Of a stretch of 64,000 nt of DNA, positions 1 through 64,000 are shown piece after piece. The stretch comes from Candidatus Micrarchaeota archaeon (GTDB lineage: Archaea > Micrarchaeota > Micrarchaeia > Anstonellales > Bilamarchaeaceae). The stretch lies in NCBI GenBank assembly GCA_018812715.1, contig JAHJCT010000017.1, positions 204,019 through 268,018 on the forward strand, read 5' to 3'. The position numbers were made by a program, and so were the translations under genes. Within the stretch, counting starts at the first letter, position 1. Every line of letters starts with the position of its first letter. The notes under the pieces were generated by a model. That model saw only the letters and a list, made by a program, of their open reading frames with translations. It was not told the origin of the DNA and did no database searches.

Positions 1-3000
1 CTGTTGATTCTTCTGGTTCATTTTCTCCTACCCAGCCTTCTAGTCTGCCATACATGTAATTGGCTGCAATCAACCATCCGGCATTTCTTGCCTGATCTTC
101 ATTCCAACCATAAAGATCGACGAACATTGTTGTCATATTCTGATACATTTCATCTGCTTCCTGCTCTACTACTCTGTATTCCCGAAGAAGATCGACTTCA
201 TTATATGCAACTGTTACTCCATACCCATATGTTTCATGTTCACTTGTTGGTACCTCATGCCTCCATCGTCCTCCTATTGTTGCCGGATAACCACCAATAA
301 GTCTTGCTTCCCATGAATGTGATAATGGATCTACGCGCATGCGCCTCCACATAAGTTCTCCGCTTCCATGTGCCCAATGAGTGTCCGTTACTCTTGCGGG
401 ATTTTCAGGATCTAATTCAACTGTCTGGGCTCCGCGATAGAATGCTGCATAAACATCTCTTTGTCTTCCACTTTGTAACAAGTTTGTCACTGCCATGCCA
501 GTTGCTTCTTCTATGTGTACAGGATCCATTGTACTTAGGTTTCTTACAAGCTCTCCAAAGAGAAGTGCTGAAACTGTATCTCCGTCATCTCCAGTTGGTA
601 TGGTAAATCCAACAGCAGCACCATCAAATCCAGCTGCTGCCGAATCTTCTGTGAGCATTTCACTTCCAACAAATCTTAATGAAGCAAGTATATTCTGCGT
701 ATTTACTCCCCCATAAAGGTAATTCATCAACTCTGCTTCTGTATTACGTCCAAATGCAAGCTGGTAAACATCTCCCTCTCCTGTTATGAAAAACAATCTG
801 CTTCTTATTTCTCCTTGTTCTTCCTGCAGTCTGTCTCTTGTTTGGTTTTCAATATCTTCCATTGTTATTCCATAACCTTCCAAAAGTGCATCTAATTCTT
901 CTTGTGCTGCTTCTCTGTCTTCTTCAGTTTCTCCATTTCTTGAAGTATCCAGAAGCGTATTTATATGCGAATAATTAACATCTTCAGGATTTTCGACCCC
1001 CATATCTGTTATATCATCTGATGTTAATCTCCATGTGGGAGGACCAAGAAGTTCTGGCACATAGGTACCTGCAACAAAGAAAAGCATATCTGTTCCGGAT
1101 TCTCTTGCTATCCTTTGGTATGACTCAAGCAGTCCATCTGTCCTCACAGCAGTTGTTACTTCCTCTCCTTCTACCATGCCTGTTGAACTTTCATAAGTAA
1201 ATTCTTCTCGTGCCCTGTGGATTCCTACTCCTTCTCCTCTTCTAAACGTATCAACAGGAACAAGTTGAAGTAAAGGAAGCGGGACTGGTCCAGTTAATGG
1301 ACTTGGAACACCTACTGCTTCTCCAGTATAATCGACCCTATGGCCACCAGTAACACTTTCTTCAGCTTCGGTTCTTTCTCCAGTATATTGCAGCTCCCAT
1401 CTTTCTCCGCCAGTGATGCCCCGTAATTGTCCTTCACCAAGAGCAGCACCACGTTCTGTAACACTTCCTTCTTCTCCTTCTACTGAGTAGTACATTCCTC
1501 CTTCGGCATTGCCACTTAACCAATAATCCTGATAATTCACTGGCATAGCTCCAAAGAGCTGGGTAATTCTTCTTATGATTGTAGATGAACCAAGTGCACC
1601 AATTCTATATCGTGCTGGCACGCCCATTCTGAACATTCTGTCGGTTGGAGGGCGTACTTGATCATACATGTTTGAGAATAATCCCATTGCACCTGAATCA
1701 AGTACATTCAATCCTAACATTGGTCCATTTGGCATTGTCACGCGTGGAAGCAAACTGAGTGGCTGTCCACTTTGTCCATAAAGTGTTGGCAATTGTTCTT
1801 CATCATATTGCCACCAGCCTGGTCTTTGTCTGTATAAAAATGGGCTAATGAAACCCTCATCAGTCATTGGCTCCGGAACCATACGCATTTCATCTTCTAA
1901 TCTATGATGATCAAATGTACTTGTAATTTCTGGAAGTTGTTCTCCAATTCGTCTAAATACTCCAAGGAAGTATTCTCTGTTTATTGCATTACTATACATC
2001 AGATATCTTTGACCTTCAGCATATCTTTGTGTAAACATTTGCCTGAATGCCGTCATTCCTGCAATCAGCGTCCGCTCATCCTGAGCAACTTCTAATAATG
2101 CTGGAAGAACATACAATAAATATGGGCCAACGAGATAAGGATCCCTGTGTGATATCACTAAAAGCGTGTTCATTAATTCTGTGGCTGCAGCTCTTTGGAA
2201 GGCTGATCCACTTCCAGAAATGCCCTCAAGAGCTATGCCCATATATACTGCATCTAATATTGTAAGTTCATTGCGTAATTGTTGAACATTCTCATCTGTA
2301 AATTCTCCTGTTTCAGGACTAAAACCAGTTTCATTTCTTTGTAATAGGTATTCAGTTTCCATACCTTCATAGAACGTTCTTCCGGCCCTTATCAATTGTC
2401 TTCCAGCATCTGTTTGGAAAAATCTGGCCAGTTCTTCTGGTGTAACCTCATCTTGTAAATAGTCTGGTATATCGATGTGATACTGCTGTCCAATGCGTGT
2501 AAGATTTTCTCTGAAAAGTTCAAGATTGAAATATTGATTGAAAAGATAGTTATTCTCTCCAAATTCTTGTCTGTATATGTTTACAGCCTGTTCAAAATTG
2601 GTTCCAAATTCATCACTGGGATTAGAGAATAGCAATGCATTTCTTAATCTTGCATATACGCCGGGCAATGTTCTTGCTACGTGGTCATAATTCTCCATAA
2701 AGTTTGCCCTTGTTGCCCCGGGACCCTCTTCAAATGCACTATAAAGTCTTTCCAGAGTTTCTTCAGGAATATTTTCAAGCTCACTTACTCTAGCGCTTGG
2801 TCTTTCCAAAAATCTCAATGCATTCATATTTTCATGTACAAGTGTTACAAGGTCCTCTCCATAAGCAACATTAAGCATCTGTATTCTTTCTTGGAATCTT
2901 TCATATTCTCTTGTTCCTTCTGCTGGTTCATTCAACCACACCGCATATATTGCTCCGAGTGCATAAAACAACTCTTCTCCTTGATTAAGATATGTTCTTG

Positions 3001-6000
3001 TCAAGACATCAATTGTTCTTGAATATGCAGATGAATATGCTGCCATAAGTTCTCCTCTTACATCTTCTGGCAGTTCCCTTACTTGATCTAGACCAACTTC
3101 TGATTCCAATAATGGTGCAAGATGTTCTCGTTGTGCTTCAACTGCAACTACGAACTCTTCTCCAAACAATTCAACCATTCTTGCCCTGTTTTCTTCTCCT
3201 TGTGGATTTACTAACGCACGGTGGCATCTGATTAAAATACTTGCAAAAAGAACATTTTCTCCTTGTCTTAAATCTTCTCTGGTTGTACCTGGGCTTTCTA
3301 AGAATTGTAAATGTGGCGCATGTGCTTCAACAAGCAATACGAATTCCTCTCCATAATTTCTGACCAAGTCTCTTCTGTTGCTTTCTTCCAAACCAGCATA
3401 TGTTCTTGTAAGTGCATTAAAGAATCCTCTTTCATTCATGCTTCCAACAAACTCGTATAGTTCAGGATCTGCCCCATGCAAAACACTTGCAACAATCTCT
3501 TCTACGACTGCCTGTTTTTCAGGTGTAAGACTTCCAAACCAATCTAACAATTCTCTTAACTCCTGACTGTCAACATCTACACTTACAGTTCCAATCGCTC
3601 CGGTTACCCTTGTTAAATCCCCACCAGTTTGCGCTACATGTATCAAGGAGTATGCCATTTCAACTGATCTGCGAAGTTCTTGCGGATTTAACATTGAGTC
3701 AGACAATGTTCTTTGCTCTTGCTCCAATCTCTCAAGTGATTCTGCATCGGATGTAAGTCTGGATCTTCTTACTATTTCTCTGTTTTGTATCTCCCACCTT
3801 CTTATACGCTCCAATAAAAGTGCCCTTGCTGGTTCAAGAACAGAATATTGCAATTGTCTTCTAATATCCCCAATGTCATTTGCAATAGTGTGGCTGCGTG
3901 ATTCTATTGCCCTACTCCCCTCGCCTTCGATAACTACTGTAGGTGCAGTTACCACTTCTCTTGATACCACTGGCCTTACAAATAATGTTCCAAGTGCATC
4001 TCTTGCATCGACAAGAGCAACTCCTCCTCTGTTAATCGATTGTCTTGCCCTAGCTAATGCTGCCACCAATTGTACTGGGCCATATGAGTAAATTCTTCCT
4101 GCCCTCAATTCTCTTGTAGTTTCATCAGTCCTTTCTTGCAAAGCTGTTTCTATGCTCTGGACATCCCCAGAGAGCCATTCTAATTCAGCGCGATTTGTTT
4201 CAACAAAACCAACAAGTTCTTCCCCATATCGACTAACAAGCCTGCTTCTGTCTGTGCTATTTTCGTAAATATCATGCAGTGCAATTGCAAATGTCCCATA
4301 GGTATATCCAATGTTTTGCTGTATTTGTGTAACAACAGCGTCTTCACTTCTTGTGCGCATACCTTCTTCTATTTGTTCTATTGGAAGTACTAACCAATGA
4401 AGATTTTCTATATTTGTTTCAACAAAATTAACAAACTCTTCCCCATATCTGCTAACTAGTTCTGCCCTTCTTTCCCTCATTGTTTGTACTTCACTATATG
4501 CTTGCGTGAGGACAGTGCCAGCATTATTACCATATCTGCTTATCAGAGCAGTTGCGAGCGGATCTGCTTCTTCTCCTCTGCGGGTTCTTGTTCTTCTTTC
4601 AAGTTCTCCTTGGGCATCAGCAGGACTCATGTCAGCAACCCATGAAAGCTGATCAAAATTTTCTTCAACTGTTTGCATTTCTTGAACAACGTTATGCCCT
4701 ATTGTTCCTTCTTGCACTAATCTTGCATTTCCTCTTATTCTCTCCTCACGCAAGGCACTATAAACTTCTATTAATGCAGCTCCCCTATTTTCAACATCTA
4801 TTTCCAGAAGTTGAAGTGCTAGTGTATCCTCAAACCCAACTCTTCTACTCAGTTCTCTTTCGGCTTGCGTTCCATCTCTCATTAACCAGTCAATTCTGCT
4901 ATTTTGTATTATTACATTGACAAGCTCAGGTCCATAGTCAGTTCTTAATCTGTCAAGATCTGGAGTTTCTCTTGCCAGTTCAGTATAAATATCTCTTATT
5001 GCAATCGGGAGAATGTTTCTGCCAAATCCTCTTATGATCGCTGCTAATGTTTCATCATTATTTAGTTCAGCCCTATATAATGCTTGGAATTCATTCCAGA
5101 ATGTCTCATTCTCCTCTATTGGTCTACCAAGGAATCTTCCATTGAGTATTCCTCTAAATTCATTGCTTGCCTGCTGACTTCCAGTTGCAATAACCTCATT
5201 CATTAATCTGATTGCATGTCCTGCTTGTCCTCTTGCAACAATGTCAAGTAATGGTCCAATTACCTGCTCGTTCATCTGCGTTATTTCTGTATCGCTAACA
5301 TCTCTCCTTAGTACATCGCGCATAAAGCGTTGAACATGCGCATCTACATCCTGTCTTGTACCAGTTATGGCAAGATTATATACTTCTCGAACTAGTGTTG
5401 CAAATTCGCCGGGCTCTATCCCACTCATAATTCTGTTATAATTCTGTGTTATACTTGCTAAACCAGATGCTGTATCATTGTATATTCTTTCACGAAACTG
5501 TTCTGTAAATGCATCTGTAAATTCATCACTTGTATTTGCATTCCATATTCTTACAAATTCATCTCTACTTGTTTGATCGCCAGTAAGTATGAAATTCCTA
5601 AGATGATCTATTGCTATTCTTGCCTGTTCTGCTGGCATGCTTGTTATAACTAATTGTGTAAGATTCTCTCCATATCGTGCAGAAAGTTCTTCTACTGCCG
5701 CTCTTTGCAATTCTTTTCTTACAGCATTATCAATGGTATATCCTTCTTCCATCAATGCTCTTACTCTTCCGACATCAGTATCTGCCCTTACTGCTGTGCT
5801 GGTTTCTACTCTTTCCCTTAATTCATCTACTGCATCATTATTAGGAATACTTCTTGCCAATCCAGCTCTTATATTATACAACGTATCGATGAAGTCAACC
5901 ATAACAACAGGTTCTAATGGCCTTCTATCCTCTCTATAAGCCTCTAAAAGAGCACTCACTTGCGGATCTTCTCTAACCCGTTCCATTTCTTCAGAAAAGT

Positions 6001-6349
6001 GAGCCATAAAAGTAGCATTTTCATTTAATGGAGCTCCTCTGAAATCTTCATTATATATTCTCCAAAACAAGTCTCGTTGTGATTCGTTTCCAGTGATTAC
6101 ATAATTCCTATAAGCGTCAGCAGCTTCAGTGCCTCTTTGCTGAAGATACGTGACGTCCTCTGCTTCAATACGTCCCTGTTCTGCCATAGCTTCATTACCC
6201 CCGAAGTAGTTTATATTGGTAACGGTACCTACGCCAATGCTTGCAGAGAGAAAATACTTCATCCATCTCGAACGCTTTACCCGATCAAGAATGCCTTCAC
6301 GGCGAATCGTCTCTCGCTGTTCGCTATAACAAAGTTTTGCTCCTGCCAT
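1..6349 (-). CDS. Giant acidic repetitive protein, 5' part only (>2116 aa; C-terminus lies beyond the window start). Start ATG is the complement of 6347-6349.
   Basis: My own translation of the minus strand from 6349 to the window edge gives an uninterrupted frame. It is missing from the ORF track because no stop falls inside the window. The N-terminus MAGAKLCYSEQ... has a hydrophobic stretch around residues 28-50. An RYGEEFV..VE module recurs (for example near 4440, 4215, 3345, 3155 and 2855). Composition is R/E/D/A/T-rich, unlike the K-rich housekeeping genes. No family recognised. Confidence 0.8.
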   Translation of the reverse strand, partial: MAGAKLCYSEQRETIRREGILDRVKRSRWMKYFLSASIGVGTVTNINYFGGNEAMAEQGRIEAEDVTYLQQRGTEAADAYRNYVITGNESQRDLFWRIYNEDFRGAPLNENATFMAHFSEEMERVREDPQVSALLEAYREDRRPLEPVVMVDFIDTLYNIRAGLARSIPNNDAVDELRERVETSTAVRADTDVGRVRALMEEGYTIDNAVRKELQRAAVEELSARYGENLTQLVITSMPAEQARIAIDHLRNFILTGDQTSRDEFVRIWNANTSDEFTDAFTEQFRERIYNDTASGLASITQNYNRIMSGIEPGEFATLVREVYNLAITGTRQDVDAHVQRFMRDVLRRDVSDTEITQMNEQVIGPLLDIVARGQAGHAIRLMNEVIATGSQQASNEFRGILNGRFLGRPIEENETFWNEFQALYRAELNNDETLAAIIRGFGRNILPIAIRDIYTELARETPDLDRLRTDYGPELVNVIIQNSRIDWLMRDGTQAERELSRRVGFEDTLALQLLEIDVENRGAALIEVYSALREERIRGNARLVQEGTIGHNVVQEMQTVEENFDQLSWVADMSPADAQGELERRTRTRRGEEADPLATALISRYGNNAGTVLTQAYSEVQTMRERRAELVSRYGEEFVNFVETNIENLHWLVLPIEQIEEGMRTRSEDAVVTQIQQNIGYTYGTFAIALHDIYENSTDRSRLVSRYGEELVGFVETNRAELEWLSGDVQSIETALQERTDETTRELRAGRIYSYGPVQLVAALARARQSINRGGVALVDARDALGTLFVRPVVSREVVTAPTVVIEGEGSRAIESRSHTIANDIGDIRRQLQYSVLEPARALLLERIRRWEIQNREIVRRSRLTSDAESLERLEQEQRTLSDSMLNPQELRRSVEMAYSLIHVAQTGGDLTRVTGAIGTVSVDVDSQELRELLDWFGSLTPEKQAVVEEIVASVLHGADPELYEFVGSMNERGFFNALTRTYAGLEESNRRDLVRNYGEEFVLLVEAHAPHLQFLESPGTTREDLRQGENVLFASILIRCHRALVNPQGEENRARMVELFGEEFVVAVEAQREHLAPLLESEVGLDQVRELPEDVRGELMAAYSSAYSRTIDVLTRTYLNQGEELFYALGAIYAVWLNEPAEGTREYERFQERIQMLNVAYGEDLVTLVHENMNALRFLERPSARVSELENIPEETLERLYSAFEEGPGATRANFMENYDHVARTLPGVYARLRNALLFSNPSDEFGTNFEQAVNIYRQEFGENNYLFNQYFNLELFRENLTRIGQQYHIDIPDYLQDEVTPEELARFFQTDAGRQLIRAGRTFYEGMETEYLLQRNETGFSPETGEFTDENVQQLRNELTILDAVYMGIALEGISGSGSAFQRAAATELMNTLLVISHRDPYLVGPYLLYVLPALLEVAQDERTLIAGMTAFRQMFTQRYAEGQRYLMYSNAINREYFLGVFRRIGEQLPEITSTFDHHRLEDEMRMVPEPMTDEGFISPFLYRQRPGWWQYDEEQLPTLYGQSGQPLSLLPRVTMPNGPMLGLNVLDSGAMGLFSNMYDQVRPPTDRMFRMGVPARYRIGALGSSTIIRRITQLFGAMPVNYQDYWLSGNAEGGMYYSVEGEEGSVTERGAALGEGQLRGITGGERWELQYTGERTEAEESVTGGHRVDYTGEAVGVPSPLTGPVPLPLLQLVPVDTFRRGEGVGIHRAREEFTYESSTGMVEGEEVTTAVRTDGLLESYQRIARESGTDMLFFVAGTYVPELLGPPTWRLTSDDITDMGVENPEDVNYSHINTLLDTSRNGETEEDREAAQEELDALLEGYGITMEDIENQTRDRLQEEQGEIRSRLFFITGEGDVYQLAFGRNTEAELMNYLYGGVNTQNILASLRFVGSEMLTEDSAAAGFDGAAVGFTIPTGDDGDTVSALLFGELVRNLSTMDPVHIEEATGMAVTNLLQSGRQRDVYAAFYRGAQTVELDPENPARVTDTHWAHGSGELMWRRMRVDPLSHSWEARLIGGYPATIGGRWRHEVPTSEHETYGYGVTVAYNEVDLLREYRVVEQEADEMYQNMTTMFVDLYGWNEDQARNAGWLIAANYMYGRLEGWVGENEPEEST

Positions 6350-6421
6350 TGACTAACTACCTTTGTATTTATTGTGTTAAGAAAGCTTAAAAAGAGGTGT
6401 CACAATAAGGATTTTCAGGGA

Positions 6422-6688
6422 TTATCCTACCCCCAAAAATTTCTCATATTCTTTGTGGTCGCCAATAAAATAAAATTTCCGAGTTTTTATTCTTTCTTCT
6501 GAAACAAAAAGCACACGATATTGCCCGATCTCATCAACAAAGAATTCAAGACCATATTTTTCATGTCTAAAGCCATGCGTAGGGAATATTTTATATTTGT
6601 CTCTACGTTTCATAAATCTCTTTTGGATATCTGGCGGAAGCTTGTCAAAATAATTTTTCCAGGCTTCATCATATTCAAGGATGTACAT
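6422..6688 (-). CDS. RelE/ParE-family toxin (type II toxin-antitoxin)
   Basis: 88 aa. Pattern YILEY...KLPPDIQKRF...YRVLFVSEE...FYFIGDHKEY fits RelE/StbE. It lies immediately downstream of a small partner ORF, the classic antitoxin-then-toxin order. Confidence 0.7.
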   Translation of the reverse strand: MYILEYDEAWKNYFDKLPPDIQKRFMKRRDKYKIFPTHGFRHEKYGLEFFVDEIGQYRVLFVSEERIKTRKFYFIGDHKEYEKFLGVG

Positions 6689-6697
6689 TTATCTCAT

Positions 6698-6922
6698 CTA
6701 TAAAAGATGTTGATATTTACCTGTAAATTCTTCATCGCCAATTGTTTTCCTTTTTCCTTTTTTTGCTTCTTCATGAAGTTCTTTAAGTACTTTTATTGCC
6801 TTTTTATCTTCAAGTGGCCTTACTCCCAACCTTTCATGAACTTCCTCTTCTAAGTAATTGATAATATCTCTGCATTTAAGTAGTTCTTCATACTCTTGCT
6901 TAGATATTTTGATATACTCCAT
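6698..6922 (-). CDS. Putative antitoxin partner of the RelE-like toxin
   Basis: 74 aa, charged and helical. It sits directly upstream of the toxin on the same strand with a 9-nt spacer. The local region is AT-rich, unlike the flanking giant genes. Confidence 0.5.
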   Translation of the reverse strand: MEYIKISKQEYEELLKCRDIINYLEEEVHERLGVRPLEDKKAIKVLKELHEEAKKGKRKTIGDEEFTGKYQHLL

Positions 6923-6967
6923 TTTATTTCACAGTTATATTATGATTCAGCTCTTTAAAAATCATTA

Positions 6968-8533
6968 TCATTCTATTTGCAATACTCTTCTGCGCCTTGT
7001 CCCTTCATCTTGTGGTTGCGCTTCTGGCACTGTGACGTTTGGTATGCTCCTTGCCCAATCCCCAACAGTGGAAGTATGGTGATTCATTCTCCACGTATAA
7101 ACAGAAATAGCAGAAAGTGTTCTCATATCTATTATTCCATTAACATGAAGATCTGTTCGTGGAGTTCCTAATATGCTGTTATATAATAAGTTAAGATCTC
7201 CATTGAGGCTGTCAAACCATTCTTCATCTGTTCTAGTTGCTGAGAAATTTATGAATGCCTGCACTGCCCTTGCTACTAATCTTCTATCCGTGTCTGATGT
7301 GGTACTTCTTAAGCGTGTCGCTTCTCTTCCAACAGTTGCATATTCATCATGACTTTGTACAAATGCTAAAAACACCTCATCTTCATGCAGGTAGTCATTG
7401 AATATTCTCATAAAAGCATCATATACATCAGTTCTCTCTAATTCAGTTAATGCACTTTCTAAGGAATCGTATCCTTCCGGAAGAGTGCGCATGAGTGTTA
7501 TTATTGCCTCTGGCCTTCCCTGTTGCACTCCTTGATATAATTCAGTACTAAGATTGGCCCAATGGCTTTCAGCAAATTGTTGCAGTGGGGTTTGTCGTAC
7601 TTCGACTGCTAATACTTCTGTAGCTTGCCATACATCAATACTATCCTGGCTTACACCAGTTCCTGTTTCCAAATACCATCTTCTCAAATATAATGCAGCG
7701 GCTGTAAGTGTATCTGCATCCATTGCTACAGTACGGTATGTTCTGAGACTTTGCTCATTTCCAATTCTTGTATGAATCTCTGGTAATTGATCTATCTCTT
7801 GATGATATCTTGCATAATTTTCACGTGCTGCTTCAAATTCAAGAAGATAATACCGGGTAAAAGCAAGTGCTGTGTTTACCAAATTAGCATCTGCATTTAT
7901 CGCAAGTGTTGGGGGTTCTCCTTGTTCTGTCATATATGCCTGAAGCGCAGCATAATTCCCTCCTTCTCTTCCAGCAACAGATGAAAGGAATAATCTGAAT
8001 CTTGGTATTTGATAAAATTCATTGAAAATTGTAACTGCTGCTCCTCTTCTGTTTTCATCTGTAGAAAGAAATTGCTGAATGCGATCTCTGTTAGTGTGCA
8101 AGGTATTTACAGCATTCAATGCATCTGTGCTTCCTCTTGCTCTTAATTGCATTTGAATCCAATCAGTTGAAATTGTTGGTATTGGAGGTTGTTCTTCTAC
8201 TGTTTCTTCTCTTCTTTCTCGTCTGGGCCTTCTCTCACGCCTTGGTGCAGGTTCTTCTACAGCTGGTTCTTCTACTACAGGCTGAGGGTGCAGTTCTCCA
8301 TAAATACGTGTAGCTATTGCCGCTACATTTAATCCATCAATAGCATCAAAATCCTGATCTGCACATCTTCCGCTTGCCCAGTTTTTAGCGCGTCTCAGTT
8401 CTCCTTGCAGATCTTCAACGCTCATTTGATCGTTTACAGTTACTCCTGTGTTATACCTTCTTGCCTCTCCTTCTCCACCTGTACAAACTATTACTATCGT
8501 ATTATTTCGAAGCGTTACTCTGGCATCAACCAT
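6968..8533 (-). CDS. Hypothetical 521-aa protein linked to the giant-protein cluster
   Basis: Its ATG shares a base (position 8533) with the stop of the 2854-aa gene. The N-terminus VTLRNNTIVIVCTGGEGEARRY loosely resembles the YGLTVSGEGE C-terminal motif of the giants. R/E/A/T-rich composition with a PRRERRPRRERREE linker. Confidence 0.6.
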   Translation of the reverse strand: MVDARVTLRNNTIVIVCTGGEGEARRYNTGVTVNDQMSVEDLQGELRRAKNWASGRCADQDFDAIDGLNVAAIATRIYGELHPQPVVEEPAVEEPAPRRERRPRRERREETVEEQPPIPTISTDWIQMQLRARGSTDALNAVNTLHTNRDRIQQFLSTDENRRGAAVTIFNEFYQIPRFRLFLSSVAGREGGNYAALQAYMTEQGEPPTLAINADANLVNTALAFTRYYLLEFEAARENYARYHQEIDQLPEIHTRIGNEQSLRTYRTVAMDADTLTAAALYLRRWYLETGTGVSQDSIDVWQATEVLAVEVRQTPLQQFAESHWANLSTELYQGVQQGRPEAIITLMRTLPEGYDSLESALTELERTDVYDAFMRIFNDYLHEDEVFLAFVQSHDEYATVGREATRLRSTTSDTDRRLVARAVQAFINFSATRTDEEWFDSLNGDLNLLYNSILGTPRTDLHVNGIIDMRTLSAISVYTWRMNHHTSTVGDWARSIPNVTVPEAQPQDEGTRRRRVLQIE

Positions 8534-11500
8534 TAACGTTCCCCTCTTCTGCTAACATACTGCATGATATGATTACGCAGGCCATTTCTTGCAGTCCTTC
8601 TATCAACTTCTACACTTAAACCTTCTCCTTCACCACTTACAGTAAGTCCATATCCTTCACGTAATTGCATGTCTCTATCTATGGTGCTAGTAAGTAATCT
8701 GTACATCTCTGCTTTGATATCTGCTCTTACAACATCTCTTGCTCTTTCTCTTGTTTCAGCATCTTCTGAATTTATTTCAGGACCATATGCATTTACCATT
8801 GCCTGTGCATCCTCTGTTAATGTTCCATCATCGTTTCTAGCTTCAATCATTCTGTCTATTGTTCCATCCAACAATGGTGTTAATGTACTTTCTTCATTTG
8901 CATAAAATCTCTGTGCTTCAGGTGATAAAGTTGCTGGAGGTGCATGAACTTCTTCAACATCAATCTGATCCTCTCTTCTGGGAGTCATTACTTCAAATCC
9001 AGGCCGTCTAACATATTGTGCTTCAAATTCTTCTCCAACCGGCTCCACTGTTTCTTCTCTTGTTACAGTTCCTCTGCTTCTTTCTCTTTCTTCCCTGGCT
9101 TGTTCTTCAGCAGGTGTTGCTCCATCCCACCAGCCGTTTGATCTGTACACTGTAGCCCTGCGGTCTAGATATTCGTATATTTCAGTGTATCTTCCAGGTC
9201 CTGGGACAGTGCTATGTTGCGAAGCATCTTCTATTATTTCTAAAACATGCCCGCGGATATTGTCTCTGTGATCTAGCAGCCATCTCACAAAACCTAATCT
9301 TTCTTCATCTGATCTTTCTGCAATAAATGTAACTAAGTGTGCATTCTCAGGATCAAACAATCTTGGTTCCATATATCCAAGAACTGCTGAACCTACAAAG
9401 CCGCGTTGTCTTGCTGCTTCAACTGCTTCTCCTGGAGTTTCACTTTCTAATATTAATGCTGCAAGCTCTTGCGGATTTCCATAGATTGCGTCTCCTCCAA
9501 TAACTCTATTCTCTTCTCCGTATCTAATATCCTCAATATTAAATGCATTGAATGCAAGCAAGGCTTCATTATTTTCTCTATATTGATTGAGCAGTTGTTC
9601 ATATGTATCTCTGAATCCAGGATCAAGTGATGCCCTGACATCAAGCAATCCAAGGAATGAATTTTGTCTTATTCCTGTAACTGTTCCATCTTCTTCTATT
9701 ACTTCAATGTAAAGATTCTGTGATCTCAAATGTGCTTCAAGTACCTGATAGATATCTCTTTCACTAGTAACCTGTTGCCTTAATTCTGTTATCCTTCCTT
9801 CGCTTGTAAGATCATTCATTATATTATCTAAATATACACTGGGTATGTGTCCTCCTTGTACTGCTTCCCATAAGTAGGCAAATACATCTGTGTTTGAAGT
9901 AAGGAAATCTACTCTTTGTCCGCCTTCTCTTGTATATCTTCCGCTTTCCGCCTCCCCTTCACTGATCAAACCAGTATCTACACAGAATGCATCTGCAACT
10001 GCATCCCTGAAATCTATCACAAGTCCTCTTTCTCTCCATTGTGGTATACGCAGATCAAATAAATCCGTAATATCTACTTCTTCTTTTCTTTCTTGCGAAA
10101 GAATTCCTTGCACATCATCAACAGTCAATCCCCATGGTTCAAGGATTGCTGCAAGCTCTGCCTCTCTTCTATCTTCTGCATCTCCTCTCCTCATATCACT
10201 CAATAGATCATTTATGTCATCTAATCTTCCGCCCATCTCTCTTCCGTCAGCAACTATCTCTCCAAGTCTTCTTGGTTCTATTAGTATGTCTGTTCTTTGA
10301 AGCAATTGATTAAGATCTTCTACATTTCCAGGTCTCCTATCTCTACCTCTTGGAAGAGCATTGGGCATGTGGAAGAAGAATCGCCTCCCTTCTTCAGTTG
10401 CAAGCCATTCCAAATCTTCATCACTGGCTCCGGCACAAAGATTTCCAAAGTCTCTTTCGCATAGCCTTCTTCCTTCTTCAACTGATCCGGCACTATTAAG
10501 TGAATTGTACCATGGCAATAGAACATTATCCCACGCGTAATTTCCAATCACATACCAGGCTATAGCCTGCGGTATTAAGTAAGGAGAATTCCTTAATCCT
10601 GCTCTTATCCTCCCTCCCGGAACTGCATTTCTTATGGAATTAACAAATCTTCTTGCTCCCCAATTAGTGAGTGGTTCCCAATTGTTGAGAAATCTAAGAA
10701 TTCTCCATCCAATATTTATTGCATCGTCCCTTAATGGTCTTGTATCTCTTGCAAATACATCTGCAGCAGTGCTTGCTTGGTCTAAAACTTGATTTATTCT
10801 TGGTCTTAATGCATTTATTGCTGAAAATTCTTGTGCAAATGCCGGGTCTTGACTAATATTTCTTACAAAACCTTCTAACGGAGTTCTCATTTCTCTTGGC
10901 ACAAACTGTGGTTCTGCTCCTTCTACAGCTCTGCCTTGTTCCAATACATTCAATATCTCGTCTACAGTTCTATTATTTTGCACTGCATCTCTGTAAATCT
11001 CTGCAGCTTCCCTTCCATATCTTTCCCTTACTGCTCTTTCAACTTCAGGACTTCTCAGAATCTCAGTTAACACATCATTAACATTTCCACCTTGGGAACT
11101 ACGCTCAAGAAGAGTACGCCTAATTACATTTGTTACTGGTTCATCAGCTATTGGAATTTCTCTTATTCTTCCTTCCACACTGTTTTGAACTCCAGCCAAT
11201 TCGCGAACAAGCATCTGAGGCGGAATTATGTCACTACCTTCTAATCTAGGCAATAATGATGCTCTTTCCAGCGGCGTGTATTCAATTCCAAGCAATTCCT
11301 GTGTTCTTAAAAGCGGTGCCAATTCACCCCGTTGTGCTTCAATTGCCCTTATCATCACTTCTACATCATTTGCAGAAAATCCTTCACGTGCTTGCACTGC
11401 CATATAATCTTCAGGACTTATTCCAGCATTTCTTGCCCCGCTTTCAATTGTTCTTCCTGTTCTATTTAATATATCTCTAAGTACTGGATCTGTTTCAGCT

Positions 11501-14500
11501 AATGTTTCAAGTTGTGCCCTTACATTTGGCCTTGAGTATATGCGTCTTAATAAATTCCAATAGCCACTAGTCTCCCCTCTTGCCGTTTGTGCTGTGTCGT
11601 ATAAAGATTTCATGATATCTGCTATTCTCTGAGGACTAGAATTCAACAGGTTTTCAAGTTCTACTGCCTCTGTTCTTGCTGTTTGTGCTTCTTGCTCTGC
11701 AACCCTTATCTCTTCTGGTCTTGCCCCTCCTTCTCTAAGTTCTTCTACTCTGACTTCAAGTTCAGTAGCTCTTGTGCGTGCCCTACTTATTTCTAATTGT
11801 GCCAATTCAGGATCTAATACCATATCCAAAGTATTTCTAACTCCTTCGCCTGTTGTACTAAGTACTTCTTCAGCTTCAGGAAGTTCGGCCCTTGCATTTC
11901 TCTCTACTCTATCGCTTCTCCAATTTTGCCAGCGCTCTCTTCCAAATCTATACATTCGTTCAAAGCGTCCCCATCTTACTTCTGGTATTGGCCGAACTGG
12001 TCCACCACCTCCACCCTGGCCCCCACCAACGGTTGTATCAACAGGACCTATTCCTCCTTGTTGCACTCCTGGTGGCCTTGCTCCTCCCTCTTCAGCCATT
12101 GCTCTTACTTCAGGCATCTGCCTTATCATCATTGGACCTTCGCCTTCAACAAGATGAGGCCTGCGTGCCATTTCACTTGCAACAACATCTTCTATGTAAT
12201 AGTTGTAATCATTCACTGCCATTGCAACAGCTTCAGGTTCAAACATTGCTTCTATTTGTGATCTTGCATTTTCCAAAGCACGTTGTGAAAATGGAGTTGC
12301 TTCTCCAGTTTCAAAGTAATGCCTTACACTTGGATTCCTGATAAGTCCATCTATTATTTCTGCAACTTCAGGATTTTCTGCCCTTATATTCTCTAATGTT
12401 TGTTGTGCTGCAGCTCTATGAACTACATTTTCTCTTGCTGTTGTTCCTTCAGGTGTTAGCAATCCCTCAAGCAGCCAATCCAATCTTCCTGGCTGCAATG
12501 TTCCTGTGCTTTCAACTTCTGTTACTGGTCTTCCGCCTCTTGGCCCTGGCGTTGGAGGTTCTGGGCCTCTGAATATCATATCAATTACACTTGTCATATT
12601 TCCTCGTGCAAGTGGTGTCATTTCTCCTGTTACTAGGGCCTCTGGAACATGCATAAAGCTTGTATTTCCAATGCTGCCCGTCTCCATAAACTGCATTATT
12701 CTTCCTTGTACTTCCTCAGGCAGTGTTCTCAACCGTGCCTGTGCACCATCCCTTACAGTCGGGTCTTCACTTCTCAACTCTCTCATGAATTCAAACATTT
12801 CTTCTGGGGTTCGAAGTCTTTGTGCTTCTCTAACTGAAGGAATTTCATTAGGTTCTATTTCAATTGGAACCTCTCGCGGTTCCGGTGCCCTTATCTCTTC
12901 AGCTACAAGCTCAGTTTCTGTTCTTGCTTCTGTTGTTCCTCTTACTGGTCTGGCTCTCATAGCTTGCCATCCACGTGACCCTGCCATATGTGCCCATGGG
13001 AAAGCGGCCATTGCAGTTAGGAAAATTCCCTCCCGCATATTCCCTTCTGAAAAGGCATCAACTGCATGATATCCCATATATCCTGAGAAACCAACTCCAA
13101 TTCCAATGTTTGTATAATTAAGGGCTCTTACCACTTGTGTCATTCTAGTAGCATATGCAGTTCCTTGTGCAAACTGTGCTTCTGTACGTAAAACGCCTGC
13201 AAGTCCTCCGATACCCATAGTTGCTATTATCCCACCAAACATCAACCACGATGTCCAACTTGCTTCTCCTTGTACCCGGTATTCTGTAACTATCTGATCA
13301 AATGCCATAGTTGCAAAGAGCGACCCACCAAAAAGTTGTCCTCCAGGTACGAGACACGCTACAACCCCAACAGCAGTTAGTCCAACTGTAGTCCAAAATT
13401 GGTGGTCTGCTACTCGTTCCTGCATTCGATCTATGATTGCATTAGCATCATCAAATCTTCCCATGCCAACAAGGGCATATACATTGCCTTGATCGACAGC
13501 ATACTCTGCAAACATCTGGCTTCCTGAATCTGCAGGAATTGCGAATATTGATGCTTCAACAATTCTTGCACCATTCAAATCCAACTGCATTCTCTCTTGT
13601 GATCCAGACCCTCCTCTACCAAAGAGAATATAATGCATCGAATCTGTTTGCATTTCTCTGTAAGCATCCCAATAAGATCTATCTGGTTCGCTTCTCATAA
13701 ATTCTGCAAAATCTTCTGGGAAAAATATTGCCTCTCCTAATCGTTCTGCACCTTCAAGGAAGTTTTCAATACCTGTAGCAGTTAAATTCATCGCACTTCT
13801 TCCTTCATATGATGCCATAGCAGTTATCCTATGATCTATAGCAGCTTCATATGCTTCTTCAGCTTCCTGGAACCTTCCCTCCAAAATAAGATTTTGAGCT
13901 CTTTGCAAATCAGTATTACAATCTCTTAAATTATCTTCTGCTAAACTAAATCTATCTCCACCCCCAATTCTTATCATTCTTAGATATTCATCGTTTACTT
14001 CTATCTGCTGTCCTATCTGTGAATAAGCCATGGCTGCCCTGCTTTCTCCTTGCACTAATTCGAGCAGATAACTCATCACAGTTCCGCCTCTTAGCCCCTC
14101 TCCATATATTGGCAGATCATCTGTAGTATATTCTATCCCATCCATCTGTGTAAGCAGAGCATCTACTTCGGTAGAAAGATATATCACTTGCCTTAATCTT
14201 CCCATCTCAAGGTCTGATACTGCTCCAAATGTCTCTGGATGCTGTTCAATATAATCTGCCATTAAAGAAAGGCCATTGCTTGTTGTAGTAAATGCGCCTA
14301 CATCATGGCCATAATCCCATGCTGTTTGCCAAGCTCTTTCTCCTGTTGTTCCTCCTCCGCACATGTTTATGACATAAGCTCGGAATGCTTCAGTAAGTGC
14401 ATCATTTCCTTGCCTAAGTATTACTTCAGCATCTACTACTGTACTTCGTCTATGCACTCTTGTAGCAATTAATGACAATCGGTTCCAATATGTTTCACTT

Positions 14501-17097
14501 GCTTGTTCATATTCTCTTAAATTTCCACTAAAAGCCGCTTCTCTAAGTTCTTCAAGATCACTTCTTAAGCTATGCAATGGATAATCTCTGGCTATTGTTA
14601 AATCGCGCTCCCCATGACTTCTTTCATAACCTCTTATCTGTTCAGCAGTAACATATGCTGGAAATGTTCCATCCTCATTTCTTTCACCGAGTGGAATTTG
14701 TCCGGCTTCTACACCTTCTGCTATCGGCTCTCTTCCCCAGTAAATACCTGTTAATCTGTTATAATCAGCAATAAGCATTTCTGTTTGTACGATTCTTCTT
14801 GTTCCTCTATCAAACTGTTGTGCAGCTGCATAATGCTCTTCATCTGTTCCTGCATGCATTTCCATTTCTATTGCTTCAAGCATTATCCTTCTGCCTCTTC
14901 TGTATCCATATGGCACTTCTTCAGTTCCTTCTCGAATCATGCGTTCATGAGTAAATAGTTCATATCTCCAGCCTTCCTCTCTTCCTCCTTCAGCTGCACC
15001 ATAATAATCTCTTATATATTGCAGCAATAGATTTGCTCCCCGATAATCTCCAGCTTCGACTCTTTCTCTTACAATTCCTAATGCTTCATTTATTGTTGTT
15101 CTCCCAACTCCTCTTCTTTGTGCAAATGTCTCCAATCTGTTTGCTTCTGCTTCTATGTAAACTATCTGCGCTAAGTTGAAGCTTTCCATGAAGGCACCAT
15201 CATCACCTGGTTCGCCTTGTGCCATAGCCTGCAATTGTGTCTCCATTCCACTTAGGTGTATTGCATTTTCATCCGTAATTCTGGTGACTCTTCCATTGCT
15301 TACTACTCCAAGCCTTTGCACAGAATCAACATACATTGCAAGAAGTGTAAGTACTCTTGCTGCTTCTTGTGCATTCCCTTGTCTTGCAAGTTCTTCTGCA
15401 CGTTCAAGTGTTTGATTTACTATCCCTATCTGGAAAGTCATTCTTCTTGAACTCCAGTTTTCAATCAGTTCTCTGAATTGATCTGTTTCTCCTCTAACCT
15501 GGTGGTAAATCATTCCTATATTGAACTGCTCACTGGCATCTTCTCCTGCCATTTCACTTTGAAGTGCTTGTTCTATTGTTTCGCGTCCTTCCCAATCCCC
15601 CCAGCGATGCCCTTCATTTCTGTCATAATAAAATGAAATCATGTAAAGTAATCTTCTTGCTCCTTCGAAATCACCAAGCTTGAATCTTTCATCTGCAATG
15701 GCTGCTGCATTTCTGATAAGTTCTCTTCTCTCTTGCCCTCTTCTTCCTGTAATTGCTTGGAACCCTTCAATATCTACAAGCATGTGTGCCATGTCCATTT
15801 CAGTTGAATACTGTGCAAGCATTGATGAAGTAGGGCTTCTTCCTTCAATTATTATATTATATATTGTCTGATAACTCGGCAGATAATCTACTGCATGCCT
15901 ATCTAATTGTCTTGCAGACCGTTCAAGCAATCCTAAAGAAATGGCAAGTGCTGCAAGATTTCTATCTCCTCTTTGCAGTGCATCAAGTGCCTGTTGACCA
16001 TACCATTCCGGACTTTCTTCTGTTACTCTTCCTGTTCCACGTAAACTAGTAGCAATCATAGTCAGGTTTGCATCTCTTTCTTCTTCGCTTAATGGCATCT
16101 CTCTTCCAATTGTCATGAAATAGCTGGTTGTAATTCTTTCAAATTCCAACTGACCAATTATTTGTCCTTGTTCAAGTCTTCTGATTATTTCATCTAGTTC
16201 ATGCCTGAGATTTTCCATTTGCTGTCTCATCTGTTCATTTGTCTGTTGTTCTATTGCAAGTGCTATCTCATCTCTCCATTGGCTGAAGACTGTTGTGTTT
16301 ATCTCAGTCCATTGGTCCTTTATTGTTCCTATATTAGCTTCAAAAGACCAAAGCGATTGTCTATCTTCATGTTCCTGTTCACTAGTATACCCAATCCTTT
16401 GCCTCCCCTGGTTTCCTCTCTCCACTATAAAACCAAAGAGTGCATTTCTTTCCATTTCTACAGCTGAATTGTCGATATTGTAAATAGGAATATTCTCAAC
16501 GTACAATCTCCCTGCTTTTAGTACTGCCTCTGCTCTGCCGTGATTTGTTGTTGCAATATCTAATACAGAAGCTTCCAGGCTATCAAAAATAGTTTCAAGT
16601 GCATCTTCTGATTCCACGCCAGGAATCTGAATATTTTCAGGCATGCCCCCCGTTAGCATATGTAATTCTATATCAAATACATCTCCGACTGTTCTGAGCA
16701 TTGCCCTTGATCTTGTTATCATGTGGAATGATGCAGCAATGTTTCCTTCTCCACCAGTTGTTCTTGCATCATTTAATATCTGCTGAACTAAATCGAGTTC
16801 ATCCGTATACCTTTCTCCAAGTATTGGCAGTGCAGTTACTCTTAATCTCACTTGTTCCAATGTTTCTTCTGTTCTTTCTACTTCTGAATTAATGTATTCA
16901 ATAGTTGCATCATCAGGCCTGACAGTTAAGGTTCGCGCATGATCCTGGAGTGCACTAATCTCTCCAAGCACTTCATCCAATCCCTGTTCTAATTCTCTTC
17001 TTTGTTCATCCATTGCTTCTATTCTTGTTGGAATGATTGCAATTGGTAATCGTGTAATCTCCTCCTCTTCAGGTCTTTCTATTGTTGTTCCTCCCAT
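8533..17097 (-). CDS. Giant membrane protein, 2854 aa. TPR-like N-terminal region, central block of 4-5 TM helices, repeat modules, Trp-rich module and a conserved C-terminal domain.
   Basis: Single uninterrupted ORF. TPR-like segments (GDFEGARRLLYMISFYY, GDYRGANLLLQYIRDYY). Hydrophobic helices around 12960-13390 (FWTTVGLTAVGVVACLVPGG, WLMFGGIIATMGIGGLAGVL, IFLTAMAAFPWAHMA). IEAQRGELAPLL matches the VEAQREHLAPLL repeat of the upstream giant. Trp-rich module 10480-10700. C-terminal YRLLTSTIDRDMQLREGYGLTVSGEGEGLSVEV is shared with the 1463-aa protein. Confidence 0.85.
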   Translation of the reverse strand: MGGTTIERPEEEEITRLPIAIIPTRIEAMDEQRRELEQGLDEVLGEISALQDHARTLTVRPDDATIEYINSEVERTEETLEQVRLRVTALPILGERYTDELDLVQQILNDARTTGGEGNIAASFHMITRSRAMLRTVGDVFDIELHMLTGGMPENIQIPGVESEDALETIFDSLEASVLDIATTNHGRAEAVLKAGRLYVENIPIYNIDNSAVEMERNALFGFIVERGNQGRQRIGYTSEQEHEDRQSLWSFEANIGTIKDQWTEINTTVFSQWRDEIALAIEQQTNEQMRQQMENLRHELDEIIRRLEQGQIIGQLEFERITTSYFMTIGREMPLSEEERDANLTMIATSLRGTGRVTEESPEWYGQQALDALQRGDRNLAALAISLGLLERSARQLDRHAVDYLPSYQTIYNIIIEGRSPTSSMLAQYSTEMDMAHMLVDIEGFQAITGRRGQERRELIRNAAAIADERFKLGDFEGARRLLYMISFYYDRNEGHRWGDWEGRETIEQALQSEMAGEDASEQFNIGMIYHQVRGETDQFRELIENWSSRRMTFQIGIVNQTLERAEELARQGNAQEAARVLTLLAMYVDSVQRLGVVSNGRVTRITDENAIHLSGMETQLQAMAQGEPGDDGAFMESFNLAQIVYIEAEANRLETFAQRRGVGRTTINEALGIVRERVEAGDYRGANLLLQYIRDYYGAAEGGREEGWRYELFTHERMIREGTEEVPYGYRRGRRIMLEAIEMEMHAGTDEEHYAAAQQFDRGTRRIVQTEMLIADYNRLTGIYWGREPIAEGVEAGQIPLGERNEDGTFPAYVTAEQIRGYERSHGERDLTIARDYPLHSLRSDLEELREAAFSGNLREYEQASETYWNRLSLIATRVHRRSTVVDAEVILRQGNDALTEAFRAYVINMCGGGTTGERAWQTAWDYGHDVGAFTTTSNGLSLMADYIEQHPETFGAVSDLEMGRLRQVIYLSTEVDALLTQMDGIEYTTDDLPIYGEGLRGGTVMSYLLELVQGESRAAMAYSQIGQQIEVNDEYLRMIRIGGGDRFSLAEDNLRDCNTDLQRAQNLILEGRFQEAEEAYEAAIDHRITAMASYEGRSAMNLTATGIENFLEGAERLGEAIFFPEDFAEFMRSEPDRSYWDAYREMQTDSMHYILFGRGGSGSQERMQLDLNGARIVEASIFAIPADSGSQMFAEYAVDQGNVYALVGMGRFDDANAIIDRMQERVADHQFWTTVGLTAVGVVACLVPGGQLFGGSLFATMAFDQIVTEYRVQGEASWTSWLMFGGIIATMGIGGLAGVLRTEAQFAQGTAYATRMTQVVRALNYTNIGIGVGFSGYMGYHAVDAFSEGNMREGIFLTAMAAFPWAHMAGSRGWQAMRARPVRGTTEARTETELVAEEIRAPEPREVPIEIEPNEIPSVREAQRLRTPEEMFEFMRELRSEDPTVRDGAQARLRTLPEEVQGRIMQFMETGSIGNTSFMHVPEALVTGEMTPLARGNMTSVIDMIFRGPEPPTPGPRGGRPVTEVESTGTLQPGRLDWLLEGLLTPEGTTARENVVHRAAAQQTLENIRAENPEVAEIIDGLIRNPSVRHYFETGEATPFSQRALENARSQIEAMFEPEAVAMAVNDYNYYIEDVVASEMARRPHLVEGEGPMMIRQMPEVRAMAEEGGARPPGVQQGGIGPVDTTVGGGQGGGGGPVRPIPEVRWGRFERMYRFGRERWQNWRSDRVERNARAELPEAEEVLSTTGEGVRNTLDMVLDPELAQLEISRARTRATELEVRVEELREGGARPEEIRVAEQEAQTARTEAVELENLLNSSPQRIADIMKSLYDTAQTARGETSGYWNLLRRIYSRPNVRAQLETLAETDPVLRDILNRTGRTIESGARNAGISPEDYMAVQAREGFSANDVEVMIRAIEAQRGELAPLLRTQELLGIEYTPLERASLLPRLEGSDIIPPQMLVRELAGVQNSVEGRIREIPIADEPVTNVIRRTLLERSSQGGNVNDVLTEILRSPEVERAVRERYGREAAEIYRDAVQNNRTVDEILNVLEQGRAVEGAEPQFVPREMRTPLEGFVRNISQDPAFAQEFSAINALRPRINQVLDQASTAADVFARDTRPLRDDAINIGWRILRFLNNWEPLTNWGARRFVNSIRNAVPGGRIRAGLRNSPYLIPQAIAWYVIGNYAWDNVLLPWYNSLNSAGSVEEGRRLCERDFGNLCAGASDEDLEWLATEEGRRFFFHMPNALPRGRDRRPGNVEDLNQLLQRTDILIEPRRLGEIVADGREMGGRLDDINDLLSDMRRGDAEDRREAELAAILEPWGLTVDDVQGILSQERKEEVDITDLFDLRIPQWRERGLVIDFRDAVADAFCVDTGLISEGEAESGRYTREGGQRVDFLTSNTDVFAYLWEAVQGGHIPSVYLDNIMNDLTSEGRITELRQQVTSERDIYQVLEAHLRSQNLYIEVIEEDGTVTGIRQNSFLGLLDVRASLDPGFRDTYEQLLNQYRENNEALLAFNAFNIEDIRYGEENRVIGGDAIYGNPQELAALILESETPGEAVEAARQRGFVGSAVLGYMEPRLFDPENAHLVTFIAERSDEERLGFVRWLLDHRDNIRGHVLEIIEDASQHSTVPGPGRYTEIYEYLDRRATVYRSNGWWDGATPAEEQAREERERSRGTVTREETVEPVGEEFEAQYVRRPGFEVMTPRREDQIDVEEVHAPPATLSPEAQRFYANEESTLTPLLDGTIDRMIEARNDDGTLTEDAQAMVNAYGPEINSEDAETRERARDVVRADIKAEMYRLLTSTIDRDMQLREGYGLTVSGEGEGLSVEVDRRTARNGLRNHIMQYVSRRGER

Positions 17098-17106
17098 TTT
17101 TTCACC

Positions 17107-17430
17107 TCAAGTATATTCCTTACACATAAGTACAAAATCCTGCAGCCTCTCAAGTCTCGCCTTTTCATTATCTTTTCCTTTCACTGCTTTTTTCTGCCAT
17201 TCAACCAGCTCATCATGGAATTTTCTTATTTTTTCTATCTGTGGCTCCATACTCCTGCTTTTTACCTTTGAAGCCTCCCATTTTGCAAGGAATTTTTCTA
17301 TTACAGTAATAGTATGATTTACCCTGTTTATTGTATTTTTTTCAACAGAAGCAGCATCAGTCTTAACAGGTATTTTCTTCTTGGAGATTTTTTTCTTTTT
17401 TGAAGATTTTTTCTTAGCCATCAGAAGCAC
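17107..17430 (-). CDS. Small lysine-rich protein (107 aa) immediately upstream of the 2854-aa gene
   Basis: Its ORF ends 9 nt before the giant's start codon. K-rich and AT-rich like the housekeeping genes, not like the giants. The N-terminus MAKKKSSKKKKISKKK suggests nucleic-acid or acidic-partner binding. No family recognised. Confidence 0.45.
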   Translation of the reverse strand: MLLMAKKKSSKKKKISKKKIPVKTDAASVEKNTINRVNHTITVIEKFLAKWEASKVKSRSMEPQIEKIRKFHDELVEWQKKAVKGKDNEKARLERLQDFVLMCKEYT

Positions 17431-17511
17431 CTAAAAATTTATGGCGCTCCAACTTTATAAATTTGTACTATTTCACATAGAATTAGAAAAATATTATAAA
17501 AAATAAAAGAA

Positions 17512-20500
17512 TTATTCATTTTCTCTGCCTACAAAGCTCAGAGTGTGTCTCTCTATGCCTCTTCTGGCTCTTCCCATATCTGTTATTTGAACAGCGAACT
17601 CTTCGCCTTCACCACTTACAGTGAGTCCATAGTCAGTACGGTGCTGTACGTCCCTTCGTATATCACTTGTAAGAAGTCTATACCACTCTGCTCTTATTGC
17701 CATTTCAGTTTGTTCTCTGTTCCCTTCAAATGCACTTCTTAGCAATTGACCGTCTTCTCCTTCATCAGTGAAGAGCCTTTCCAGGGTTCCGTCCAACATG
17801 CTGTTAAAGTCATTTTCAATAGTATAGAACTGTTGAGCCTCAGCGTTCAATTCTGTACCACTTCTCTCAGTTCCAGTTCCTCTAAATCTTTCTACTTCAT
17901 TGATGTATCCTGTATCAACAGCCCACTGTACACGAACACCTTGTGGATCTGAGAATGGATTATAGTCAGATACATTTCCACCATCTGCTTTGTGCCTTTG
18001 CAGTTCTTCAACAAATTCTTCAAGACGGTATCTGTTGAGTCTGTATCGTGCACCTCTGGTATCGACAAAGCTTGTCAGGAGCTCTCTTATATCCTGGTTT
18101 GTTGGCGCAAGAAGAGTGTATGCCATGCTATCTGAAATATCAAATTCAGAAAGTTCTCTTCTTAACTCCCTTCTTGCATATTGTTCAGAGGTATCTTCAA
18201 CCCATCCATTTGTTCTTGCAGTTGCCATTGCTTCATTGAATGTTTCTTCTAACATTACATCAGTTACAGGAACACGTCTTGTTTGCAATGTTTGTCCTTC
18301 CCCAGCTCTTGCTTGTGTTTTTTCTTCCCAAAGAGTAACAAATGCTTCTCTATTTTCTGGTTTGAGGTACTCGGTATGCTCTCCCCTTTCAGCCACTAAT
18401 GGAAGCATAAGTCTTCCTACTCTATCTCTTCCTTGTGCAAAGACAAAATCCACTAATCCAAGATCTGCTATATTATAATTATCCATTACTCTTTCTTGTT
18501 GCTCAGATACGAGGAATCCTCTTTCTACCCATTGCCTTGTATGTTCATTCATATAGTCATAGTCAACTGTTGCCCTCGTTCCCTCTTGTGCCATTAAATA
18601 ATCAACAAATTCATTTGTCATATTCCTGTTGAGTTTAAGGCCATCGGTTATCACAGTATATTCTACATCGATTATACAACAGAACTGATTTCCTGATTCC
18701 CATTCATCTTCAATTGCTAGTGGTTCCCAGTTTTCTACATCATCCATACTTTCAATACCAAGTTCTCTGCATGAATTAGGTATTACTAATCCCGGTGTTG
18801 CTGGAGGCCTTTCAACTGCTTCTCCTGTTCCCTCGGCTACTTCATTAGTTCCTTCAGCTACCTCGCCAGTTCCTTCTGCATTTTCTTCTCTAGGCGGAGG
18901 TTGTGCTCTAGAGGTAGAACCTGCACTTGTTTCCTGAGAACAATTAGCTATGTCATCATCATCCAGTTCGTTTACATCTCTAACATGTTTCAATGTTCTT
19001 CTCTCTTGGAAGAATGTAAGAACACCTTCATTATCATGTTCAACTTGATTATCCCTTAGCCAGTCTAATCTTTCCTCACCTGTAACTCCATATGCAGTTG
19101 TGTAATAACTATCCTCTCTTTCTGCAAGTCGTTCTGGAATGTCGTAACTATCATTTATCATTCTCTTATTTGAGAGCTCACCTTGCATCGGAGACCACCA
19201 TTCCCAAGGTGCTCGGTCGAAGTGGTTTCCAAAATGATTAAAGCTCCAACGCCATGGCATCGCATTCCATGAGAATGGATTGTACCAATGACCTGTAGTT
19301 GATGTACCAATGCGATAGGTCCAAGGTTTGTACCATGCTCCGTTTGGTGTTGTTGTCATCCATTCATTTGGTGATGTGAACCATGCAACACCAAAAGATC
19401 CTATCAAGTATGCTTTGAGTGCTCCTTTCCAAAGTCCCCTCAACCATCTCGGGTAATGTTGGTATGTGTGAGCCTTTCCTGTAATTGGATTTCTACCAAC
19501 AACTTGCTTATTCCAATTTCGTTTCTTAAGATCATCAACTGTTTCTCCAAAGCCCCAACTTGAAAGTCTTCTAAGACGCCCACCTCTAAAATTACCTTGT
19601 GACTTTCCTATCCATGCTTCGCTTGTAAATAATCTCCAGAACCATTTATCTTTGAACTTTTGCCATTTTCCTACAGTTACTTTTGGAGACGGATCCCAGC
19701 TTTCTTTTGTAGCTTCCCAGATCGTTCTTGCTATAACAAATTGACCTTGAGGTATTTCACCTAAGTTTTCAGCAGTTCTTTTATGAAGCATTTCAACTGA
19801 TTTTTCAGCTGCTTTTCCTAATGGCTTGGAATACTTATTTTCTATTTTTACCAGCATCTCTTCTAATGAAGCACGAGGATACTTTCTAGTTTCTATTGCC
19901 TTTACAACTGTCAGCATTCTTTTTCTTACTTCATCAGGCAATTCTGCTCCTTCTACTTTTGTTCTTAATGCAGTTGCTTTTGTATCAAATGCTTCAAGCT
20001 TATATCTGAAAAGTTCTTCGCTTTCACCTTTACCTTTTCGTTCTTGTATCACTGCATCATATTCTGCTTTAGTAATACTTCTTGCTCTAAGCAGTTCATC
20101 CAATTGTTCTGCAGTTTTTGTTCTCAATCCTTGTTCTGTTGAAGGAATACCAAACAATTGCTGGCAGTCGTCCATACGATCAAGAACTTTCTTTGTATCT
20201 TTCATCAATTCACTGATAACTGGATTGCCTAGCCACTCTCCTGCTCTATTTGGAAGTTCATGAATTAATTCTGTACTCACTTCTCTGCAGTCAAGCATAT
20301 GCTTTTTGAAGTTTTCAGAGTATGTCCGTACTACATTTTCAAATCTGCCATTTTCAGTTCCTTGTATTCCACCTAATTCTGCTGAAAGTGTATCAAATAT
20401 TTCTTTTGCTTGAGTATACTCGTCCTCTATTCTCGCCCCCCTAGCAGACAAACTCAGTCCACGGGTATTAAATTCACTAATTCGCTGTCTTGCAATTACT

Positions 20501-21903
20501 AATTCTTGTTCTGCAGTATCCTTCTCTTCAGTAGCTTTTCTTTCTGCATCCTCAATCTGTTTTTGTGTTGCTTTTGCCTTTCCTTCTGCAACAAGCTGTT
20601 TTAGTTTTACAACTTTATCATACTGTTCTGTTTTTTCTACAACAGTTGCTTCGGCTCGTTCAACCAGTCTCTCTGCATCTGCCCTTTCGTTTCTAAATTC
20701 TGAAATTTCGTCATCTATTGCATCTACTCTTGCTGCACTTTCTTCCATGACGCTTTCAGCAGCAGCTCTCCGTACCATCATGTCTTCAACAGTTTGTCGT
20801 TGGCTTGGTCTGCATGGTCCAAATCCTTCAACATCAACAAAATGACCTGTTCCTGGAATACCTAGCCCTTCAACTGTCTCATTTGTAGGTGTTAAAAGAA
20901 TTGCACGAACGAATTGCCTGAAATTATCTGCAGCCATATCTATTGCTATAGATGTTCTTGATTCAAGATAAGCATCCACATAACTTCCATCAAGTACACG
21001 ACGATTAGTTTCTTGAGTATTCTCCGAGTCCATGCTTCTGGTCCCAGAAAGTTGCTTTAAAACACTACCTATGAATTCTCCTTCTTTTCCTGGGCTGAGT
21101 CTTTGTGCGACATTTTCAAGAAATCTAAAGAATGCGTCTGGAGGTAACGCTACTCCTTCTGGCCATGTTTCATGAGTCCACAATGATTCATATAATTTAT
21201 CTCCCCTTTCATCTCTTACACAATTTCCTTGTTCATCTTCTTGCTCAATCGGATTCCCCTTATCATCTAATTTAAATCTAGATCCGATCATTTGCGAATA
21301 AATAATATCAATTCTATCAGCATCAAAATCTTCGACTCTTCCTTCACTTAACTCTTGAGCAAGTCTTTGCCTTACGGCATACATTCTTTCTGCATACGCA
21401 GTATCAAGTTCTTCAAGCGGTGTCGGCACCGTCGGTTTCTTCAACCCATCAATAAATTCTTTTCTGCATACAATCTCTCTTATAAGCATATCAAAGCCAG
21501 AACTTGTCCTGCCCTGTCCTCTTCGTATTGCATCTACCAATTCTAATGTAAATTTAGTCAAATACTCTGCATTTGCTGTATCAGCACCGCTTTGCGGGGT
21601 TCCTCCGGCACCATGCCGTGTATCTTTATCTTGCCCTCGTTCTCCTCTCAGTTCTTTTAATCTTTCTTCTTTAGCAAATTCAATTCTTGCGTCTTTATCT
21701 GCTCTTTTTCGAGCTTTATGATCTTTTCTTAATTCAGGACTTAATGCAGCCCCCAGAACGGGCACTCTCTCTGCCATATATTTGTAACTCTTTGCAGAGC
21801 GACTTTCTCCACCTCTTGCCCAATCAAATACTCTTTGCCTTATACCAGCTTTCTCAGCCTGTTTATCTCTTCCCTGAGCCCTATCTATAACACTACCCGT
21901 CAT
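17512..21903 (-). CDS. Giant protein, 1463 aa, paralogous to the 2854-aa protein. Coiled-coil N-terminal half, Trp-rich module and a conserved C-terminal domain.
   Basis: Uninterrupted ORF. Trp-rich module 19190-19680 (WFWRLFTSEAW...GGRLRRLSSWGFG...YLIGSFGVAWF...PWEWW) aligns with the 2854-aa segment WRILRFLNNWEPLTNWGARRF...GGRIRAGLRNS...YVIGNYAWDN. The last ~100 aa (AEAQQFY...WYRLLTSDIRRDVQHRTDYGLTVSGEGEEFAVQI) align with the 2854-aa C-terminus. TATA-like TTTACTATTTAAT and GGAGG lie upstream of the ATG. Confidence 0.85.
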   Translation of the reverse strand: MTGSVIDRAQGRDKQAEKAGIRQRVFDWARGGESRSAKSYKYMAERVPVLGAALSPELRKDHKARKRADKDARIEFAKEERLKELRGERGQDKDTRHGAGGTPQSGADTANAEYLTKFTLELVDAIRRGQGRTSSGFDMLIREIVCRKEFIDGLKKPTVPTPLEELDTAYAERMYAVRQRLAQELSEGRVEDFDADRIDIIYSQMIGSRFKLDDKGNPIEQEDEQGNCVRDERGDKLYESLWTHETWPEGVALPPDAFFRFLENVAQRLSPGKEGEFIGSVLKQLSGTRSMDSENTQETNRRVLDGSYVDAYLESRTSIAIDMAADNFRQFVRAILLTPTNETVEGLGIPGTGHFVDVEGFGPCRPSQRQTVEDMMVRRAAAESVMEESAARVDAIDDEISEFRNERADAERLVERAEATVVEKTEQYDKVVKLKQLVAEGKAKATQKQIEDAERKATEEKDTAEQELVIARQRISEFNTRGLSLSARGARIEDEYTQAKEIFDTLSAELGGIQGTENGRFENVVRTYSENFKKHMLDCREVSTELIHELPNRAGEWLGNPVISELMKDTKKVLDRMDDCQQLFGIPSTEQGLRTKTAEQLDELLRARSITKAEYDAVIQERKGKGESEELFRYKLEAFDTKATALRTKVEGAELPDEVRKRMLTVVKAIETRKYPRASLEEMLVKIENKYSKPLGKAAEKSVEMLHKRTAENLGEIPQGQFVIARTIWEATKESWDPSPKVTVGKWQKFKDKWFWRLFTSEAWIGKSQGNFRGGRLRRLSSWGFGETVDDLKKRNWNKQVVGRNPITGKAHTYQHYPRWLRGLWKGALKAYLIGSFGVAWFTSPNEWMTTTPNGAWYKPWTYRIGTSTTGHWYNPFSWNAMPWRWSFNHFGNHFDRAPWEWWSPMQGELSNKRMINDSYDIPERLAEREDSYYTTAYGVTGEERLDWLRDNQVEHDNEGVLTFFQERRTLKHVRDVNELDDDDIANCSQETSAGSTSRAQPPPREENAEGTGEVAEGTNEVAEGTGEAVERPPATPGLVIPNSCRELGIESMDDVENWEPLAIEDEWESGNQFCCIIDVEYTVITDGLKLNRNMTNEFVDYLMAQEGTRATVDYDYMNEHTRQWVERGFLVSEQQERVMDNYNIADLGLVDFVFAQGRDRVGRLMLPLVAERGEHTEYLKPENREAFVTLWEEKTQARAGEGQTLQTRRVPVTDVMLEETFNEAMATARTNGWVEDTSEQYARRELRRELSEFDISDSMAYTLLAPTNQDIRELLTSFVDTRGARYRLNRYRLEEFVEELQRHKADGGNVSDYNPFSDPQGVRVQWAVDTGYINEVERFRGTGTERSGTELNAEAQQFYTIENDFNSMLDGTLERLFTDEGEDGQLLRSAFEGNREQTEMAIRAEWYRLLTSDIRRDVQHRTDYGLTVSGEGEEFAVQITDMGRARRGIERHTLSFVGRENE

Positions 21904-21990
21904 TTTTTCTAAGCCTCCAGTTATTACATTAAATAGTAAATAATGTGGCTAAAACTCTTTAAAAAAGTATGTTTCAGTGGTTTTACATGG

Positions 21991-22428
21991 TTATAATCTT
22001 TCCTTAACTAGCTCAACGAATTTCTTTGCATTTTCTAATGCCTTTTCTGCTTCTTCTTTTCCTACACTATCTGATTCTCCATATACGACGTCATGCCGTC
22101 TTACTCGATACCGATTAAATGTATTTGCTAATCCGATCGACTCTGCTGGAAAGACTGCTGCACAGAATTGAACTACCGCGAGATGATGGGCCTCTGATAC
22201 TGGCATATATCCTTTATACGTCATCAAAGCCCTACCAGCAGATAGCATAGCATTATACGCTATTGCCAGTGCCCAATCATAATTCTTATTTTTCAAATTA
22301 TCTGATGCTACCCTCAGGTCTCTTTCTGCCATCAATAGTATCTCTTTAGCTTTTTCTCTATCGCTTTCCACTTTTCTTACTAAATCCTTCTTTAACAATT
22401 CTGCTAAATTCATCCTTCTCACCAACAA
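21991..22428 (-). CDS. HEPN-domain protein (toxin-like partner of the upstream nucleotidyltransferase)
   Basis: Rx4HxxxY motif (RYRVRRHDVVYG) near the C-terminus of a small helical protein. It overlaps the 3' end of the upstream minimal-nucleotidyltransferase gene. Confidence 0.65.
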   Translation of the reverse strand: MLVRRMNLAELLKKDLVRKVESDREKAKEILLMAERDLRVASDNLKNKNYDWALAIAYNAMLSAGRALMTYKGYMPVSEAHHLAVVQFCAAVFPAESIGLANTFNRYRVRRHDVVYGESDSVGKEEAEKALENAKKFVELVKERL

Positions 22429-22966
22429 GCCAAATGATTTTTTTCTTTAAAATATTAGTCAAAAATGAACCTTTCTTTTTTATTTTTTCTTCGAAATCTT
22501 TCTCACTCCATAAAATGAAATTTATTGCTTTTTCATGTTCTTTTTGTATTTCAAATATTCTATTTGCAAGAGTTTCATCATTCACATCTCCAATAACTAG
22601 GATATCTATATCACTATGTTTTTTCTCCTGTTCTCTGGCGCTACTGCCAAAAATAAAGGCATATTTTATTCTACCAGTTGCTTGCAAAACACTCTGTAAT
22701 TTGAAAATTACGCCCTCTGTTTTTTGGTAAAGTTTTTTTAGATCATGTAAAAACGGACATGCTTTGTTTAAATTGAATGCGAGCTGATTCCCTCTTTTTT
22801 CTTTTAGTAATATGTTTAACTCTGTCAATATCTCAAGTTCTCGTTTTGCTTCATAAGGTGAAACTCCAGCTCTTCTTGCAATTTCTCTAAGATGAAGCCC
22901 GTCTTCAAATAATACAATCCCAAGAACTTTTACTTCAGCCTTTGAACGCAATAATCTCTCTAACAT
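22358..22966 (-). CDS. Minimal nucleotidyltransferase (MNT) with N-terminal winged-HTH, paired with the HEPN protein
   Basis: GSSAREQEKKHSDIDILVIGD matches the GS...D.D nucleotidyltransferase signature. The N-terminal LHLREIARRAGVSPYEAKRELEIL is HTH-like. HEPN/MNT pairs are typical toxin-antitoxin or defence modules. Confidence 0.7.
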   Translation of the reverse strand: MLERLLRSKAEVKVLGIVLFEDGLHLREIARRAGVSPYEAKRELEILTELNILLKEKRGNQLAFNLNKACPFLHDLKKLYQKTEGVIFKLQSVLQATGRIKYAFIFGSSAREQEKKHSDIDILVIGDVNDETLANRIFEIQKEHEKAINFILWSEKDFEEKIKKKGSFLTNILKKKIIWLVGEKDEFSRIVKEGFSKKSGKR

Positions 22967-23006
22967 GTTATACTAAATAAAACAATTGTTATTTTAAATT
23001 TAACAC

Positions 23007-24365
23007 TTACTCAACGATCCGATTTACTATCTTAACTGGATCAAAGGCTTCTAAATCCTCATACCGTTGCCCAATACCAACATAGAGCACAGGTATGTCA
23101 GTCGTTTTATTTATAGAGAGCATTGTTCCGCCTTTAGGGTCACAATCTAATTTAGTTAGTATTATCCCATCAATCCCAATTTCCTTGTTAAATGTTTGAA
23201 TCTGCTCTATTATTGCATTACCAGCAATACTCTCTCCAATATACACTTTAATTTCAGGTTGAATAATTCGATTCATTTTCTTTATTTCATTTATCAGGCT
23301 TATGTTGGTATCTTGTCTTCCTGCAGTGTCTATAAGCACTGCATCAATACCGCGTGCTTTTGCATAATTCATTGCATCATAAGCAACAGAAGTAGGGTCA
23401 CTTCCATATTCTCTTTTTATCATCTTCACTCCGAGCCTGTCAGCATGAATCTCCATTTGTTCAATTGCAGCAGCCCTGAATGTATCTGCTGCAGCAAACA
23501 CAACTTTCTGATCATTTTCCATTAATAATCTTGCAACCTTGCCGATAGTCGTTGTTTTTCCAGCTCCATTAATTCCAAGAAACATTATTTTTACAGGTTT
23601 TTCAGATACTTTTACCTTTTCTACAATGTCAAAGATTCTTTCATTTGTTATCATCTGAATCAATGTTTCTCTGATAGTATTGCTCACAAAAGCATGGAGT
23701 TCTTCTTTCTTTATTTTTGCGCCAACAAGTCTCTCAGTTAATTCTAGTCTTATAGCTTCTGCAACAGATAATTCAACATCTGATTCGAGAAGTTCAAGCT
23801 CTAAATTTTCTAATAATTCTTTTACATCTCCTTCGGTTATTTCTACTTCACGAATTACAAAGCTCTTTATTTTACTAATTGCACCAAGTTTGATTCTTTC
23901 TTTTTCTTCTACTTTTGGTGGAGGTTCTTCTTTCTTTTCTTGTTGTTCGATTATCTTCTCTTTAGGTTCGACTACTTTTGGTTCTTCTTTTTTCTTTTCT
24001 GGTTTTTTTGGAATAACCCTTTCAATTACTTTCTCTATTATTGGTTTTTCTTTAACTAAAACTGGCTCTTCCTTTGGTATTTCTTCTTTAGGTTCGATTT
24101 TTTTAGCTTCAGTAACTATTTCAACAGTTTTCTTTGGTGCTTCTTTTTTCTTTTCAGATTTTTTAGGGAGTGATTTTTCTTCTACCTTTTGAGGTTCTTT
24201 TTTTGGTAGAACTTTTTTCTTTTCAATTTTTTTCTCAGAAATCTTTTCCTGTTTTTCTTTCTTTTCAGGGGCAATCTTTTCTTCTATTTCTTTAGGTGGG
24301 AGGTCTTCTTTTTTTGTAAGTTTATCTACAAAACCAGTGATTTTTTTCTTTAAAAAATCAAACAT
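23007..24365 (-). CDS. ftsY: Signal recognition particle receptor FtsY
   Basis: SRP-GTPase motifs GINGAGKTTTIGK and DTAGRQ. Long K/E-rich N-terminal region and no M-domain. Conserved archaeal position downstream of pfdA. Confidence 0.9.
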   Translation of the reverse strand: MFDFLKKKITGFVDKLTKKEDLPPKEIEEKIAPEKKEKQEKISEKKIEKKKVLPKKEPQKVEEKSLPKKSEKKKEAPKKTVEIVTEAKKIEPKEEIPKEEPVLVKEKPIIEKVIERVIPKKPEKKKEEPKVVEPKEKIIEQQEKKEEPPPKVEEKERIKLGAISKIKSFVIREVEITEGDVKELLENLELELLESDVELSVAEAIRLELTERLVGAKIKKEELHAFVSNTIRETLIQMITNERIFDIVEKVKVSEKPVKIMFLGINGAGKTTTIGKVARLLMENDQKVVFAAADTFRAAAIEQMEIHADRLGVKMIKREYGSDPTSVAYDAMNYAKARGIDAVLIDTAGRQDTNISLINEIKKMNRIIQPEIKVYIGESIAGNAIIEQIQTFNKEIGIDGIILTKLDCDPKGGTMLSINKTTDIPVLYVGIGQRYEDLEAFDPVKIVNRIVE

Positions 24366-24396
24366 AGAAACTTTGACCTCTTGCTAGATGAAATAA

Positions 24397-24855
24397 TCAG
24401 ATGTAATCCTCTCTTATATTACTATCTACGCGTTCACTTAGTTCTGCTTCATTTTGTATTTGTCTCATTTCTACTGCAGTGGTATGAAGTTTTGTTGTTA
24501 TTTTGTTGAATTCCTCTGTTAATCTTTCTACTGCTTTTTTTGTTGCCTCTATTCTTTTTTCAATTTCTGTGATGGCACTTTCCCTATCCATCTCTGCCAT
24601 ATATTGTGCCCCTATCGGAACAAGGATTTTTGTTTCGCTGATGGCGCTTTTTATCATAGCGCCGCCGCCTATCGGAACAAGAACTGATTTCTCCTTTGGT
24701 TCTTCTTTGATGTTCTCTATTGTAGTAAGTGCGTTTGTCAAATCTACAGTTGTTAATCCTATTCTTTCCGTTTCACGTTTTATTAATGCGATCTGTTCTT
24801 TGTATACTGCAAGTTCATAATTCAGTTGAGCTACTCTTTCTTCTATTGATGCCAT
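24397..24855 (-). CDS. pfdA: Prefoldin alpha subunit
   Basis: 152 aa with coiled-coil ends and a central beta-hairpin region (VLVPIGGGAMIKSAI...ILVPIGAQYMAEM). Conserved LX-pfdA-ftsY gene order. Confidence 0.75.
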   Translation of the reverse strand: MASIEERVAQLNYELAVYKEQIALIKRETERIGLTTVDLTNALTTIENIKEEPKEKSVLVPIGGGAMIKSAISETKILVPIGAQYMAEMDRESAITEIEKRIEATKKAVERLTEEFNKITTKLHTTAVEMRQIQNEAELSERVDSNIREDYI

Positions 24856-24856
24856 A

Positions 24857-25030
24857 TTATCCCTTTTCTATCTTCTCTATCTTAATATTATTCCTTTTCA
24901 CTCCATTTTCAGAACCAAAGAGTGCATAAACTCTTTCCGTTGCCGCTTTTTCGGTTTGGGCATCTACTGTTTTTGCAAATGTCCGCCTTTCTTTTCCAAG
25001 CATTAATGTTCCACTGATGGTAAACTCCAT
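24857..25030 (-). CDS. Ribosomal protein LX (L18Ae/L20A family), 58 aa; below the ORF-track cutoff
   Basis: My translation is MEFTISGTLMLGKERRTFAKTVDAQTEKAATERVYALFGSENGVKRNNIKIEKIEKG, with the LX-like ...LGS..GVKR..I.I.. pattern. It sits between eIF6 and pfdA as in the conserved archaeal cluster. Confidence 0.65.
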   Translation of the reverse strand: MEFTISGTLMLGKERRTFAKTVDAQTEKAATERVYALFGSENGVKRNNIKIEKIEKG

Positions 25031-25039
25031 GTTTTCACC

Positions 25040-25699
25040 TCATTTTATTAAACCCAGGGCCTCTTCAAGCCTTCCAAGTTCAAATGCTGTTGTGTGCTCT
25101 CCAGCCACATAACCATTCTTATTAACAATAATCCCATAAGATACAAATCCAGTTCCTGTGTTTACTGTTCCTTTACTTCCATATACTTTCAATGCGTCTT
25201 TCAATACTGCCATTTCATTTTCATTGCTTTTGTAATGTGCTAGGAATCCAGTATTTGTTGCTATACACGCACTTCCAACTGTACTATGCCCAGCGACTGT
25301 TGTAGGCACTAATTCAACTCCAAGTACCTCTTCCATCTCTTTAATCTCTTTTTTACTTATATTCGGATTGATTATGCCTCCCTTATCATTTACTGCTATA
25401 TTATTGCCATGTGCGTTATACCTCTCCGATGATATATACGTATTAAGTCCACATTTTTTTAGTGCATCCACTTCTTTTTCGTTTACAATATTTGGCAGAA
25501 TAATACCATTGGAGTTTATTGCAGTATAGATACCAAGAAGGTTTGAATCTGCAATTGTAGTCTTTATTATCTCAGTCTTTAGGTTACTCTCTATCGCTTC
25601 ATCAAGCTTCTTCATGCTGTCAACCGGCAGCATGGTTATTTTGTCATTTGTTTTGATAAACATCCCTATCCAAGGATTTCCAAAGTATGTAGTCCTCAT
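25040..25699 (-). CDS. eif6: Translation initiation factor 6 (eIF6)
   Basis: 219 aa with the pentameric-repeat character of eIF6 (LLGIYTAINSNGIILP..., GNNIAVNDKGGIINP...). Conserved L31e-eIF6-LX-pfdA order. Confidence 0.85.
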   Translation of the reverse strand: MRTTYFGNPWIGMFIKTNDKITMLPVDSMKKLDEAIESNLKTEIIKTTIADSNLLGIYTAINSNGIILPNIVNEKEVDALKKCGLNTYISSERYNAHGNNIAVNDKGGIINPNISKKEIKEMEEVLGVELVPTTVAGHSTVGSACIATNTGFLAHYKSNENEMAVLKDALKVYGSKGTVNTGTGFVSYGIIVNKNGYVAGEHTTAFELGRLEEALGLIK

Positions 25700-26178
25700 T
25701 TCTTTTCCTCAACTTTTTCCTTCTTTTCAGGTTCCTTTGTTTTTTCCTCTACTTTCTTCGGTTCAGCCTTCTCTTCTTTCTTTGATTCTACTTTCTCCTT
25801 TGGCTTTTCTTCGACCTTCTTTGTTTCTATCTTCTCGTCAATCTTCTTTTCTTCCTTTTTAGGTTCAGCCTTCTCTTCGGATTTCTTTTCCTTAGGTTTT
25901 TCCTTCGGCACTTCATCTGAGAGATATGCATTTATCGTGCCATCCTCTTTGATGACTCTTATTTTGATTTTTCTTGGTGGTTTTTGTATGCTCCTTTCCC
26001 ATAAACTTTTGTTCAATGCTTCACTGATTAGTATCCTTTCTCCAGTAGCTTTCATATGCTTTGAAATAAATTCTCTGAGCAATTTTACTGCCTTCGGAAC
26101 ACGCTTATTTCTAGGGACCTCAAATGCATCTCCAAGCGGAACAGTGTAGATTCTTTCCAGTTTCACCATAAAAATCAC
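25696..26178 (-). CDS. rpl31e: Ribosomal protein L31e with K/E-rich C-terminal extension
   Basis: N-terminal ~90 aa (RIYTVPLGDAF...PRNKRVPKAVKLLREF...) match L31e. A low-complexity KEKPKEKK tail follows. It may start at the GTG at 26178 or the ATG at 26169. Confidence 0.8.
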   Translation of the reverse strand: MIFMVKLERIYTVPLGDAFEVPRNKRVPKAVKLLREFISKHMKATGERILISEALNKSLWERSIQKPPRKIKIRVIKEDGTINAYLSDEVPKEKPKEKKSEEKAEPKKEEKKIDEKIETKKVEEKPKEKVESKKEEKAEPKKVEEKTKEPEKKEKVEEKK

Positions 26179-26337
26179 CTAATCTTCTATTCGGAGTTTG
26201 TCTGTCCTCCAATTTCTATTTCTTTTATTCTGTGTAACCTTTCTTTTGGTCCTGAGCATTACAAATGCAGGTATTCTCCTTATCTTTCTCTTTTCTTTAG
26301 CGAGTCTCATCTTCTTTGTCAATCCTTTCTTACTCAT
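26179..26337 (-). CDS. rpl39e: Ribosomal protein L39e (52 aa); below the ORF-track cutoff
   Basis: My translation is MSKKGLTKKMRLAKEKRKIRRIPAFVMLRTKRKVTQNKRNRNWRTDKLRIED. It is a very basic protein matching L39e. Its stop abuts the L31e start. Confidence 0.75.
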   Translation of the reverse strand: MSKKGLTKKMRLAKEKRKIRRIPAFVMLRTKRKVTQNKRNRNWRTDKLRIED

Positions 26338-26342
26338 AATGA

Positions 26343-26657
26343 TCACTTCCGCTGAAATTTTATTGTAGATTCTCTTTCAGTCTGTTCTTTTATTACAGTT
26401 AAAAGCGAGAGCAACTCACTTTCGCTTATTTTGCGACCCATTCTTTTGAACAACATAAGAGCATTTTTTGCAGCAGTAAGATAAAGCTCTTTATTAGCCA
26501 ACGAAACGTTTATGAGACGTTCATAGGCAGATTCATCAAGAGCATATCTCAAAGTTGCTTTCAATTGCTCTTCAGCTTTTTTTGCTTCAAACTTTTTCTT
26601 TTTTATATCTTCGACTTCTTCGTCGTCCATCTTAAACGCTCTCTTTAGCAGCCTCAT
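26343..26657 (-). CDS. PDCD5-like dsDNA-binding protein (pfam01984 family)
   Basis: 104 aa. LRYALDESAYERLINVSLANKELYLTAA fits the archaeal PDCD5/TFAR19 homologues, which conventionally lie between S19e and L39e. Confidence 0.6.
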   Translation of the reverse strand: MRLLKRAFKMDDEEVEDIKKKKFEAKKAEEQLKATLRYALDESAYERLINVSLANKELYLTAAKNALMLFKRMGRKISESELLSLLTVIKEQTERESTIKFQRK

Positions 26658-27039
26658 CTAAGAGCTTTCTTCCATTGGCAGAAACCTTTCTCCCGCTTTT
26701 TTCCTTGACTAGCAAACCTGCTTTCTCAAGCTCCTGCATAGCTTTTCTTATAATAGAACCGCCAGCAGGGCTATGTCTCGCTGGTTTTACTCCGCGTCTT
26801 TTTCTACCGCCATAGTGCCTTCTGAGTCTTTGTACGCCGACACTATCATTCACATATGCCTGTCTCAAAATTGAAGCACATCTGAAATACCAGAAATCTG
26901 GGTCTTGTGGCGGCCTCTCTGCTTGCGCCCCTGTTTTCACTAACCCTACGAATGCAGGCTTTGGAATCTTCATTTCCTTCAGCTTTTTAGCTGTAATTTC
27001 TATGAGCTTATTCGGCTCAACATCAAATGCTGTAACCAT
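26632..27039 (-). CDS. rps19e: Ribosomal protein S19e
   Basis: 135 aa. DVEPNKLIEITAKKLKE...PDFWYFRCASILRQAYV...GGRKRRG is characteristic of S19e. Confidence 0.85.
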   Translation of the reverse strand: MVTAFDVEPNKLIEITAKKLKEMKIPKPAFVGLVKTGAQAERPPQDPDFWYFRCASILRQAYVNDSVGVQRLRRHYGGRKRRGVKPARHSPAGGSIIRKAMQELEKAGLLVKEKSGRKVSANGRKLLDEAAKESV

Positions 27040-27121
27040 CTGTACACCTCAACTGTTGCAACCCATGATACTAAATGTAAAAATTGGATACTTCTAACGT
27101 TAAGATACATAAGTAATAATA

Positions 27122-27532
27122 TTAAAAGATATCCTTTATCCCCAAGGACCGGCAACAATCCATTATATCGCTTTCAAGTGGGCTAAATCTTCCAAATATC
27201 GTGCGTTCTTCACTTTTATGCGCCCCAACCACTAATCTTGGTCTTTCTATTAACATATCTCTATTTGCATCAACTAATTCTCTAAATACCCTGATTCTCC
27301 TAGTTGCCGTTTCACCATCCAAATCTTTTGGTATACTAACTCCTAATTCAATACAGCCAAAGGCGTTCGTTATCTTTACTATGCCTAACTTCTGTAATTC
27401 TTCTTGTGAGAAATCTCTTAATGGAATTTTCTTTTTCTTTGCTAATATATACACATAATTCAGTGCTAGAGACCGATAACTGCCATTAGTCATTTTTGTG
27501 TTACTTTGCATAGATAGACATGATATTCTCAA
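27122..27532 (-). CDS. Hypothetical protein, divergent from fibrillarin
   Basis: 136-aa ORF with no recognisable family. The real start may be the Met at about 27493. Confidence 0.4.
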   Translation of the reverse strand: MRISCLSMQSNTKMTNGSYRSLALNYVYILAKKKKIPLRDFSQEELQKLGIVKITNAFGCIELGVSIPKDLDGETATRRIRVFRELVDANRDMLIERPRLVVGAHKSEERTIFGRFSPLESDIMDCCRSLGIKDIF

Positions 27533-27566
27533 CTTATTAAAAAATATGCGCTTCTATCTCTATATG

Positions 27567-28220
27567 ATGAAACCTATTCTTAACGGAGTTTATCAAATAG
27601 ACAATTCCCTGGCCACTCTTAGTGCTGATCCTGGTCGTAAAGTATACAATGAAAGATTAATCAAAAAAGAAGGCAAGGAATATCGCCTATGGGATGCCTT
27701 TCGCAGCAAACTTGCAGCTGCTCTAAAAAAAGGGCTGAAAACCTTCCCATTCAACAAAAACAGCAAAGTCCTTTATCTTGGCGCTTCTTATGGCACAACT
27801 GTTTCTCATCTTTCAGATATTCTAGAAGATGGTGAAATCTACGCTGTTGAATTTGCCCCTCAGTGTATGCATGATCTGATTGAACTTGCAGAGAGAAGAG
27901 AAAATATAATTCCAATACATGGAGATGCAAGAAAACCAGACCAATATGAAGAAGTTGGCGAAGTTGATATTATCTATCAAGATGTTGCGCAGCCAGACCA
28001 AGATGATATTCTGCTAAAAAACGCCAAAGTCTTTCTCAAAAAAGATGGCATTGCGATGTTTTGTATAAAAAGCCAGAGTATAGATGTTACTAAGGATCCA
28101 AAAGAAATTTTTGAAATGGTGATAAGCAATTTGGAAAAAGATTTCGAAGTCCTAGAGAAAATAAAATTAGATCCATTTGATAAGGACCATCTTTTCCTTG
28201 TTTTGAAATATCTTGGTTAA
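27567..28220 (+). CDS. flpA: Fibrillarin (rRNA/tRNA 2'-O-methyltransferase)
   Basis: MKPILNGVYQID...KVLYLGASYGTTVSHLSDI...IYAVEFAP...IHGDARKP...VDIIYQDVAQPDQ are classic fibrillarin motifs. The start is set at the internal Met. A TATA-like TTATTAAAAAATAT lies upstream. Confidence 0.9.
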   Translation: MKPILNGVYQIDNSLATLSADPGRKVYNERLIKKEGKEYRLWDAFRSKLAAALKKGLKTFPFNKNSKVLYLGASYGTTVSHLSDILEDGEIYAVEFAPQCMHDLIELAERRENIIPIHGDARKPDQYEEVGEVDIIYQDVAQPDQDDILLKNAKVFLKKDGIAMFCIKSQSIDVTKDPKEIFEMVISNLEKDFEVLEKIKLDPFDKDHLFLVLKYLG

Positions 28221-28995
28221 ACCTCATTTATACATCTTTAAAAACATTTTCAGCTTAATTATGCTAATGGATCTTCTAGAACGCCTCAAGTCAAATACTA
28301 CTCTTTACCCACCAATGCAACCTTTCACATCTCCTGATCATCATCTTACTGTTTCTTCAGTATTAGCGCACTGCCAAAGATTAGCTGGCGGTCTTGCGTG
28401 GTTAGAAGATATGATGAATGCACCGCATCTGTTTGCATTTTTTGGAGGTGCTGTTTATGTTCCAAATCACACACCAAAAGATGTAGATGTTCTTTTTTTC
28501 TGTGCTGACGGCCCTAATCACATGAGTGTTTTTCCACCTAAATTTATCCATTTTCAAAAAATCTATGAAAATGAACACACATTTGGAATCAGTATCAATT
28601 GCTGGAAGTTTCTTGTTGCGCATGCGCTTCTGATTCATCCAACCATTCCTCCGGATTTTGTTCTAAAAAGAATTGAACAAGGCAGAGATATGATTCGTGC
28701 AAGTCCATTTTTTAATGGTGGAATTGGAGATCTTCTTCTTTATGGAGCATTCAAAGAACATGAAGATTTTTTTGATATAAAATGGAGCGAGGTTGACGGT
28801 GCAACTATGATGAATAAAAGCATTACACTTGCAGAACTCCATACTCAAATTAAGAGACAAATGTGTGGTATGGAAGATCATGAAATTATGACATTAACTA
28901 AAGCTGCCATGAGAAGGATGCGAGTAAATAATAAGAAAAGAGAAGCATTAGGAAAAAGATTTTTTCAAGAATTAAGAAAATTACAATTTCAATAA
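28213..28995 (+). CDS. Hypothetical protein co-transcribed with fibrillarin; possible nucleotidyltransferase-fold (FFGGAVYV...DVDVLFF)
   Basis: It overlaps the fibrillarin stop by 8 nt. It does not look like a Nop5 Nop domain. The GG...D.D pattern is only suggestive. Confidence 0.4.
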   Translation: MVKPHLYIFKNIFSLIMLMDLLERLKSNTTLYPPMQPFTSPDHHLTVSSVLAHCQRLAGGLAWLEDMMNAPHLFAFFGGAVYVPNHTPKDVDVLFFCADGPNHMSVFPPKFIHFQKIYENEHTFGISINCWKFLVAHALLIHPTIPPDFVLKRIEQGRDMIRASPFFNGGIGDLLLYGAFKEHEDFFDIKWSEVDGATMMNKSITLAELHTQIKRQMCGMEDHEIMTLTKAAMRRMRVNNKKREALGKRFFQELRKLQFQ

Positions 28996-29400
28996 GTTCA
29001 ATCCTGTTTTTTCATCTTTTTCTCTTTTGATTTTTGTTTTGAATTGGATTATTGCAATCTCACAGGTAGGACTAATTACTGCCCTTACCAAATGCCCGCC
29101 ATAAGAAGTGAAATCAGCATTAGCAACAATAATATGTGCATGTACCAGTGGTTCATCATCGAGCAGCGTTACATTGCCATTCAATGAAACAATCTCAAAC
29201 ATACCCTCTGTTATTTTTGAGTTATACTTTTTCTCTTTAGTGTCAAAATGGGCGATTTCAATTTCTCTTGTTGCACCTATCCCGCTAAATATTGCATTTT
29301 CAATATTTTCTTTTTTACAGATGCGAGTAAGCATCTCCATTATTTCTTCTCCTTCATCAAGACGCAGTACAATCTCATGTTTGCCTTTTTTATATCTCAT
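28981..29400 (-). CDS. DUF296 / PPC-domain (PD1-like DNA-binding) protein
   Basis: 139 aa. VLRLDEGEEIMEMLTRICKKENIENAIFSGIGATREIEIAHFD fits the PPC/DUF296 fold (COG1661). Confidence 0.55.
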   Translation of the reverse strand: MRYKKGKHEIVLRLDEGEEIMEMLTRICKKENIENAIFSGIGATREIEIAHFDTKEKKYNSKITEGMFEIVSLNGNVTLLDDEPLVHAHIIVANADFTSYGGHLVRAVISPTCEIAIIQFKTKIKREKDEKTGLNLLKL

Positions 29401-29831
29401 TATACTAGCTCCTCTGCTTCTACTAGTTTTTCACAATATCCACATCTATAATTCCCATCCTCCATCTTAAATCTATTTTCTGTTTCTTCGCTATTTGTTA
29501 TGCAATTTGGATTTGGGCATTTACCTGCTCCTTTTAGTTCAGCAGGGAGCTCAACTCTAAATTTCTTTTCTACTTTTTCATTTTGTATAATATTTATTGT
29601 GGCTCCGGGAGAGATCAAAGCAATAATATTTGCAGCTTCATCACCAACAATTTTTCCCTCAATCTTTACAATATCCTTTGTTCCTCCTTTCTTACTTGGA
29701 ACATGCATCATCAGTGCTACTCTGTGCGGGTAATCCTCCCCTATTTTCAAAACTTCAAGAACCCTTCCTCCTTTTCCTGCTTTTATGTGGTCTACTACAG
29801 TTCCCATTTCAATTGTATCTACCTTTAGCAT
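29400..29831 (-). CDS. pyrI: Aspartate carbamoyltransferase regulatory subunit
   Basis: VVDHIKAGKGGRVLEVLKI plus the C-terminal zinc domain CPNPNCIT...CGYC. It lies directly downstream of pyrB. Confidence 0.9.
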   Translation of the reverse strand: MLKVDTIEMGTVVDHIKAGKGGRVLEVLKIGEDYPHRVALMMHVPSKKGGTKDIVKIEGKIVGDEAANIIALISPGATINIIQNEKVEKKFRVELPAELKGAGKCPNPNCITNSEETENRFKMEDGNYRCGYCEKLVEAEELV

Positions 29832-29835
29832 GTTA

Positions 29836-30783
29836 TCACCTTAGAAGATATTCAAGAACAGCCATTCTCAACGGTATGCCGTAATGCGCCTGTTCGAAGT
29901 ATTTTGCCTGTGGCATTTCATCAATAGAACTCTCTATTTCATTTATTTTAGGAAGTGGATGAAGTATTGCCAGGTCTTCCTTTGCATCTTTTAGATCTGC
30001 TTTTTTCACTCTGAACTCTTCCTGAACTCGTTGTGCTTCATATGGGTCAGCAAATCTTTCTGCTTGTATCCTACAAACATACAACACATCTGCATCAGAG
30101 TAATTTGGTGTATTATCTATCTTTACATTCAATCCAAACTTCTTATTTACTTCATCTAAATATCGGGGATCCATCTCAAGTCCTTTAGGAGAAACAAGTG
30201 TAATGTTTGCATTAAACATTGCAAGTCCATAAACTAGTGATCTCATGGTTCTTGCGTGTTTCATGTCTCCGAGCAAAGTAACGTTCAATCCTTTTATCCT
30301 TCCCTTACTTTTTCTTATTGAAAATAAATCAATCAGCGTTTGTGTTGGATGTTGGTTTCCTCCATCTCCCCCATTTACAACCGGTTTATTACTTACACTT
30401 GCAGCAAGCCTCGCAGAACCTTCTTTTGGGTGTCTTACTGCTAAAGCATCAGCATATCCAGTCACAGTCTTTATAGTGTCAACAAAACTTTCGCCTTTTT
30501 TCAAAGAGCTGCTTTCAGGCAAAAAATCCAATATTTCCATCCCGCATCTCATTGCAGCCGATTGAAAGGATAATTTTGTTCTTGTAGATGGTTCAAAAAA
30601 TAATGTTGCCAGTATTTTTCCCTTCAGATCAACTTCGTGTTCCTTGTTATGTATTTTTTCCGTTGTGTCAAGAATGGCCTCTATATCTTTCAGTCCAACA
30701 TCTCTTATAGAAATTAGATCCATATAAGCACCATAGACTATTGAGAATATAGTTTTATATACCGCTACCAACCCATAATTCAT
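29836..30783 (-). CDS. pyrB: Aspartate carbamoyltransferase catalytic subunit
   Basis: STRTK, HPTQTL and HPLP motifs. 315 aa. Confidence 0.9.
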   Translation of the reverse strand: MNYGLVAVYKTIFSIVYGAYMDLISIRDVGLKDIEAILDTTEKIHNKEHEVDLKGKILATLFFEPSTRTKLSFQSAAMRCGMEILDFLPESSSLKKGESFVDTIKTVTGYADALAVRHPKEGSARLAASVSNKPVVNGGDGGNQHPTQTLIDLFSIRKSKGRIKGLNVTLLGDMKHARTMRSLVYGLAMFNANITLVSPKGLEMDPRYLDEVNKKFGLNVKIDNTPNYSDADVLYVCRIQAERFADPYEAQRVQEEFRVKKADLKDAKEDLAILHPLPKINEIESSIDEMPQAKYFEQAHYGIPLRMAVLEYLLR

Positions 30784-30796
30784 ATAAATCTAACGT

Positions 30797-33700
30797 ATGT
30801 CATCTATACGATGCGCTATGAGTAGATCGTTGTTATTACTGGTTCTAAGTGTATTATTGCTCTCAAGTTTTGCTTTTGCTGCAACTCTTGAAGTTACTAC
30901 AGGCACAAGTTGTGTTGGTTCTCCTGATGGAACATTCACAACGATCCAGGCTGCAATAAATAACGCATCTACTGGTGATGTAGTAATTGTGTGTGATGGC
31001 ACGTATACAGAAAATGTTGAAGTGAACACATCGATAAACCTATCAGGTGAAACTCCTGATGTTACTGTTGTAGCTTTCAATGATACATTACCTGCAATTA
31101 CTACTTATGCCAGCAATGTTAACATTACTAATTTTACTGTTACTGGTGCAGATGGCATTGGTGATTATTCATGCGGATTATTAGTAGGCCGAGTATTAAC
31201 TGGCAAATTTCCTGATACTGAAAATGTTACTGTCTATAATGTAATAGCAGAAGATAATGATAATGGATTTTGTGTTTATGATGATACTGTTTCTTTGGTT
31301 GGTCTTGTAAATGTAACAGCAGATGGAAATGATATCGGCATTTTTCTAACATCATTGTCTACTACTTATGGTCCAAATTATGTGTTTGTAATTAATTCTA
31401 CCATGACTGACAACGCAGTTGGATTAAAGCTCTATAGAACTAATTATACATTTGTATATAACAACACATTTTATGCCAACAATCGTGATGCGGGCCATTT
31501 CGATATTTCAGGTGGATTTGGCGTATGGTCACAATCGCATGTAAGAAATCTTGATTTCATGTATAATAATATCTCTGAGAATGATGCTGGTTTTCTTGCT
31601 GGCTGTGATTGGCCTTGTATAACTCTTGGAGAACACCTGGCTGATGCAAGAATAGCTTTCAATAATTTCACTGATAATGTAATGTTGTCACTTGTAATGG
31701 ATCAGGATCATATTGATCCGTCTTCTCCTATAAATGTCACTGGAAATCGTTTTACTGGCGATACATTATTCCATTTTGTTACAGATGATATGTACAATCT
31801 TACTGTAGCTGATAATTATTTCAGCGATGCTGTAGCCTGTATTGGTTTTGGCTTTACCTCAGGACCGGTAGATATTTTTTCGAACTACATAACTGATTGC
31901 CAGGTTGGAATGGCTTTCTTAGAGCTTGAAGAAAATACATTGTTTGTGTATGACAATGAACTTGTTAACAATTACTTCAATTTTGGTGTTCTTTCAGCCT
32001 TTGGAAGCGGATATATCCAGAATATATCTACTAACAATACAGTTGATGGCAAGCCAATCTATTACTTTGTCAATGGGACCACTGGAGATGGAAATACTAA
32101 TTTCAATCCTGTTCCTGCAGATGCCGGATATGTGGCTTTAATTCTTACAAATAATTCAAGAGTTGAAAATCTCTTATTAGAACATAATATTAACGGGTTA
32201 GTTGCTCTCGAGTCAGTCAATGTCACTGTTGATAATGTAAGCATGGTGACTAATTTTTGGGGGGCATTCCTGGGAACAGTTAATTCTACTTATAGTAATG
32301 TAGAAATTAGCGACTGTAATAATCCTGTTATCACCCCATACCTGTCAACATATCTTGGTTATTTCATGTGCGGTTTGATTACAGCAGCATTCAACAATAC
32401 GTACAATAATTTTTCAATCTATGACCAGGAGGAGTGTTATCTTCTTGCAATGAATGCAACTGGATATCAAGGTTGGGCCCCTGGTTGGGGAGATACGATC
32501 TACGCAAACAACTTCACCATCGGTTATACTGAAACCACTGGTCTTATCAATTACAGATACTTTGAAATTCACGGCGGCGGATCAAGTACAATGAACCTCA
32601 CATGGCTTGTCCCAAAAGATCTTTCATTATTTAATGCAACAGTTTTACTAGATGACTTTATTGTCTTGATAAACGACTCTGATCCTGCAGTTGAACCTTA
32701 TTTCGAAAACCCGGCGAATGTTACATTATTGGGGGCTGGCTGTCCTTTGACATATTACAATGTAACTGGTTTCCCAACAACTGAAGCAGCCATACTCACA
32801 GCCGCAACAGAATTTACTCCAAATATCATCTCAGCTTGTAATGGCGGGCTAACAACCTTTGAAGTTCCTGGATTTACTGGCTATTTTGTTGCTGGACCAG
32901 AAGATGATGAAGATGATGGGGAGAATCAGATATCATTAGATTATGAAAGACTGGAATGTCCAGAAAATGGAGTTTTATTAACTGCAACTCGTGGCAATAC
33001 GGTTCTTTCTAATGTTGAATTTAGAGTTTTATTCAATAGTTTATTCTATGATCTTATTCCATCTGCACCTGGAGAGTATCAACTTATGCTAACTGCAGAA
33101 GGGGATTATGATATTACTGCAAGAAAGAGCAGTTACAACGATGACAGCGTTTCATTTACTTTTGAACTCTGTGAAGTAGATGAAACACATTTAGCGTGTG
33201 TGAATTCTGCATGTGTTAGAGTGAGTGGTGCTGGTGAAAACCTCTGTTCCTCAAGTGCAGATTGTGAAGAAACCCCAGTATACGAATGCTATTCAGATGG
33301 CGATTGCGATGATGCATACTTCTGTGATATTCCAGCAGGACAAATCGGAGGAACATGCGAACCAGTAACTGGCGAATGCGGCTATCCACAAAATCATACC
33401 TGGGTGCAATATGAATGTGGCAATGAAGTGGGATGTCAGCCATGCCCAGAAGGAGAAGTTTGCGTAAATCATGTATGTGCTGAAAGATTACTTACTGGTC
33501 CTGAAACCGGCTTTGTAGGAGACAATGTAACACTCAATGGAAAAGAAAACGGTGGGCCGTGTGCACTTTGTGATGTTGTCATACTTAATCCTGTGGGCGA
33601 AACCCTCTACGGCAAAACAAATACTAATGGTGATCTTAATCTTCCGTTAACTATGAAAGGAAATTATTCCATTGGTCTTCTTGCTCCAGATGGTGCAATC

Positions 33701-33862
33701 GTATCAACAATAATTGTTGAAGCACTTCCAAAGGCCCAACCTTCAGAACCATCAAAACCAACACAAGAAATGCCACCTGACTATACCTGGCTTTGGTTCT
33801 TGATTTTACTCCTGATATTGGCAGCAGCATTCTTCTATTTGAGAAAAAGAGGCAAAAAATGA
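30797..33862 (+). CDS. Surface (S-layer-like) glycoprotein paralog A: signal peptide, parallel beta-helix repeats, Cys-rich module, C-terminal TM anchor
   Basis: Signal peptide MSSIRCAMSRSLLLLVLSVLLLSSFAFA. Dozens of N-x-S/T sequons. PbH1-like repeats. Cys-rich CGYPQNHTWVQYECGNEVGCQPCPEGEVCVNHVC around 33360-33480. Ends WLWFLILLLILAAAFFYLRKRGKK. Confidence 0.8.
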   Translation: MSSIRCAMSRSLLLLVLSVLLLSSFAFAATLEVTTGTSCVGSPDGTFTTIQAAINNASTGDVVIVCDGTYTENVEVNTSINLSGETPDVTVVAFNDTLPAITTYASNVNITNFTVTGADGIGDYSCGLLVGRVLTGKFPDTENVTVYNVIAEDNDNGFCVYDDTVSLVGLVNVTADGNDIGIFLTSLSTTYGPNYVFVINSTMTDNAVGLKLYRTNYTFVYNNTFYANNRDAGHFDISGGFGVWSQSHVRNLDFMYNNISENDAGFLAGCDWPCITLGEHLADARIAFNNFTDNVMLSLVMDQDHIDPSSPINVTGNRFTGDTLFHFVTDDMYNLTVADNYFSDAVACIGFGFTSGPVDIFSNYITDCQVGMAFLELEENTLFVYDNELVNNYFNFGVLSAFGSGYIQNISTNNTVDGKPIYYFVNGTTGDGNTNFNPVPADAGYVALILTNNSRVENLLLEHNINGLVALESVNVTVDNVSMVTNFWGAFLGTVNSTYSNVEISDCNNPVITPYLSTYLGYFMCGLITAAFNNTYNNFSIYDQEECYLLAMNATGYQGWAPGWGDTIYANNFTIGYTETTGLINYRYFEIHGGGSSTMNLTWLVPKDLSLFNATVLLDDFIVLINDSDPAVEPYFENPANVTLLGAGCPLTYYNVTGFPTTEAAILTAATEFTPNIISACNGGLTTFEVPGFTGYFVAGPEDDEDDGENQISLDYERLECPENGVLLTATRGNTVLSNVEFRVLFNSLFYDLIPSAPGEYQLMLTAEGDYDITARKSSYNDDSVSFTFELCEVDETHLACVNSACVRVSGAGENLCSSSADCEETPVYECYSDGDCDDAYFCDIPAGQIGGTCEPVTGECGYPQNHTWVQYECGNEVGCQPCPEGEVCVNHVCAERLLTGPETGFVGDNVTLNGKENGGPCALCDVVILNPVGETLYGKTNTNGDLNLPLTMKGNYSIGLLAPDGAIVSTIIVEALPKAQPSEPSKPTQEMPPDYTWLWFLILLLILAAAFFYLRKRGKK

Positions 33863-34425
33863 AGCTTGTAGTTATTGAGGGTATAGACGGCTGCGGGAAG
33901 GAGACTCAGATAAAACTCCTAAAAGAAAAGTTCCCTAACGCAGTTGTATTCAAATACCCAACGAAACGCTATTCTTTACTCAATGACTATCTTGAAAAAA
34001 AAGCTGAATTAAACCCAAAAGCCCTTTTCCTTTTATTTCTCTCAGATATAGCCAATGAGCAGAAAAAAGTAAAAAAAACCCTTGAAGATGACAAACTTGT
34101 AATTCTGGATCGCTATGTTTTCTCAACTATTGCCTATGAAATTAATGGCATCTCTTACAAACAAGGAAAAAAAATTGTCGAAGATTGTGATTTTCTAAAA
34201 CCCGACATGGTTCTTCTCCTTGATATAACCTCAGAAACTTCACAAAGTCGTAAGAAAAAGCAAAAACAGCTCGATCGTTATGAAGAAAATGCAGAATACC
34301 TCGAACAAGTAAGATCAAATTTTTTGAAACTCTCTGAAGAAAGGTTTTTAACACCTAATTGGCACAGAATTGACGCTAGCAAGGATATAAATTCAATCCA
34401 TGCAGAAATAATGAAACTTCTTTAG
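33859..34425 (+). CDS. tmk: Thymidylate kinase
   Basis: MKLVVIEGIDGCGKETQ P-loop and the DRY motif (LDRYVFS). The start at the ATGA overlaps the upstream stop. Confidence 0.8.
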   Translation: MKLVVIEGIDGCGKETQIKLLKEKFPNAVVFKYPTKRYSLLNDYLEKKAELNPKALFLLFLSDIANEQKKVKKTLEDDKLVILDRYVFSTIAYEINGISYKQGKKIVEDCDFLKPDMVLLLDITSETSQSRKKKQKQLDRYEENAEYLEQVRSNFLKLSEERFLTPNWHRIDASKDINSIHAEIMKLL

Positions 34426-34609
34426 CTGCGTTCGTCTAGTCCGGCCAAGGATAGTGGACTTTCACAAACTTTTTGAAAAACAGCAAAGAACTTTGTTCTT
34501 TGTGCCCCATGAAAACCATTCGGTTTTCATTCGGGAAGTTTGATCAAAAACCAAATCTCGAAAAGTTTGAAGAACTCCATTGACCTGGGTTCGAATCCCA
34601 GACGCAGCA
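34425..34609 (+). tRNA. tRNA-Glu(UUC) with an intron of about 112 nt at the canonical 37/38 position
   Basis: Acceptor GCUGCGU/ACGCAGC, D-arm GUC-UAGUCCGGCCAAG-GAU, anticodon stem GUGGA/UCCAU around loop CUUUCAC, T-arm CUGGG-UUCGAAU-CCCAG, discriminator A, no encoded CCA. The intron ends AAACUUUU and AAAAGUUU can pair as expected for a bulge-helix-bulge motif. An oligo-T follows. Confidence 0.8.
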
Positions 34610-34617
34610 TTTTTTCT
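34610..34617 (+). terminator. Oligo-T tract after tRNA-Glu (archaeal-type terminator)
   Basis: TTTTTTCT lies immediately 3' of the discriminator base. Confidence 0.5.
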
Positions 34618-34707
34618 TGAATAGCAGATGCCATTCACCAATATGTAATTTGCTCAAAAAATAACCGTACCAAACTATTTATAGCGTAAGGGCATATCTT
34701 TGAAACA

Positions 34708-35181
34708 ATGAAGGCCATACTTTTCGAGCCGAAATACCAGAAAGCAGTGCTTGAACTGAACGAACTTGCATTGAAACGATCGAAATACATAGGAAAAACA
34801 GTGGACTCTAACTGGCACGATGATCTCGTAAAAATAAAGGAATTATATTTGGATAATAATGGTGCTTTTTTGCTATGGCTTGTTGGTGACAAGCTAATAG
34901 GAATGGGTGGTCTTCTCAAAGTTGATACAAATACCGCCAATATCAAGAGAATAAGGGTACATCCAGATTACCAGCATAAAGGATTATCTAGCGAAATTTT
35001 AGCAGAACTGGAAAAGAGAGCGAGGGTGCTTGGTTATAATCGACTAATCACAAACGTTGCTAAAGGCAACATCCCTGCAGAAAAAATGTTTCTTAAAGCT
35101 AATTTCAAACCAGTTGAAGAAAAACATTTCTTTTCTGTACTCTGCACTGTTTTTGAAAAAAAGTGCGAAGTACTTTATTAA
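34708..35181 (+). CDS. GNAT-family N-acetyltransferase
   Basis: RVHPDYQHKGLSSEILAELEKRA matches GNAT motif A. 157 aa. Confidence 0.7.
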   Translation: MKAILFEPKYQKAVLELNELALKRSKYIGKTVDSNWHDDLVKIKELYLDNNGAFLLWLVGDKLIGMGGLLKVDTNTANIKRIRVHPDYQHKGLSSEILAELEKRARVLGYNRLITNVAKGNIPAEKMFLKANFKPVEEKHFFSVLCTVFEKKCEVLY

Positions 35182-35207
35182 CCTGGCGTTGAATCCCAGA
35201 ACTGCAA
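35182..35207 (+). repeat. Degenerate copy of the tRNA-Glu 3' end (T-arm and acceptor)
   Basis: CCTGGCGTTGAATCCCAGAACTGCAA against the tRNA CCTGGGTTCGAATCCCAGACGCAGCA (about 20 of 26 identical). It lies 573 nt downstream of the tRNA 3' end, just past the GNAT stop. Confidence 0.5.
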
Positions 35208-35269
35208 TCCGTTTAGGATTTGCTGAATACAAACACAGTATTATATTAAACAAACCCATATTTTTGATT

Positions 35270-36175
35270 ATGCGAATTTTTCTTTTCCTTTTCTTAATTT
35301 CTCTTACATTTGCAGCAAATGTAACTCCATTTCTTAATTTAGAATTAGAAACTAGTTGTCCAGGCAATTTCCTCAACATAACAACCATCTTATCTAATGG
35401 TACAGCGGCAGCAGATGTAGAACTTCGACTTGTACGTCATATTCCCTATCAAGGCCTTCGTGCTATTCAACATACTAATGAAAATGGGACAGCATCTGTA
35501 GAATTAACAAACACAGGTGAATATCGTATCTACATTGAAAACAGCGATTACTACAATAGTGATACATTTGTAGAGTTCAATTACTCTGAGATGTGTCCTC
35601 TTCCTCCTCCAGAAGAGTTTAATCTCTCTATTGAAGTAAATTGCAATGCCAGCATCCTCAAAATAACTGCAAGTAAAGATGGAATCCCATTGGAAAATGT
35701 TTTCATAAACACACAGAATTGGTCTTCTCTCACCGGAACTACTGGAACTGTTTTCTTTCTGCTTGAAGAAGGTTGGACTTTGATACGTGCAAATAAATCT
35801 GGATATGTTTACAAAGAATCAATTATAAACATAGTTTGCACACCGCCAGAATGCATTACAGATGAGAATTGCACCTATAATCAATATTGCTTCAATGAGA
35901 GTTGCATCAATCTCACTGGTGTATGTGGCTATCCAGAAAATCATTCATGGATTGGATATGAGTGCTGTGAAGATGGGGGTTGTGAAATGAATTTTGTATG
36001 TCTGAATAACAGCTGCATTTCATTGCCTCCACAGCCTGAAAATATAAACAATGTTTCCCTAAACCAAACTGTCTCTCAAGAAGAACCTGCAGAACCCCCC
36101 TGTATTGCGGCATTATTGCTACTATTTATTTTGCTATTGACCACTTTATTGAACTACGTTCAATATGCGCCTTGA
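35270..36175 (+). CDS. Secreted Cys-rich surface protein paralog C (301 aa) with signal peptide and C-terminal hydrophobic anchor
   Basis: MRIFLFLFLISLTFAANVTP signal. Cys-rich CGYPENHSWIGYECCEDGGCEMNFVCLNNSC matches the module in the 1021- and 1189-aa proteins. C-terminal PCIAALLLLFILLLTTLL. The start is set at the internal Met; the ORF track extends further upstream. Confidence 0.7.
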   Translation: MRIFLFLFLISLTFAANVTPFLNLELETSCPGNFLNITTILSNGTAAADVELRLVRHIPYQGLRAIQHTNENGTASVELTNTGEYRIYIENSDYYNSDTFVEFNYSEMCPLPPPEEFNLSIEVNCNASILKITASKDGIPLENVFINTQNWSSLTGTTGTVFFLLEEGWTLIRANKSGYVYKESIINIVCTPPECITDENCTYNQYCFNESCINLTGVCGYPENHSWIGYECCEDGGCEMNFVCLNNSCISLPPQPENINNVSLNQTVSQEEPAEPPCIAALLLLFILLLTTLLNYVQYAP

Positions 36176-36235
36176 ACTTTGTTCAAGTGCGACCCATTTA
36201 CTTTTGCCATTAGAATAACATAAATCAGAAGTAAT

Positions 36236-36548
36236 TGGAGTGGGCTTTCTGCTTGAAAATAAATTTTCAAGATCAGCCAACTTTGCATAAGCAAAGTGGG
36301 CTTTCCAGTTAGCCTTGACATGAATATAAGGAGCCAATATCCGCTACTCAATCCTGGATCTTATAAGCACGGAACGATACATTTAGGGCTGCTTCTTCCG
36401 ATCTGACCCGGTTCATATATAATCCCGCCACATAAGGCAGGACGTCAACGCTTAAGATACTGGGCATACATCCACGGCAAAACGCCCCAGACCTTCGAGT
36501 CGCCTAAGGGGATTTGCGATGCCGGGACCCCTAGCCCCGCTCTAGCCC
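36236..36548 (-). ncRNA. Signal recognition particle RNA (7S / SRP RNA)
   Basis: The minus strand reads GGUCAGAUCGGAAGAAGCAGCC, the helix-8 GGAA-tetraloop and GCAGCC motif of SRP RNA. Alu-domain-like 5' loops (GGGGUCCCGGCAUCGC...GACUCGAAGGUC). Helix-6-like hairpin CCUGCC-UUAUGU-GGCGGG. The 5' GAGCGGGGCU can pair with the 3' AGCCCACUCC. The 3' boundary is approximate. Confidence 0.75.
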
Positions 36549-36585
36549 ATTATTATAACGAAATTCTCCTTTTTAAAACGCATAC
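36549..36585 (-). promoter_or_regulatory. TATA-box promoter of the SRP RNA
   Basis: On the transcribed strand CGTTTTAAAAAGGAGAATTTCGTTATAATAAT precedes GGGCUAGAGC. The TTTTAAAAA element sits about 25-32 nt upstream of the inferred 5' end. Confidence 0.5.
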
Positions 36586-37127
36586 CTAACTCTTTTTTCT
36601 ACATTTTTAACTCGTTTCAATATGCCTTTGGCTTTAGAATAAGATTCATATCCTTTGATGAAACTTTCTTTTTCAGAGATTGCCCTTAACATAGTAAAAA
36701 CATCAACTGCTTTATCTTCAATATCATTAGAAACAAATCCTAATCCAAAATCTATGACAAACATTTCTCCATCAACAAAAAGATTTGCCGGGGTGTAATC
36801 ACCATGAATGATATCTGATGTATGTAATTTAGCAAGCAGCTCTCCCGCTTCTTTTGCTTCTTCATTATTCATCTCAGGTCTTTTCCCTGCAATAAAACTC
36901 ATTGTTATGGCAAATTCCTCTACTTCAAGAACTGTTGGGCATGCGACCCCTGCAATCTTTGCTTTATGCAAAAGCCTTGCCTCTCCGCGCGTTCTTTCTC
37001 TTCTTAATTTTTCATCTAAATTCTTATCTCTGTAAGCTTTTGCGATTCTCTCTTTAATCACTACTGGCTTTCCTAAAAGACTAGTTTTATGCAATACTGC
37101 TTCAGCACCCCTCATCTTTTCACCCAA
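36573..37127 (-). CDS. bud32: Bud32/Kae1-associated small protein kinase (KEOPS subunit)
   Basis: 184 aa. Conserved Lys in VVIKERI, catalytic loop IIHGDYTPANLFV, and DFG in VIDFGLGF. No kae1 gene is adjacent. Confidence 0.7.
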   Translation of the reverse strand: MGEKMRGAEAVLHKTSLLGKPVVIKERIAKAYRDKNLDEKLRRERTRGEARLLHKAKIAGVACPTVLEVEEFAITMSFIAGKRPEMNNEEAKEAGELLAKLHTSDIIHGDYTPANLFVDGEMFVIDFGLGFVSNDIEDKAVDVFTMLRAISEKESFIKGYESYSKAKGILKRVKNVEKRVRYAF

Positions 37128-37851
37128 AAGCCAATTTAGAGAAAATTAGTACAATGACTAATAGTATAGCCCAATTTAGAACCATTGCAGGGCTTATGAA
37201 TATCCATCCCAAAGCCAATACTACTAATGTTATTGCAGTCCAAACAAGCCTGCTCCATCTAAATATCTTACTTCCATCCAATGGAAATGCCGGTATAGTA
37301 TTGAAGAGTGCCAGCAAAAGATTAATTGCAGCACCGAACTGCCATACTTTGAATACACCGTTACTTATTCCAAGTCCTCCAAATCCATCTCCTAATCCAA
37401 CTAAGAATGAAAAGTATTGATTCACTGGAGCAATCAATTCAAGACCGAGGAAAAAGAAAAATAACAAAACATTTAGCACCGGGCCAGCAATTGATATAAT
37501 GCCATTTTGTCTGACGGTTATCCTGTTTGAATAAATATAAACTGCACCAGGAGCTGCAAAAAGCAGACCAAAAAGAGACATCAGCAACATCAGCACTAAT
37601 CCTTGGGTCCACATTTTGAATTTTGCCTTTGCTCCATACATTATGGCAACAAGCTTATGGGCCATTTCATGTAATACAAATCCGCTTCCAATCGTCACCA
37701 TTAAAGGTGCCATGAAAACGAAAAATTCTACTGGATACTTCAACATTCCACCAATTTCTGCGAATACTAATCCTAATGCAAATGAAATAGCCACTACACT
37801 GATGATTATTTCTATTGCCTCATCTGCTTCTATCGAAAATATCCTATGCAA
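37120..37851 (-). CDS. Membrane zinc metalloprotease, M50 (site-2 protease) family
   Basis: Polytopic membrane protein with HEMAHKLVA (HExxH in a TM helix) and NTIPAFPLDGSKIF (the M50 second motif). Confidence 0.75.
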   Translation of the reverse strand: MHRIFSIEADEAIEIIISVVAISFALGLVFAEIGGMLKYPVEFFVFMAPLMVTIGSGFVLHEMAHKLVAIMYGAKAKFKMWTQGLVLMLLMSLFGLLFAAPGAVYIYSNRITVRQNGIISIAGPVLNVLLFFFFLGLELIAPVNQYFSFLVGLGDGFGGLGISNGVFKVWQFGAAINLLLALFNTIPAFPLDGSKIFRWSRLVWTAITLVVLALGWIFISPAMVLNWAILLVIVLIFSKLAFG

Positions 37852-38244
37852 TCAATCAACCAACTTTTCTTCGTAAATAATACGAATTTTTGCAGGAGTT
37901 ATAAGTCCCGTATAACTTTCTATAATTCCTAATACCTCAGTTCCATTATTAAGTGTTATCTTTATCTGGTCATTTTTTCTTCCATTCGCAGCTGCCTTCC
38001 CAACCCTCCCTATAATTCCAGGAAGGGCCGAATCTGTGACAACTGCTACCTTATCTCCTGATTTTACTCCTCTAACATCGGGATATAATGCTGTTGCTCC
38101 TATCGAAATAACAGTGCTAATTGCAAATATCTTGAGCGTAGTAATGATAGTAATTTCTGGCAGCAACCCGAACGCTAACAATGAAATGCAAATAGAAATT
38201 AACATCAATTTGAAGAACATCGCAATTCTCATTGTTTCACCCAT
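37852..38244 (-). CDS. Small membrane protein with C-terminal OB/NfeD-like domain
   Basis: Two N-terminal TM helices, then GDKVAVVTDS...ITLNNGTEVLGIIES, which resembles the NfeD C-terminal beta-barrel. Weak call. Confidence 0.35.
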   Translation of the reverse strand: MGETMRIAMFFKLMLISICISLLAFGLLPEITIITTLKIFAISTVISIGATALYPDVRGVKSGDKVAVVTDSALPGIIGRVGKAAANGRKNDQIKITLNNGTEVLGIIESYTGLITPAKIRIIYEEKLVD

Positions 38245-40384
38245 ACATAGTAGATGCCGTAGTTTTGAATTTCTTCACACTCTCAACATCCTCTTTCTTA
38301 ATACTTGGCACTATTGATTTGAACGAGAGTTCGAAGTGCCTTGTTTCAACCTTTTTTGCCCCTTCCCTTATGGCAGCCATTCCAGCTTCTCTTACAAGAT
38401 TTTCTATATCTGCACCAGTGTAGCCATCTGTAAGTTTTGTCAAATCTTTGAGATTTACATCATTACTAAGCGGCATATTTCTGACTGCTATTTTGAATAT
38501 ACTGAGTCTTGCTGCTTCATCTGGTGCCTTTATTTCTATAAATCTATCAAATCTTCCTGGCCGCATAAGTGCTGGATCAAGAATATCTGGTCTATTTGTT
38601 GCAGCGATAACTACAACATTTTTGAGGCTCCTTAAACCATCCATCTCAGTAAGTAATGTGTCAACTATTCTTTCAGTTACTAATGCGCCCCCCTCACCAT
38701 ATCCAGTTCTTCTCACAGCAACTGCATCCATCTCATCTATGAACAATACGCATGGTGCTGCCATTCGTGCTTTTTTGAAAAGTTCTCTTACTGTTCTTTC
38801 AGATTCTCCAACATACTTAGACAACACCTGTGCCCCGCTTATTGATATGAAATTGGCTTCGGTTTCATTAGCTACGGCCTTAGCAAGTAGTGTTTTTCCT
38901 GTTCCCGGTGGACCGTACATTAAGATACCTTTAATCGGTCTGATACCCATTTTTTCAAACATTTCGGGCATTTTCAATGGCAATTCTACTGCTTCTTGAA
39001 TCTCTCTTTTCACTTCTTCAAGACCTCCGATATCCTCCCATTTGACTGATGGCCTTTCAACAAAGACCTCACGAAGTGCAGATGGTTGTATCTCATGCAT
39101 TGCATTGAAGAAATCATCTCGCGTTACTTTTATGCTTTCAAGTAATTGTGGAGAAAGATTTTCCTCATCCATATTTATACTTGGAAGAATCCTCCTCAGT
39201 GCTTTTATTGCAGCTTCTTTTGTAAGCAGAGCAAGATCAGCACCAGTATAACCATGAGTAACATTTGCCATTTCTATGATCTTAAAGTTTTCTTCAAGTG
39301 GCATGCATCTTACATGGATATTCAATATCTCCTCTCTTCCTTTTTTGTCTGGTACTCCTATTTCAATTTCCCTGTCAAATCTACCCGGCCGCCTCAATGC
39401 CGGATCCAATGAATCTGGCCTATTAGTAGCCCCAATTACTATTACCTCCCCTCTCACTCTTAGGCCATCCATGGTGGTAAGCAATTGTGATACCATTCTT
39501 TTTTCTACTTCACCAACAACCTCTTCACGTTTTGGGGCTATGGCATCTATCTCGTCTATGAAAATTATGGATGGTGCAGTTTCTTGTGCCTCTGCAAACA
39601 ATTTACGCAGTCTTTCTTCACTCTCTCCGACATATTTGCTTATTATTTCTGGCCCACCAACATAGAAGAAATTTGCATCACTTTCATTAGCCACGGCTTT
39701 AGCAAGTAATGTTTTTCCTGTTCCTGGAGAACCATGAAGCAGAATTCCCTTTGGTGGTTCTATTCCCAAACGCTCGAATAATTCCGGATGCCTCAAAGGA
39801 AGTTCAATCATCTCACGCACTTTTTGTATGGTGTCCTTTAAGCCGCCAACATCATCATAGGTAATATTCGGTATATTCTTCATCTCTTTAATCGGTTCTT
39901 TGTTTATATGTACTTCAGTATCTTCGCTTATCACTACTGGCCCTTGCGGGAAGACCTGGGCTACTATTAATGGTATAGAAGTTCCGAAAATACCAACAGG
40001 AAGTAGATTTCCTTTGAGTACTGCTTTGCCAATCAATCTTTTCTTTACATATTGGTCAAATCCTACTGAATATCTTACACTTTCCTGAGGCGCAAGAACA
40101 ATCTTTTTCGCATTTTTCACCTGTATTGGTTCTACTCTTATCCGTTCGCCAAGTCCAATACTGAGGTTTTGCCGCAGAATTCCATCTATTCTTATCATAT
40201 CTAATCCTTCGTCATCTTGGTGGGCCTGCCAAACGATAGCAAGTGCAGATTTTTTTCCAGTCAGTTTGATGATATCTCCAGTAGAGACTCCCAATTGACT
40301 TTTTGCTTTGGAGTCAACCCTTGCAATTCCTCTTCCGATATCATTCTGGAATGCTTCAGCAATTTTTAGTGATATCCCAGCCAT
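38237..40384 (-). CDS. cdc48: CDC48/VCP-like AAA+ ATPase (two AAA domains)
   Basis: N-domain, then two Walker A boxes (GSPGTGKT and GPPGTGKT), DEID/DEMD Walker B and second-region-of-homology motifs. 715 aa. Confidence 0.95.
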   Translation of the reverse strand: MAGISLKIAEAFQNDIGRGIARVDSKAKSQLGVSTGDIIKLTGKKSALAIVWQAHQDDEGLDMIRIDGILRQNLSIGLGERIRVEPIQVKNAKKIVLAPQESVRYSVGFDQYVKKRLIGKAVLKGNLLPVGIFGTSIPLIVAQVFPQGPVVISEDTEVHINKEPIKEMKNIPNITYDDVGGLKDTIQKVREMIELPLRHPELFERLGIEPPKGILLHGSPGTGKTLLAKAVANESDANFFYVGGPEIISKYVGESEERLRKLFAEAQETAPSIIFIDEIDAIAPKREEVVGEVEKRMVSQLLTTMDGLRVRGEVIVIGATNRPDSLDPALRRPGRFDREIEIGVPDKKGREEILNIHVRCMPLEENFKIIEMANVTHGYTGADLALLTKEAAIKALRRILPSINMDEENLSPQLLESIKVTRDDFFNAMHEIQPSALREVFVERPSVKWEDIGGLEEVKREIQEAVELPLKMPEMFEKMGIRPIKGILMYGPPGTGKTLLAKAVANETEANFISISGAQVLSKYVGESERTVRELFKKARMAAPCVLFIDEMDAVAVRRTGYGEGGALVTERIVDTLLTEMDGLRSLKNVVVIAATNRPDILDPALMRPGRFDRFIEIKAPDEAARLSIFKIAVRNMPLSNDVNLKDLTKLTDGYTGADIENLVREAGMAAIREGAKKVETRHFELSFKSIVPSIKKEDVESVKKFKTTASTMYG

Positions 40385-40387
40385 TTT

Positions 40388-41365
40388 CTAACCTCTAATA
40401 AAAACTTGACCTTTTTTCTCCTCTATTTTAACTGCGATTCTAGTATTTATTAAAGTTCCTCTTTTAAGTTCCACGACGGTAGAAAGGGCAATATCATCAG
40501 CCACTTTAATTCCCAAGAACTTAAGGGCATTTTTACGATTTAAAGAAACAGTTTTGTTATTTACATCCACTGAGAGCATTTCATCTTTGCATGTTAGCTC
40601 TTTCACTGTCCCAATAAGCATATTCTCTTTTCTTCTTGTCTTTATTCTTGAGGAGTGATCAAGAGTTATGTCTCCTTTATTGACATGCCCACCTTCAATC
40701 AAAATCTCATCACCTTCTTTGAGCTTTTCTCCCCTCTCAACATTTTCACATATCACAACCCTTCGTTCTGTTTTTCCATTTGATATCATGAATGAGAATC
40801 CCATCGAGCTTCGCCCATCTCTTACAAATTTGTCATATCTTTCAATCTTGCTTATAATTCCCTTCAGATGTACTATCTCATCATCTTCCAGCTCATCTAA
40901 TTCAGAAAATGGGGACTTTTTCTCAATCGTCAACTTTCCGCTATACCCAAAATGAAGTTCTCCTGATTTTTCATATACTCCATTTACATTAATCTCATCA
41001 TTCACTCTAACGCTCTTTACTAATTCGGTATCTTTGTTCCAAAATACCAACGGCATCTCCCCAGTTTCATCTTTCACTTCTACAACCTGCGAGCATTTTC
41101 CTGAGGGGTAAGTTACTAGTGGCCAGATCTTTTTTACATGTGCTCTAAAAGCCATTTTTCTGATTCCTTTGGGTGCCTCACCAAGTTTGTAGGTCTCTTC
41201 CTTTTGTTTAAGTATGTCCCTTTCCTTTGCTATTAATCTTACTGCAACTTCTCGAGTAAGCAGGCCATGAAACGATGCAATTTTTTGTTTTATCAACTGC
41301 TCTAATTCGTCTTTTTCAATTAATTTGAGCAGTTCCCCCTCCATGTCCATGAAAAGCATTTGCAC
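40388..41365 (-). CDS. OB-fold-rich protein; possible RPA-like ssDNA-binding protein
   Basis: 325 aa with repeated beta-rich segments of about 100 aa. Separated by 3 nt from the downstream cdc48 gene. No decisive motif. Confidence 0.3.
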   Translation of the reverse strand: MQMLFMDMEGELLKLIEKDELEQLIKQKIASFHGLLTREVAVRLIAKERDILKQKEETYKLGEAPKGIRKMAFRAHVKKIWPLVTYPSGKCSQVVEVKDETGEMPLVFWNKDTELVKSVRVNDEINVNGVYEKSGELHFGYSGKLTIEKKSPFSELDELEDDEIVHLKGIISKIERYDKFVRDGRSSMGFSFMISNGKTERRVVICENVERGEKLKEGDEILIEGGHVNKGDITLDHSSRIKTRRKENMLIGTVKELTCKDEMLSVDVNNKTVSLNRKNALKFLGIKVADDIALSTVVELKRGTLINTRIAVKIEEKKGQVFIRG

Positions 41366-41400
41366 CCAAATAATTTAAACGTAAATGACTATTTTCATAC

Positions 41401-42369
41401 ATGCGAAAAATGTCAAATCTAGAGTATTCATTTATAGTCAAAGAACTTTCTTCTTTACTTGGTAAGCACTTCTCAAAAATACGCAAAATGAACGAGGATA
41501 CCTATCGTATGAAAATAGGAAACATTGAAATTCTTTGTCAATTAGGCGTCCGCATCCACAAAACTAAATATATAGAAGAACCAGAACCACATGACAAATT
41601 TGTACAAAAATTAGAAAAAGAACTTGTAAATGCAAAGCTTCTCTCAATAGAACAACTAAACAACGATCGCATTATTTCATTCAATTTTGATAAAGGAAAT
41701 CTAGTTTTTGAAATGTTTGGAAAAGGCAACATTATCCTGTTGAAAGATGAAAAAATCATCTGTGCTTATAAAAATGAAAAATGGGCAGACAGGGAAATTA
41801 AGGTTGGCCTTGGTTACTCCCCACCAAAGAAGCCTTCAGATGAAATCGAAGTTTCAGATCGATATATCATAGTATCATTGACAAAACTTCCTCTGGGAAA
41901 GGAGTATGCACTTGAAGTACTGGCAAGATTGGGAATAGATGAAAAAACACCTGGAAACAAACTTAACACAGAACAACTTTCTAAACTTGAAAAAGAAATT
42001 GAAAAAATCAAAAAAAGCTGCCAGCCCTGCATGTTCATTCAAGATGGAAGACCATTTGATTTCTCACTTACAGAACTATCCTCTTATTCAACCCACGAAT
42101 CTAAGAAATTCCAATCTCTCAGTGAGGCAATTGATGAGTTTTATTATGCACGTGAAGCACCAAATGAACAACTTGAAAAACTGAAAAAAAGACTAGAAAA
42201 ACAGAAAGAAAGATTGGAATCTTTGAAAGGGGAAGAAAAAGAAAATCGGCAGAAAGGCGATCTGATATATGAAAATTACAGTAAAGTAGAAGAAAGTATA
42301 AAAGCTGCCAAAGCGGATAAAATTAAAAATTTAAATAAAAAAGAAAAATCAGTTGAAACCGACCTTTAG
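41401..42369 (+). CDS. NFACT-N domain protein (short Rqc2/NEMF/FbpA-like homologue)
   Basis: The N-terminal MSNLEYSFIVKELSSLLGKHFSKI... pattern is typical of NFACT-N (fibronectin-binding A N-terminal) proteins. At 322 aa it is about half the usual archaeal length. K/E-rich coiled-coil C-terminus. Confidence 0.45.
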   Translation: MRKMSNLEYSFIVKELSSLLGKHFSKIRKMNEDTYRMKIGNIEILCQLGVRIHKTKYIEEPEPHDKFVQKLEKELVNAKLLSIEQLNNDRIISFNFDKGNLVFEMFGKGNIILLKDEKIICAYKNEKWADREIKVGLGYSPPKKPSDEIEVSDRYIIVSLTKLPLGKEYALEVLARLGIDEKTPGNKLNTEQLSKLEKEIEKIKKSCQPCMFIQDGRPFDFSLTELSSYSTHESKKFQSLSEAIDEFYYAREAPNEQLEKLKKRLEKQKERLESLKGEEKENRQKGDLIYENYSKVEESIKAAKADKIKNLNKKEKSVETDL

Positions 42370-42788
42370 TATACTGATTCATTAGCCAATAAATTATCCT
42401 TCAGAATCAGTGCTGTTTTTCTTGGGTTGTCCACCATCAATGACAGTACTGTTGTTTTACCATCTTTAGAAATCATGTGGACATTTTGTATATTCACTCC
42501 CTCTTTTGACAGTGAACTAGTTATTCTGTTTAATTCTCCTGGTTTGTCGTCAAGTTTTACTACAACTGAATTAAGTTCTTCAACCTTGAATCCTGCGGAT
42601 TCAAGTACTTCTTTTCCTTTTTCTGCATCGGAAAGAGTCAAAGTAATAATTCCTTTTCCTGAAATGACATCAGCACTTATCGATTCAATATTTACTTTTT
42701 CTTTTGCTAAGACATATGAAATATCTGCCAAAAGACCTACTTTATCATTTGATACTATAGTTATAGTTCTCATACAACCACCTCTCAC
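42366..42788 (-). CDS. Tandem ACT-domain protein
   Basis: Two beta-alpha-beta-beta-alpha-beta units (ITIVSNDKVGLLADISYVLA... and VVKLDDKPGELNRITSSLS...), typical of ACT regulatory domains. Confidence 0.65.
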   Translation of the reverse strand: MRGGCMRTITIVSNDKVGLLADISYVLAKEKVNIESISADVISGKGIITLTLSDAEKGKEVLESAGFKVEELNSVVVKLDDKPGELNRITSSLSKEGVNIQNVHMISKDGKTTVLSLMVDNPRKTALILKDNLLANESVY

Positions 42789-43081
42789 AATCTATAAATT
42801 TGGACATAAGGAATTTTATTTATATACATAATTTCTTCTTTATCTATTATATCCATAGAAATAGCAATACTTACACATCTACTCCCAACTAAATTAGCAG
42901 AATCAAATTCTTTTAAAGCACTTTTAACGTCGTCATCTCCTGCTCTTTCTCCAATGTAAAATGCCCTATGCCTGTCAAGATCCATATACACAGTTCCATC
43001 ATCAAGAACCTTTCCAATTAGTTCTTTATCACAAATAGCAACTATGCGTCCTGTTTGAGTTTCGTGTATCTTCAAATACAT
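42785..43081 (-). CDS. Conserved archaeal small protein (DUF424/COG2412-like)
   Basis: 98 aa. MYLKIHETQTGRIVAICDKELIGK...FYIGE pattern. Low-confidence family call. Confidence 0.4.
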   Translation of the reverse strand: MYLKIHETQTGRIVAICDKELIGKVLDDGTVYMDLDRHRAFYIGERAGDDDVKSALKEFDSANLVGSRCVSIAISMDIIDKEEIMYINKIPYVQIYRL

Positions 43082-43103
43082 AAAAAATTCTATATGTTAA
43101 TCT

Positions 43104-44216
43104 TTATCTGCTTTTGCAATAGTGCAAAGCCAATGCTTTATATGCATCTTTCCATTCTTTGATGCTTTTCATTCCTACATGTTCATTGGATCGATGAATT
43201 ACTTTGTTACCATTTTCATCATAACCAGTTGGTCCCATGCTAATAGTCGGAATGTTTTTCTCTGTGAAAAAATGCCCGTCACAGCCGCCCAATTTAATTC
43301 TAAGCTCTAACTTCCTTTCAAGTACTCTCTCTGCTACTTCTTTTGCATTTACAACTAATTCGTGATCTGGAGCAGTATACATTCCCTTAATCTTCATACT
43401 TATTTCAACTTTTGATTTTTCATCCATGAGACTCTCAAGATACTTCACAACGTTTTCCATATCTTCATTCACTGGCACTCTAATATCAAGTCCAAAGTAA
43501 CACTCTTCAGGTATTACATTGATTGTTTCTCCACCTCTGAAAAGTCCAATATTGCATGTTTTTAGATTAACTGATTCATCTCTAGTTGCTTTCAATATCA
43601 GTATTTTATCTTCAGCTATTTTGTTGATGATACGAATTGCTCTAAGAACAGCACTATCACCTGCATAAAGGCGTGACCCGTGTGCTCGTTTTCCAAATGT
43701 TTTTACATCTGCCCGAACAAGGCCTTTGTGCGCATATGCAATTCCTTCTCCACTTGGTTCCCCAATTACCATTCTTTTTGCATACAATCCTCTTTCTATA
43801 AGAGTCCTTGTTCCATGCTCTCCTCCTTTTTCTTCATCCCCAACAACCTGCAGAATTACCTTTCTCGAAAGATCCTCTTCAGCAAGTTCTAAGTATGCTA
43901 CAAGCATAGCTGCTAATCCGCCTTTCATATCAGTGGCTCCTAACCCGTAAAGCTCTCCACCTTTTATCACAGGTTCAAGCGGATCCGTTTCCCACCCAGT
44001 TCCTGGCGGCACAGTGTCATAATGTCCATTAAATCCTATCTCTGCCTCCCCTTCTCCAATGGTAGCATGTATATTCTTCACACCATTTGATTCAATTATT
44101 GACATTTCTATTCCAGATGTTTCAAGAAGTTCCTTTATGTAGAAAAACGGCCCATCTGCTCCATCATAACTTTTAAGCGCTATAAGGTCTTGAGTTATTT
44201 TTACTGGATCCATCAA
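43104..44216 (-). CDS. M20-family peptidase / deacylase (ArgE/DapE-like)
   Basis: GHYDTVPPG, GATDMKGGLAAM and the metal-ligand E of the dimerisation domain. 370 aa. Confidence 0.8.
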   Translation of the reverse strand: MMDPVKITQDLIALKSYDGADGPFFYIKELLETSGIEMSIIESNGVKNIHATIGEGEAEIGFNGHYDTVPPGTGWETDPLEPVIKGGELYGLGATDMKGGLAAMLVAYLELAEEDLSRKVILQVVGDEEKGGEHGTRTLIERGLYAKRMVIGEPSGEGIAYAHKGLVRADVKTFGKRAHGSRLYAGDSAVLRAIRIINKIAEDKILILKATRDESVNLKTCNIGLFRGGETINVIPEECYFGLDIRVPVNEDMENVVKYLESLMDEKSKVEISMKIKGMYTAPDHELVVNAKEVAERVLERKLELRIKLGGCDGHFFTEKNIPTISMGPTGYDENGNKVIHRSNEHVGMKSIKEWKDAYKALALHYCKSR

Positions 44217-44869
44217 ATCAAACCTGCAATAGAATTCAATATCAAAATGCCAAACATACTAACTACTACAAAGAAAAGAAAAATATTTGCTAATTTCATA
44301 AGTTCGAATACATCTTCTACTGATTTCTTTGTTTGCCCCAGTGTTTCTCTTTGGGATTGTACTCCGTCTTTTATATCGCCGATGTCTTCTCCCAATTCAT
44401 TTACTGTTGTTTTTTGCTCTTCAAATGCGGATACTGTTTCATTTAATTCCTGTGCCGATTCTTTTAATGATTCTGCAGCTTCCATATACTCTTCTTCAGG
44501 CATATCTACTCCAAGGCCTTCAATTCCAGATAATATCTCGCCAGTGCTGTTCAATGCATCTGCAGTTGATTGCAGCCCTTCTGAAAGTGGTTCTATCGAT
44601 TCCTGAAGAGATTCAAGTGCAGTGTCAGTAGAATTTAGCCCGCCTTCCAATGTTTCAAGTGTTTCTTCCATTTCAATCATATTTTGTCTTGCTTCTTCAA
44701 GATTGTTCAAAAGAGAGTTTTTGGTTTTGTCCATTGCATCGTTTATGATGAATACCAATACCAACAAGATAAAGCAACCTATAAATGCAATCGCCAATGA
44801 TGCTGCACGAAGAGGTTTTTTCAAATGTTCTAGTTTGAATTCATCCTCTTCAGATTTCTTTTTGGCCAT
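44213..44869 (-). CDS. Membrane protein with N- and C-terminal TM helices and a central acidic coiled-coil
   Basis: Hydrophobic LAIAFIGCFILLVLVFII and IFLFFVVVSMFGILILNSIAGLI flank an E/L-rich region. No family recognised. Confidence 0.5.
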   Translation of the reverse strand: MAKKKSEEDEFKLEHLKKPLRAASLAIAFIGCFILLVLVFIINDAMDKTKNSLLNNLEEARQNMIEMEETLETLEGGLNSTDTALESLQESIEPLSEGLQSTADALNSTGEILSGIEGLGVDMPEEEYMEAAESLKESAQELNETVSAFEEQKTTVNELGEDIGDIKDGVQSQRETLGQTKKSVEDVFELMKLANIFLFFVVVSMFGILILNSIAGLI

Positions 44870-44927
44870 AGTTCTATCACTACATCTTTATTCTTAAAAT
44901 TTTGTTTTATTTTTTAGTTAAAAGTAT

Positions 44928-45045
44928 AATGCAGGAGGCGCTTGAATCGAGCTTCATTACAGTCAGTTTTTTGCCTCACTTTTCAAGGATCAGTTTTTTG
45001 GTTCTTTTTTCCTAAAAAAGAACAATGCAGGAGGAAGGACATTCG
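44928..45045 (+). repeat. Direct repeat copy 1 (~115 bp) flanking the PIN/antitoxin cassette
   Basis: Shares an ~85-bp identical core AGCTTCATTACAGTCAGTTTTTTGCCTCACTTTTCAAG[G/A]ATCAGTTTTTTGGTTCTTTTTTCCTAAAAAAGAACAATGCAGGAGGAAGGA with 45787-45903. Contains the palindrome GTTCTTTTTT-CCT-AAAAAAGAAC. Confidence 0.85.
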
Positions 45046-45087
45046 TAATTAGTACAGTGCAGACCCCCGAAATCTCGAGGACAGAGT

Positions 45088-45507
45088 TTATAACTTCTGC
45101 CCCAGCATTTCAATGAGTTCTTTTGTTGTGAGAACCTTTACCCCTTTCTGTTTCTTGAAGTGTTTATCATCACTCCAAATAGGAGCTTTGGTTGCCAAAG
45201 CTGCCGCAATGAACGGGACATCAGCTGAATCTATTTTTTCCATTATCCCCTTTGCTTCTCCCATGTATATAACAATTATTTTATCGTCTAGAATAGTCAT
45301 TTTTGAAAAAAGCTTGTTCAGAATCATCTCGAGATCTGTTTCTGATATTTTTGCTTTCTTGAGAATCTCCTTCTTATGATTGCCTAGTTCTTCCATTGAA
45401 AAGCCAATCGTAATGAGTTCTCCATCGAAATGGGTGATGATTTTCCTGGAAACCCCATCTCGCACTAGGGCAGCGATGATTCTGTTGGTATCTACAACAA
45501 GCCTCAT
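45088..45507 (-). CDS. PIN-domain ribonuclease (VapC-like toxin)
   Basis: N-terminal LVVDTN signature, central D and C-terminal acidic residues. 139 aa. Overlaps the upstream small ORF by 4 nt. Confidence 0.75.
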   Translation of the reverse strand: MRLVVDTNRIIAALVRDGVSRKIITHFDGELITIGFSMEELGNHKKEILKKAKISETDLEMILNKLFSKMTILDDKIIVIYMGEAKGIMEKIDSADVPFIAAALATKAPIWSDDKHFKKQKGVKVLTTKELIEMLGQKL

Positions 45508-45725
45508 TTTGAGAACCTTTTTCTCATTTTAGCTTTTACGTCATGGCCTATTCTCTCGGCATCTTCTTCAGTCATCTTACTGTTCTTCAGAACTTCGTCC
45601 ATCCAATGCAGCTCTCTAATTTTCTTCTCGAAAGCCTGTCTGGCCACGTCGCTCCATTTGAGCTCTGAATGGGCAATCATCTCTTTGTAGAGTTCTTCTG
45701 GAATCGAAAGCGTCATGTTAACCAT
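45504..45725 (-). CDS. Putative antitoxin of the PIN toxin
   Basis: 73 aa. It sits upstream of and translationally coupled to the PIN gene. The N-terminal MVNMTLSIPEELYKEM is typical of ribbon/AbrB-like antitoxins. Confidence 0.55.
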   Translation of the reverse strand: MVNMTLSIPEELYKEMIAHSELKWSDVARQAFEKKIRELHWMDEVLKNSKMTEEDAERIGHDVKAKMRKRFSK

Positions 45726-45786
45726 AATCTCACCTATTTGTATTATGTGCTAACACATATTTAAAGCTTTGCTACAAAAATGAGAA

Positions 45787-45903
45787 AATGCAAGAAAGGC
45801 ACTCGAAGCAAGCTTCATTACAGTCAGTTTTTTGCCTCACTTTTCAAGAATCAGTTTTTTGGTTCTTTTTTCCTAAAAAAGAACAATGCAGGAGGAAGGA
45901 TTG
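45787..45903 (+). repeat. Direct repeat copy 2 (~115 bp)
   Basis: See copy 1. Both copies lie about 60 nt upstream of a minus-strand gene start (44869 and 45725). Confidence 0.85.
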
Positions 45904-46179
45904 ACGGCACTATTTTAGAGCACCAGTTTTTGGTGCAGCTTTCTAAAAAGGTGCATTCGAACCTTCGAAGGCGCGTAGCCCATGTGCCTTTTAGTAAAAG
46001 GCACCCCAAAACGGGGAGTTACATGTTAAGCCAGCAGATTTCCCAAACCGCAATTGGAAAAGGAAAATAACGCGACTATTTACGACCTTGTTTGTTGTTC
46101 CTCAGGCCTTTTTCCAGGGTTTTTGGCCGTGGAATGGCAGAGGTCAAAAGGCCCCTTGAGTCTGCCACGTTTGACCGCT

Positions 46180-46362
46180 TCGCTACTCCTGCAGAAACTT
46201 TCCTTAGATGAAACAATTGTTAAAGTTTCATCAAACTTCCTGAGTTTTCCTCAGGATTGGAGTTGCGAATCGTGAACGGATTGCCGTTCAGGTACTTCGC
46301 TACTCCTGCAGAAACTTTCCTTAGATGAAACAATTGTTAAAGTTTCATCAAACTTCCTAAGA
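46180..46362 (+). repeat. Two tandem copies of a ~66-bp unit (46180-46245 and 46297-46362) containing the palindrome GATGAAAC-N10-GTTTCATC
   Basis: TTCGCTACTCCTGCAGAAACTTTCCTTAGATGAAACAATTGTTAAAGTTTCATCAAACTTCCT occurs twice, 12-190 nt downstream of the ferredoxin stop. A third partial copy lies at 47262-47293. Confidence 0.8.
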
Positions 46363-46373
46363 AAAAATAAAAG

Positions 46374-46646
46374 TTAATACTCTACAACCACCTTGCCTTT
46401 CTTTATCTTGCATTGGCAAAGCAATCTTTCATCAGAACTTCCACCAAAAATCTCCAAACCTGCCTTTTCTGTTTCATTGGCCGGTTCAAGATTCTCCATT
46501 CCTTCAAGAACTTTCACTTTGCATGATCCGCAAGTTCCTGCTTTACATGCAAAAAGAATAGAACACTTTCCTTCTAGTTCAACAAGTGATGAACCATCGG
46601 GAACTTCAATTTTTTTTCCTTCATTTTTGATTTCTACAGTTGCCAT
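46374..46646 (-). CDS. [2Fe-2S] ferredoxin (plant/adrenodoxin-type fold)
   Basis: CKAGTCGSCKVKV plus a downstream Cys (LLCQC) match the 2Fe-2S ferredoxin cluster-binding pattern. 90 aa. Confidence 0.75.
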   Translation of the reverse strand: MATVEIKNEGKKIEVPDGSSLVELEGKCSILFACKAGTCGSCKVKVLEGMENLEPANETEKAGLEIFGGSSDERLLCQCKIKKGKVVVEY

Positions 46647-46658
46647 AAAATCACACCA

Positions 46659-47240
46659 TCATTTTCTTGCGAAAACAAGATAAGCTGTATGCATAAGACC
46701 AAAATGCTTGGGTCTGAATCCTCGCTCTCTTGCCTCATATTCTCTTACAATTCCTTCTATTGTAAACACTTCACTAAAAACCCCTTCAGCAGCAATATGG
46801 AGTGCTTTTGCCTGTTCTGCATGCAAACAATGTGCTGCCAAATATCCATTCTTCTTCAGTGCCTTGTCTGCCATTTCAACTACTTTTTCTGCTTCTGCTA
46901 TATCACAAAAAACAAGATCCCAGGACCCATCGTTTTCATCTATTCCCTCCAGTACATCTTTATGCCTGAAAGTAACATTTTTCAATCCGCTGCGCTCAAC
47001 ATTTTTCTGTGCAAGGGCTAAAAATTCATCTCGTTTCTCATAACTTACGACTTCTTTAACAATATTGGCCAGTTGGACTGTCATAAAGCCTGTCCCTGAA
47101 CCAAGTTCAATTACTTTTGATTCTTTGCCAATGCCAGTATACCCAATTATCAATCCTGCATCCTTTGGTTGTGTTACTGCTGGGCCTCCTCTTTTCAATT
47201 TTGTCAATAATGCAGGAAAATGAAATTCAGTTTTCTTCAT
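46659..47240 (-). CDS. SAM-dependent methyltransferase, TrmI/Gcd14-like (tRNA m1A)
   Basis: QPKDAGLIIGYTGIGKESKVIELGSGTGFMT resembles the TrmI pKD..I motif and SAM motif I. It is shorter than typical (193 aa). A PIMT-like alternative cannot be excluded. Confidence 0.5.
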   Translation of the reverse strand: MKKTEFHFPALLTKLKRGGPAVTQPKDAGLIIGYTGIGKESKVIELGSGTGFMTVQLANIVKEVVSYEKRDEFLALAQKNVERSGLKNVTFRHKDVLEGIDENDGSWDLVFCDIAEAEKVVEMADKALKKNGYLAAHCLHAEQAKALHIAAEGVFSEVFTIEGIVREYEARERGFRPKHFGLMHTAYLVFARK

Positions 47241-47261
47241 AGAAACTTTCCTCCGGCCATT

Positions 47262-47293
47262 CTCATGTTAAAGTTTCATCAAACTTCTTAAGG
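47262..47293 (+). repeat. Third (half) copy of the GTTAAAGTTTCATCAAACTTC element
   Basis: CATGTTAAAGTTTCATCAAACTTCTTAAGG lies between the purE stop and the trmI-like start. Confidence 0.7.
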
Positions 47294-47294
47294 T

Positions 47295-47732
47295 TTACTC
47301 CTTGAGTTTTTCTTTAAATTCTACTAATTTTTGCCTTAGTTCTGGATCACTTATTGCAAGTATTTCAATAGCCAGAATAGCCGCATTCTTTCCATTATTG
47401 ATTCCAACACTTGCAACTGGAACATTGGGTGGCATTTGGGCAATGGAAAGCAATGAATCAAGTCCTCCAAGGGCAGCATCAATAGGAACGCCTATAACTG
47501 GTTTTATTGTCTTTGATGCAACAACTCCTGGGAGTGCTGCACTCAGACCTGCAATTGCTATAAACACATCAGCAGTACTTTCTTTTACAAGCATTTCAAC
47601 TTTCTCTGGATTTCTGTGTGCAGATGCAACCTCAGATCTGTAAGATACTCCGAAAGCACTCAGCACACCCTCTACCTTTGTTACTATCTCCTCGTCGCTC
47701 TTGCTCCCGCTTAAAATAAGTACTTTTTCCAT
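47295..47732 (-). CDS. purE: N5-carboxyaminoimidazole ribonucleotide mutase
   Basis: SGSKSD, AGLSAALPGVVASKT and VPVASVGINNGKNAAILA are typical PurE motifs. 145 aa. Confidence 0.85.
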   Translation of the reverse strand: MEKVLILSGSKSDEEIVTKVEGVLSAFGVSYRSEVASAHRNPEKVEMLVKESTADVFIAIAGLSAALPGVVASKTIKPVIGVPIDAALGGLDSLLSIAQMPPNVPVASVGINNGKNAAILAIEILAISDPELRQKLVEFKEKLKE

Positions 47733-47781
47733 ACTAACGTCTTATGCTAAACTCTTTAAAAACATTGAACAGAGTCTCTTT

Positions 47782-48093
47782 ATGGTAAAAGTGCTTTCCT
47801 TGAAAAAAAGATACATTGCCTTTGAGCTCCGCGGAAAAGAAATGAATGAAAAGGAACTCAAACATGCCATTTATACAGAGGCACTCACATTCTTTGGTGA
47901 ATATGGCCTTTCTTATGCGGCGCTTAAACTAATTGAGTATAATCCAGTAACAAAAAGAGGAATACTTCGATGCGAAAGGGATTACAAAGACAAAGTTCTT
48001 GGTTTTTTAGCACTTTCTGAAATTCGTTTAGTGGCTCTAAAATCAAGCGGAACTCTCAAGAGCTTAGAAAGTACGCTTTCTTCTATCCATTGA
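47782..48093 (+). CDS. pop5: RNase P protein component Pop5
   Basis: LKKRYIAFEL...FFGEYGLSYAALKLIEY...GILRCERDYKDKVLGFLALSEI...SSGTLKSL matches archaeal Pop5. The start is set at the internal Met (MVKVLSL). Confidence 0.8.
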   Translation: MVKVLSLKKRYIAFELRGKEMNEKELKHAIYTEALTFFGEYGLSYAALKLIEYNPVTKRGILRCERDYKDKVLGFLALSEIRLVALKSSGTLKSLESTLSSIH

Positions 48094-48374
48094 ATATATT
48101 CAGTATTGCCCCCCTCAACATCTATCTTCAATATTTCAGCTACTTTATATGGGTGATTCTGTTTGATGTACATCTCCAGTTGCTTGTATGCTTTTTCAGT
48201 TGTTTTTATCACAAGGAGGTATTCTGGACGTTTCTCTATTTTCCCTTTCCATTTGTAAATTGAATTTTCAACCTTGATCACATTAACACACGCAGCGAGT
48301 TCCTTTTCAACTAAATTCGTTGCTACTTCTTCTGCTTTTTCCTTATCCGGATATGCTGAAAGAACAATCTTCAT
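47982..48374 (-). CDS. cutA: CutA1 divalent-cation tolerance protein homologue with a ~33-aa C-terminal read-through
   Basis: MKIVLSAYPDKEKAEEVATNLVEKELAACVNVI...YKWKGKIEKRPEYLLVIKT...HPYKVAEILKIDVEGGNTEYIQWIEESV covers a full CutA1 domain. The ATG lies 1 nt after the upstream GTPase stop. The 3' end overlaps pop5 on the opposite strand by about 110 nt. Confidence 0.7.
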   Translation of the reverse strand: MKIVLSAYPDKEKAEEVATNLVEKELAACVNVIKVENSIYKWKGKIEKRPEYLLVIKTTEKAYKQLEMYIKQNHPYKVAEILKIDVEGGNTEYIQWIEESVLSKLLRVPLDFRATKRISESAKKPRTLSL

Positions 48375-48375
48375 A

Positions 48376-49566
48376 TTACCCCTTTTTCTTGAAAACAATC
48401 TCAACAACATCTCTGTGCTTTAGCACATGCTCCTTTCCAATTACCTGTTTTTTCTTTACATCTATTGCTTTGATGAAACCATTTCCTATATCGCTATGCA
48501 ATCTGAATGCAAAATCAATTGCAGTGGTGCCTGGTGGCATTAAATAGCAATCAGGGATCACATTTCCCTGCGAATCTTCTAGTTTTCCTACCCCGCCAGG
48601 AAAAACAGCTATATACTGAAGGAAATCAAATACGGCCGCATTCAAGCATTTTTGTACTCCTGTTCCGTTGCATTTATCACACACATTTTTCAATATCCCA
48701 AGTGCCTTTTTTTGCTGTTCATCTGCTTTTTTTATCTCAAATGTTTCATCGCCTGGGAGATAAGATACATACTCGTGCTTAGCAGCTTCTTTCAGGGCTA
48801 TCTCAGCTTCTGAAGAACATGGGATAATAAGATAATCTGGAAATTCTTTTTTCAATTTCTGATAATTGCCCCATCCATGCGGAAGATCACACTTATTTGC
48901 TGCGATTATTGTTGGTTTTCCCATATGCCTTAATTTTTTTGCAAGTGCCATCTTTTCTTCTTCTGTCCATTCTTCCAGGGCCTTCTCCTCGAGATTAAGG
49001 CTTTTCAATACTCTCCCAACTATCTCTCTATTCATGCCAAGCCCACTAAACTGTTCGGTAAGTGCATCTTCATTTTTGCCTTTGTGCTTTGCTTCTTTTT
49101 CTAGTTTTTTCCAATTCCTATCTAGAATTCCCTTTATCCAGAAATCAAGTTCTTCTTCAAGAAATCTTACATCATTACATGGATCGTAGCTGCCTGCAGA
49201 AACTTTCTCACCCACTTCATTTGTGGATCCGCTTGCATCAACAATATGAACGAGCACATCTGCCTGTCTCAAATCATCAAGAAATTTATTTCCTAGTCCT
49301 TTTCCTTCATGTGCTCCTGGTACTAGGCCAGCTACATCCAGAAGTTCAACCGGAACGAATCTTCTAGAATCTATACAATAACCAGCTCTTGGATTGCATT
49401 TCTTTCCAAATTCCTTATCTACACATTCTACTTCAACATAAGCCATCGCATGATTTGGTTTTATTGTAGTAAAAGGACGTGGCGATCGCTCTACAGTTGC
49501 AGATGTTGCTGCCATGAAAAATGTACTTTTCCCCGTACTAGGTTTGCCAACAATTCCAATAAGCAT
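48376..49566 (-). CDS. Obg-like ATPase/GTPase of the YchF/OLA1 family with C-terminal TGS domain
   Basis: [14 protein letters not shown] (G1), [33 protein letters not shown] (G3/G-domain core), NKCD (G4), and a C-terminal TGS-like region. Confidence 0.75.
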
Positions 49567-49596
49567 GATTAATCACTTTGTCATTTTCTTTTATAA

Positions 49597-50739
49597 TTAC
49601 TTCTTCAAAACCACAATACTCTCTCTTGTTTTTATTTTCTGTGGTTTTACATCTGCTATTCTTTCTGCACCAATGATTATTTCTGCTTCAAAGCCAATCC
49701 TCTCCCCTATCTCAGCAAGAATCTCATCAACAAGCACATGTGTCTGATGTATTACTGAATTGGAAACAATTATGTGTGTGCTTCCCCCATCCTGCAAAAC
49801 TCGGTACATTTCAGCTATTGACTGTTCCATATCTTTGAAATACGTGCCTATTATTGGAATCCTATATCCTATTTCTCCAACTTCTGGGGGCATTTCTTGG
49901 ACATCCATTTTCTTTCCAATAAATGATCTCACTGCGCGCATTCTCGTTTCTTCAGCCTCTGCTTTGCTCATATGCAATAAGCTCAATTCAAGTCCATAAA
50001 TTTTGGAATAATCTATGTTGTTTAAATATGGTGGGGAAGTTACAACCAAATCAACGCTTTCTTCAGGTAAATCCAGCCCTCTTGCATCACCTAAGAAAAC
50101 TTGCGGAACTGGTTCAAGTGCTTCGTTTTGTTCCAAATCCTCCAGTATTTTTTTCACTTTTCTTTTGAATATTTCTTTTGCAGGAAGCGCTCTCTTTCTT
50201 CGTGTTATTTTCAAAACTCCGCCATCCTTTACAATGATACTTGCCTGAGGAAGAATAGATAATAATGCTAAGAGCAAAAGATCACGTCCTTTCCCTTCCT
50301 CCTGCTCTATTGCATTCCGCAATGCCAGAATTTGATTGTAATTCCTTTTTGGGAATGCAGCACGGGCATCAAACAACTCAAACTCCCAACGTAGGGGACG
50401 CACGCCCTCTTCTGGTTTTATCTTTGTTGCTAAAAATGATTTAACGGATTCAATATCTTCTTTACTATAATTCTCGGTTTTTGTTTTTGAAATAAAAACT
50501 GCAAGAGAAGAAGCATCAACACCAACGGATTCAATTCCCCCCTGTTTTGCAGTTAATAACGTTGTCCCAACTCCACAAAAGGGATCTAGGATTATTTTTG
50601 GTTTTGAATTTCCAATTGCATATTCGACTATCTCCGGAGCAAATCCTTCTTTATACCAAAACCAGTTATGTGTTGGTTTACTCTTGGAATATTCAAAGGT
50701 CATATACTTTCCAAGATCATAATTTTGTTTGATTTTCAT
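49597..50739 (-). CDS. SAM-dependent nucleic-acid methyltransferase (N6A/N4C-type; motif I FCGVGTT then motif IV SPPY)
   Basis: DPFCGVGTTLLTA, then about 180 aa later VVTSPPYLNNIDY. This spacing suggests an alpha-type DNA MTase, though a Trm11-like RNA MTase cannot be excluded. The start is uncertain; the longest ORF runs to 50844 and would overlap rnhA. Confidence 0.5.
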   Translation of the reverse strand: MKIKQNYDLGKYMTFEYSKSKPTHNWFWYKEGFAPEIVEYAIGNSKPKIILDPFCGVGTTLLTAKQGGIESVGVDASSLAVFISKTKTENYSKEDIESVKSFLATKIKPEEGVRPLRWEFELFDARAAFPKRNYNQILALRNAIEQEEGKGRDLLLLALLSILPQASIIVKDGGVLKITRRKRALPAKEIFKRKVKKILEDLEQNEALEPVPQVFLGDARGLDLPEESVDLVVTSPPYLNNIDYSKIYGLELSLLHMSKAEAEETRMRAVRSFIGKKMDVQEMPPEVGEIGYRIPIIGTYFKDMEQSIAEMYRVLQDGGSTHIIVSNSVIHQTHVLVDEILAEIGERIGFEAEIIIGAERIADVKPQKIKTRESIVVLKK

Positions 50740-51133
50740 TTCTTTTTCCTCGTTTTGCACCTTCTTTTGATAATTCATCTGCTTCGTTGTTTTTCTCACG
50801 TGGTATATGTTCAAAATGTACCTTAAGACCTTTACAAAGTTCATCTATTCTTTTTTTGAGTGGTTTCAATTTCAGATCTTTTACTTTATACTCATTATTT
50901 AATTGTCTAATCACAAGTTGACTATCACTTTTGATGTGTACCTCGCGTTCTCCCATCTGGTGAGCAGTTTCAAGTGCTTTAATCACTGCAGTATACTCAG
51001 CTATATTATTTGTCCCATTCCCTAAATACTCACTCAATTCTTCTACACATATCCCTTCACGATAAATTACAATGCCAATTCCCATAGGGCCGGGGTTTCC
51101 TAGCGAGGCTCCATCAGTATAAATTATCAGCAT
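50717..51133 (-). CDS. rnhA: Ribonuclease HI
   Basis: IYTDGASLGNPGPMGIGIV...NNIAEYTAVIKAL...HIKSDSQLVIRQL...NNEADELSK contains the catalytic DEDD residues of type 1 RNase H. Confidence 0.9.
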   Translation of the reverse strand: MLIIYTDGASLGNPGPMGIGIVIYREGICVEELSEYLGNGTNNIAEYTAVIKALETAHQMGEREVHIKSDSQLVIRQLNNEYKVKDLKLKPLKKRIDELCKGLKVHFEHIPREKNNEADELSKEGAKRGKRNENQTKL

Positions 51134-51165
51134 ATCTTAACCTTGCCTCATGCTTTTTATAATCT

Positions 51166-51633
51166 TTGTCGTTAGGTGTTCACATGTCATATTCCTTCAA
51201 TCCTTACCCCGTGGTTGGAGCAGTTCGAGCCGCTGTTATAGCAGCACTTTTCTCAATTTTCTTGTTATTTGTAACATTCTTTCTTGGCCCATGGACATTC
51301 ATTATTATCATTCTCGTTTGGGCATTGACCCTACTAAGAATAGTATCTGTATTCTTAATGGCCAAATATCAAGTTTTAACCTTAGAGAAAAATAGCATAA
51401 CTTATAGGGTTGGCGTTTTTTCTCATAGCAGCGTTGTTCTTCCTTATCAAAAAATCACAGAAGCAAGTTACAGTCAGGGCTTTATTCAACGTATTTTTGG
51501 GGTTGGAACGTTAAGATTAGATAGTGCGGGGGGCTCTCAAGTTGCTATTTATGTACAGGATGTTCGTCATGTCGATGTCCAAAAGACACTTCGTGAAATA
51601 GATGAGAAAGGTGGCAAGGTAGATACTAAATGA
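51166..51633 (+). CDS. Membrane protein with bacterial-type PH domain (bPH_2/YdbS-like)
   Basis: Two N-terminal TM helices, then a PH-like region TYRVGVFSHSSVVLPYQKITEA...GTLRLDSAGG. Overlaps the next gene by ATGA. Confidence 0.45.
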   Translation: MSLGVHMSYSFNPYPVVGAVRAAVIAALFSIFLLFVTFFLGPWTFIIIILVWALTLLRIVSVFLMAKYQVLTLEKNSITYRVGVFSHSSVVLPYQKITEASYSQGFIQRIFGVGTLRLDSAGGSQVAIYVQDVRHVDVQKTLREIDEKGGKVDTK

Positions 51634-52112
51634 AATTCGATACGGATTATCTTGTAATTAATGATCGATCTCTTATACTTAAACTCCGTAGCCTTGGGGC
51701 AGGCGTAGAAGAAGGAGATGAAACAAAAATAACCTATCTTGAAGCTGCCTATTTTGCAGATCGTGGAGTACTTCCAGCAGATAAAGAAAAACTCCTGAAA
51801 CACGTTAAGGAAGACTTTGCAAAAGAAAAATATATTGTTATAAAGTACCTCAGAGACCAAGGCTATATCATTCGGCCAAGCCTTGATGGAAGTGGTTATC
51901 TTCGCCTCCATAGAAAAGGATATCGCCCTGGTGAAGATAAAACTTATTATCTGATTAAAGTAGTTCCAAAAGACTGGAAATGCAGCTCAGAATCCCTTTT
52001 GCCTTCTTTGGAAACCGCAGGAAAATTACGTAAGGAACTCGCTATCGCGATTGTTGATCCAGAATATGACAAACCTTTGTTTATAAAATTCGGAAGAATG
52101 AATTTTGATTGA
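51630..52112 (+). CDS. tRNA-splicing endonuclease (EndA) family protein, apparently lacking the catalytic Tyr and His
   Basis: ITYLEAAYFADRGVL matches the EndA N-terminal domain, and YIVIKYLRDQGYIIRPSLDGSGYLRLH...YYLIKVVP...LRKELAIAIVD matches the catalytic-domain fold. The catalytic Tyr position reads His (LRLH) and the His position reads T/Y. That fits a structural or non-catalytic subunit. Inference from remembered family motifs. Confidence 0.5.
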   Translation: MKFDTDYLVINDRSLILKLRSLGAGVEEGDETKITYLEAAYFADRGVLPADKEKLLKHVKEDFAKEKYIVIKYLRDQGYIIRPSLDGSGYLRLHRKGYRPGEDKTYYLIKVVPKDWKCSSESLLPSLETAGKLRKELAIAIVDPEYDKPLFIKFGRMNFD

Positions 52113-52147
52113 TATACTTATAAGGAGTTCACTTACAAATAATTTTT

Positions 52148-53647
52148 ATGGAACTTGGAACTATCATAGTTACAGATGGGACTCCTTCTACTACTGATTT
52201 TTCATTTGTCCTTAAAAATCCTGTAAAAAAAGGCCAGTATGTTCAAGTAAAAAACAATGATGATATTCTTTTTGGTTATATTTCTGAAATAACAAAAGCA
52301 AATAGATATTTTGAACGTGCTGAAAGCGTAGCAGAATTTGAAAAATATTCTGGCATGGAATCATTTCCTTCAAGTTCATGGGAATATGTGCTTGCAACTG
52401 TGAAAGTTCTTGGAGTTTTTAAGGATAACCAATTTCAAAGGGCATTCGTTCCACCATCTCCAGGGATCCAAGTATTCAATGCAGATAACAATGTTCTTCA
52501 CACTTTCTTAGGATTTGATAAAAACGGCCTTCATCTTGGCTCTATTGAACATCATGATGTTCCTGCAAAATTATCCATGACCAGGTTATTCCAGAAGCAC
52601 ATGGCCATTCTTGCAATGAGTGGTGCAGGAAAATCACATTTAGCAAGTGTGCTTCTCGAAGAAATACTTGAACGTAAAAAAGAGGATGGTCGTATTGCAG
52701 TTATCTTAATCGATATCCACGGAGAATATATAGGTTTTGCCCACGATCCAGTGTTTGGATCAAAAACTGAAGTAATTGATGGCAAAGATATCGCAATTCC
52801 ACTCAAGAAAATAAGTCCGGAACTTATCATGGGGTGGTTACCTAATCTTTCCTCACCCCAAAAGGATGTACTACGTCATGCACTTTTAACTCTGAAAAAA
52901 GAGAAAAAAGATGCTACAGGTTATAATTTCAAAGAACTTATAGAAAAAATCGATGCTTCTGATATTTCCAGAGATGAAGTAAAACGTGCACTTAAACGCA
53001 GCCTAAGCGAACTTAGAAGATACCGATTCGTCTCCAAAAAAACAGAAAAACCTCATCTACTATCAGATATTAAACCAGGAAAACTCATGATTCTTGATTT
53101 CAGCACAATAGATTCTCTTAGAAAAAAACAAATCTTAGTATCTCTAATAGCACGAAGACTTTTCAATCTCAGAAAGAAAAATAAAATTCCTCCATTTTTG
53201 CTTCTTATTGAAGAGGCCCATAATTTTGCAAGAGAAAAAGCCGAAGCCAGTGAGGCAGTCTCAAGAAGCATAATTGAAACAATTGCGCGTGAAGGGAGGA
53301 AATTTGGGGCATCACTATGCCTGATAAGCCAGAGACCAGTAAATCTTAGTACTACTGCCTTAAGTCAATGCAATACTCACATAATTCTCAGGGTTACAAA
53401 TCCAAATGATCTTGATCACATTCAAATGAGTTCGGAGGGGATAGATTCAAGAGTAGCAAGAAGTATAACTGGTCTTAAAGTAGGAGAAGCAATAGTAGTT
53501 GGGTCAGCTGTCAATTACCCTGTTTTTATCAGCGTAAGAGATAGAAAATCAGAAAAAAGAGAAAAAGGTGCACCTCTCCATACCCAAGCTATTGACTTCG
53601 AAGAAAAACAAGAAAAAAAGGAAAAGGCGGTTGAAGCCTTCATCTAA
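52148..53647 (+). CDS. HerA/DUF87-type P-loop ATPase
   Basis: N-terminal barrel (GTIIVTDGTPSTTDFSFVL), Walker A AMSGAGKSHLASVLLEE, Walker B LLLIEEAHNF, and FGASLCLISQRPVNLSTTALSQCNTHIILRVTNPND, characteristic of HerA/VirB4-like ATPases. No adjacent NurA, Mre11 or Rad50. Confidence 0.6.
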   Translation: MELGTIIVTDGTPSTTDFSFVLKNPVKKGQYVQVKNNDDILFGYISEITKANRYFERAESVAEFEKYSGMESFPSSSWEYVLATVKVLGVFKDNQFQRAFVPPSPGIQVFNADNNVLHTFLGFDKNGLHLGSIEHHDVPAKLSMTRLFQKHMAILAMSGAGKSHLASVLLEEILERKKEDGRIAVILIDIHGEYIGFAHDPVFGSKTEVIDGKDIAIPLKKISPELIMGWLPNLSSPQKDVLRHALLTLKKEKKDATGYNFKELIEKIDASDISRDEVKRALKRSLSELRRYRFVSKKTEKPHLLSDIKPGKLMILDFSTIDSLRKKQILVSLIARRLFNLRKKNKIPPFLLLIEEAHNFAREKAEASEAVSRSIIETIAREGRKFGASLCLISQRPVNLSTTALSQCNTHIILRVTNPNDLDHIQMSSEGIDSRVARSITGLKVGEAIVVGSAVNYPVFISVRDRKSEKREKGAPLHTQAIDFEEKQEKKEKAVEAFI

Positions 53648-53679
53648 CACTTTTTAATTCTTAATGCGGATATAGAATC

Positions 53680-54486
53680 ATGCTCAGAAGATTGTTCGTC
53701 GTATCTCTTATTTTGCTTTCATTAACGTTTTCCATCGCTATTGTTTCTCCAGTTAATGCTGATGTAGACGAAAGTGATATCATTGATCTTGGTATTATCG
53801 GTCCAGGCCAGACAATTTATGTACAAATTGATCCTATTGTTAGTAGCGGTGGAACCCACGGTATTGGGGGCACCTATGATATGGCTGTTGCAGAAAACCT
53901 TCCTGAAGGCTGGGAATCAAGTGAAAGTAAGCTCTACCAAAACCCTCTCCAGGTTACTATTACAGCCGATCCAGATACCCCTGAAGGCAATTATAGTGTA
54001 AGAATAAATGTCATTGACGAATTCAATGGTGAAAATCTTGGGAATGTTAGTTTTATCCTAAGGGTTCAAGTCACCTGGGATGTTCTAGATTTTGAAGTTA
54101 CTCCAATCAGCCAAACAGTTGGTCCTGGCCAACCTGCTGTTTTTGATATAACCATCAAAAATAAAGCATCCACAAGTGATGCCTTTCAAGTAAGTGCCGA
54201 AGGTGCTAGAAGATGGGAATTTACAAAGCCTGTTTTCGTACCTGCCAAAAGCTCAAGAACTATTTCTTACGAAATTGTAGGTACTGAAGAGGAGAATTAT
54301 GCTGCAACTATTAAAATTGTCTCTCTTGCAAGCAGCAACATTGCAGACGAAGAAAACGTAACTCTTTCTATTGAATCTAACCTGCTAGGTGATTATAAAG
54401 CAACAAACAATGGAGCCATTGTTTTCCCTATATTTGAGCTTCCTATTTATTCCTTAGCTGGTTTACTCTCCAACTTCTTCGGATAG
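53680..54486 (+). CDS. Secreted protein with Ig-like/CARDB-like beta-sandwich domains and C-terminal hydrophobic tail
   Basis: Signal peptide MLRRLFVVSLILLSLTFSIAIVSPVNA. Repeated beta-rich segments. Ends IVFPIFELPIYSLAGLLSNFFG. Confidence 0.5.
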   Translation: MLRRLFVVSLILLSLTFSIAIVSPVNADVDESDIIDLGIIGPGQTIYVQIDPIVSSGGTHGIGGTYDMAVAENLPEGWESSESKLYQNPLQVTITADPDTPEGNYSVRINVIDEFNGENLGNVSFILRVQVTWDVLDFEVTPISQTVGPGQPAVFDITIKNKASTSDAFQVSAEGARRWEFTKPVFVPAKSSRTISYEIVGTEEENYAATIKIVSLASSNIADEENVTLSIESNLLGDYKATNNGAIVFPIFELPIYSLAGLLSNFFG

Positions 54487-54519
54487 TTCTTTTAAATTAA
54501 ATCAAACAATCTATCCTCA

Positions 54520-56028
54520 ATGACGAGAAGAGAGGCTATAGATTATATCATAGACAGACTCATTGCTGGAGAGGAGGATCTAGGGCAAATAAAACGCGAA
54601 GCAGGAAACAAATTCAAGATCTCATCAATGATAACAAATCCAGAGATTCTTGCACAGTTTCCAGCTTCAAAACTCACTTCAAAAATAAAAGATATGCTGA
54701 TAAAAAAACCAACAAAAACCATCTCAGGAGTCACACCTGTTGCTGTAATGATAAAGCCTCAAGATTCTTGCAAATATGCCTGCATTTACTGCCCATTTAC
54801 AGGGCTTGCTGCAAAAAGTTATCTAGGTTATGAGCCTGCTGCTTTACGGGGAAGAAATTTCTCTTTTGATCCTTACATGCAAGTTTCAAGCAGAGCAGAG
54901 CAATTTGAAACGGGTGGCCATGCAACTGATAAATGCGAAGTCATAATCATGGGTGGCACATTCCTAGGTATGGACAAAAACTACAAAGAATATTTCATAA
55001 AAGGCGTTTATGAGGGCCTTAATGGAAAGAGATCTCATACGCTTCAGCATGCAATCAAAACAAATGAAACAGCAAAACACCGGGTAATTGGCCTTACAAT
55101 TGAAACCAGACCAGATATGTGCTCTCAATACATAGATGAAATGCTTTCTTATGGCGCTACGCGTGTAGAATTAGGAGTACAGCATGCTGATGATGAAATC
55201 TATAAAATCATAAATCGTGGGCATACAACTGCTGATGTCATAAGTGCAACAAGAGATCTGAAAGATGCAGCATTCAAGGTTCTTTATCACATCATGCCTG
55301 GCCTTCCTGGTTCTAATATGAAAAAAGATATTGCTTTTGTAAAAAAACTCTTTAATGATAAGAATTTCAGGCCAGACATGCTCAAGATATACCCTACTCT
55401 TGTTGTGGGTGGCACTGTCTTACAAAAATGGGCTGAAGAAGGTAAATACAATCCATACACTACAGAAGAGGCGGCAGAAGTAATCTCTGAATTCTACCGT
55501 TATATCCCCAAATATGTTAGGGTAATGCGCATCCAAAGAGACATTCCTGCTGGCAGAATAAATTCAGGTGTAAGAAAAAGTAATCTAAGAGAGCTTGTAG
55601 AAGCAAAACTTAGAGAAAAAGGCATCATTCCGCAGGAAATACGTTATAGGGAAGTAAAAAGAAAACACATCAAACTTGCTGATTTTGAACTAAAAAGATT
55701 AGATTACGAAGCAAGTCAAGGTAAGGAAATTTTCTTATCATATGAAAATGAAAATCTTATTGCAGGGTTTCTAAGATTAAGGTTTCCTCAAGAAACTTCA
55801 GTTGCATTTGTAAGAGAATTGCATGTTTACGGTTCTGAAGTTCCAATAAGTGGAAATGGGAAAGTCCAGCACAAAGGTTTTGGCTCAAAATTATTACAAG
55901 AAGCTGAAGAAATAGCAAAAGAAAATGGAAAAGAAAAAATGCTAATTATTAGCGGCGTGGGTGTAAGGCCATATTACTCAAAATACGGCTATTCATTTTC
56001 AGGATCTTACATGTGTAGGAACCTATGA
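54520..56028 (+). CDS. elp3: Elp3-like radical-SAM/acetyltransferase (tRNA wobble uridine modification)
   Basis: Radical SAM Cys cluster CKYACIYCPF. C-terminal GNAT region LHVYGSEVPISGNGKVQHKGFGSKLLQEAEEIAKENGKEKMLIISGVGVRPYYSKYGY matches the Elp3 HAT domain. Confidence 0.8.
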   Translation: MTRREAIDYIIDRLIAGEEDLGQIKREAGNKFKISSMITNPEILAQFPASKLTSKIKDMLIKKPTKTISGVTPVAVMIKPQDSCKYACIYCPFTGLAAKSYLGYEPAALRGRNFSFDPYMQVSSRAEQFETGGHATDKCEVIIMGGTFLGMDKNYKEYFIKGVYEGLNGKRSHTLQHAIKTNETAKHRVIGLTIETRPDMCSQYIDEMLSYGATRVELGVQHADDEIYKIINRGHTTADVISATRDLKDAAFKVLYHIMPGLPGSNMKKDIAFVKKLFNDKNFRPDMLKIYPTLVVGGTVLQKWAEEGKYNPYTTEEAAEVISEFYRYIPKYVRVMRIQRDIPAGRINSGVRKSNLRELVEAKLREKGIIPQEIRYREVKRKHIKLADFELKRLDYEASQGKEIFLSYENENLIAGFLRLRFPQETSVAFVRELHVYGSEVPISGNGKVQHKGFGSKLLQEAEEIAKENGKEKMLIISGVGVRPYYSKYGYSFSGSYMCRNL

Positions 56029-56030
56029 AA

Positions 56031-56456
56031 TCAGTCTGGAGGGCTGAAACACATTGATAAGAACATTCTTGAAAACATATAGTCATTTCTAATATCATCT
56101 CTTGTTTCCCATCCTTGAGAAAATGCATACCTTGCTTCATCTTTAAATGTTCTATACGCATCGAATACAAGTGTCATTATGGTGTGCACTTGGGCATCAA
56201 ATCCTTCGCGGTCACCACTTTCTCCATAAGTAGTTAAATCATCCATTGCATCACTGAGTGCATCTCTTTTATCTTGCAGTGATTGCGGAGGAGTCGAATA
56301 GTAACCTTGGGCAGTCGCCAATAAATTATCTGCAGAATTATACCAACAATATATGTTACCATATTTATTATTCATATAATCGTCTTCAAATAATGGCTTT
56401 GCAAATCCAACACTTGCAAGCAAAAGTATCCCTAAAATAATGAATTTTTTCATCAT
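56031..56456 (-). CDS. Small secreted protein downstream of surface-protein paralog B
   Basis: Signal peptide MMKKFIILGILLLASVGFA (start set at the internal Met). No family recognised. Its start abuts the 1189-aa gene stop. Confidence 0.45.
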   Translation of the reverse strand: MMKKFIILGILLLASVGFAKPLFEDDYMNNKYGNIYCWYNSADNLLATAQGYYSTPPQSLQDKRDALSDAMDDLTTYGESGDREGFDAQVHTIMTLVFDAYRTFKDEARYAFSQGWETRDDIRNDYMFSRMFLSMCFSPPD

Positions 56457-56458
56457 AC

Positions 56459-59400
56459 TCACCTCTTTTTTCCTCTTCTTGAAAGCACTAAGTATGCTAC
56501 TCCCACAACTACGGCCAATACTAAAAATAGTGTTATGCATGGGAACTCTTCTTCTTGTTGCGTTGCTTTATCTGTTTCAATACTTTCTTCAGGAGCAAGT
56601 GATTCTCCAATTGCACCCATTGCTTGTATTGCATATTCTTTTGCTGCTTTATAATCGCCAGCTTCAAATGCCTCTTCAGCCAGTGCATAATATTCCAGGG
56701 CAGCTGTAACATTTTTGCCAGCTTCCTCAGCAGCATTAATCGCAGCACTTGCATCATCAAGTGCATCTTGTGCTTCTTCCTGTGTTACCTCTTCAGGAGG
56801 TAATTCTTCAGGTGGTTGTTCCTCCTCAATTATACATCCATTACTGGTGCAAACTTCCCCTTCAGCACAATCTTCATCATTGCAGCATTCATATGGAACG
56901 CATTCATGATTCTGCACGACTCCACACTCACATTCAACAGCAACACAAGCTCCCCCAATACATTCTTTTGTTGTAGGACAATCCGAATTTTCTGTACAAC
57001 CTACTGGTTCTTCTTCACATAGTGTGTAATGGATCACATACGGATTAGCATAATCATACCCAGCTTTGCTCAGATAAGCTCTGTATGTAGCAGTTGCTGG
57101 CATATCAAACGTTATCTCCCCATTACTGTTGGTGTATTTTGTTGCTATTACTCCTACAAACGGAGTATATTGCGTGAGTTTTATCTCAACATTAGTTACG
57201 GGACTTCCACTGTTTGTTATAGTGAATTCAACACCATCACAATCTGTTTCTGTTGTTACGCTCAATTGTTTTAGAGCTTCATCACCGCCACTATCTGTGC
57301 TTCCACTTGCAGTATACCCTGAAAATCCAGCAACTTCAAATGTTGCTGTTCCTCCTGCACATGATGAAGAAGCTGGCGTGAATGTTGTTCCGCTTAGAAT
57401 ATCAAGTCTTGTCAATGGGAATCCTGCTGCTTCATAAAATACTAAATTGTCACAACCGCCTGCGTATACACTCACTTCAGCTCCGGTGTTTAGTTCGTCT
57501 ACATCTATGTCACTATCATTTAGAGAAACAAAATTGCGTTCTAGTAAAAGATTATCCTCATTTGCATCCGTACCGGTAAGCATTACTGTGGGCCATAGGA
57601 CACCTTGAGTTTCACTGTAACCCATCCAAAGATCAGTTGCAGATACTGTACCACGAACTATTATCCAAGAATCATCATTGCCATAAATCATGAAGTTGTC
57701 GAGTGTTACAATTCCGCCATTGGCACCAAATCCATAGACTCCTGTTGAATGATCGTGTGATGTACAGTCAGTAACTGTTGCACTGGTCCCCTCAAAGTAA
57801 TAACCCCGTGCTCCATCATTGTATGCTTCATCATCTACTAGTAATGCATTGTCACTATCTACAATAGAAAATCCTTCCCATTGATTATTGTAAGACATCG
57901 TTTCTGTGATGTTTGCGTTATCTACATCATAGAGATAAATCCCCCCCCAAGAGTCATAAACTTCCGTATCGTTTATTATAAGATTCTGAAAGCCATTTCC
58001 TTGTATCCCATATTGATTCCATCCATATCCGTTTGAGTATAACGTTTCTCTCTGGAGTTCATTATCGTATGAGTTTACCAACCAATAACCTGAGCCCCCA
58101 TTATCATAGATCGTATTCCCTGAGAAGTACCCGTCATCAGTAAATTGAAGGCGTAGTCCTCTGAAATCATTATCATAAATTTCGTTATCAGTTACTCTTA
58201 CATTATCAGCATTGTAAAGATATATCCCCTCATCACCGTTTTCAAATATATAATTTGGATCCATAACAGCAAAAGCAGAATCAGTAATATCTATCCCACT
58301 ACCATTATTATTTCCTATTTCATTATCATTGATGGTTACAAAATCAGTCGATACTATTGTTATTCCGCTGCCTATGCCAGTCACAAATCCGTTCCCTGAA
58401 ATATTATTATTGATTATATCACTTGTATCGCCATTGAAGATACGAATACCATCACCGCCATTGAAGATAATGTCGTTTTCTTCTATCAAACTTGGATATA
58501 CTTGAAGGAAATAAATACCGTTATCCGTACTACCTAATATTGTGTTATTCGTAACATTAATGTTTGTTGTTGGGTCGGCATACACTCCATAATAGTTGCC
58601 ACCTATTAAATTATCATGAATATCAATGGCATCAGAATCTTCGATGTATACACCTGCAGCCAAGAAATCATCATTTGAAGTAATACTATTGTCATATACT
58701 TCTACATTTGTTGCTTCTGTTATATACAAACCATTACTATTCCCCATAATATTATTTTCATATACTAAAGAATCATCACACCAAATATCAAGCCGTATTC
58801 CATCATCAGGATTATCATAGATATAATTATTGCTTATATTTACTCCATATGACCAGTATAAGTAAATACCATCATCACCGTTACCATAGATCGTATTATT
58901 AGTAATTATAGCATAATCTAGATACTCACCATATATTCCATCTTGTAATCCATTGTCGTGAATACTGTTGTTATCAAACACTAAGTCAGGATTACTACCC
59001 CAAGCAGATACATGTACCTCAATACCATTATTTGTATTATCATATACCTCATTATCTCGGAATGTTACTGTATCTAAATCATACGCCATTATTGCAAACA
59101 TATCATTCTGATAGACCTCATTATCCTCTATAAGTGCATCAGTTACCATTTCAAGATATAATCCAGCATAATCATTACCCTCTATAACATTAGATATAAC
59201 TTCCACACTACTTCCATCTTCAATATCAAGACCAACATAATTGTCAGTGAAATTATTATCAAAAATATAATCATCCGAACCAGCTAGATACACCCCCCAT
59301 ACAACATTGCCAGTAAACTCACTTCCCACTATATTTATATCGTCACCAGTGATGTATACCCCAGATCCATCATGATTCTCGAATGTAGAACTTTCTATTG

Positions 59401-60028
59401 TAACATTGTCAATCTGCGCAAGCTGAATTCCACCTAAAATATCTCTCGCAGCAATCCCAGATAGTGCTGTTCCTGGGGGGCTTACTCCAATAACACTACT
59501 AAACAACGTATTATTTACAATTAATCCGCTTGTTGGTACATTACTATAAGTTATTTGATCTCCATAGCCAGGAGAAAGACCAGTGTAATACAGTTCACTA
59601 TCTTCAATTGTTACGTTTGTTGCCCCATCTACAAAAATATTACCAACATCATTTCTTCCAACAGCCCATCCAAAGTCGTAAATATTACAGTTTCTAATAG
59701 TTACATTATCCATTCCTGGCGCTATATAAATTCCGATTTCCCCCATGCTTAGAGGGCCTAAACTGCTTCCATAAATGGGCATTGCATTACAGTCTATAAT
59801 CACATCAGAAGTCCAAACCTCCATACATGTGCGGCCAACTGGACTACCAGAAAAAGTTCCATCATATGACATTGGTAGTCCGTTACCTATGTACTCTCCA
59901 GGAGTAACTATCAGTATAGTTCCTGTTGGAGCACCACAATCAAGTCCCGTGCCAGGACCAAATGCTGTTAGAGCAAAACTCAAACCACCAATTAAGAAAA
60001 GTATCAGAATAATGATGTTGGCTTTCAT
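56459..60028 (-). CDS. Surface (S-layer-like) protein paralog B, 1189 aa: signal peptide, long parallel beta-helix repeat region, Cys-rich module, acidic linker, C-terminal TM anchor
   Basis: MKANIIILILFLIGGLSFALTAF signal. More than 15 PbH1-type repeats (NNTIYGNGDDGIYLY..., ISNNYIYDNPDDGIRL..., NNEIGNNNGSGIDIT...). Cys-rich CECGVVQNHECVPYECCNDEDCAEGEVCTSNGC. Ends FPCITLFLVLAVVVGVAYLVLSRRGKKR. Confidence 0.8.
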   Translation of the reverse strand: MKANIIILILFLIGGLSFALTAFGPGTGLDCGAPTGTILIVTPGEYIGNGLPMSYDGTFSGSPVGRTCMEVWTSDVIIDCNAMPIYGSSLGPLSMGEIGIYIAPGMDNVTIRNCNIYDFGWAVGRNDVGNIFVDGATNVTIEDSELYYTGLSPGYGDQITYSNVPTSGLIVNNTLFSSVIGVSPPGTALSGIAARDILGGIQLAQIDNVTIESSTFENHDGSGVYITGDDINIVGSEFTGNVVWGVYLAGSDDYIFDNNFTDNYVGLDIEDGSSVEVISNVIEGNDYAGLYLEMVTDALIEDNEVYQNDMFAIMAYDLDTVTFRDNEVYDNTNNGIEVHVSAWGSNPDLVFDNNSIHDNGLQDGIYGEYLDYAIITNNTIYGNGDDGIYLYWSYGVNISNNYIYDNPDDGIRLDIWCDDSLVYENNIMGNSNGLYITEATNVEVYDNSITSNDDFLAAGVYIEDSDAIDIHDNLIGGNYYGVYADPTTNINVTNNTILGSTDNGIYFLQVYPSLIEENDIIFNGGDGIRIFNGDTSDIINNNISGNGFVTGIGSGITIVSTDFVTINDNEIGNNNGSGIDITDSAFAVMDPNYIFENGDEGIYLYNADNVRVTDNEIYDNDFRGLRLQFTDDGYFSGNTIYDNGGSGYWLVNSYDNELQRETLYSNGYGWNQYGIQGNGFQNLIINDTEVYDSWGGIYLYDVDNANITETMSYNNQWEGFSIVDSDNALLVDDEAYNDGARGYYFEGTSATVTDCTSHDHSTGVYGFGANGGIVTLDNFMIYGNDDSWIIVRGTVSATDLWMGYSETQGVLWPTVMLTGTDANEDNLLLERNFVSLNDSDIDVDELNTGAEVSVYAGGCDNLVFYEAAGFPLTRLDILSGTTFTPASSSCAGGTATFEVAGFSGYTASGSTDSGGDEALKQLSVTTETDCDGVEFTITNSGSPVTNVEIKLTQYTPFVGVIATKYTNSNGEITFDMPATATYRAYLSKAGYDYANPYVIHYTLCEEEPVGCTENSDCPTTKECIGGACVAVECECGVVQNHECVPYECCNDEDCAEGEVCTSNGCIIEEEQPPEELPPEEVTQEEAQDALDDASAAINAAEEAGKNVTAALEYYALAEEAFEAGDYKAAKEYAIQAMGAIGESLAPEESIETDKATQQEEEFPCITLFLVLAVVVGVAYLVLSRRGKKR

Positions 60029-60061
60029 GCCTTAGTAACTAACTTAAGTTTTTTAAATCTC

Positions 60062-60853
60062 TCAGACATTCACTGAAAGCCTTTCCTCATCATTAAATTC
60101 CTTAAGTAATTCATCCTGCTCTTTCAATAGATTAAGGTAAGCGCCTTGGAATTCTTCAAAGTCTTTTTCTTCTTCTTCACTGAATTTTTTTACATACCGC
60201 ACTGCATTCATAAGCTGGATCTTTGTATTAACTTCCTTCATTTTCTCAAGATTCTCTCTTAGCTTCTCTTTTGTATTTAGGTCTACCCAAACACTTTTAG
60301 TGGCCAGTTCTATACATTCTTCGTTCTTACTGTCATTAGGGACAAGCATTCCCTCTTGAATATCGCAGCCTATCCCACATCTTCTCATAAATCTAACTAA
60401 ATTCTTTGCAACTTTTTCTTCAAGAGTTATTGAAATATTGTTCTCTACAGCCCCTAATTTCACTGCATCCGAAACTGCTGTTTTTTCATCTTTCAGCATT
60501 GAAATAATTACAGAAAGCTTTGCAATTTCAAGGCGGTTTTTGTAATTTTTCTTTATTATTTCCCCTCGTTCACAAAGTATATCAAATGCCTCGCCAGTTT
60601 TATTAGTAATCCCATCTTTGATTTCTTCTGCTGAAAATTCGCTTAGTTTCCCAGTCATATCATCTAATTTATTCTGATTAGGACAAACAATCTCTACTTT
60701 TGCCGTTTTTCTTTGCAATTCAGTTACTCTTTGATTAATGATCTCTAATTCTTCATCACACTCTCCATCTAATATCGCTTTCTTGAACTCAAACTCTGCC
60801 TTTTTTTTGTTTAGCTCTATTAGGTTTGCGATATCCTTTACGTTGATTTCCAT
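60062..60853 (-). CDS. Hypothetical coiled-coil protein (263 aa)
   Basis: K/E-rich helical ORF. Its 5' end overlaps the upstream Lon-like gene by about 65 nt, so the real start may be a downstream Met. Confidence 0.4.
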   Translation of the reverse strand: MEINVKDIANLIELNKKKAEFEFKKAILDGECDEELEIINQRVTELQRKTAKVEIVCPNQNKLDDMTGKLSEFSAEEIKDGITNKTGEAFDILCERGEIIKKNYKNRLEIAKLSVIISMLKDEKTAVSDAVKLGAVENNISITLEEKVAKNLVRFMRRCGIGCDIQEGMLVPNDSKNEECIELATKSVWVDLNTKEKLRENLEKMKEVNTKIQLMNAVRYVKKFSEEEEKDFEEFQGAYLNLLKEQDELLKEFNDEERLSVNV

Positions 60854-62477
60854 ATGTTCTCATTATTAGAACGATGATAATAAATAAAAATAGTAATACC
60901 ACTACACCAGCAAGAAATACAACATCAACACTCTCTTCTTCTGTCTTCTCAACTACTAATTCTGCCTTCATTTCTTCTGTTGCCTGTTCCAATCCTTTAG
61001 CAAACTTAATTGTTCTATATGCTGCATCGTATTCATTCATTTCATAAAGAAAAACGGCATGGGAGTGGTATATCTCCCCCCAAAGCGAATCGTATTCTTC
61101 CTCTAAAAGCGGTTCAATATCATCCATTTCTCCACTTAAGATCTCAGCATCTGCTTCTTCCATTGCTATTACATAGACTGCATCAAATATTGCTGCTCCA
61201 TAATTGCCCTGTTCATATGATTTTTCTGCAATAGCCAATCTATTTTGTGTATCTAATGCTGTTATCCCAACCTCGCTGGCTTCTGCAATTTTGTCCTCTG
61301 CTAATCCCTCCCAACTGCTTTCATTTATGGCATTTCCTCCTTCTGGTGCTGCTGCAGTAAGTTCTTTTGCAACATTGCACCAAGCTTTTGCATATAATAA
61401 CTCATGGTATACTACAAATTCTTCATCTGTTAGAAGATCATCTAGTGTATTAGTTTTATTCCATCTATCATATGCCCACGCCTGCCTTAAATCTGAGCCA
61501 ACTACCCACTCAAAATTTTCATTTGTTACATTTGGTCGAGTTATTCCAGTAAGGCAAATTCCTATTTCCCCTTTCTTGCGTGATAAATCTGCTTTTCCTT
61601 TTATGATAGCTGCAACTGTTGAAATGTCCATATAATTAAGAAATGCCTCATTTGCCGCACTGAAAACATAGCCATCATCCATCAGGCTTTCTTGTCTTTG
61701 TATCTCATTCTCAAAAAATTCCTTTATCGCAGTAGTTTCATTATCCTCTACACTGATCGATACAAGCACCTCTTCCTCAAAATAGACCATTTTCTCAGCT
61801 ATAGGAATAAATGCCTCTAATTTTGAAGTATCATAGGCAGGAAGTTCAGGTATCTCACGCTTTTTTGCACTAAATGGTTCCTGTACTATTGTTTCATTAT
61901 CCATCATGAATCCTATAACATCTTCAATCCGATCTACTTCAAGTACTGTAATCTTGTCCTCAAGATTTTTCAGAAGAAGTGTTTCATATAAATTGCCCTG
62001 TGGCGCTATGAAGTATGTTGCGCCCTTTGCAGCTGCACCTTTTACCTTTTCATAAACGCCACCAACAGCGCCGACGTTTCCCCCGCCATCTATACTTCCA
62101 GTTATTATTGTATCATTTCTCATGGTTTTATTTTCTAATAAGGCATATGCCATTACAGTAAATGCGGCCCCTCCACTCGGCCCTTCAATATAACTGGTTG
62201 GATAATCATGGCCAAATGTAAATAAGATGCTACATCTTGTCTGTTTTCCTGATAATAAATAGGCGTAACTTACAGCTTCAATTATTGATTGTTGTGTCAT
62301 CAGACCTGTTGTTGGATATACTGTTGAATATACATTTCCATTTCCGGGTATTAACTCCACACTTACATTTATGAGTCCGCCATCAGTACCTATTACTGCT
62401 GGGACATACTGTGATATTTCACCTTCACATGCAAACGATAATGTGGCAAAAACTAACAGGAGGAAAACAATTCTCAT
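60789..62477 (-). CDS. Secreted, membrane-anchored Lon-like S16 peptidase domain protein without AAA module
   Basis: Signal peptide MRIVFLLLVFATLSFA. IEGPSGGAAFTVMAYALL...ITGSIDGGGNVGAVGGVYEKVKGAAAKGATYFIAP aligns with the Lon proteolytic domain (Ser in PSGG, Lys in EKVKG). TPR-like helical C-terminal part, then a TM helix VVFLAGVVVLLFLFIIIVLI and a basic tail. Confidence 0.6.
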   Translation of the reverse strand: MRIVFLLLVFATLSFACEGEISQYVPAVIGTDGGLINVSVELIPGNGNVYSTVYPTTGLMTQQSIIEAVSYAYLLSGKQTRCSILFTFGHDYPTSYIEGPSGGAAFTVMAYALLENKTMRNDTIITGSIDGGGNVGAVGGVYEKVKGAAAKGATYFIAPQGNLYETLLLKNLEDKITVLEVDRIEDVIGFMMDNETIVQEPFSAKKREIPELPAYDTSKLEAFIPIAEKMVYFEEEVLVSISVEDNETTAIKEFFENEIQRQESLMDDGYVFSAANEAFLNYMDISTVAAIIKGKADLSRKKGEIGICLTGITRPNVTNENFEWVVGSDLRQAWAYDRWNKTNTLDDLLTDEEFVVYHELLYAKAWCNVAKELTAAAPEGGNAINESSWEGLAEDKIAEASEVGITALDTQNRLAIAEKSYEQGNYGAAIFDAVYVIAMEEADAEILSGEMDDIEPLLEEEYDSLWGEIYHSHAVFLYEMNEYDAAYRTIKFAKGLEQATEEMKAELVVEKTEEESVDVVFLAGVVVLLFLFIIIVLIMRTYGNQRKGYRKPNRAKQKKGRV

Positions 62478-62529
62478 GAATTTTTCACTCGTGTTATATT
62501 AATAAACATGTTCATTAACAATAATTCTA

Positions 62530-62961
62530 GTGAATCAACAACTAGAGCGCAAGCTTGAAAACCTTAGAAAAAGTATACGGAAGCTGGATAGTGCAATTGT
62601 TACATATACAGACAGTATAGACGATGCATTTCTTCTAAGAATCTGTCGTGATGAACTTGGTGAAAAAGCAATTGCAGTAACCATATGTCCTGATGATTAC
62701 CTAGAAACTGAACTTTCTATTACTGAAAGTGTAACCAAGGTTCTAGGAATAAAACATATAGTTACTAAAAAATCTCAACTCAAGAAGCTTGCAACACGTA
62801 TGAATATTCAGAATATACTAGTTGGCATAAGTAAAGGTAATCCAGCATCACTTATTATTGGTGTGAAGTGCCCTCTTCTTGAATGCGGACTTACCAAAGC
62901 AGAGATAGAGTTCTTGGCAAAAGAATTAGGTGTTGATAAATTAAAAAAGAAAAAATATTAA
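62530..62961 (+). pseudogene. Truncated, PP-loop-degenerate COG1606 (LarE-like) ATPase homologue
   Basis: LERKLENLRKSIRKLDSAIVTYTDSIDDAFLLRICRDELGEKAIAVT parallels the COG1606 N-terminus, but SGGxDS is replaced by TYTDSID. At 143 aa it is about half the family length. The C-terminal PLLECGLTKAEIEFLAKELGV is retained. Confidence 0.4.
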
Positions 62962-63521
62962 GCAATTTTTTTGAATGCAAGTGTTCCTTTTTCTGTTCTA
63001 TGAAATTCATAATCTTCTGAAAGAAATAATTTCTCTAATTGACTCCCAGCCTCTCTTATATACTCAGAAATATTCCCTTTTGGCAGATCTTCATAAAGAT
63101 AGCTTATTACATACTTGAATTCTGATTCTGTAGCTTCTTTCTCTCTTTCTTTCAATAATATTCTTCTGATGCCCCTTCCTTCGTAAGCCAGCAGGACTGC
63201 TGGATCTTCTAGATAAAGTGCATTAGGATCGCCATGCATAATTATCATCTTTTCAGCATCTAACCTGGCTGGCCATGATAATCCCACGCCAATGAGCATG
63301 CGGTTAACAGTTGCTCCAAAGCTTTTTTCATAATCCACTATACTTTTTACTTCTGCCTCTGTAACATCAAATGCGCATTTTCTCATAACTTTTACACATT
63401 CTTCAATATCTTCTTCTCCAAGCCTTTTTACCTCTACTTCTTCCTCATCTAGGAGATGGATGAATTTAGGTTTGAATTTTTCTTCCTCCTCATCTTTCTT
63501 CTCTTGTTTGAATGATTCCAT
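62958..63521 (-). CDS. Possible GNAT-like acetyltransferase with acidic N-terminus
   Basis: LLAYEGRGIRRILL resembles GNAT motif A. Otherwise unassigned. 187 aa. Confidence 0.35.
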   Translation of the reverse strand: MESFKQEKKDEEEEKFKPKFIHLLDEEEVEVKRLGEEDIEECVKVMRKCAFDVTEAEVKSIVDYEKSFGATVNRMLIGVGLSWPARLDAEKMIIMHGDPNALYLEDPAVLLAYEGRGIRRILLKEREKEATESEFKYVISYLYEDLPKGNISEYIREAGSQLEKLFLSEDYEFHRTEKGTLAFKKIA

Positions 63522-63527
63522 AATTTC

Positions 63528-63863
63528 TCACACGAGACGCACATTACATGCTGGACAACGTGTATACATTGTATCCATTTTATATCCACATCTAGGGCAT
63601 ACATAATAAGTTTTTTTCGCTCTTTGCAATTCTGCCTCAAAATCATATCTGCACTGTCTGCATCTCTGTATATCTAATTCGTTCAATGTGTTGCATTTAG
63701 GACATTTTCTACGAAACATGCTCTTTATACGTACGCCGCATTTAGGGCAGCGTTCCATGCTTAAATTAACTGTTTCACTACAACTTGGACATTTCCTTGG
63801 CGGTCCTTTGGATACTGGTTTGCTACCTTTGAACAAGCCACTAAGAAAATCTCCTAATCCCAT
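63528..63863 (-). CDS. Multi-zinc-ribbon protein (six CxxC pairs)
   Basis: CPSCSE, CPKCG, CPKCN, CRQCR, CPRCG and CPACN are spaced as tandem zinc ribbons. 111 aa. Confidence 0.55.
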   Translation of the reverse strand: MGLGDFLSGLFKGSKPVSKGPPRKCPSCSETVNLSMERCPKCGVRIKSMFRRKCPKCNTLNELDIQRCRQCRYDFEAELQRAKKTYYVCPRCGYKMDTMYTRCPACNVRLV

Positions 63864-64000
63864 ATTATCAACTGTATGAACATTCTATTGTGTAATCTCG
63901 TATTGGTGATTGTTGGAGGCCACAGAACGTACTAATCTCTCCAATTTGTGAGGTGGTACTTCCAAATCCACAATCTACGTTTTCATAGCCGCTTTTTGGG

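Follow-up and report, generated by a model that had tools for sequence, protein, structure and literature searches.

The left end of the 64,000-nucleotide stretch of Micrarchaeota DNA analyzed here (the window) is occupied by a truncated giant reading frame in which a RYGEEFV-like motif recurs. This locus raised the questions of whether the motif marks a true repeated domain, what such a domain would build, and whether it is shared with a second giant protein, B (8533-17097, 2,854 aa), encoded nearby. The open frame (6352..2, minus strand) has an ATG start at 6349 and encodes residues 1-2,116 of the 2,824 residues of giant protein A (2..6349); the C-terminal 708 residues lie beyond the left edge of the window. 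The encoded sequence was 100% identical to P0001 (hypothetical protein, KKB44_03040, Candidatus Micrarchaeota archaeon, 2,824 aa), whose mass is 321 kDa. Judging from its homologues, the giant A family appears only in Micrarchaeota, which are tiny symbiotic archaea.

The initial annotation had placed five copies of the module near positions 4440, 4215, 3345, 3155, and 2855 and a further one near 5670. All six sites were found, in a single minus-strand frame, with the Y/F of the YG pair at A residues 635, 708, 999, 1062, 1163, and 226, respectively (window ~4447, 4228, 3355, 3166, 2863, and 5674), and the similarity of the units extended far beyond GEEF, across ~48-58 residues (a..L..iY..l....r..L...YG.e.V..V..N...L.WL..P). 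In leave-one-out analyses, in which each HMM was built from the other six units and 200 shuffled, composition-matched copies of A served as decoys, the five main copies scored 9.6-43.6 bits, and the best shuffle 6.5 bits. The copy near 5670 was marginal (5.6 versus a decoy maximum of 4.3), and a candidate at aa 473 did not rise above the decoys from 200 shuffles (2.2). After the profile had been iterated on 11 homologues, all copies, including the aa 473 candidate and a degenerate unit at aa 524-588, scored 27-66 bits, giving ten modules in full-length A, eight within the window and two past its left edge. A self profile-profile comparison of A, made without prior knowledge of the motif, also returned off-diagonal alignments with probabilities of up to 99.9% (E 2e-36). 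Together with conservation in 19 species, these analyses confirmed the recurrent module and the repetitive architecture of A, and showed the RYGEEFV motif to be the core of an undescribed, ancient helical domain of ~58-70 residues (consensus AALRDIYRELRRERPDRARLVRRYGEELVALVEANMDSLSWLLRP..E..RR) that occurs only in the giant A family.

All eight copies in the window lie on the minus strand. Copy 1 (aa 208-260, 5570..5728, RYGENLTQLV), the one noted near 5670, scored 32.5 bits with the iterated HMM; it is divergent, and its second half runs into the following "ITG" motif. Copy 2 (aa 449-505, 4835..5005, AIRDIYTELARETPDLDRLRTDYGPELVNV; 56.3 bits) was missing from the earlier list, and its orthologues scored 54-81 bits in 11 homologues. 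Copy 3 (aa 524-588, 4586..4780; 27.0 bits) is degenerate, with an insertion and without YG; it retains ALIEVYSAL...NFDQLSWV...ELERR and occupies the same position in all homologues. The leave-one-out and iterated scores were 43.6 and 65.5 bits for copy 4 (near 4440; aa 612-669, 4343..4516, SRYGEEFVNFVETNIENLHWL), 32.9 and 51.8 bits for copy 5 (near 4215; aa 689-742, 4124..4285, SRYGEELVGFVETNRAELEWL), whose 48-nt DNA core had 85% identity to that of copy 4, and 31.5 and 55.3 bits for copy 6 (near 3345; aa 978-1032, 3254..3418, RNYGEEFVLLVEAHAPHLQFL). Copy 7 (near 3155; aa 1037-1096, 3062..3241, ELFGEEFVVAVEAQREHLAPLL) scored 9.6 in the leave-one-out analysis against a decoy maximum of 4.2, and copy 8 (near 2855; aa 1147-1197, 2759..2911, VAYGEDLVTLVHENMNALRFL) 14.2 against 5.0, with iterated scores of 46.4 and 40.5 bits, respectively.

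The N-terminal region of A has, in addition, four "ITG" motifs (aa 71-112, 241-285, 314-349, and 373-422; 5084..6139, minus strand; e.g., AIDHLRNFILTGDQTSRDEFVRIWN) that align with the first half of the module. In self hhalign aa 71-1166 were matched to aa 241-1266 with a probability of 99.9%, and aa 314-349 fell opposite module copy 2. Segment 330-371 of P0007, orthologous to the "ITG" region, scored 13.7 bits with the module HMM. By these alignments the four motifs look like divergent half-units of the module.

The start-to-start spacing of the copies was 59-289 residues, with no regular period, and no tandem DNA repeat was found, the recognizable DNA cores being only 27-48 nt long. Identity between copies within A was 8-44% (mean 25.5%). 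Across 10 orthologues, column conservation was ~62% for each copy and equally high in the sequence flanking it. The low mutual identity, the conservation among orthologues and the shortness of the DNA cores together indicate that the copies are old, and the conservation of each copy suggests that they are not interchangeable spacers. Orthologues from 19 species carried 6-12 copies, with copies at orthologous positions. Extra copies were present at non-homologous sites in P0003 (1251), P0005 (1721), and P0011 (1816), nearest to the copy-10/2 type; copy 7 was tandemly duplicated in P0011, where units 1023 and 1100 both best matched the copy-7 profile; and copy 5 was absent from P0002 and P0003. 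We infer that copies have been gained or lost as cassettes, through duplication, insertion into loops elsewhere in the protein, and loss from single lineages.

AlphaFold2, given an alignment of 99 units, returned an all-helical model (pLDDT 84), in which the module is predicted to form a small four- to five-helix bundle. In the profile consensus these are a1a AALRDIYRELRR, a1b PDRARLVRRYG, a2 EELVALVEAN, and a3 MDSLSWLL, followed by RP and then a fourth helix, ..E..RR. In this model copy 4, taken as a 68-aa unit, had helices at residues 4-29, 31-39, 41-48, and 51-64, and copies 9 and 10, modeled within aa 2280-2824 (pLDDT 84.8), each had four to five short helices (block pLDDT 83-96). With few exceptions, the positions conserved in all copies (A, L, Y, L, L, Y-G, V, V, N, L, W-L, and P) hold turn residues or core residues of hydrophobic or aromatic type, which suggests that what is conserved is the fold and not a common active or binding site. 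A had earlier been described as repetitive and possibly fibrous or scaffold-like. The repetitive part of that description stood; a fibrous form is unproven, as the units are predicted to be compact bundles, irregularly spaced and with non-repeat segments between them, and a coiled coil or a regular solenoid was rejected. The uneven spacing of the units, and linkers that are conserved as strongly as the modules, could likewise be explained by a large globular helical assembly instead of a stalk.

The reading we favor, with about even confidence, is that the module acts as a structural cassette, folding by itself, from which the helical ectodomain of a secreted giant A is built. The module would fold independently and be duplicated, inserted, and lost as a cassette; modules and divergent "ITG" half-units would account for most of the ~1,250-residue helical region at the N-terminus of A, and two further copies would have been inserted directly before its C-terminal beta-rich domain. 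The modules would form a long, segmented, acidic, arginine-rich ectodomain, anchored by the C-terminal beta-domain, which may extend its reach and serve as a scaffold for the partner giants whose genes adjoin that of A (C, a 107-aa protein, B, and D). After duplication each copy may have gained its own surface, and hence its own contacts. A secreted or envelope context for A is suggested by its signal-like N-terminus, a predicted C-terminal beta-meander, the hydrophobic membrane segments carried by B, and conservation of the gene cluster in a distant relative. The N-terminal ~56 residues (6182..6349, minus strand) run from a basic stretch through a weakly hydrophobic one to a conserved G.NINN.GGN.AMA|QP; as read from the sequence and its conservation in homologues they are a putative signal peptide or signal anchor, whose hydropathy (Kyte-Doolittle 1.0-1.8 over 15 residues) is modest and low for a signal peptide.

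Staphylococcal Ebh is a giant surface protein with FIVAR/GA three-helix modules. Such bacterial giants resemble A, on the reading above, in having independently folding short helical bundles repeated in a very large secreted protein, with lineage-variable copy number. In A, however, the copies are few (6-12), old (~25% identical), irregular, and interleaved with unique segments rather than arranged in long, near-identical tandem arrays, and the A module had no match to FIVAR/GA modules by sequence or fold.

The strongest alternative, which we consider unlikely but still about half as probable as the structural cassette, is that the module is a binding domain whose ten copies give multivalent attachment, for example to molecules of the host-cell surface, to the cell's own S-layer, or to B, C, and D, making A an adhesin or assembly hub and not a passive scaffold. 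That copies are far better conserved among orthologues than they are alike within A is as expected with one partner each, and the charged helix ..E..RR is conserved after most copies. The conserved cluster with four other family-specific proteins is also consistent with this alternative, as is the proposed involvement of giant surface proteins of other DPANN archaea in host contact (PMC10266531). However, the residues common to all copies are core or turn residues and not a common surface patch, and no similarity to known binding domains was found.

The initial annotation had also reported the module in B and taken it as an argument for common ancestry of A and B. We regard their paralogy, from a repetitive ancestor, as improbable. 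The segment IEAQRGELAPLL is indeed present in B (aa 1919-1930, window ~11308-11343), within the stretch that had been matched to copy 7 (aa 1913-1933, 11299..11361, minus strand, EVMIRAIEAQRGELAPLLRTQ). A 1064-1084 and B 1913-1933 have 11 identities over 21 residues, but the likeness of IEAQRGELAPLL to VEAQREHLAPLL of A was no better than chance (blastp against a database of four proteins, E 0.41-0.73). The B segment is not conserved in the B homologues P0015 and P0016, nor is its ELAPLL part in P0014-P0016. A second B segment (2006-2043, DVLTEILRSPEVERAVRERYGREAAEIYR), with a YG that B-family members conserve, is similar to copies 2 and 10 over their first half and scored above 100/100 residue shuffles by Smith-Waterman. 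Three of the ten copies aligned to B above nearly all such shuffles, a null that is liberal for helical proteins of similar composition, and the matches fell on two separate segments, with 75 residues between them and not in the order that a single module would require. The module HMM gave 0.3 bits at the first site (E 0.14, four-protein search) and -2.7 bits at the second, and was below zero elsewhere in B. With hhalign, the 99-unit profile matched the B-family profile with a probability of only 0.4% (E 0.14), with its top site at B 1999-2034 and not at the segment originally reported. B and its homologues were also absent from a profile search of 1.84 billion representative proteins (E<=0.001). 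A whole-family hhalign comparison found a single short shared stretch outside the module (A 1792-1846 / B 2291-2342, probability 32%) and no collinear similarity over ~2,800 residues. From these comparisons A and B appear to be conserved neighbors, not demonstrable paralogues.

Still less probable, in our judgment, is that the module belongs to a known class of helical repeats, such as TPR, Sel1, HEAT, spectrin, or FIVAR, from which it has diverged beyond recognition by sequence models. The module is all-helical and near some of these repeats in size, and single units gave scattered sub-threshold matches to TPR-type models. Against this, no such family matched more than 6 of the 99 units and none reached threshold: neither the module nor the whole giant proteins had a match at or above the curated thresholds of Pfam-A, NCBIfam, and PHROGs. 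The best Pfam family for single units was the NinG C-terminus (6/99, at E>=0.017), and phrog_4916 (function unknown) matched 10 of the 99 units (best E 1.5e-4). The module had no match in the PDB by sequence or fold; Foldseek returned nothing for the model from the PDB (best E 5) or BFVD, and no similarity to solved solenoid or tandem helical repeat units. An assignment to these (TPR, Sel1, HEAT, spectrin) was also rejected on the spacing of 59-289 residues, the unique segments between units and their independent insertion, even of single copies, and loss. The exhaustive search of the 1.84 billion representatives gave 30 matches at E<=0.001; the 18 read as sequence comprised 17 members or fragments of the giant A family and one artefact, and the other 12 were judged solely by length and number of matched stretches, by which the module appears only in the giant A family. 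Finally, a chance or compositional origin of the recurrence is next to impossible despite the strong bias of A (E 11%, R 9%, K 0.2%), given 43.6 bits versus <=6.5 in composition-matched shuffles, the self hhalign result, and the orthologous positions across species.

A porin-like predicted beta-domain was observed at the C-terminal end of A. The AlphaFold2 model of aa 2280-2824 had ~12 long antiparallel strands in a meander of alternating polarity. Nearly all of its top 50 Foldseek PDB matches were outer-membrane beta-barrels (best E 2.4e-3, TM-score <=0.36), with no match at E<=0.001, and full-length P0001, P0003, and P0005 had no Pfam match, the autotransporter and OMP families included. Most complete orthologues end in W, typically G-W-x-x-M-L-[YH]-G-x-x-x-W-COOH, which is similar, but not identical, to the beta-signal consensus; the exceptions were P0023 (F), P0019 (H), L018 (R), and P0018 (W then GP). 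The likeness to type V autotransporters and porins of diderm bacteria is one of layout only: a signal-like N-terminus, a very long "passenger", ~12 C-terminal antiparallel strands, and a terminal aromatic residue, with a passenger that is helical in A and a beta-helix in autotransporters. Neither BAM machinery nor an outer membrane is known to be established in archaea, and in this respect the window held only archaeal housekeeping genes.

We speculate, while considering it rather improbable, that A is an archaeal counterpart of a bacterial autotransporter or porin-tethered giant, exported by a signal peptide, with a long, helical, module-built extracellular arm and a beta-meander, ending GWxxMLxGxxxW, that closes to a membrane barrel in a symbiont-host conduit with membrane-embedded B. 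If so, the barrel would sit either in an outer layer of the Micrarchaeon's envelope or in the membrane of a wall-less host. The almost complete exchange of lysine for arginine in A, B, and D might then shield these proteins, exposed or delivered to the host, from modification or degradation directed at lysine.

Among archaeal surface proteins, a cultivated Micrarchaeon has an S-layer, whose SLP_Mh-type protein carries domain PF05123 and is ~100 kDa (10.1101/2021.04.28.441871); A, at 321 kDa and with no PF05123 match, was rejected as a protein of this type. The giant "SPEARE" surface proteins of Nanohaloarchaeota (DPANN), for which a role in host contact was proposed, have a signal peptide and recognizable domains (Ig-like, WD40 propeller, laminin-G, and VirB4-like ATPase) (PMC10266531). 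Both groups are giant, acidic, and presumably surface-exposed and take up much of a reduced DPANN genome, but the Micrarchaeota giants are unrelated in sequence and have no Pfam/NCBIfam match at all, and none of these Ig-like, propeller, laminin-G, or VirB4-like Pfam domains was found in A, B, C, or D.

A duplicated small domain within a giant protein is ordinary; the domain itself is undescribed and confined to one phylum, and its profile is a sharp means of finding and delimiting the giant A family. The five-gene cluster (A, C, the 107-aa protein, B, and D) is conserved, being kept in a distant relative, with no recognizable domain in any of its genes. It spans roughly 23 kb, and in distantly related Micrarchaeota it adjoins genes for ribosomal proteins, eIF6, prefoldin, and FtsY. 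For a genome of ~1 Mb, its share is estimated at about 2-3%. That a symbiont with a reduced genome retains so much uncharacterized coding sequence suggests that the cluster plays a central part, plausibly in the envelope of the cell or in contact with the host.

The scarcity of lysine, the porin-like C-terminus of A, and the conserved cluster may outweigh the repeat in importance, and lysine avoidance and the porin-like C-terminus are concrete, testable leads on how Micrarchaeota attach to and feed from hosts. Giants A, B, and D are nearly without lysine, with arginine kept. The described lysine deserts (PMC10665810, PMC10169902) belong to proteins of the cytosol that act in ubiquitin or pupylation systems. 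Like these, the Micrarchaeota giants have long, conserved, nearly lysine-free stretches in which arginine is kept; in contrast, they are whole archaeal proteins of 521-2,854 aa, apparently of the envelope.

The initial annotation had proposed a recurrent module within protein A, a giant protein encoded by a single open frame on the minus strand that extends from 6352 to the left window edge. The in-window product was 100% identical to residues 1-2,116 of P0001 (KKB44_03040), a 2,824-aa hypothetical protein of Candidatus Micrarchaeota archaeon. A loose pattern, [YF]G..[LFIV][VTA]..[VIL], identified seven sites in A and none in its neighbours B, C and D. Six of the seven were sites already reported, with the Y/F of the motif at P0001 residues 635, 708, 999, 1062, 1163 and 226 (window positions ~4447, 4228, 3355, 3166, 2863 and 5674, respectively). 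The proposed module was therefore borne out, in that the named sites exist and the units align over ~48 residues, past the GEEF tetrapeptide.

A first HMM of all seven units matched its own units by construction and was superseded by a leave-one-out analysis, in which an HMM from six units scored the omitted seventh and 200 shuffled versions of A served as decoys. The five main copies of the initial annotation scored 43.6, 32.9, 31.5, 9.6 and 14.2 bits, the copy near 5670 scored 5.6 bits, and the top score among the shuffled decoys was never above 6.5 bits. A candidate at residue 473 failed this analysis (2.2 bits) and was accepted only once homologues were added. Self-comparison of A by blastp at E<=1 produced no off-diagonal matches; pairwise BLAST is not suited to units so short and so divergent, and we therefore used HMMs and hhalign.

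Eleven homologues of A were retrieved (40-57% identity), all of them giant and those named being labelled Micrarchaeota; a third search, with the family alignment as query, yielded the same set of 12 proteins. The profile iterated on these homologues converged on 119 units with a 58-residue consensus, AALRDIYRELRRERPDRARLVRRYGEELVALVEANMDSLSWLLRPPASIERELTRRAA, and identified ten copies in P0001 at 27-66 bits each. The first eight are within the window (aa 208-260, 449-505, 524-588, 612-669, 689-742, 978-1032, 1037-1096 and 1147-1197 of P0001), and copies 9 and 10 (aa 2298-2355 and 2384-2441) are outside it. Comparison of the A-family profile with itself, which is blind to the motif, confirmed the internal repeats with off-diagonal alignments of probability up to 99.9% and E 2e-36, in which aa 70-1270 aligned both with itself and with aa 2290-2450. 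The same comparison aligned four N-terminal "ITG" motifs of A with the first half of the module; these motifs are therefore probably divergent half-units. At the DNA level, the recognizable cores were just 27-48 nt, exactly at the positions first reported, and no tandem DNA repeat was found in the A gene. The repeat is dispersed and ancient, without a fixed period.

The ten copies in A share 8-44% pairwise identity (mean 25.5%). Each occupies the same position in the orthologues, with ~62% column conservation, equal to that of the surrounding sequence. The duplications are therefore older than the family, and every copy has been retained individually. Copy number has nevertheless changed by the gain and loss of whole units: an orthologue carries 6-12 copies across 19 genomes at species level, each labelled Micrarchaeota or close to it, copy 5 is absent from two homologues (P0002 and P0003), copy 7 is duplicated in tandem in P0011, and P0003, P0005 and P0011 have extra units, resembling the copy-10/2 type, at non-homologous sites. 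The insertion of single units at unrelated positions argues that the module folds on its own. An AlphaFold2 model of copy 4, based on a 99-unit alignment, was all-helical (pLDDT 84), and in a model of aa 2280-2824 (21 sequences, pLDDT 84.8) copies 9 and 10 each formed four to five short helices with high confidence. The residues conserved in all copies are those of a hydrophobic and aromatic core and of turns. Together, these data showed that the module is genuine, a helical domain of ancient origin that is specific to this family.

Searches of Pfam, NCBIfam, PHROGs and PDB sequences with whole proteins, the family profile and 99 units returned nothing usable. In the Pfam scan of the 99 units, at most six units matched any one family and no score came near threshold. 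The PHROGs search produced one 71-position family of function unknown, phrog_4916, that was matched by ten units. Similarities of the module to the NinG C-terminus and to phrog_4916 were weak and mostly involved orthologues of one copy, and we treated them as unproven. A profile search of PDB sequences with the module gave no meaningful match, and Foldseek with the unit model gave zero matches in PDB and BFVD. When 1.84 billion representative proteins were searched exhaustively with the HMM, 30 matched at E<=0.001. Eighteen of these were read, 17 being A-family giants or fragments and one a repeat artefact, and the other 12 were judged solely by protein length and by how many stretches matched. 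As a domain family the module is new, but its kind is familiar.

The initial annotation had also placed the module in B and argued from this for common ancestry. This was not supported, as the module HMM scored only 0.3 bits at the site proposed in B. Against a database of four proteins, blastp matched A 1064-1084 to B 1913-1933 with an E of 0.4-0.7. When the module and B-family profiles were compared by hhalign, the probability was 0.4%, at a different site. B was absent from the exhaustive module-profile search of the 1.84 billion representatives, and ELAPLL was not kept in B homologues. Three copies (2, 7 and 10) gave Smith-Waterman scores against B that were above almost all residue shuffles, at B 2006-2043 and B 1913-1933. 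We consider this a weak hint at most, given the liberal null, the wrong order of the two B segments and the disagreement of the profile methods. The initial interpretation is partly supported: the repetitive architecture proposed for A stands, and common ancestry with B is not borne out. One region of B, aa 1999-2043 (10969-11103, minus strand; ..DVLTEILRSPEVERAVRERYGREAAEIYRDAVQNN), has a loose likeness to the first half of the module, with a YG conserved in the B family, and was non-significant by HMM and hhalign. If there is a relic module in B, this would be the best candidate.

Family-against-family hhalign of A and B found a lone common stretch of ~52 residues (probability 32%), which is not the module. 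This stretch, acidic and of pattern IN.LL...(E/D-rich)...L...G(I/L)T..DV, is shared by A aa 1792-1846 (812-976, minus strand) and B aa 2291-2342 (10072-10227, minus strand) with a blastp E of 1e-3. Some A orthologues lack it, and P0009, P0011 and P0016 carry it in duplicate, so it may represent another small mobile segment.

A and B are conserved neighbours. The window is archaeal and encodes fibrillarin, eIF6, prefoldin, FtsY, CDC48, Elp3, HerA and NFACT. Upstream of A, also on the minus strand, are D (521 aa, 6968-8533), B (2,854 aa, 8533-17097), a 107-aa ORF (17107-17430) and C (1,463 aa, 17512-21903). The gene order C, 107-aa ORF, B, D, A (2-21903, minus strand) is kept in L001, a stretch from a distant Micrarchaeota relative (5387-28703), where the C-like, 107-aa, B-like, D-like and A-like genes adjoin the same block of fibrillarin ... 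eIF6, prefoldin and FtsY. The cluster proteins are 28-50% identical between the two. We rejected a mobile-element origin for the cluster because a relative of ~30% identity retains this synteny with the core genes. None of the five cluster proteins has a recognizable domain, and A, B, C and D had zero matches to Pfam, PHROGs or NCBIfam models.

Two small lysine-rich ORFs, of 88 aa (6422-6688, minus strand) and 74 aa (6698-6922, minus strand), are inserted between D and A, and no equivalent genes were called at this position in L001. By eye the pair resembled a toxin-antitoxin system, an assignment we did not adopt, Pfam having given zero matches. B (aa 2724-2853; 8539-8928, minus strand) and C (aa 1352-1463; 17515-17850, minus strand) have a common C-terminal domain of ~130 residues (39-40% identity, E 8e-18). 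B also has a hydrophobic, glycine-rich segment in mid-protein (aa ~1234-1375; 12973-13398, minus strand) with at least 2-4 membrane-span-like stretches; all three homologues of B conserve this segment, which has more than 1,200 lysine-free residues on either side.

We infer that A is secreted, on the indirect grounds of its conserved N-terminus (basic, then hydrophobic, then G.NINN.GGN.AMA|QP), a C-terminal beta-meander predicted by AlphaFold2, and the membrane segments in B. The module would then serve as a structural unit from which the helical N-terminal half of this giant is built, a scaffold reading to which we give an even chance. That the module instead has a multivalent binding role seems rather unlikely, at about half that weight, and other alternatives have little probability. 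A Micrarchaeota S-layer protein and a SPEARE-type protein were also considered for A and rejected. The window encodes two cysteine-rich right-handed beta-helix proteins (30797-33862, plus strand, 1,021 aa; 56459-60028, minus strand, 1,189 aa), which have classical signal peptides, C-terminal transmembrane anchors ending in RKRGKK or RRGKKR, and low contents of both K and R (1-1.8%). A signal peptide with a C-terminal anchor is the ordinary surface-protein anchoring of this organism, with which A contrasts.

The lysine avoidance and the porin-like C-terminus of A are probably more interesting than the repeat itself. A (2-6349 in the window, minus strand) has 5 K versus 265 R in its full 2,824 aa, and three of the five K fall within the putative signal region; the counts are 6 K versus 295 R for B and 1 K versus 53 R for D. 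In C, lysine makes up ~7% of the sequence as far as residue ~900, beyond which there are only 6 K, its lysine-poor part being the C-terminal third (17512-~19200, minus strand). Housekeeping proteins of the same window have 8-16% K. In A and B, AGA was used at 66.6 per 1,000 codons versus 28.8 in housekeeping genes, and AAA at 1.4 versus 79.4. Lysine avoidance is common to most orthologues, with a subset (P0003, P0019-21 and P0023) having 4-6% K. A conserved cluster of giant, lysine-free proteins without recognizable domains, one with a porin-like tail, is an unusual setting and worth following.

That tail, unexpected for an archaeon, is only a lead. Residues ~2450-2824 of P0001, past the left window edge, were predicted to form ~12 long antiparallel beta-strands (pLDDT 84.8). 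Nearly all of the top 50 Foldseek matches of this model in PDB were bacterial outer-membrane beta-barrels, including FecA, a Legionella porin (probability 1.0, TM 0.36), OprC, TamA and BamA, with none at E<=0.001 (best E 2.4e-3, TM 0.36 or less). Apart from four orthologues without a terminal W (P0023, P0019, L018 and P0018), most complete orthologues of A end in this residue, typically as G-W-x-x-M-L-x-G-x-x-x-W-COOH.

Follow-up and report, generated by a model that had tools for sequence, protein, structure and literature searches.

A C-terminal domain family common to two large proteins of a largely lysine-poor operon in Micrarchaeota

The operon and its two copies of the domain

The stretch of DNA analysed here (64 kb in full, called the window) comes from a Candidatus Micrarchaeota archaeon and carries, on its reverse strand, five genes coding for the proteins called A, s107, B, D and C below. 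A and B end in a common domain, abbreviated CTD. The following features are used throughout, AF2 standing for AlphaFold2:

17512..21903, reverse strand: protein A, 1463 aa (NCBI: hypothetical protein KKB44_03070, Candidatus Micrarchaeota archaeon)
19375..19449, reverse strand: predicted membrane helix of A, aa 819-843 (AF2 helix H90-114, model m0315b29e5586)
17515..17862, reverse strand: CTD of A, aa 1348-1463 (0 Lys, 13 Arg)
17107..17430, reverse strand: s107, small helical protein (22% Lys)
8533..17097, reverse strand: protein B, 2854 aa, with CTD at its end (6 Lys, 0.2%; 10.3% Arg)
12982..13407, reverse strand: hydrophobic helix cluster of B, aa ~1231-1372 (hydropathy scan and reading of the sequence)
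8536..8952, reverse strand: CTD of B, aa 2716-2854 (1 Lys, 17 Arg)
6968..8533, reverse strand: protein D, 521 aa, without CTD (1 Lys)
2..6349, reverse strand: protein C, incomplete at the left edge of the window, more than 2116 aa (5 Lys)

These genes form a conserved five-gene operon, X(CTD)-s107-B(CTD)-D-C, in which the start of D overlaps the stop of B and the s107 gene is always found between the upstream CTD protein and B. The order s107-B-D-C is kept in the loci L006, L007, L009/L010, L011 and L013, with orthologues of D downstream of B in L006, L007 and L009 and orthologues of C following D in L006 and L007, and s107 is 50-64% identical in L009/L010, L011, L013 and L014. In Micrarchaeia STL-MIC1 two CTDs lie ~9 kb apart, the same as in the window. 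The neighbours of the operon in the window are housekeeping genes, and a RelE-like toxin is encoded within the operon. An integrated virus or foreign island was considered as its origin and rejected on the basis of native codon usage, housekeeping flanks, synteny across Micrarchaeota and the lack of PHROG matches.

Searches of A, B, C and D against Pfam, NCBIfam, PHROGs and PADLOC gave no domain, and no Pfam domain was found in nine homologues. The same four collections and PDB sequences yielded no family match for s107, and PDB sequences were likewise searched without a match using the profiles of CTD and of s107 as well as A and B. Full-text literature searches gave no description of the proteins of this operon, nor of any DPANN protein that is free of lysine.

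Protein A consists of a Lys-rich part of ~818 aa, a Trp-rich segment (aa ~752-905) within which the predicted membrane helix sits, a Lys-poor part and CTD. The assignment of the helix is tentative, its Kyte-Doolittle value being below 1.0 and the segment thus weakly hydrophobic; orthologues of A keep a moderately hydrophobic segment at this position. Four invariant or near-invariant Cys are found in the part after the helix. The central cluster of B is composed of two strongly hydrophobic segments and about two weaker ones, and no recognisable signal peptide was found in B and D.

The preliminary description had placed at 17512-17811 a second copy of a conserved C-terminal domain, with its counterpart in the protein ending at 8533, and this was borne out by comparison of the two proteins. 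The common part of A and B is limited to their last ~115-135 residues, where BLASTP gave 53/131 identical residues (40%, E 2e-17) and profile-profile comparison a probability of 99.4% (E 9e-22). The open reading frame at 17512-21903 on the reverse strand does code for 1463 aa, and the quoted ...WYRLLTSDIRRDVQHRTDYGLTVSGEGEEFAVQITDMGRARRGIERHTL is present in its C-terminus; the protein was said to end in ...HTL, which is incorrect, since SFVGRENE (eight residues) follows before the stop. The span of 100 codons is ~17 codons too short on the N-terminal side of the domain, whose limits in A were taken from the HMM envelope (1348-1462) and the BLASTP alignment to B (aa 1352-1463). A tblastn search of the 64 kb window with CTD detected exactly two copies, those of A and B; a degenerate DNA motif of CTD occurred at two window sites only, while shuffles expect 0, and no extra weak copies inside A, B, C or D were found with the HMM. 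The nucleotide sequences of the two copies are only 54% identical, and the same codon is used at 28 of the 53 residues identical between them. Because of this low DNA identity and codon mismatch, the similarity is considered to be old and maintained at the protein level, and recent gene conversion between the two copies was rejected on the same figures.

Domain family, carriers and predicted fold

Alignment and HMM search, the checks named in the preliminary description, were both carried out, and a two-sequence CTD profile searched exhaustively against 1.84 billion representatives retrieved 40 proteins at E<=1e-3 (23 at E<=1e-10), with the match near the C-terminus. About 38 carriers besides A and B have thus been collected; one of the 40 matches, the Lys-rich repeat protein P0038, looks spurious. 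In complete proteins the match ends 0-43 residues before the C-terminus, and the tails beyond CTD are Arg-rich. Each of the full-length carriers is an orthologue of either A (about 1100-1770 aa) or B (about 2350-3260 aa) along its whole length, and profiles of the two types have nothing in common except CTD; no C-like protein was found among the carriers. Genomic loci were sought with a hand-made degenerate DNA motif and its matches were sorted by HMM, giving 5 true Micrarchaeota loci and 6 chance matches, and the confirmed genomic loci belonged to Micrarchaeota in all cases. CTD is duplicated in P0003/L014 and in P0004.

Similarity between A-type and B-type CTDs is 35-45%, and that within one carrier class 21-51%. 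Since the two ranges are alike, this fits a common constraint on both types. CTD identity is held at 35-50% across genomes whose GC content ranges from 38% to 67%. Word-indexed homologue searches with CTD alone or with full-length A returned only the query itself, and the same type of search with a 30-sequence CTD profile returned only the fragment P0006. No match to CTD was obtained in Pfam, NCBIfam, PHROGs or PADLOC, and for the 30 CTD sequences none was obtained in Pfam even at E<=1.

AlphaFold2 modelled CTD alone with high confidence (pLDDT 90.6, pTM 0.81), and in the predicted fold five helices are followed by a beta-hairpin and a long final helix. In a 734-aa AF2 model the secondary structure of CTD was unchanged, and the linker ahead of it had pLDDT below 50; in orthologues the linkers N-terminal to CTD are rich in Pro, Ala and Gln. 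With Foldseek, no match below E 0.39 was obtained for either model in PDB or for the CTD model in BFVD. Polar positions conserved in the alignment are R74, T77, S78, D83, R87, R112 and H118. Because CTD is confidently folded by itself, follows a disordered linker and has been duplicated, we regard it as an autonomous module. CTD is a real domain of ~115 aa, and its family, which has no annotation, is so far known from Micrarchaeota (DPANN archaea) alone.

Polymorphic toxins have a variable C-terminal toxin, a conserved N-terminal trafficking region and an adjacent immunity gene. A polymorphic toxin C-terminal domain was rejected because the architecture here is the reverse, with a conserved C-terminus and unrelated upstream parts; no toxin family match was found for A, B or CTD.

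Exclusion of lysine

In B, C and D together, 12 Lys were counted among 5,492 residues, compared with ~10% Lys in neighbouring genes. Lys-less runs extend over 1356 aa in B, at least 1171 aa in C and 471 aa in D (90% of the protein), and three of the five Lys of C lie within its first 32 residues. For A, there are 62 Lys in the N-terminal 818 aa versus 7 in the C-terminal 620 aa (P about 1e-13). The drop coincides exactly with the predicted membrane helix, and CTD is included in a Lys-less run of 158 aa (aa 1306-1463). Arg is retained within the Lys-less stretches. By the definition of Szulc et al. (2023; PMC10665810), a lysine desert is an uninterrupted stretch devoid of lysine which is at least 150 aa long or makes up at least 50% of the protein, and A, B, C and D all fall within this size definition.

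The Lys codons AAA/AAG are found at 1.5/0.7 per 1000 codons in frame, versus 23-62 out of frame. Since these codons are rare in frame only, and GC3 and codon usage are native, selection on the protein is indicated. GC or mutational bias was rejected as the cause, because the window has 38% GC with GC3 and codon usage like those of the neighbours, and it is also contradicted by the abundance of out-of-frame AAA/AAG. The possibility that Lys codons are avoided for the sake of the mRNA or tRNA (e.g., as resistance to the RelE-like toxin of the operon) was rejected because the mRNA of A has 62 Lys codons in its first half.

Not all orthologues lack lysine: 198 Lys were counted in the B orthologue of L013, which is collinear, and Lys makes up 5-7% of P0007 and P0033. 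Because such Lys-retaining orthologues exist, Lys status cannot be essential to CTD function. Only two alignment columns keep Lys in most of the lysine-free B proteins, and one of them is in CTD; the single Lys in the CTD of B is K2795, within the motif I-K-A-E-x-Y-R. K2338 of B, within an 'ERK' motif, is likewise a retained Lys. The purge has affected B, C and D as well as the half of A beyond the membrane helix, while it has spared the N-terminal half of A and s107, and this suggests one shared compartment or exposure, in which CTD works.

Possible roles of the domain

As the role of CTD we tentatively favour, at somewhat short of an even chance, a putative tethered docking or assembly module which couples A and B into one complex of the envelope or of host contact. 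Since its two sole carriers are always encoded together, most simply the two CTDs would pair with each other or bind one common partner, for which s107, D or C would be candidates. Docking by CTD would join membrane-anchored A to B on the extracytoplasmic side, a location proposed because of the Lys drop of A at the predicted helix and the conserved Cys after it, and the joined complex would perhaps belong to the symbiont's cell-envelope or host-contact machinery. Export of B and D is an assumed step of this model.

The arrangement resembles that of dockerins, which are also small conserved C-terminal modules placed behind a flexible Pro-rich linker on otherwise unrelated large extracytoplasmic carriers and which dock these into one complex, the role proposed for CTD. 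Dockerins differ in having a duplicated Ca-binding loop-helix motif, without sequence or fold relation to CTD, and no EF-hand-like repeat of Dockerin_1 (Pfam) was matched in A, B or the 30 CTDs at E<=1. Moreover, dockerins are found on dozens of carrier families, whereas CTD is found on two and is archaeal.

A point against docking is that the conserved polar residues of CTD would suit a protein interface no better than a site for a small ligand or glycan. It is possible, if rather unlikely, that CTD serves as an anchor or adhesin tip which binds a non-protein component of the archaeon's own envelope or of the host surface, such as an S-layer glycan or a lipid head group, and would thereby play the role of SLH or carbohydrate-binding modules on bacterial exoproteins. 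The cluster of conserved Arg, His, Thr and Ser suits anionic ligands, the flexible Pro/Ala-rich linker tethers CTD at the distal end of the presumed extracytoplasmic region, and its occasional tandem duplication is often seen in anchoring modules. However, CTD is limited to two co-encoded proteins and has not spread over many exoproteins; it is absent from the other large surface proteins of the window (beta-helix/NosD proteins), and no known binding module is similar to it.

CTD could also be a C-terminal export or recognition domain which is read by a dedicated pathway, with s107 as a cytoplasmic chaperone or adaptor binding it, and this we consider unlikely. It would account for the terminal position of CTD in every complete protein and for the Arg-rich tails, and also for B, which is without an N-terminal signal peptide yet lysine-free like the post-membrane part of A; s107, being small, helical and Lys-rich (so probably cytoplasmic), is invariably encoded between the two CTD genes. 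On the other hand, the internal membrane anchor of A could carry the C-terminal part across, making a C-terminal signal superfluous, and D and C are equally lysine-free without having CTD. No secretion ATPase or translocon gene was found within the window, where the neighbours are housekeeping genes, and a well-folded domain of 115 aa with its degree of conservation exceeds the needs of most export signals. Two known terminal elements of large surface proteins may be compared here. The T9SS C-terminal domain of Bacteroidota is likewise conserved and terminal; however, it is a beta-sandwich of about 80-100 aa served by a known machinery absent from archaea, whereas CTD is mainly helical and gave no Pfam or NCBIfam match to it. 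The PGF-CTERM element of archaeosortase substrates consists of a short motif with a hydrophobic transmembrane helix and a basic tail after it, whereas CTD is a soluble helical domain of ~115 aa without a hydrophobic tail; in the last 100 residues of A and B there was no hydrophobic segment and no NCBIfam match to this element, only a basic tail.

A bolder reading, which we judge improbable, is a host-penetrating or host-exposed apparatus in which exported B, C and D and the outer part of A have been purged of Lys to evade Lys-directed attack, while CTD couples A to B. The attack might be ubiquitin-like (SAMP/Urm1) tagging followed by proteasomal degradation, and the apparatus would be an archaeal counterpart of lysine-poor AB toxins and mycobacteriophage lysine deserts. 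The Lys-keeping orthologues (L013, P0007 and P0033) would then mark lineages whose hosts lack this attack. Lysine-poor A chains of AB toxins were reportedly described by Hazes and Read in 1997. Lysine deserts (PMC10665810) and such A chains resemble the present proteins in having long lysine-free stretches which keep Arg, are part-specific and are under selection. The known cases, however, concern tagging with ubiquitin or Pup and come from eukaryotes, Actinobacteria and their phages or toxins, whereas here ~5,500 residues of three adjacent genes of an archaeal symbiont are concerned, which are likely extracytoplasmic and for which a link to tagging is hypothetical.

Giant surface proteins called SPEARE are said to have been found by Hamm et al. 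in 2019 in Ca. Nanohaloarchaeum antarcticus, another DPANN archaeon. They are similarly very large proteins of a host-dependent archaeon with a presumed role at the cell surface or host interface, and they differ from A-D, to which they have no sequence relation, in having recognisable protease, adhesion and endonuclease domains; no SPEARE-type serine-protease, adhesion or restriction-endonuclease domain was detected in A, B, C or D with Pfam, NCBIfam, PHROG and PADLOC.

It is highly improbable that the shared tail is a relic of common ancestry or of an old fusion, a structural cap without modular function. The window copies did diverge long ago, as their nucleotide identity indicates, but CTD stays conserved across genomes of very different GC content while the rest of A and B has no detectable relationship, and it is set apart by the disordered linker, independently duplicated and keeps one of the two Lys columns of lysine-free B proteins. 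A winged-helix-like nucleic-acid-binding domain of ArsR/SmtB type is hardly credible: the order of elements is alike (helices, beta-hairpin, final helix) and CzrA, SqrR, SmtB, CadC and the Roquin ROQ domain are among the weak Foldseek matches, but these are insignificant (E 1-6, TM-score 0.17-0.26, rmsd 11-17 A), no superposable alpha1-alpha4/beta-hairpin/alpha5 fold and no HTH family match were found, and the place of CTD in A is past the membrane helix, in a part which is poor in lysine and conserves Cys.

Archaea of the DPANN group are host-dependent, and the majority of their largest genes carry no annotation. To our knowledge, the proteins which mediate DPANN host contact are almost entirely unknown. 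The present analysis provides a defined domain family whose fold is confidently predicted, a conserved operon of five genes which can be searched for in cultivated Micrarchaeota co-cultures, and an easily measured signature, ~5,500 consecutive coding residues with 12 Lys where ordinary proteins have ~10%. Orthologues with normal Lys content offer a natural comparison for finding what selects against Lys, for which a host tagging system, chemical damage, specific proteases and membrane interaction are candidates. If evasion of Lys-directed tagging by the host were true, this would be the first such case in archaeal symbiosis.

Shared C-terminal domain and its family

The giant proteins A and B end in the same domain of about 115 residues (CTD) at the following positions.

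17512-21903, minus strand: open reading frame of protein A (1463 aa)
17515-17862, minus strand: CTD of A, aa 1348-1463 (HMM)
8533-17097, minus strand: open reading frame of protein B (2854 aa)
8536-8952, minus strand: CTD of B, aa 2716-2854 (HMM)

The preliminary description had proposed that A and B share a conserved C-terminal domain, and this was borne out by BLASTP (53 identities in 131 aligned columns, E 2e-17), tblastn, HMM and the profile search. It had the correct locus, but its N-terminal boundary lies about 17 codons too far downstream according to the HMM; the peptide given for the end of A has correct letters but stops early, as eight further residues (SFVGRENE) follow. By tblastn, the window contains exactly two copies, which are the ends of A and B, and a degenerate DNA motif derived from the CTD core (E-x-[YF]-R-h-h-T-S, twelve residues, then G-h-x-h-x-G-x-G) matched at these two sites only, while shuffled sequences predict no match. 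DNA identity between the copies is 54% and the same codon is used at 28 of the 53 identical residues; the likeness is therefore ancient and has been kept by selection at the protein level.

A profile built from the two CTDs was run against 1.84 billion representative proteins and matched 40 at E<=1e-3 (23 at E<=1e-10), one of which, the Lys-rich repeat protein P0038, seems spurious. Complete proteins have 0-43 residues after the end of the match. All long carriers are full-length homologues of A (A-type, about 1100-1770 aa) or of B (B-type, about 2350-3260 aa). In profile-profile comparison of 16 A-type with 7 B-type sequences, the CTD was matched (probability 99.4%, E 9e-22) and no similarity was found outside it. 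CTD identity is 35-45% between the classes and 21-51% inside one class, i.e., about equal. Nearly all carriers have one copy; P0003/L014 and P0004 have two, arranged as an internal and a terminal copy or as a tandem pair (L014 1153-3492, P0003-like, and P0004).

Scanning 185,579 species genomes with the DNA motif, which about 30% of known family members match, gave 11 stretches, and the five confirmed by HMM are all from Micrarchaeota MAGs (Ca. Bilamarchaeum, two Micrarchaeia and one Micrarchaeota). Protein A is labeled by NCBI as a hypothetical protein of Candidatus Micrarchaeota archaeon. A gene identical to that of A is present in the Logan assembly of run SRR2540949, an accession that appears in work on deep subsurface water from Aspo (PMC5364579).

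The AlphaFold2 model of the CTD (30-sequence alignment; mean pLDDT 90.6, pTM 0.81) has five predicted helices, a beta-hairpin corresponding to the motif G-L-T-V-S-G-E-G-x-x-h-x-V, and a final helix of 20 residues. The same elements were recovered in a separate model covering the C-terminal 734 residues of A (13-sequence alignment), in which the segment directly before the CTD has pLDDT below 50; orthologues have a Pro/Ala/Gln-rich linker at this position. Neither the CTD nor the whole proteins matched Pfam, NCBIfam, PHROGs, PADLOC or PDB sequences. The CTD is a new family; its fold is confidently predicted, and neither PDB nor BFVD contains an analogue.

Conserved operon of giant genes

The genes are tightly packed on the minus strand in the order A, s107 (a small Lys-rich protein), B, D, a RelE-like toxin pair and C, where C and D are further giant-operon proteins.

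21991-22428 and 22358-22966, minus strand: HEPN-domain protein and minimal nucleotidyltransferase (MNT/HEPN toxin-antitoxin-like pair), directly upstream of A
17107-17430, minus strand: s107 (107 aa, helical, 22% Lys, poly-Lys N-terminal tail)
6968-8533, minus strand: D (521 aa), whose start overlaps the stop of B
6422-6688 and 6698-6922, minus strand: RelE-like toxin (PHROG 1213, E 3.6e-5) and upstream 74-aa ORF, probably its antitoxin
2-6349, minus strand: C (more than 2116 aa), cut off by the window edge

The RelE-like pair interrupts the operon between D and C. The order s107-B-D-C recurs in Micrarchaeota loci (tblastn), and s107, which matched no family, always follows the upstream CTD gene and precedes B, with 50-64% identity across Micrarchaeota of 38% to 67% GC. 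In the related loci L009/L010, L011, L013 and L014, the end of a CTD-bearing gene lies immediately before s107. This carrier is A-type in L011 and L014, like in the window, whereas in STL-MIC1 (Micrarchaeia; L009+L010, JAXLQI010000002.1, 8001-24000) it is a second B-type paralogue (over 2049 aa, 0.1% Lys); its CTD and the CTD of the downstream B share 87% identity. No CTD was found in C and D, and no C- or D-like proteins were among the CTD carriers. The CTD is an autonomous domain, conserved and terminal, that hangs on a linker and is confined to two co-encoded giants of a conserved Micrarchaeota operon. This operon is previously unannotated, and in full-text literature searches neither these proteins nor any lysine-free proteins of DPANN archaea were found described.

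Elsewhere the window carries archaeal housekeeping genes (eIF6, L31e, S19e, prefoldin, FtsY, fibrillarin, Cdc48). For the SRP RNA at 36296-36550 (minus strand), the best Rfam model is Bacteria_large_SRP (65 bits; gathering score 60), and not an archaeal SRP model, though the genome is archaeal.

Exclusion of lysine

Between them, B, C and D have 12 Lys in 5,492 residues (0.2%) and 10.0% Arg, as compared with 9.8% Lys and 4.7% Arg in ordinary proteins of the window; given 9.8%, the binomial P is about 4e-222. The lysine-excluded span covers 2-17097 (minus strand; C, D and B) and 17515-19374 (A after its predicted membrane helix). GC3 (0.23-0.25) and the choice of Arg, Glu and Gln codons are those of neighboring genes. 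Per 1000 codons, AAA and AAG occur 1.5 and 0.7 times in frame and 23-62 times out of frame; it is therefore the residue that is under selection, rather than base composition. Two large beta-helix/NosD-type proteins of 1021 and 1189 aa, at 30797-33862 (plus strand) and 56459-60028 (minus strand), are strongly acidic with Lys and Arg at 1.0-1.8% each, unlike the Arg-rich giants.

Protein A is divided, with 62 Lys in aa 1-818 (818 aa) vs. 7 in aa 844-1463 (620 aa; P about 1e-13), and the same split is found in A-type P0008, P0009, P0014, P0018, P0021 and P0029. The switch falls at a Trp-rich segment containing the predicted, weakly hydrophobic membrane helix.

19189-19650, minus strand: Trp-rich segment of A, aa ~752-905 (8-11 Trp per 100 aa, many Arg)
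18675-18941, minus strand: four Cys of A (aa 988, 1045, 1075 and 1076) in the post-helix, Lys-poor region

Trp enrichment flanking the helix recurs in most A-type orthologues, and this segment may be a membrane-interface region. The four Cys, invariant or nearly so across 13 A-type proteins, may form disulfides or a metal site. No signal peptide was recognized in B and D.

In the CTDs themselves, Lys is absent from A (13 Arg) and present once in B. Lys is 0.1-0.4% in B-type P0011, P0012, P0013, P0015, P0020 and P0027 and in the B-type orthologues of L006, L007, L009 and L011. There are just two alignment columns at which Lys is retained by most lysine-free B-type proteins, corresponding to K2338 and K2795 of B. 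K2795 is in the CTD (I-K-A-E-x-Y-R); K2338 (10084-10086, minus strand; Lys in 10 of 13 sequences) is in an "ERK" motif, E-R-K then D-I-T, and could be functional, modified or cross-linked.

The B orthologue of L013 (1275-10538, Ga0180438_10007776) is collinear with B at 36-39% identity over its full length and has 198 Lys (6.4%), 51 of which align to Arg in B; P0007 and P0033, also full-length collinear B orthologues, have 5-7% Lys. Within the family, lysines have therefore been excluded in some lineages only. B and the upstream CTD protein can both be seen in three genomes, and in these their Lys status is concordant. Taken together, the exclusion is extreme, selected and partly lineage-specific. 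The lysine-free runs satisfy the formal definition of a lysine desert, a lysine-free stretch that is 150 aa or longer or takes up 50% or more of a protein (PMC10665810); the function from which the concept draws its meaning, evasion of Lys-directed tagging, would be hypothetical for these proteins.

Possible role of the domain

Two known kinds of feature are combined here, a terminal module shared by giant, putatively surface-located proteins and a lysine desert. In logic the CTD most resembles a dockerin, or some other terminal module that large exoproteins share. By every membership test run, it is none of dockerin, T9SS CTD, PGF-CTERM, winged helix, SPEARE proteins and polymorphic toxins.

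We tentatively regard the CTD as a docking or assembly module, through which A-type and B-type proteins would pair or bind a common partner. Since there are only two carriers and these are obligately co-encoded, a specific pairing role is favored over a general sorting or anchoring signal. It is rather unlikely that the CTD is a ligand-binding anchor or adhesin tip, and a little unlikelier that it is a recognition domain for export, with s107 assisting in its reading. By analogy, a host-penetrating apparatus might be imagined, in which the lysine purge evades host Lys-directed defence and the CTD couples the parts, and this we consider improbable. A functionless relic is still more improbable, and a winged-helix nucleic-acid binder can hardly be credited.

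As a docking module, the CTD would reside on the side of the membrane marked by Lys depletion and conserved Cys, most simply the cell exterior, and the assembly of A-type and B-type proteins would be part of an envelope or host-contact complex.

Follow-up and report, generated by a model that had tools for sequence, protein, structure and literature searches.

Gene content and the tRNA-Glu(UUC) gene

In the 64-kb window, i.e. the whole stretch of DNA that was analysed, a dTMP kinase gene (tmk) is followed directly by a tRNA-Glu(UUC) gene, which is divided into two exons by an intron (Table 1). The two genes share one base, as the TAG stop codon of tmk (34423-34425) ends on G1 of the tRNA. Relatives included Ca. 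Bilamarchaeum, and the Cdc48 protein of the window gave a tblastn match to locus L004 of a related Micrarchaeota genome. Archaeal markers were found in the form of eIF-6, ribosomal proteins L31e and S19e, prefoldin and SRP54; furthermore, fibrillarin and an archaeal-type SRP RNA are encoded, and a small RIO/APH-type kinase (PF01163, PF01636) was read as Bud32. Judged by its gene content, the window is archaeal.

The tRNA gene was searched for using ARAGORN, which in default mode returned zero tRNA genes for the whole window. With intron search, the sole call was tRNA-Glu(ttc) at [34425,34609], consisting of 75 bases and a 110-nt intron. No other tRNA gene was detected in the window by ARAGORN with introns of up to 300 nt, by an Rfam E-value scan or by a T-loop motif search. 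After assembly by hand, the spliced tRNA showed standard pairs in 21/21 cloverleaf stem positions, with the acceptor stem GCUGCGU / ACGCAGC, the D arm GUCU - AGUCCGGCCAA - GGAU, the anticodon arm GUGGA - CUUUCAC - UCCAU, the variable loop UGAC, the T arm CUGGG - UUCGAAU - CCCAG and the discriminator base A. CCA is not encoded at the 3' end of exon 2. The spliced exons matched the uninterrupted tRNA-Glu gene in L004 at 100% identity, and the L004 gene scored 59.4 bits against the Rfam tRNA model (RF00005; gathering score 29). When 185,579 species representatives were searched for the D-arm pattern GTCTAGTCCGGCCAAGGAT..CTTTCA, matches were obtained in only 10 genomes, all of them DPANN archaea. 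Folding of the whole precursor gave z = -6.7. The gene is followed by a T6 run, a likely oligo-T terminator, and T-rich 3' flanks were present in most orthologous loci. Upstream, no convincing TATA box was seen at the right distance, and the 75 nt in front of the gene belong to the tmk coding region in every locus.

These results agree with what the initial annotation had proposed for the gene, namely its identity and its coordinates, the canonical archaeal-type exons and the overlap of the tRNA 5' end with the tmk stop codon. Long tRNA introns had been described there as a hallmark of certain archaeal lineages, and the host does belong to an archaeal group rich in disrupted tRNA genes (Micrarchaeota, DPANN). 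The lengths given there (a 73-nt tRNA and an intron of ~112 nt) had to be corrected by 2 nt each.

Table 1 Positions of the tmk and tRNA-Glu(UUC) genes, the parts of the splice motif and intron, and further features of the window
Feature	Position	Strand	Basis or remark
Fibrillarin gene	27546-28220		
tmk, dTMP kinase, 188 aa	33859..34425	+	PF02223, E = 2e-32; 100% identical to MBU0532468.1 ('Candidatus Micrarchaeota archaeon')
tRNA-Glu(UUC) exon 1, 40 nt (acceptor 5' strand, D arm, anticodon stem 5' strand, loop bases 32-37)	34425..34464	+	ARAGORN -i; hand pairing; equals 5' part of intronless L004 gene
Central helix H, 5' strand, C32 U33 U34 U35 (CUUU)	34459..34462	+	4/4 standard pairs with GAAG 34569-34572
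Anticodon UUC; A37	34461-34463; 34464	+	Within exon 1
5' 3-nt bulge, C36 A37 / C	34463..34465	+	Predicted cleavage 34464/34465; register from exon boundaries
BHB intron, 110 nt, between positions 37 and 38	34465..34574	+	ARAGORN -i and hand pairing
Outer helix h', 5' strand, AAACUUUUUGA	34466..34476	+	11/11 standard pairs with 34558-34568; kept in MFE folds
Lineage-specific 55-nt insert	34481..34535	+	One 55-nt gap in global alignment to the 52-nt L006 intron
Insert hairpin 1, perfect, 8 bp, loop UUU	34484-34502	+	
Insert hairpin 2, perfect, 9 bp, loop AUUC	34509-34530	+	
Outer helix h', 3' strand, UCGAAAAGUUU	34558..34568	+	Hand pairing
Central helix H, 3' strand, GAAG	34569..34572	+	Hand pairing; comparison of relatives
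3' 3-nt bulge, A A / C38	34573..34575	+	Predicted cleavage 34574/34575
tRNA-Glu(UUC) exon 2, 35 nt (C38, anticodon stem 3' strand, variable loop UGAC, T arm, acceptor 3' strand, discriminator A)	34575..34609	+	ARAGORN -i; hand pairing; L004 identity
T6 run, likely archaeal oligo-T terminator	34610..34615	+	Directly 3' of discriminator; terminator function predicted
Intron 5' module match	44989-45023	-	30.4 bits
Intron 5' module match	45850-45884	-	30.4 bits
Intron 5' module match	45922-45955	-	22.6 bits
Intron 5' module match	45983-46017	+	32.8 bits
EndA-family protein, 160 aa	51630..52112	+	PF01974, E = 8e-12; 45.5 bits, cut-off 27

Splice motif and predicted processing

The sequence on its own permits the intron to be placed at 36/37, 37/38 or 38/39, with AC repeated at both junctions, and ARAGORN set it at 38/39, one base 3' of the bulge-helix-bulge (BHB) register. 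Since only 37/38 yields an archaeal BHB register, the intron was assigned to this position. Folding and pairing of the junctions gave a strict hBHBh' motif, in which helix h is the anticodon stem (5 bp, hand pairing), the central helix H comprises 4 bp between two 3-nt bulges, and the outer helix h' lies within the intron. In archaeal BHB motifs, cleavage takes place after the second bulge base. Both the position between 37 and 38 and the presence of a BHB motif had been anticipated in the initial annotation, where the latter was derived from pairing of the intron ends, AAACUUUU with AAAAGUUU; this pairing is real and reaches 11 bp when extended, but it forms the outer helix h' and not the central helix.

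In the nearest-neighbour minimum-energy fold, the bulges were moved slightly, at a difference of 3.9 kcal/mol. Among DPANN tRNA-Glu genes, all 10 with an intron at 37/38 share the arrangement of anticodon stem, 3-nt bulge, 4-bp H, 3-nt bulge and an h' of 3-12 bp, the central helix H being conserved in 10/10. An alignment for covariation was anchored on the splice sites only; in it, 99.2% of the cells pair, compared with 37-52% when the partner was slid by 1-3 columns. In h', 4/4 pairs change on both sides (e.g. AAAC/GUUU, GGCC/GGCC, GCGC/GCGC). BHB-constrained folds of seven orthologous introns lay 1.1-6.3 kcal/mol above the minimum free energy, and h' is retained in each of the seven minimum-energy folds. 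As the pairing of the motif is kept by compensatory change and the constrained folds are close to the minimum, the motif is under selection. The tRNA-Glu genes with introns at 37/38 are thus almost certainly spliced, and the locus very probably represents a tRNA-Glu(UUC) gene that is functional despite its intron, in an archaeon of the Micrarchaeota (DPANN). As the 64 kb cover only part of the genome, a second tRNA-Glu(UUC) gene, intact, may exist elsewhere in it.

The processing steps predicted here follow the pathway known for archaea. The precursor would be transcribed together with tmk, or from a promoter within the 3' end of tmk, and would end at the T6 run. An EndA-family tRNA-splicing endonuclease would then cut both 3-nt bulges, an RtcB-type ligase would join the exons and probably circularise the intron, and RNase P together with a CCA-adding enzyme would finish the tRNA ends. 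A T5 run inside the intron (34470-34474) is a potential site of premature termination by the archaeal RNA polymerase.

The sole splicing-endonuclease homologue seen in the window, a 160-aa EndA-family protein, is encoded about 17 kb from the tRNA-Glu gene; RtcB was not seen in the 64 kb. The best solved relative of the protein was the homotetrameric endonuclease of M. jannaschii (1A79, E = 3e-12), in whose chain we take Tyr107, His117 and Lys148 to be the known triad Y115/H125/K156, based on their spacing. In this alignment, RLYERG is matched by RLHRKG and DKEHSVY by GEDKTYY (window protein second in each), i.e. the catalytic Tyr is replaced by His and the catalytic His by Lys, with the Lys of the triad retained. 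The same Tyr-to-His replacement was found in the alignment with the A. fulgidus enzyme. For TIGR00324 endA (NCBIfam), the protein scored 35.5, below the cut-off of 59.6. As both catalytic residues, Tyr and His, appear to be lacking and the endA score falls short of the cut-off, the homologue is probably a non-catalytic, beta-like structural subunit, whose catalytic partner would be encoded outside the window. Such a subunit would be consistent with a heteromeric enzyme. Heteromeric endonucleases have been linked to broad specificity (PMC5829648), with which the non-canonical introns at locus L018 (see below) would agree.

Intron variation and possible exchange among related loci

In 16 further loci, too, the tRNA-Glu(UUC) gene comes directly after tmk. 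Eight genes contain no intron (L003, L004, L011, L016 (=L017), L019, L020, L021 and L023). Introns at 37/38 measure 52 nt in L006, 53 nt in L022, 70 nt in L013, 75 nt in L012, 105 nt in L014, 110 nt in the window and 212 nt in L015, of which L012 and L013 were found using a pattern that required an intron, a point to be borne in mind for the sampling. L018 carries introns in the D-loop (about 80 nt) and the T-loop (about 38 nt) and none at 37/38. More distant DPANN tRNA-Glu genes have introns of 28-29 nt (L002 and L005) or two introns (L010). Non-canonical D-loop and T-loop introns are carried by the window's relatives L018 and L010. In two orthologues, the intron-aware ARAGORN search set the intron wrongly and misnamed the gene, as Stop(tta) and Ser(aga), respectively.

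The intron of the window had been called unusually long. This holds against the general size of archaeal tRNA introns, stated as less than 100 nt in a review (PMC4033280), but not within the clade, where orthologous introns reach 105 and 212 nt; 110 nt is long by the general standard and not extreme for the clade. A global alignment of the window intron to the L006 intron of 52 nt (z = 9.0) runs through both sequences with a single gap, which corresponds to the insert listed in Table 1; no further copies of its two perfect hairpins were found in the window. A core intron of ~52 nt, common to another genome, would thus have gained a 55-nt two-hairpin insert to give 110 nt. A similar difference separates L014 and L015, whose Tmk proteins are 97% identical while their introns measure 105 vs 212 nt; here, the extra length of L015 consists of four added perfect hairpins, identified by eye and visible in the MFE fold. 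Intron length thus grows by the addition of hairpins inside a core with constrained ends. The interior would be free to vary provided that the BHB motif forms.

The distribution of intron alleles was compared with the relationships of their hosts. By ATCase identity, two clades were distinguished: clade Y with the window, L013, L022 and L003 (79-88%) and clade X with L006, L019, L012 and L018 (81-93%), X and Y being about 70% identical to each other. Exon variants track these clades (GCUGCG.../UUCGAAU in Y, GCUCCG.../UUCAAAU in X), whereas intron alleles do not: all significant similarities are cross-clade, and introns within a clade are dissimilar. Significant pairs were window (Y) and L006 (X), z 9.5; L006 and L014, z 7.4; L014 and L022 (Y), z 9.5; and L012 (X) and L013 (Y), 91% over 56 nt with z 31. 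In addition, the L013 intron matched the D-loop intron of L018 (X) in the same gene (z 6.0), so that the allele type found at 37/38 in L012 and L013 occupies the D-loop in L018. Four-fold degenerate sites are saturated, with 14-19% identity between the window and L006 and 21-37% between L012 and L013. The L006 intron has 32.7% GC within a locus of 57% GC; for the window, the values are 34.5% and 38.2%. A vertical history under constraint does not account for a window intron that is similar to the intron of L006 but not to that of L022, which is the closer relative; at least one replacement by lateral transfer would be required, and the sharing of alleles across clades at saturated synonymous sites hints at lateral exchange of the intron.

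On these grounds, it is tentatively considered that the intron is a small mobile element, or the descendant of one, that was exchanged among Micrarchaeota lineages and is tolerated at 37/38, where its ends complete the BHB motif. This proposal concerns origin and spread rather than splicing and adds to the reading as a functional intron-containing gene instead of replacing it. Against it, the loci are few and the clades are defined by two proteins, two of the introns compared (L012 and L013) were recovered via the intron-requiring pattern, and strong purifying selection with repeated loss could imitate part of the allele pattern. Moreover, the intron has no transposase, homing endonuclease or reverse transcriptase linked to it, and a search for viral carriers of this tRNA gave no match to the tRNA pattern in IMG/VR viral contigs.

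A covariance model of the 5' module of the intron was built from the introns of L006, L014 and L022, using the 35 nt at the start of each. The module consists of a hairpin, NNNNN-UUUU(U)-AGG-AAAA(A)-NNNNN, followed by CAAAAAC. Four intergenic matches were found in the window with 22.6-32.8 bits (next best 14), all within 1.1 kb; two of them lie inside 104-nt direct repeats flanking a PIN/antitoxin (toxin-antitoxin) cassette. The matches speak for the proposal, although their weight is limited by the A/U-rich, low-complexity nature of the module. A simple regex control gave 2 independent matches vs about 0.13 expected. In L014 and L015, the module is also present in antisense at the 3' end of the intron, and the introns therefore have inverted-repeat ends. 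The intergenic copies may represent oligo-T terminators that work in both directions, or remnants of a small element. That the 37/38 tRNA-Glu intron of this Micrarchaeota group is a laterally exchanged modular element without a protein gene is, taken together, possible but somewhat less likely than not.

For the match at 45983-46017, considered as a candidate for a second intron-bearing RNA, a partial BHB-like register could be drawn by hand; it has neither an outer helix nor a host RNA. A 14-mer common to the L006 intron and three repeats of the window (D1 family) was treated as chance, as it also occurs inside the Bud32 coding sequence.

Intron interior, alternative readings and known systems

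Folded alone, the 110-nt intron gave -36.2 kcal/mol (z = -5.2 vs shuffles), and its interior forms a three-hairpin multiloop closed by h'. A structural switch between a local hairpin and h', suspected from repeated 3' strands in the introns of L006, L014 and L022, was rejected, given that the MFE folds keep h' and the constrained folds cost 1-6 kcal/mol. The strength of this structure, the fibrillarin gene in the window and the recurrence of the core pieces CUUUUUG and CAAAAAC in related introns would be in line with an intron that encodes a functional small RNA freed by splicing, either a box C/D guide or a stable circular RNA. However, the intron contains no C box (RUGAUGA), even with 1 mismatch allowed, and no D box (CUGA), and no Rfam family matched it significantly; the only CD-box match was chance-level (snoZ13_snr52 on the opposite strand, 15.7 bits vs a gathering score of 47, E = 3.7). 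In addition, the 55-nt insert which gives the intron its length is missing from every relative, and half of the orthologous genes are intronless. A small-RNA function is accordingly improbable, and the interior most likely serves no separate function.

If the gene were a tRNA pseudogene interrupted by an insertion, or a product of misassembly, this could explain why the default tRNA finder misses it and why a Logan contig carrying this sequence is broken within the intron. Such a reading is very hard to reconcile with exons that are intact and identical to those of a functional-looking orthologue, with an insertion exactly at 37/38 that completes a strict BHB motif showing covariation in relatives, and with the recovery of the same sequence from an NCBI MAG and an independent SRA run; a chance assembly is further opposed by the synteny of the gene in 16 further loci and by the covarying splice motif.

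Group I introns possess a conserved catalytic core (P3-P9) and typically exceed 200 nt. Self-splicing by a group I or group II intron can practically be dismissed, for although group I introns occur in Micrarchaeota, they do so in rRNA genes (PMC6125680), and the present intron is, with 110 nt, too short for a catalytic core, matches no Rfam intron family (E up to 10 for the locus, up to 1 for the window) and has a strict BHB motif. It also contains no ORF, and hence no intron-encoded homing endonuclease.

The reading as a functional tRNA-Glu gene with a protein-spliced intron places the locus beside the canonical archaeal 37/38 introns with an hBHBh' motif that are cut by EndA. Position, 3-nt bulges, a 4-bp H using bases 32-35 and flanking helices are alike, as is the presence of an EndA-family gene in the genome; the difference lies in the length (110 nt here, less than 100 nt in PMC4033280) and in the three-hairpin multiloop of the interior.

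The tRNA-Trp intron of Haloferax volcanii, of about 105 nt, is likewise a long BHB intron at 37/38 of an archaeal tRNA that is probably released as a circle. As cited in PMC4090602 and PMC7714728, it carries a box C/D guide RNA; the present intron, in contrast, has no C, D, C' or D' boxes, interrupts another tRNA and owes its extra length to a lineage-specific, non-conserved hairpin insert.

Transposed tRNA introns of Thermoproteales (Fujishima et al. 2010), as far as they are summarised in PMC4033280, resemble the present case in that similar introns occur at different places or in different hosts with rapid gain and loss. They differ from it in the host, which is a DPANN archaeon here, and in that sharing is observed between genomes at the same gene and not among tRNA species within a genome.

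For ARMAN-2 / Ca. Micrarchaeum and other DPANN archaea, disrupted tRNA genes and an epsilon2 or loop-bearing EndA of broad specificity have been described (PMC5829648). The host of the window belongs to the same phylum-level group, and its relatives L018 and L010 have D-loop and T-loop introns. Unlike in these archaea, the window intron is fully canonical, and the EndA homologue is a single unit of 160 aa that is not of the epsilon2 type and seems to be non-catalytic.

The intron is thus of a kind that is already known, and stands out only by its length and by its fast change among relatives. For annotation, the failure of default ARAGORN to report the gene means that DPANN genomes can appear to lack tRNA-Glu. 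At one site in closely related genomes, a natural series is available, from no intron through 52-212 nt to D-loop and T-loop introns, and the BHB motif emerges from it as the sole part under constraint. The locus is a testable case for the gain, loss, enlargement and possible exchange of protein-spliced introns; if the exchange is real, endonuclease-spliced introns without homing enzymes would move between DPANN genomes.

Inserts in orthologous tRNA-Glu genes

Among the related loci with a tRNA-Glu gene after tmk, the L018 gene was found without a 37/38 intron and carries inserts in the D-loop and the T-loop, the former being similar to the 37/38 intron of the L013 gene (z 6.0). The intron of L015 corresponds to that of L014 with four additional perfect hairpins. 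ARAGORN misplaces the intron in both genes and names them tRNA-Ser(aga) and tRNA-Stop(tta), respectively; it also overlooked the tRNA-Glu gene of the more distant Woesearchaeota MAG (L010). Within the window intron, a T5 run, retained as T4–T5 at the equivalent place in related introns, could lead to premature termination by archaeal RNA polymerase. The independently assembled Logan contig L001 (SRR2540949), 100% identical to window 34509–35979, begins within the same intron at the second hairpin, where the inverted repeat probably broke the assembly.

Features of the window and of related loci (window coordinates unless a locus is named)
Feature	Position	Strand	Details
T5 run	34470–34474		inside tRNA-Glu intron
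tRNA-Glu	L018 2567–2765		D-loop insert ~80 nt, T-loop insert ~38 nt
tRNA-Glu	L015 605–891		212-nt intron
tRNA-Glu	L014 800–979		105-nt intron
tRNA-Glu	L010 6100–6275	-	two intervening sequences: 37/38 and T-loop
Giant ORF	2–6352	-	>2117 aa, open at window start
Giant ORF	8533–17097	-	2854 aa
Giant ORF	17512–21903	-	1463 aa
Fibrillarin	27546–28220	+
SRP RNA	36294–36552	-
Direct repeat pair	44936–45039, 45797–45900		104 nt, 95% identical
PIN-domain toxin	45088–45507	-	between the direct repeats
Small ORF	45504–45725	-	upstream of toxin, between the direct repeats
Hairpin + CAAAAAC	44989–45023	-	intergenic
Hairpin + CAAAAAC	45850–45884	-	intergenic
Hairpin + CAAAAAC	45922–45955	-	intergenic
Hairpin + CAAAAAC	45983–46017	+	intergenic
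67-nt repeats, three copies	46178–46244, 46295–46361, 47226–47292	+
EndA-family protein	51630–52112	+	160 aa, PF01974
Elp3-like radical-SAM/GNAT protein	54520–56028	+

Intergenic module copies and repeats

In other genomes (L006, L014, L022), tRNA-Glu introns have a hairpin + CAAAAAC module as their 5' end. Four intergenic copies of this module were recovered from the window at 22.6–32.8 bits, versus 14 bits for the next best match. The repeat-flanked PIN-domain toxin and small ORF look like a duplicated or inserted cassette. The 67-nt repeats share conserved ends (AGAAACUUUCC ... GUUAAAGUUUCAUCAAACUUC) and vary in the middle; they gave no match to Rfam and may represent a small RNA or a regulatory element.

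RNA genes and the EndA-family protein

A single tRNA gene was detected in the 64-kb window, intron-aware search included, and Rfam detected no box C/D sRNA in this fibrillarin-encoding window. The SRP RNA reached the gathering score for the bacterial large-SRP model alone (65.2 bits). Against the archaeal model its score of 69.4 bits fell short of the threshold of 96.5; it is therefore a divergent DPANN SRP RNA. In alignments of the EndA-family protein to solved endonucleases, the catalytic Tyr is replaced by His and the catalytic His by Lys, the catalytic Lys alone being retained. Judged by these residues, the protein may be a structural subunit, in which case the catalytic subunit would be encoded elsewhere in the genome.
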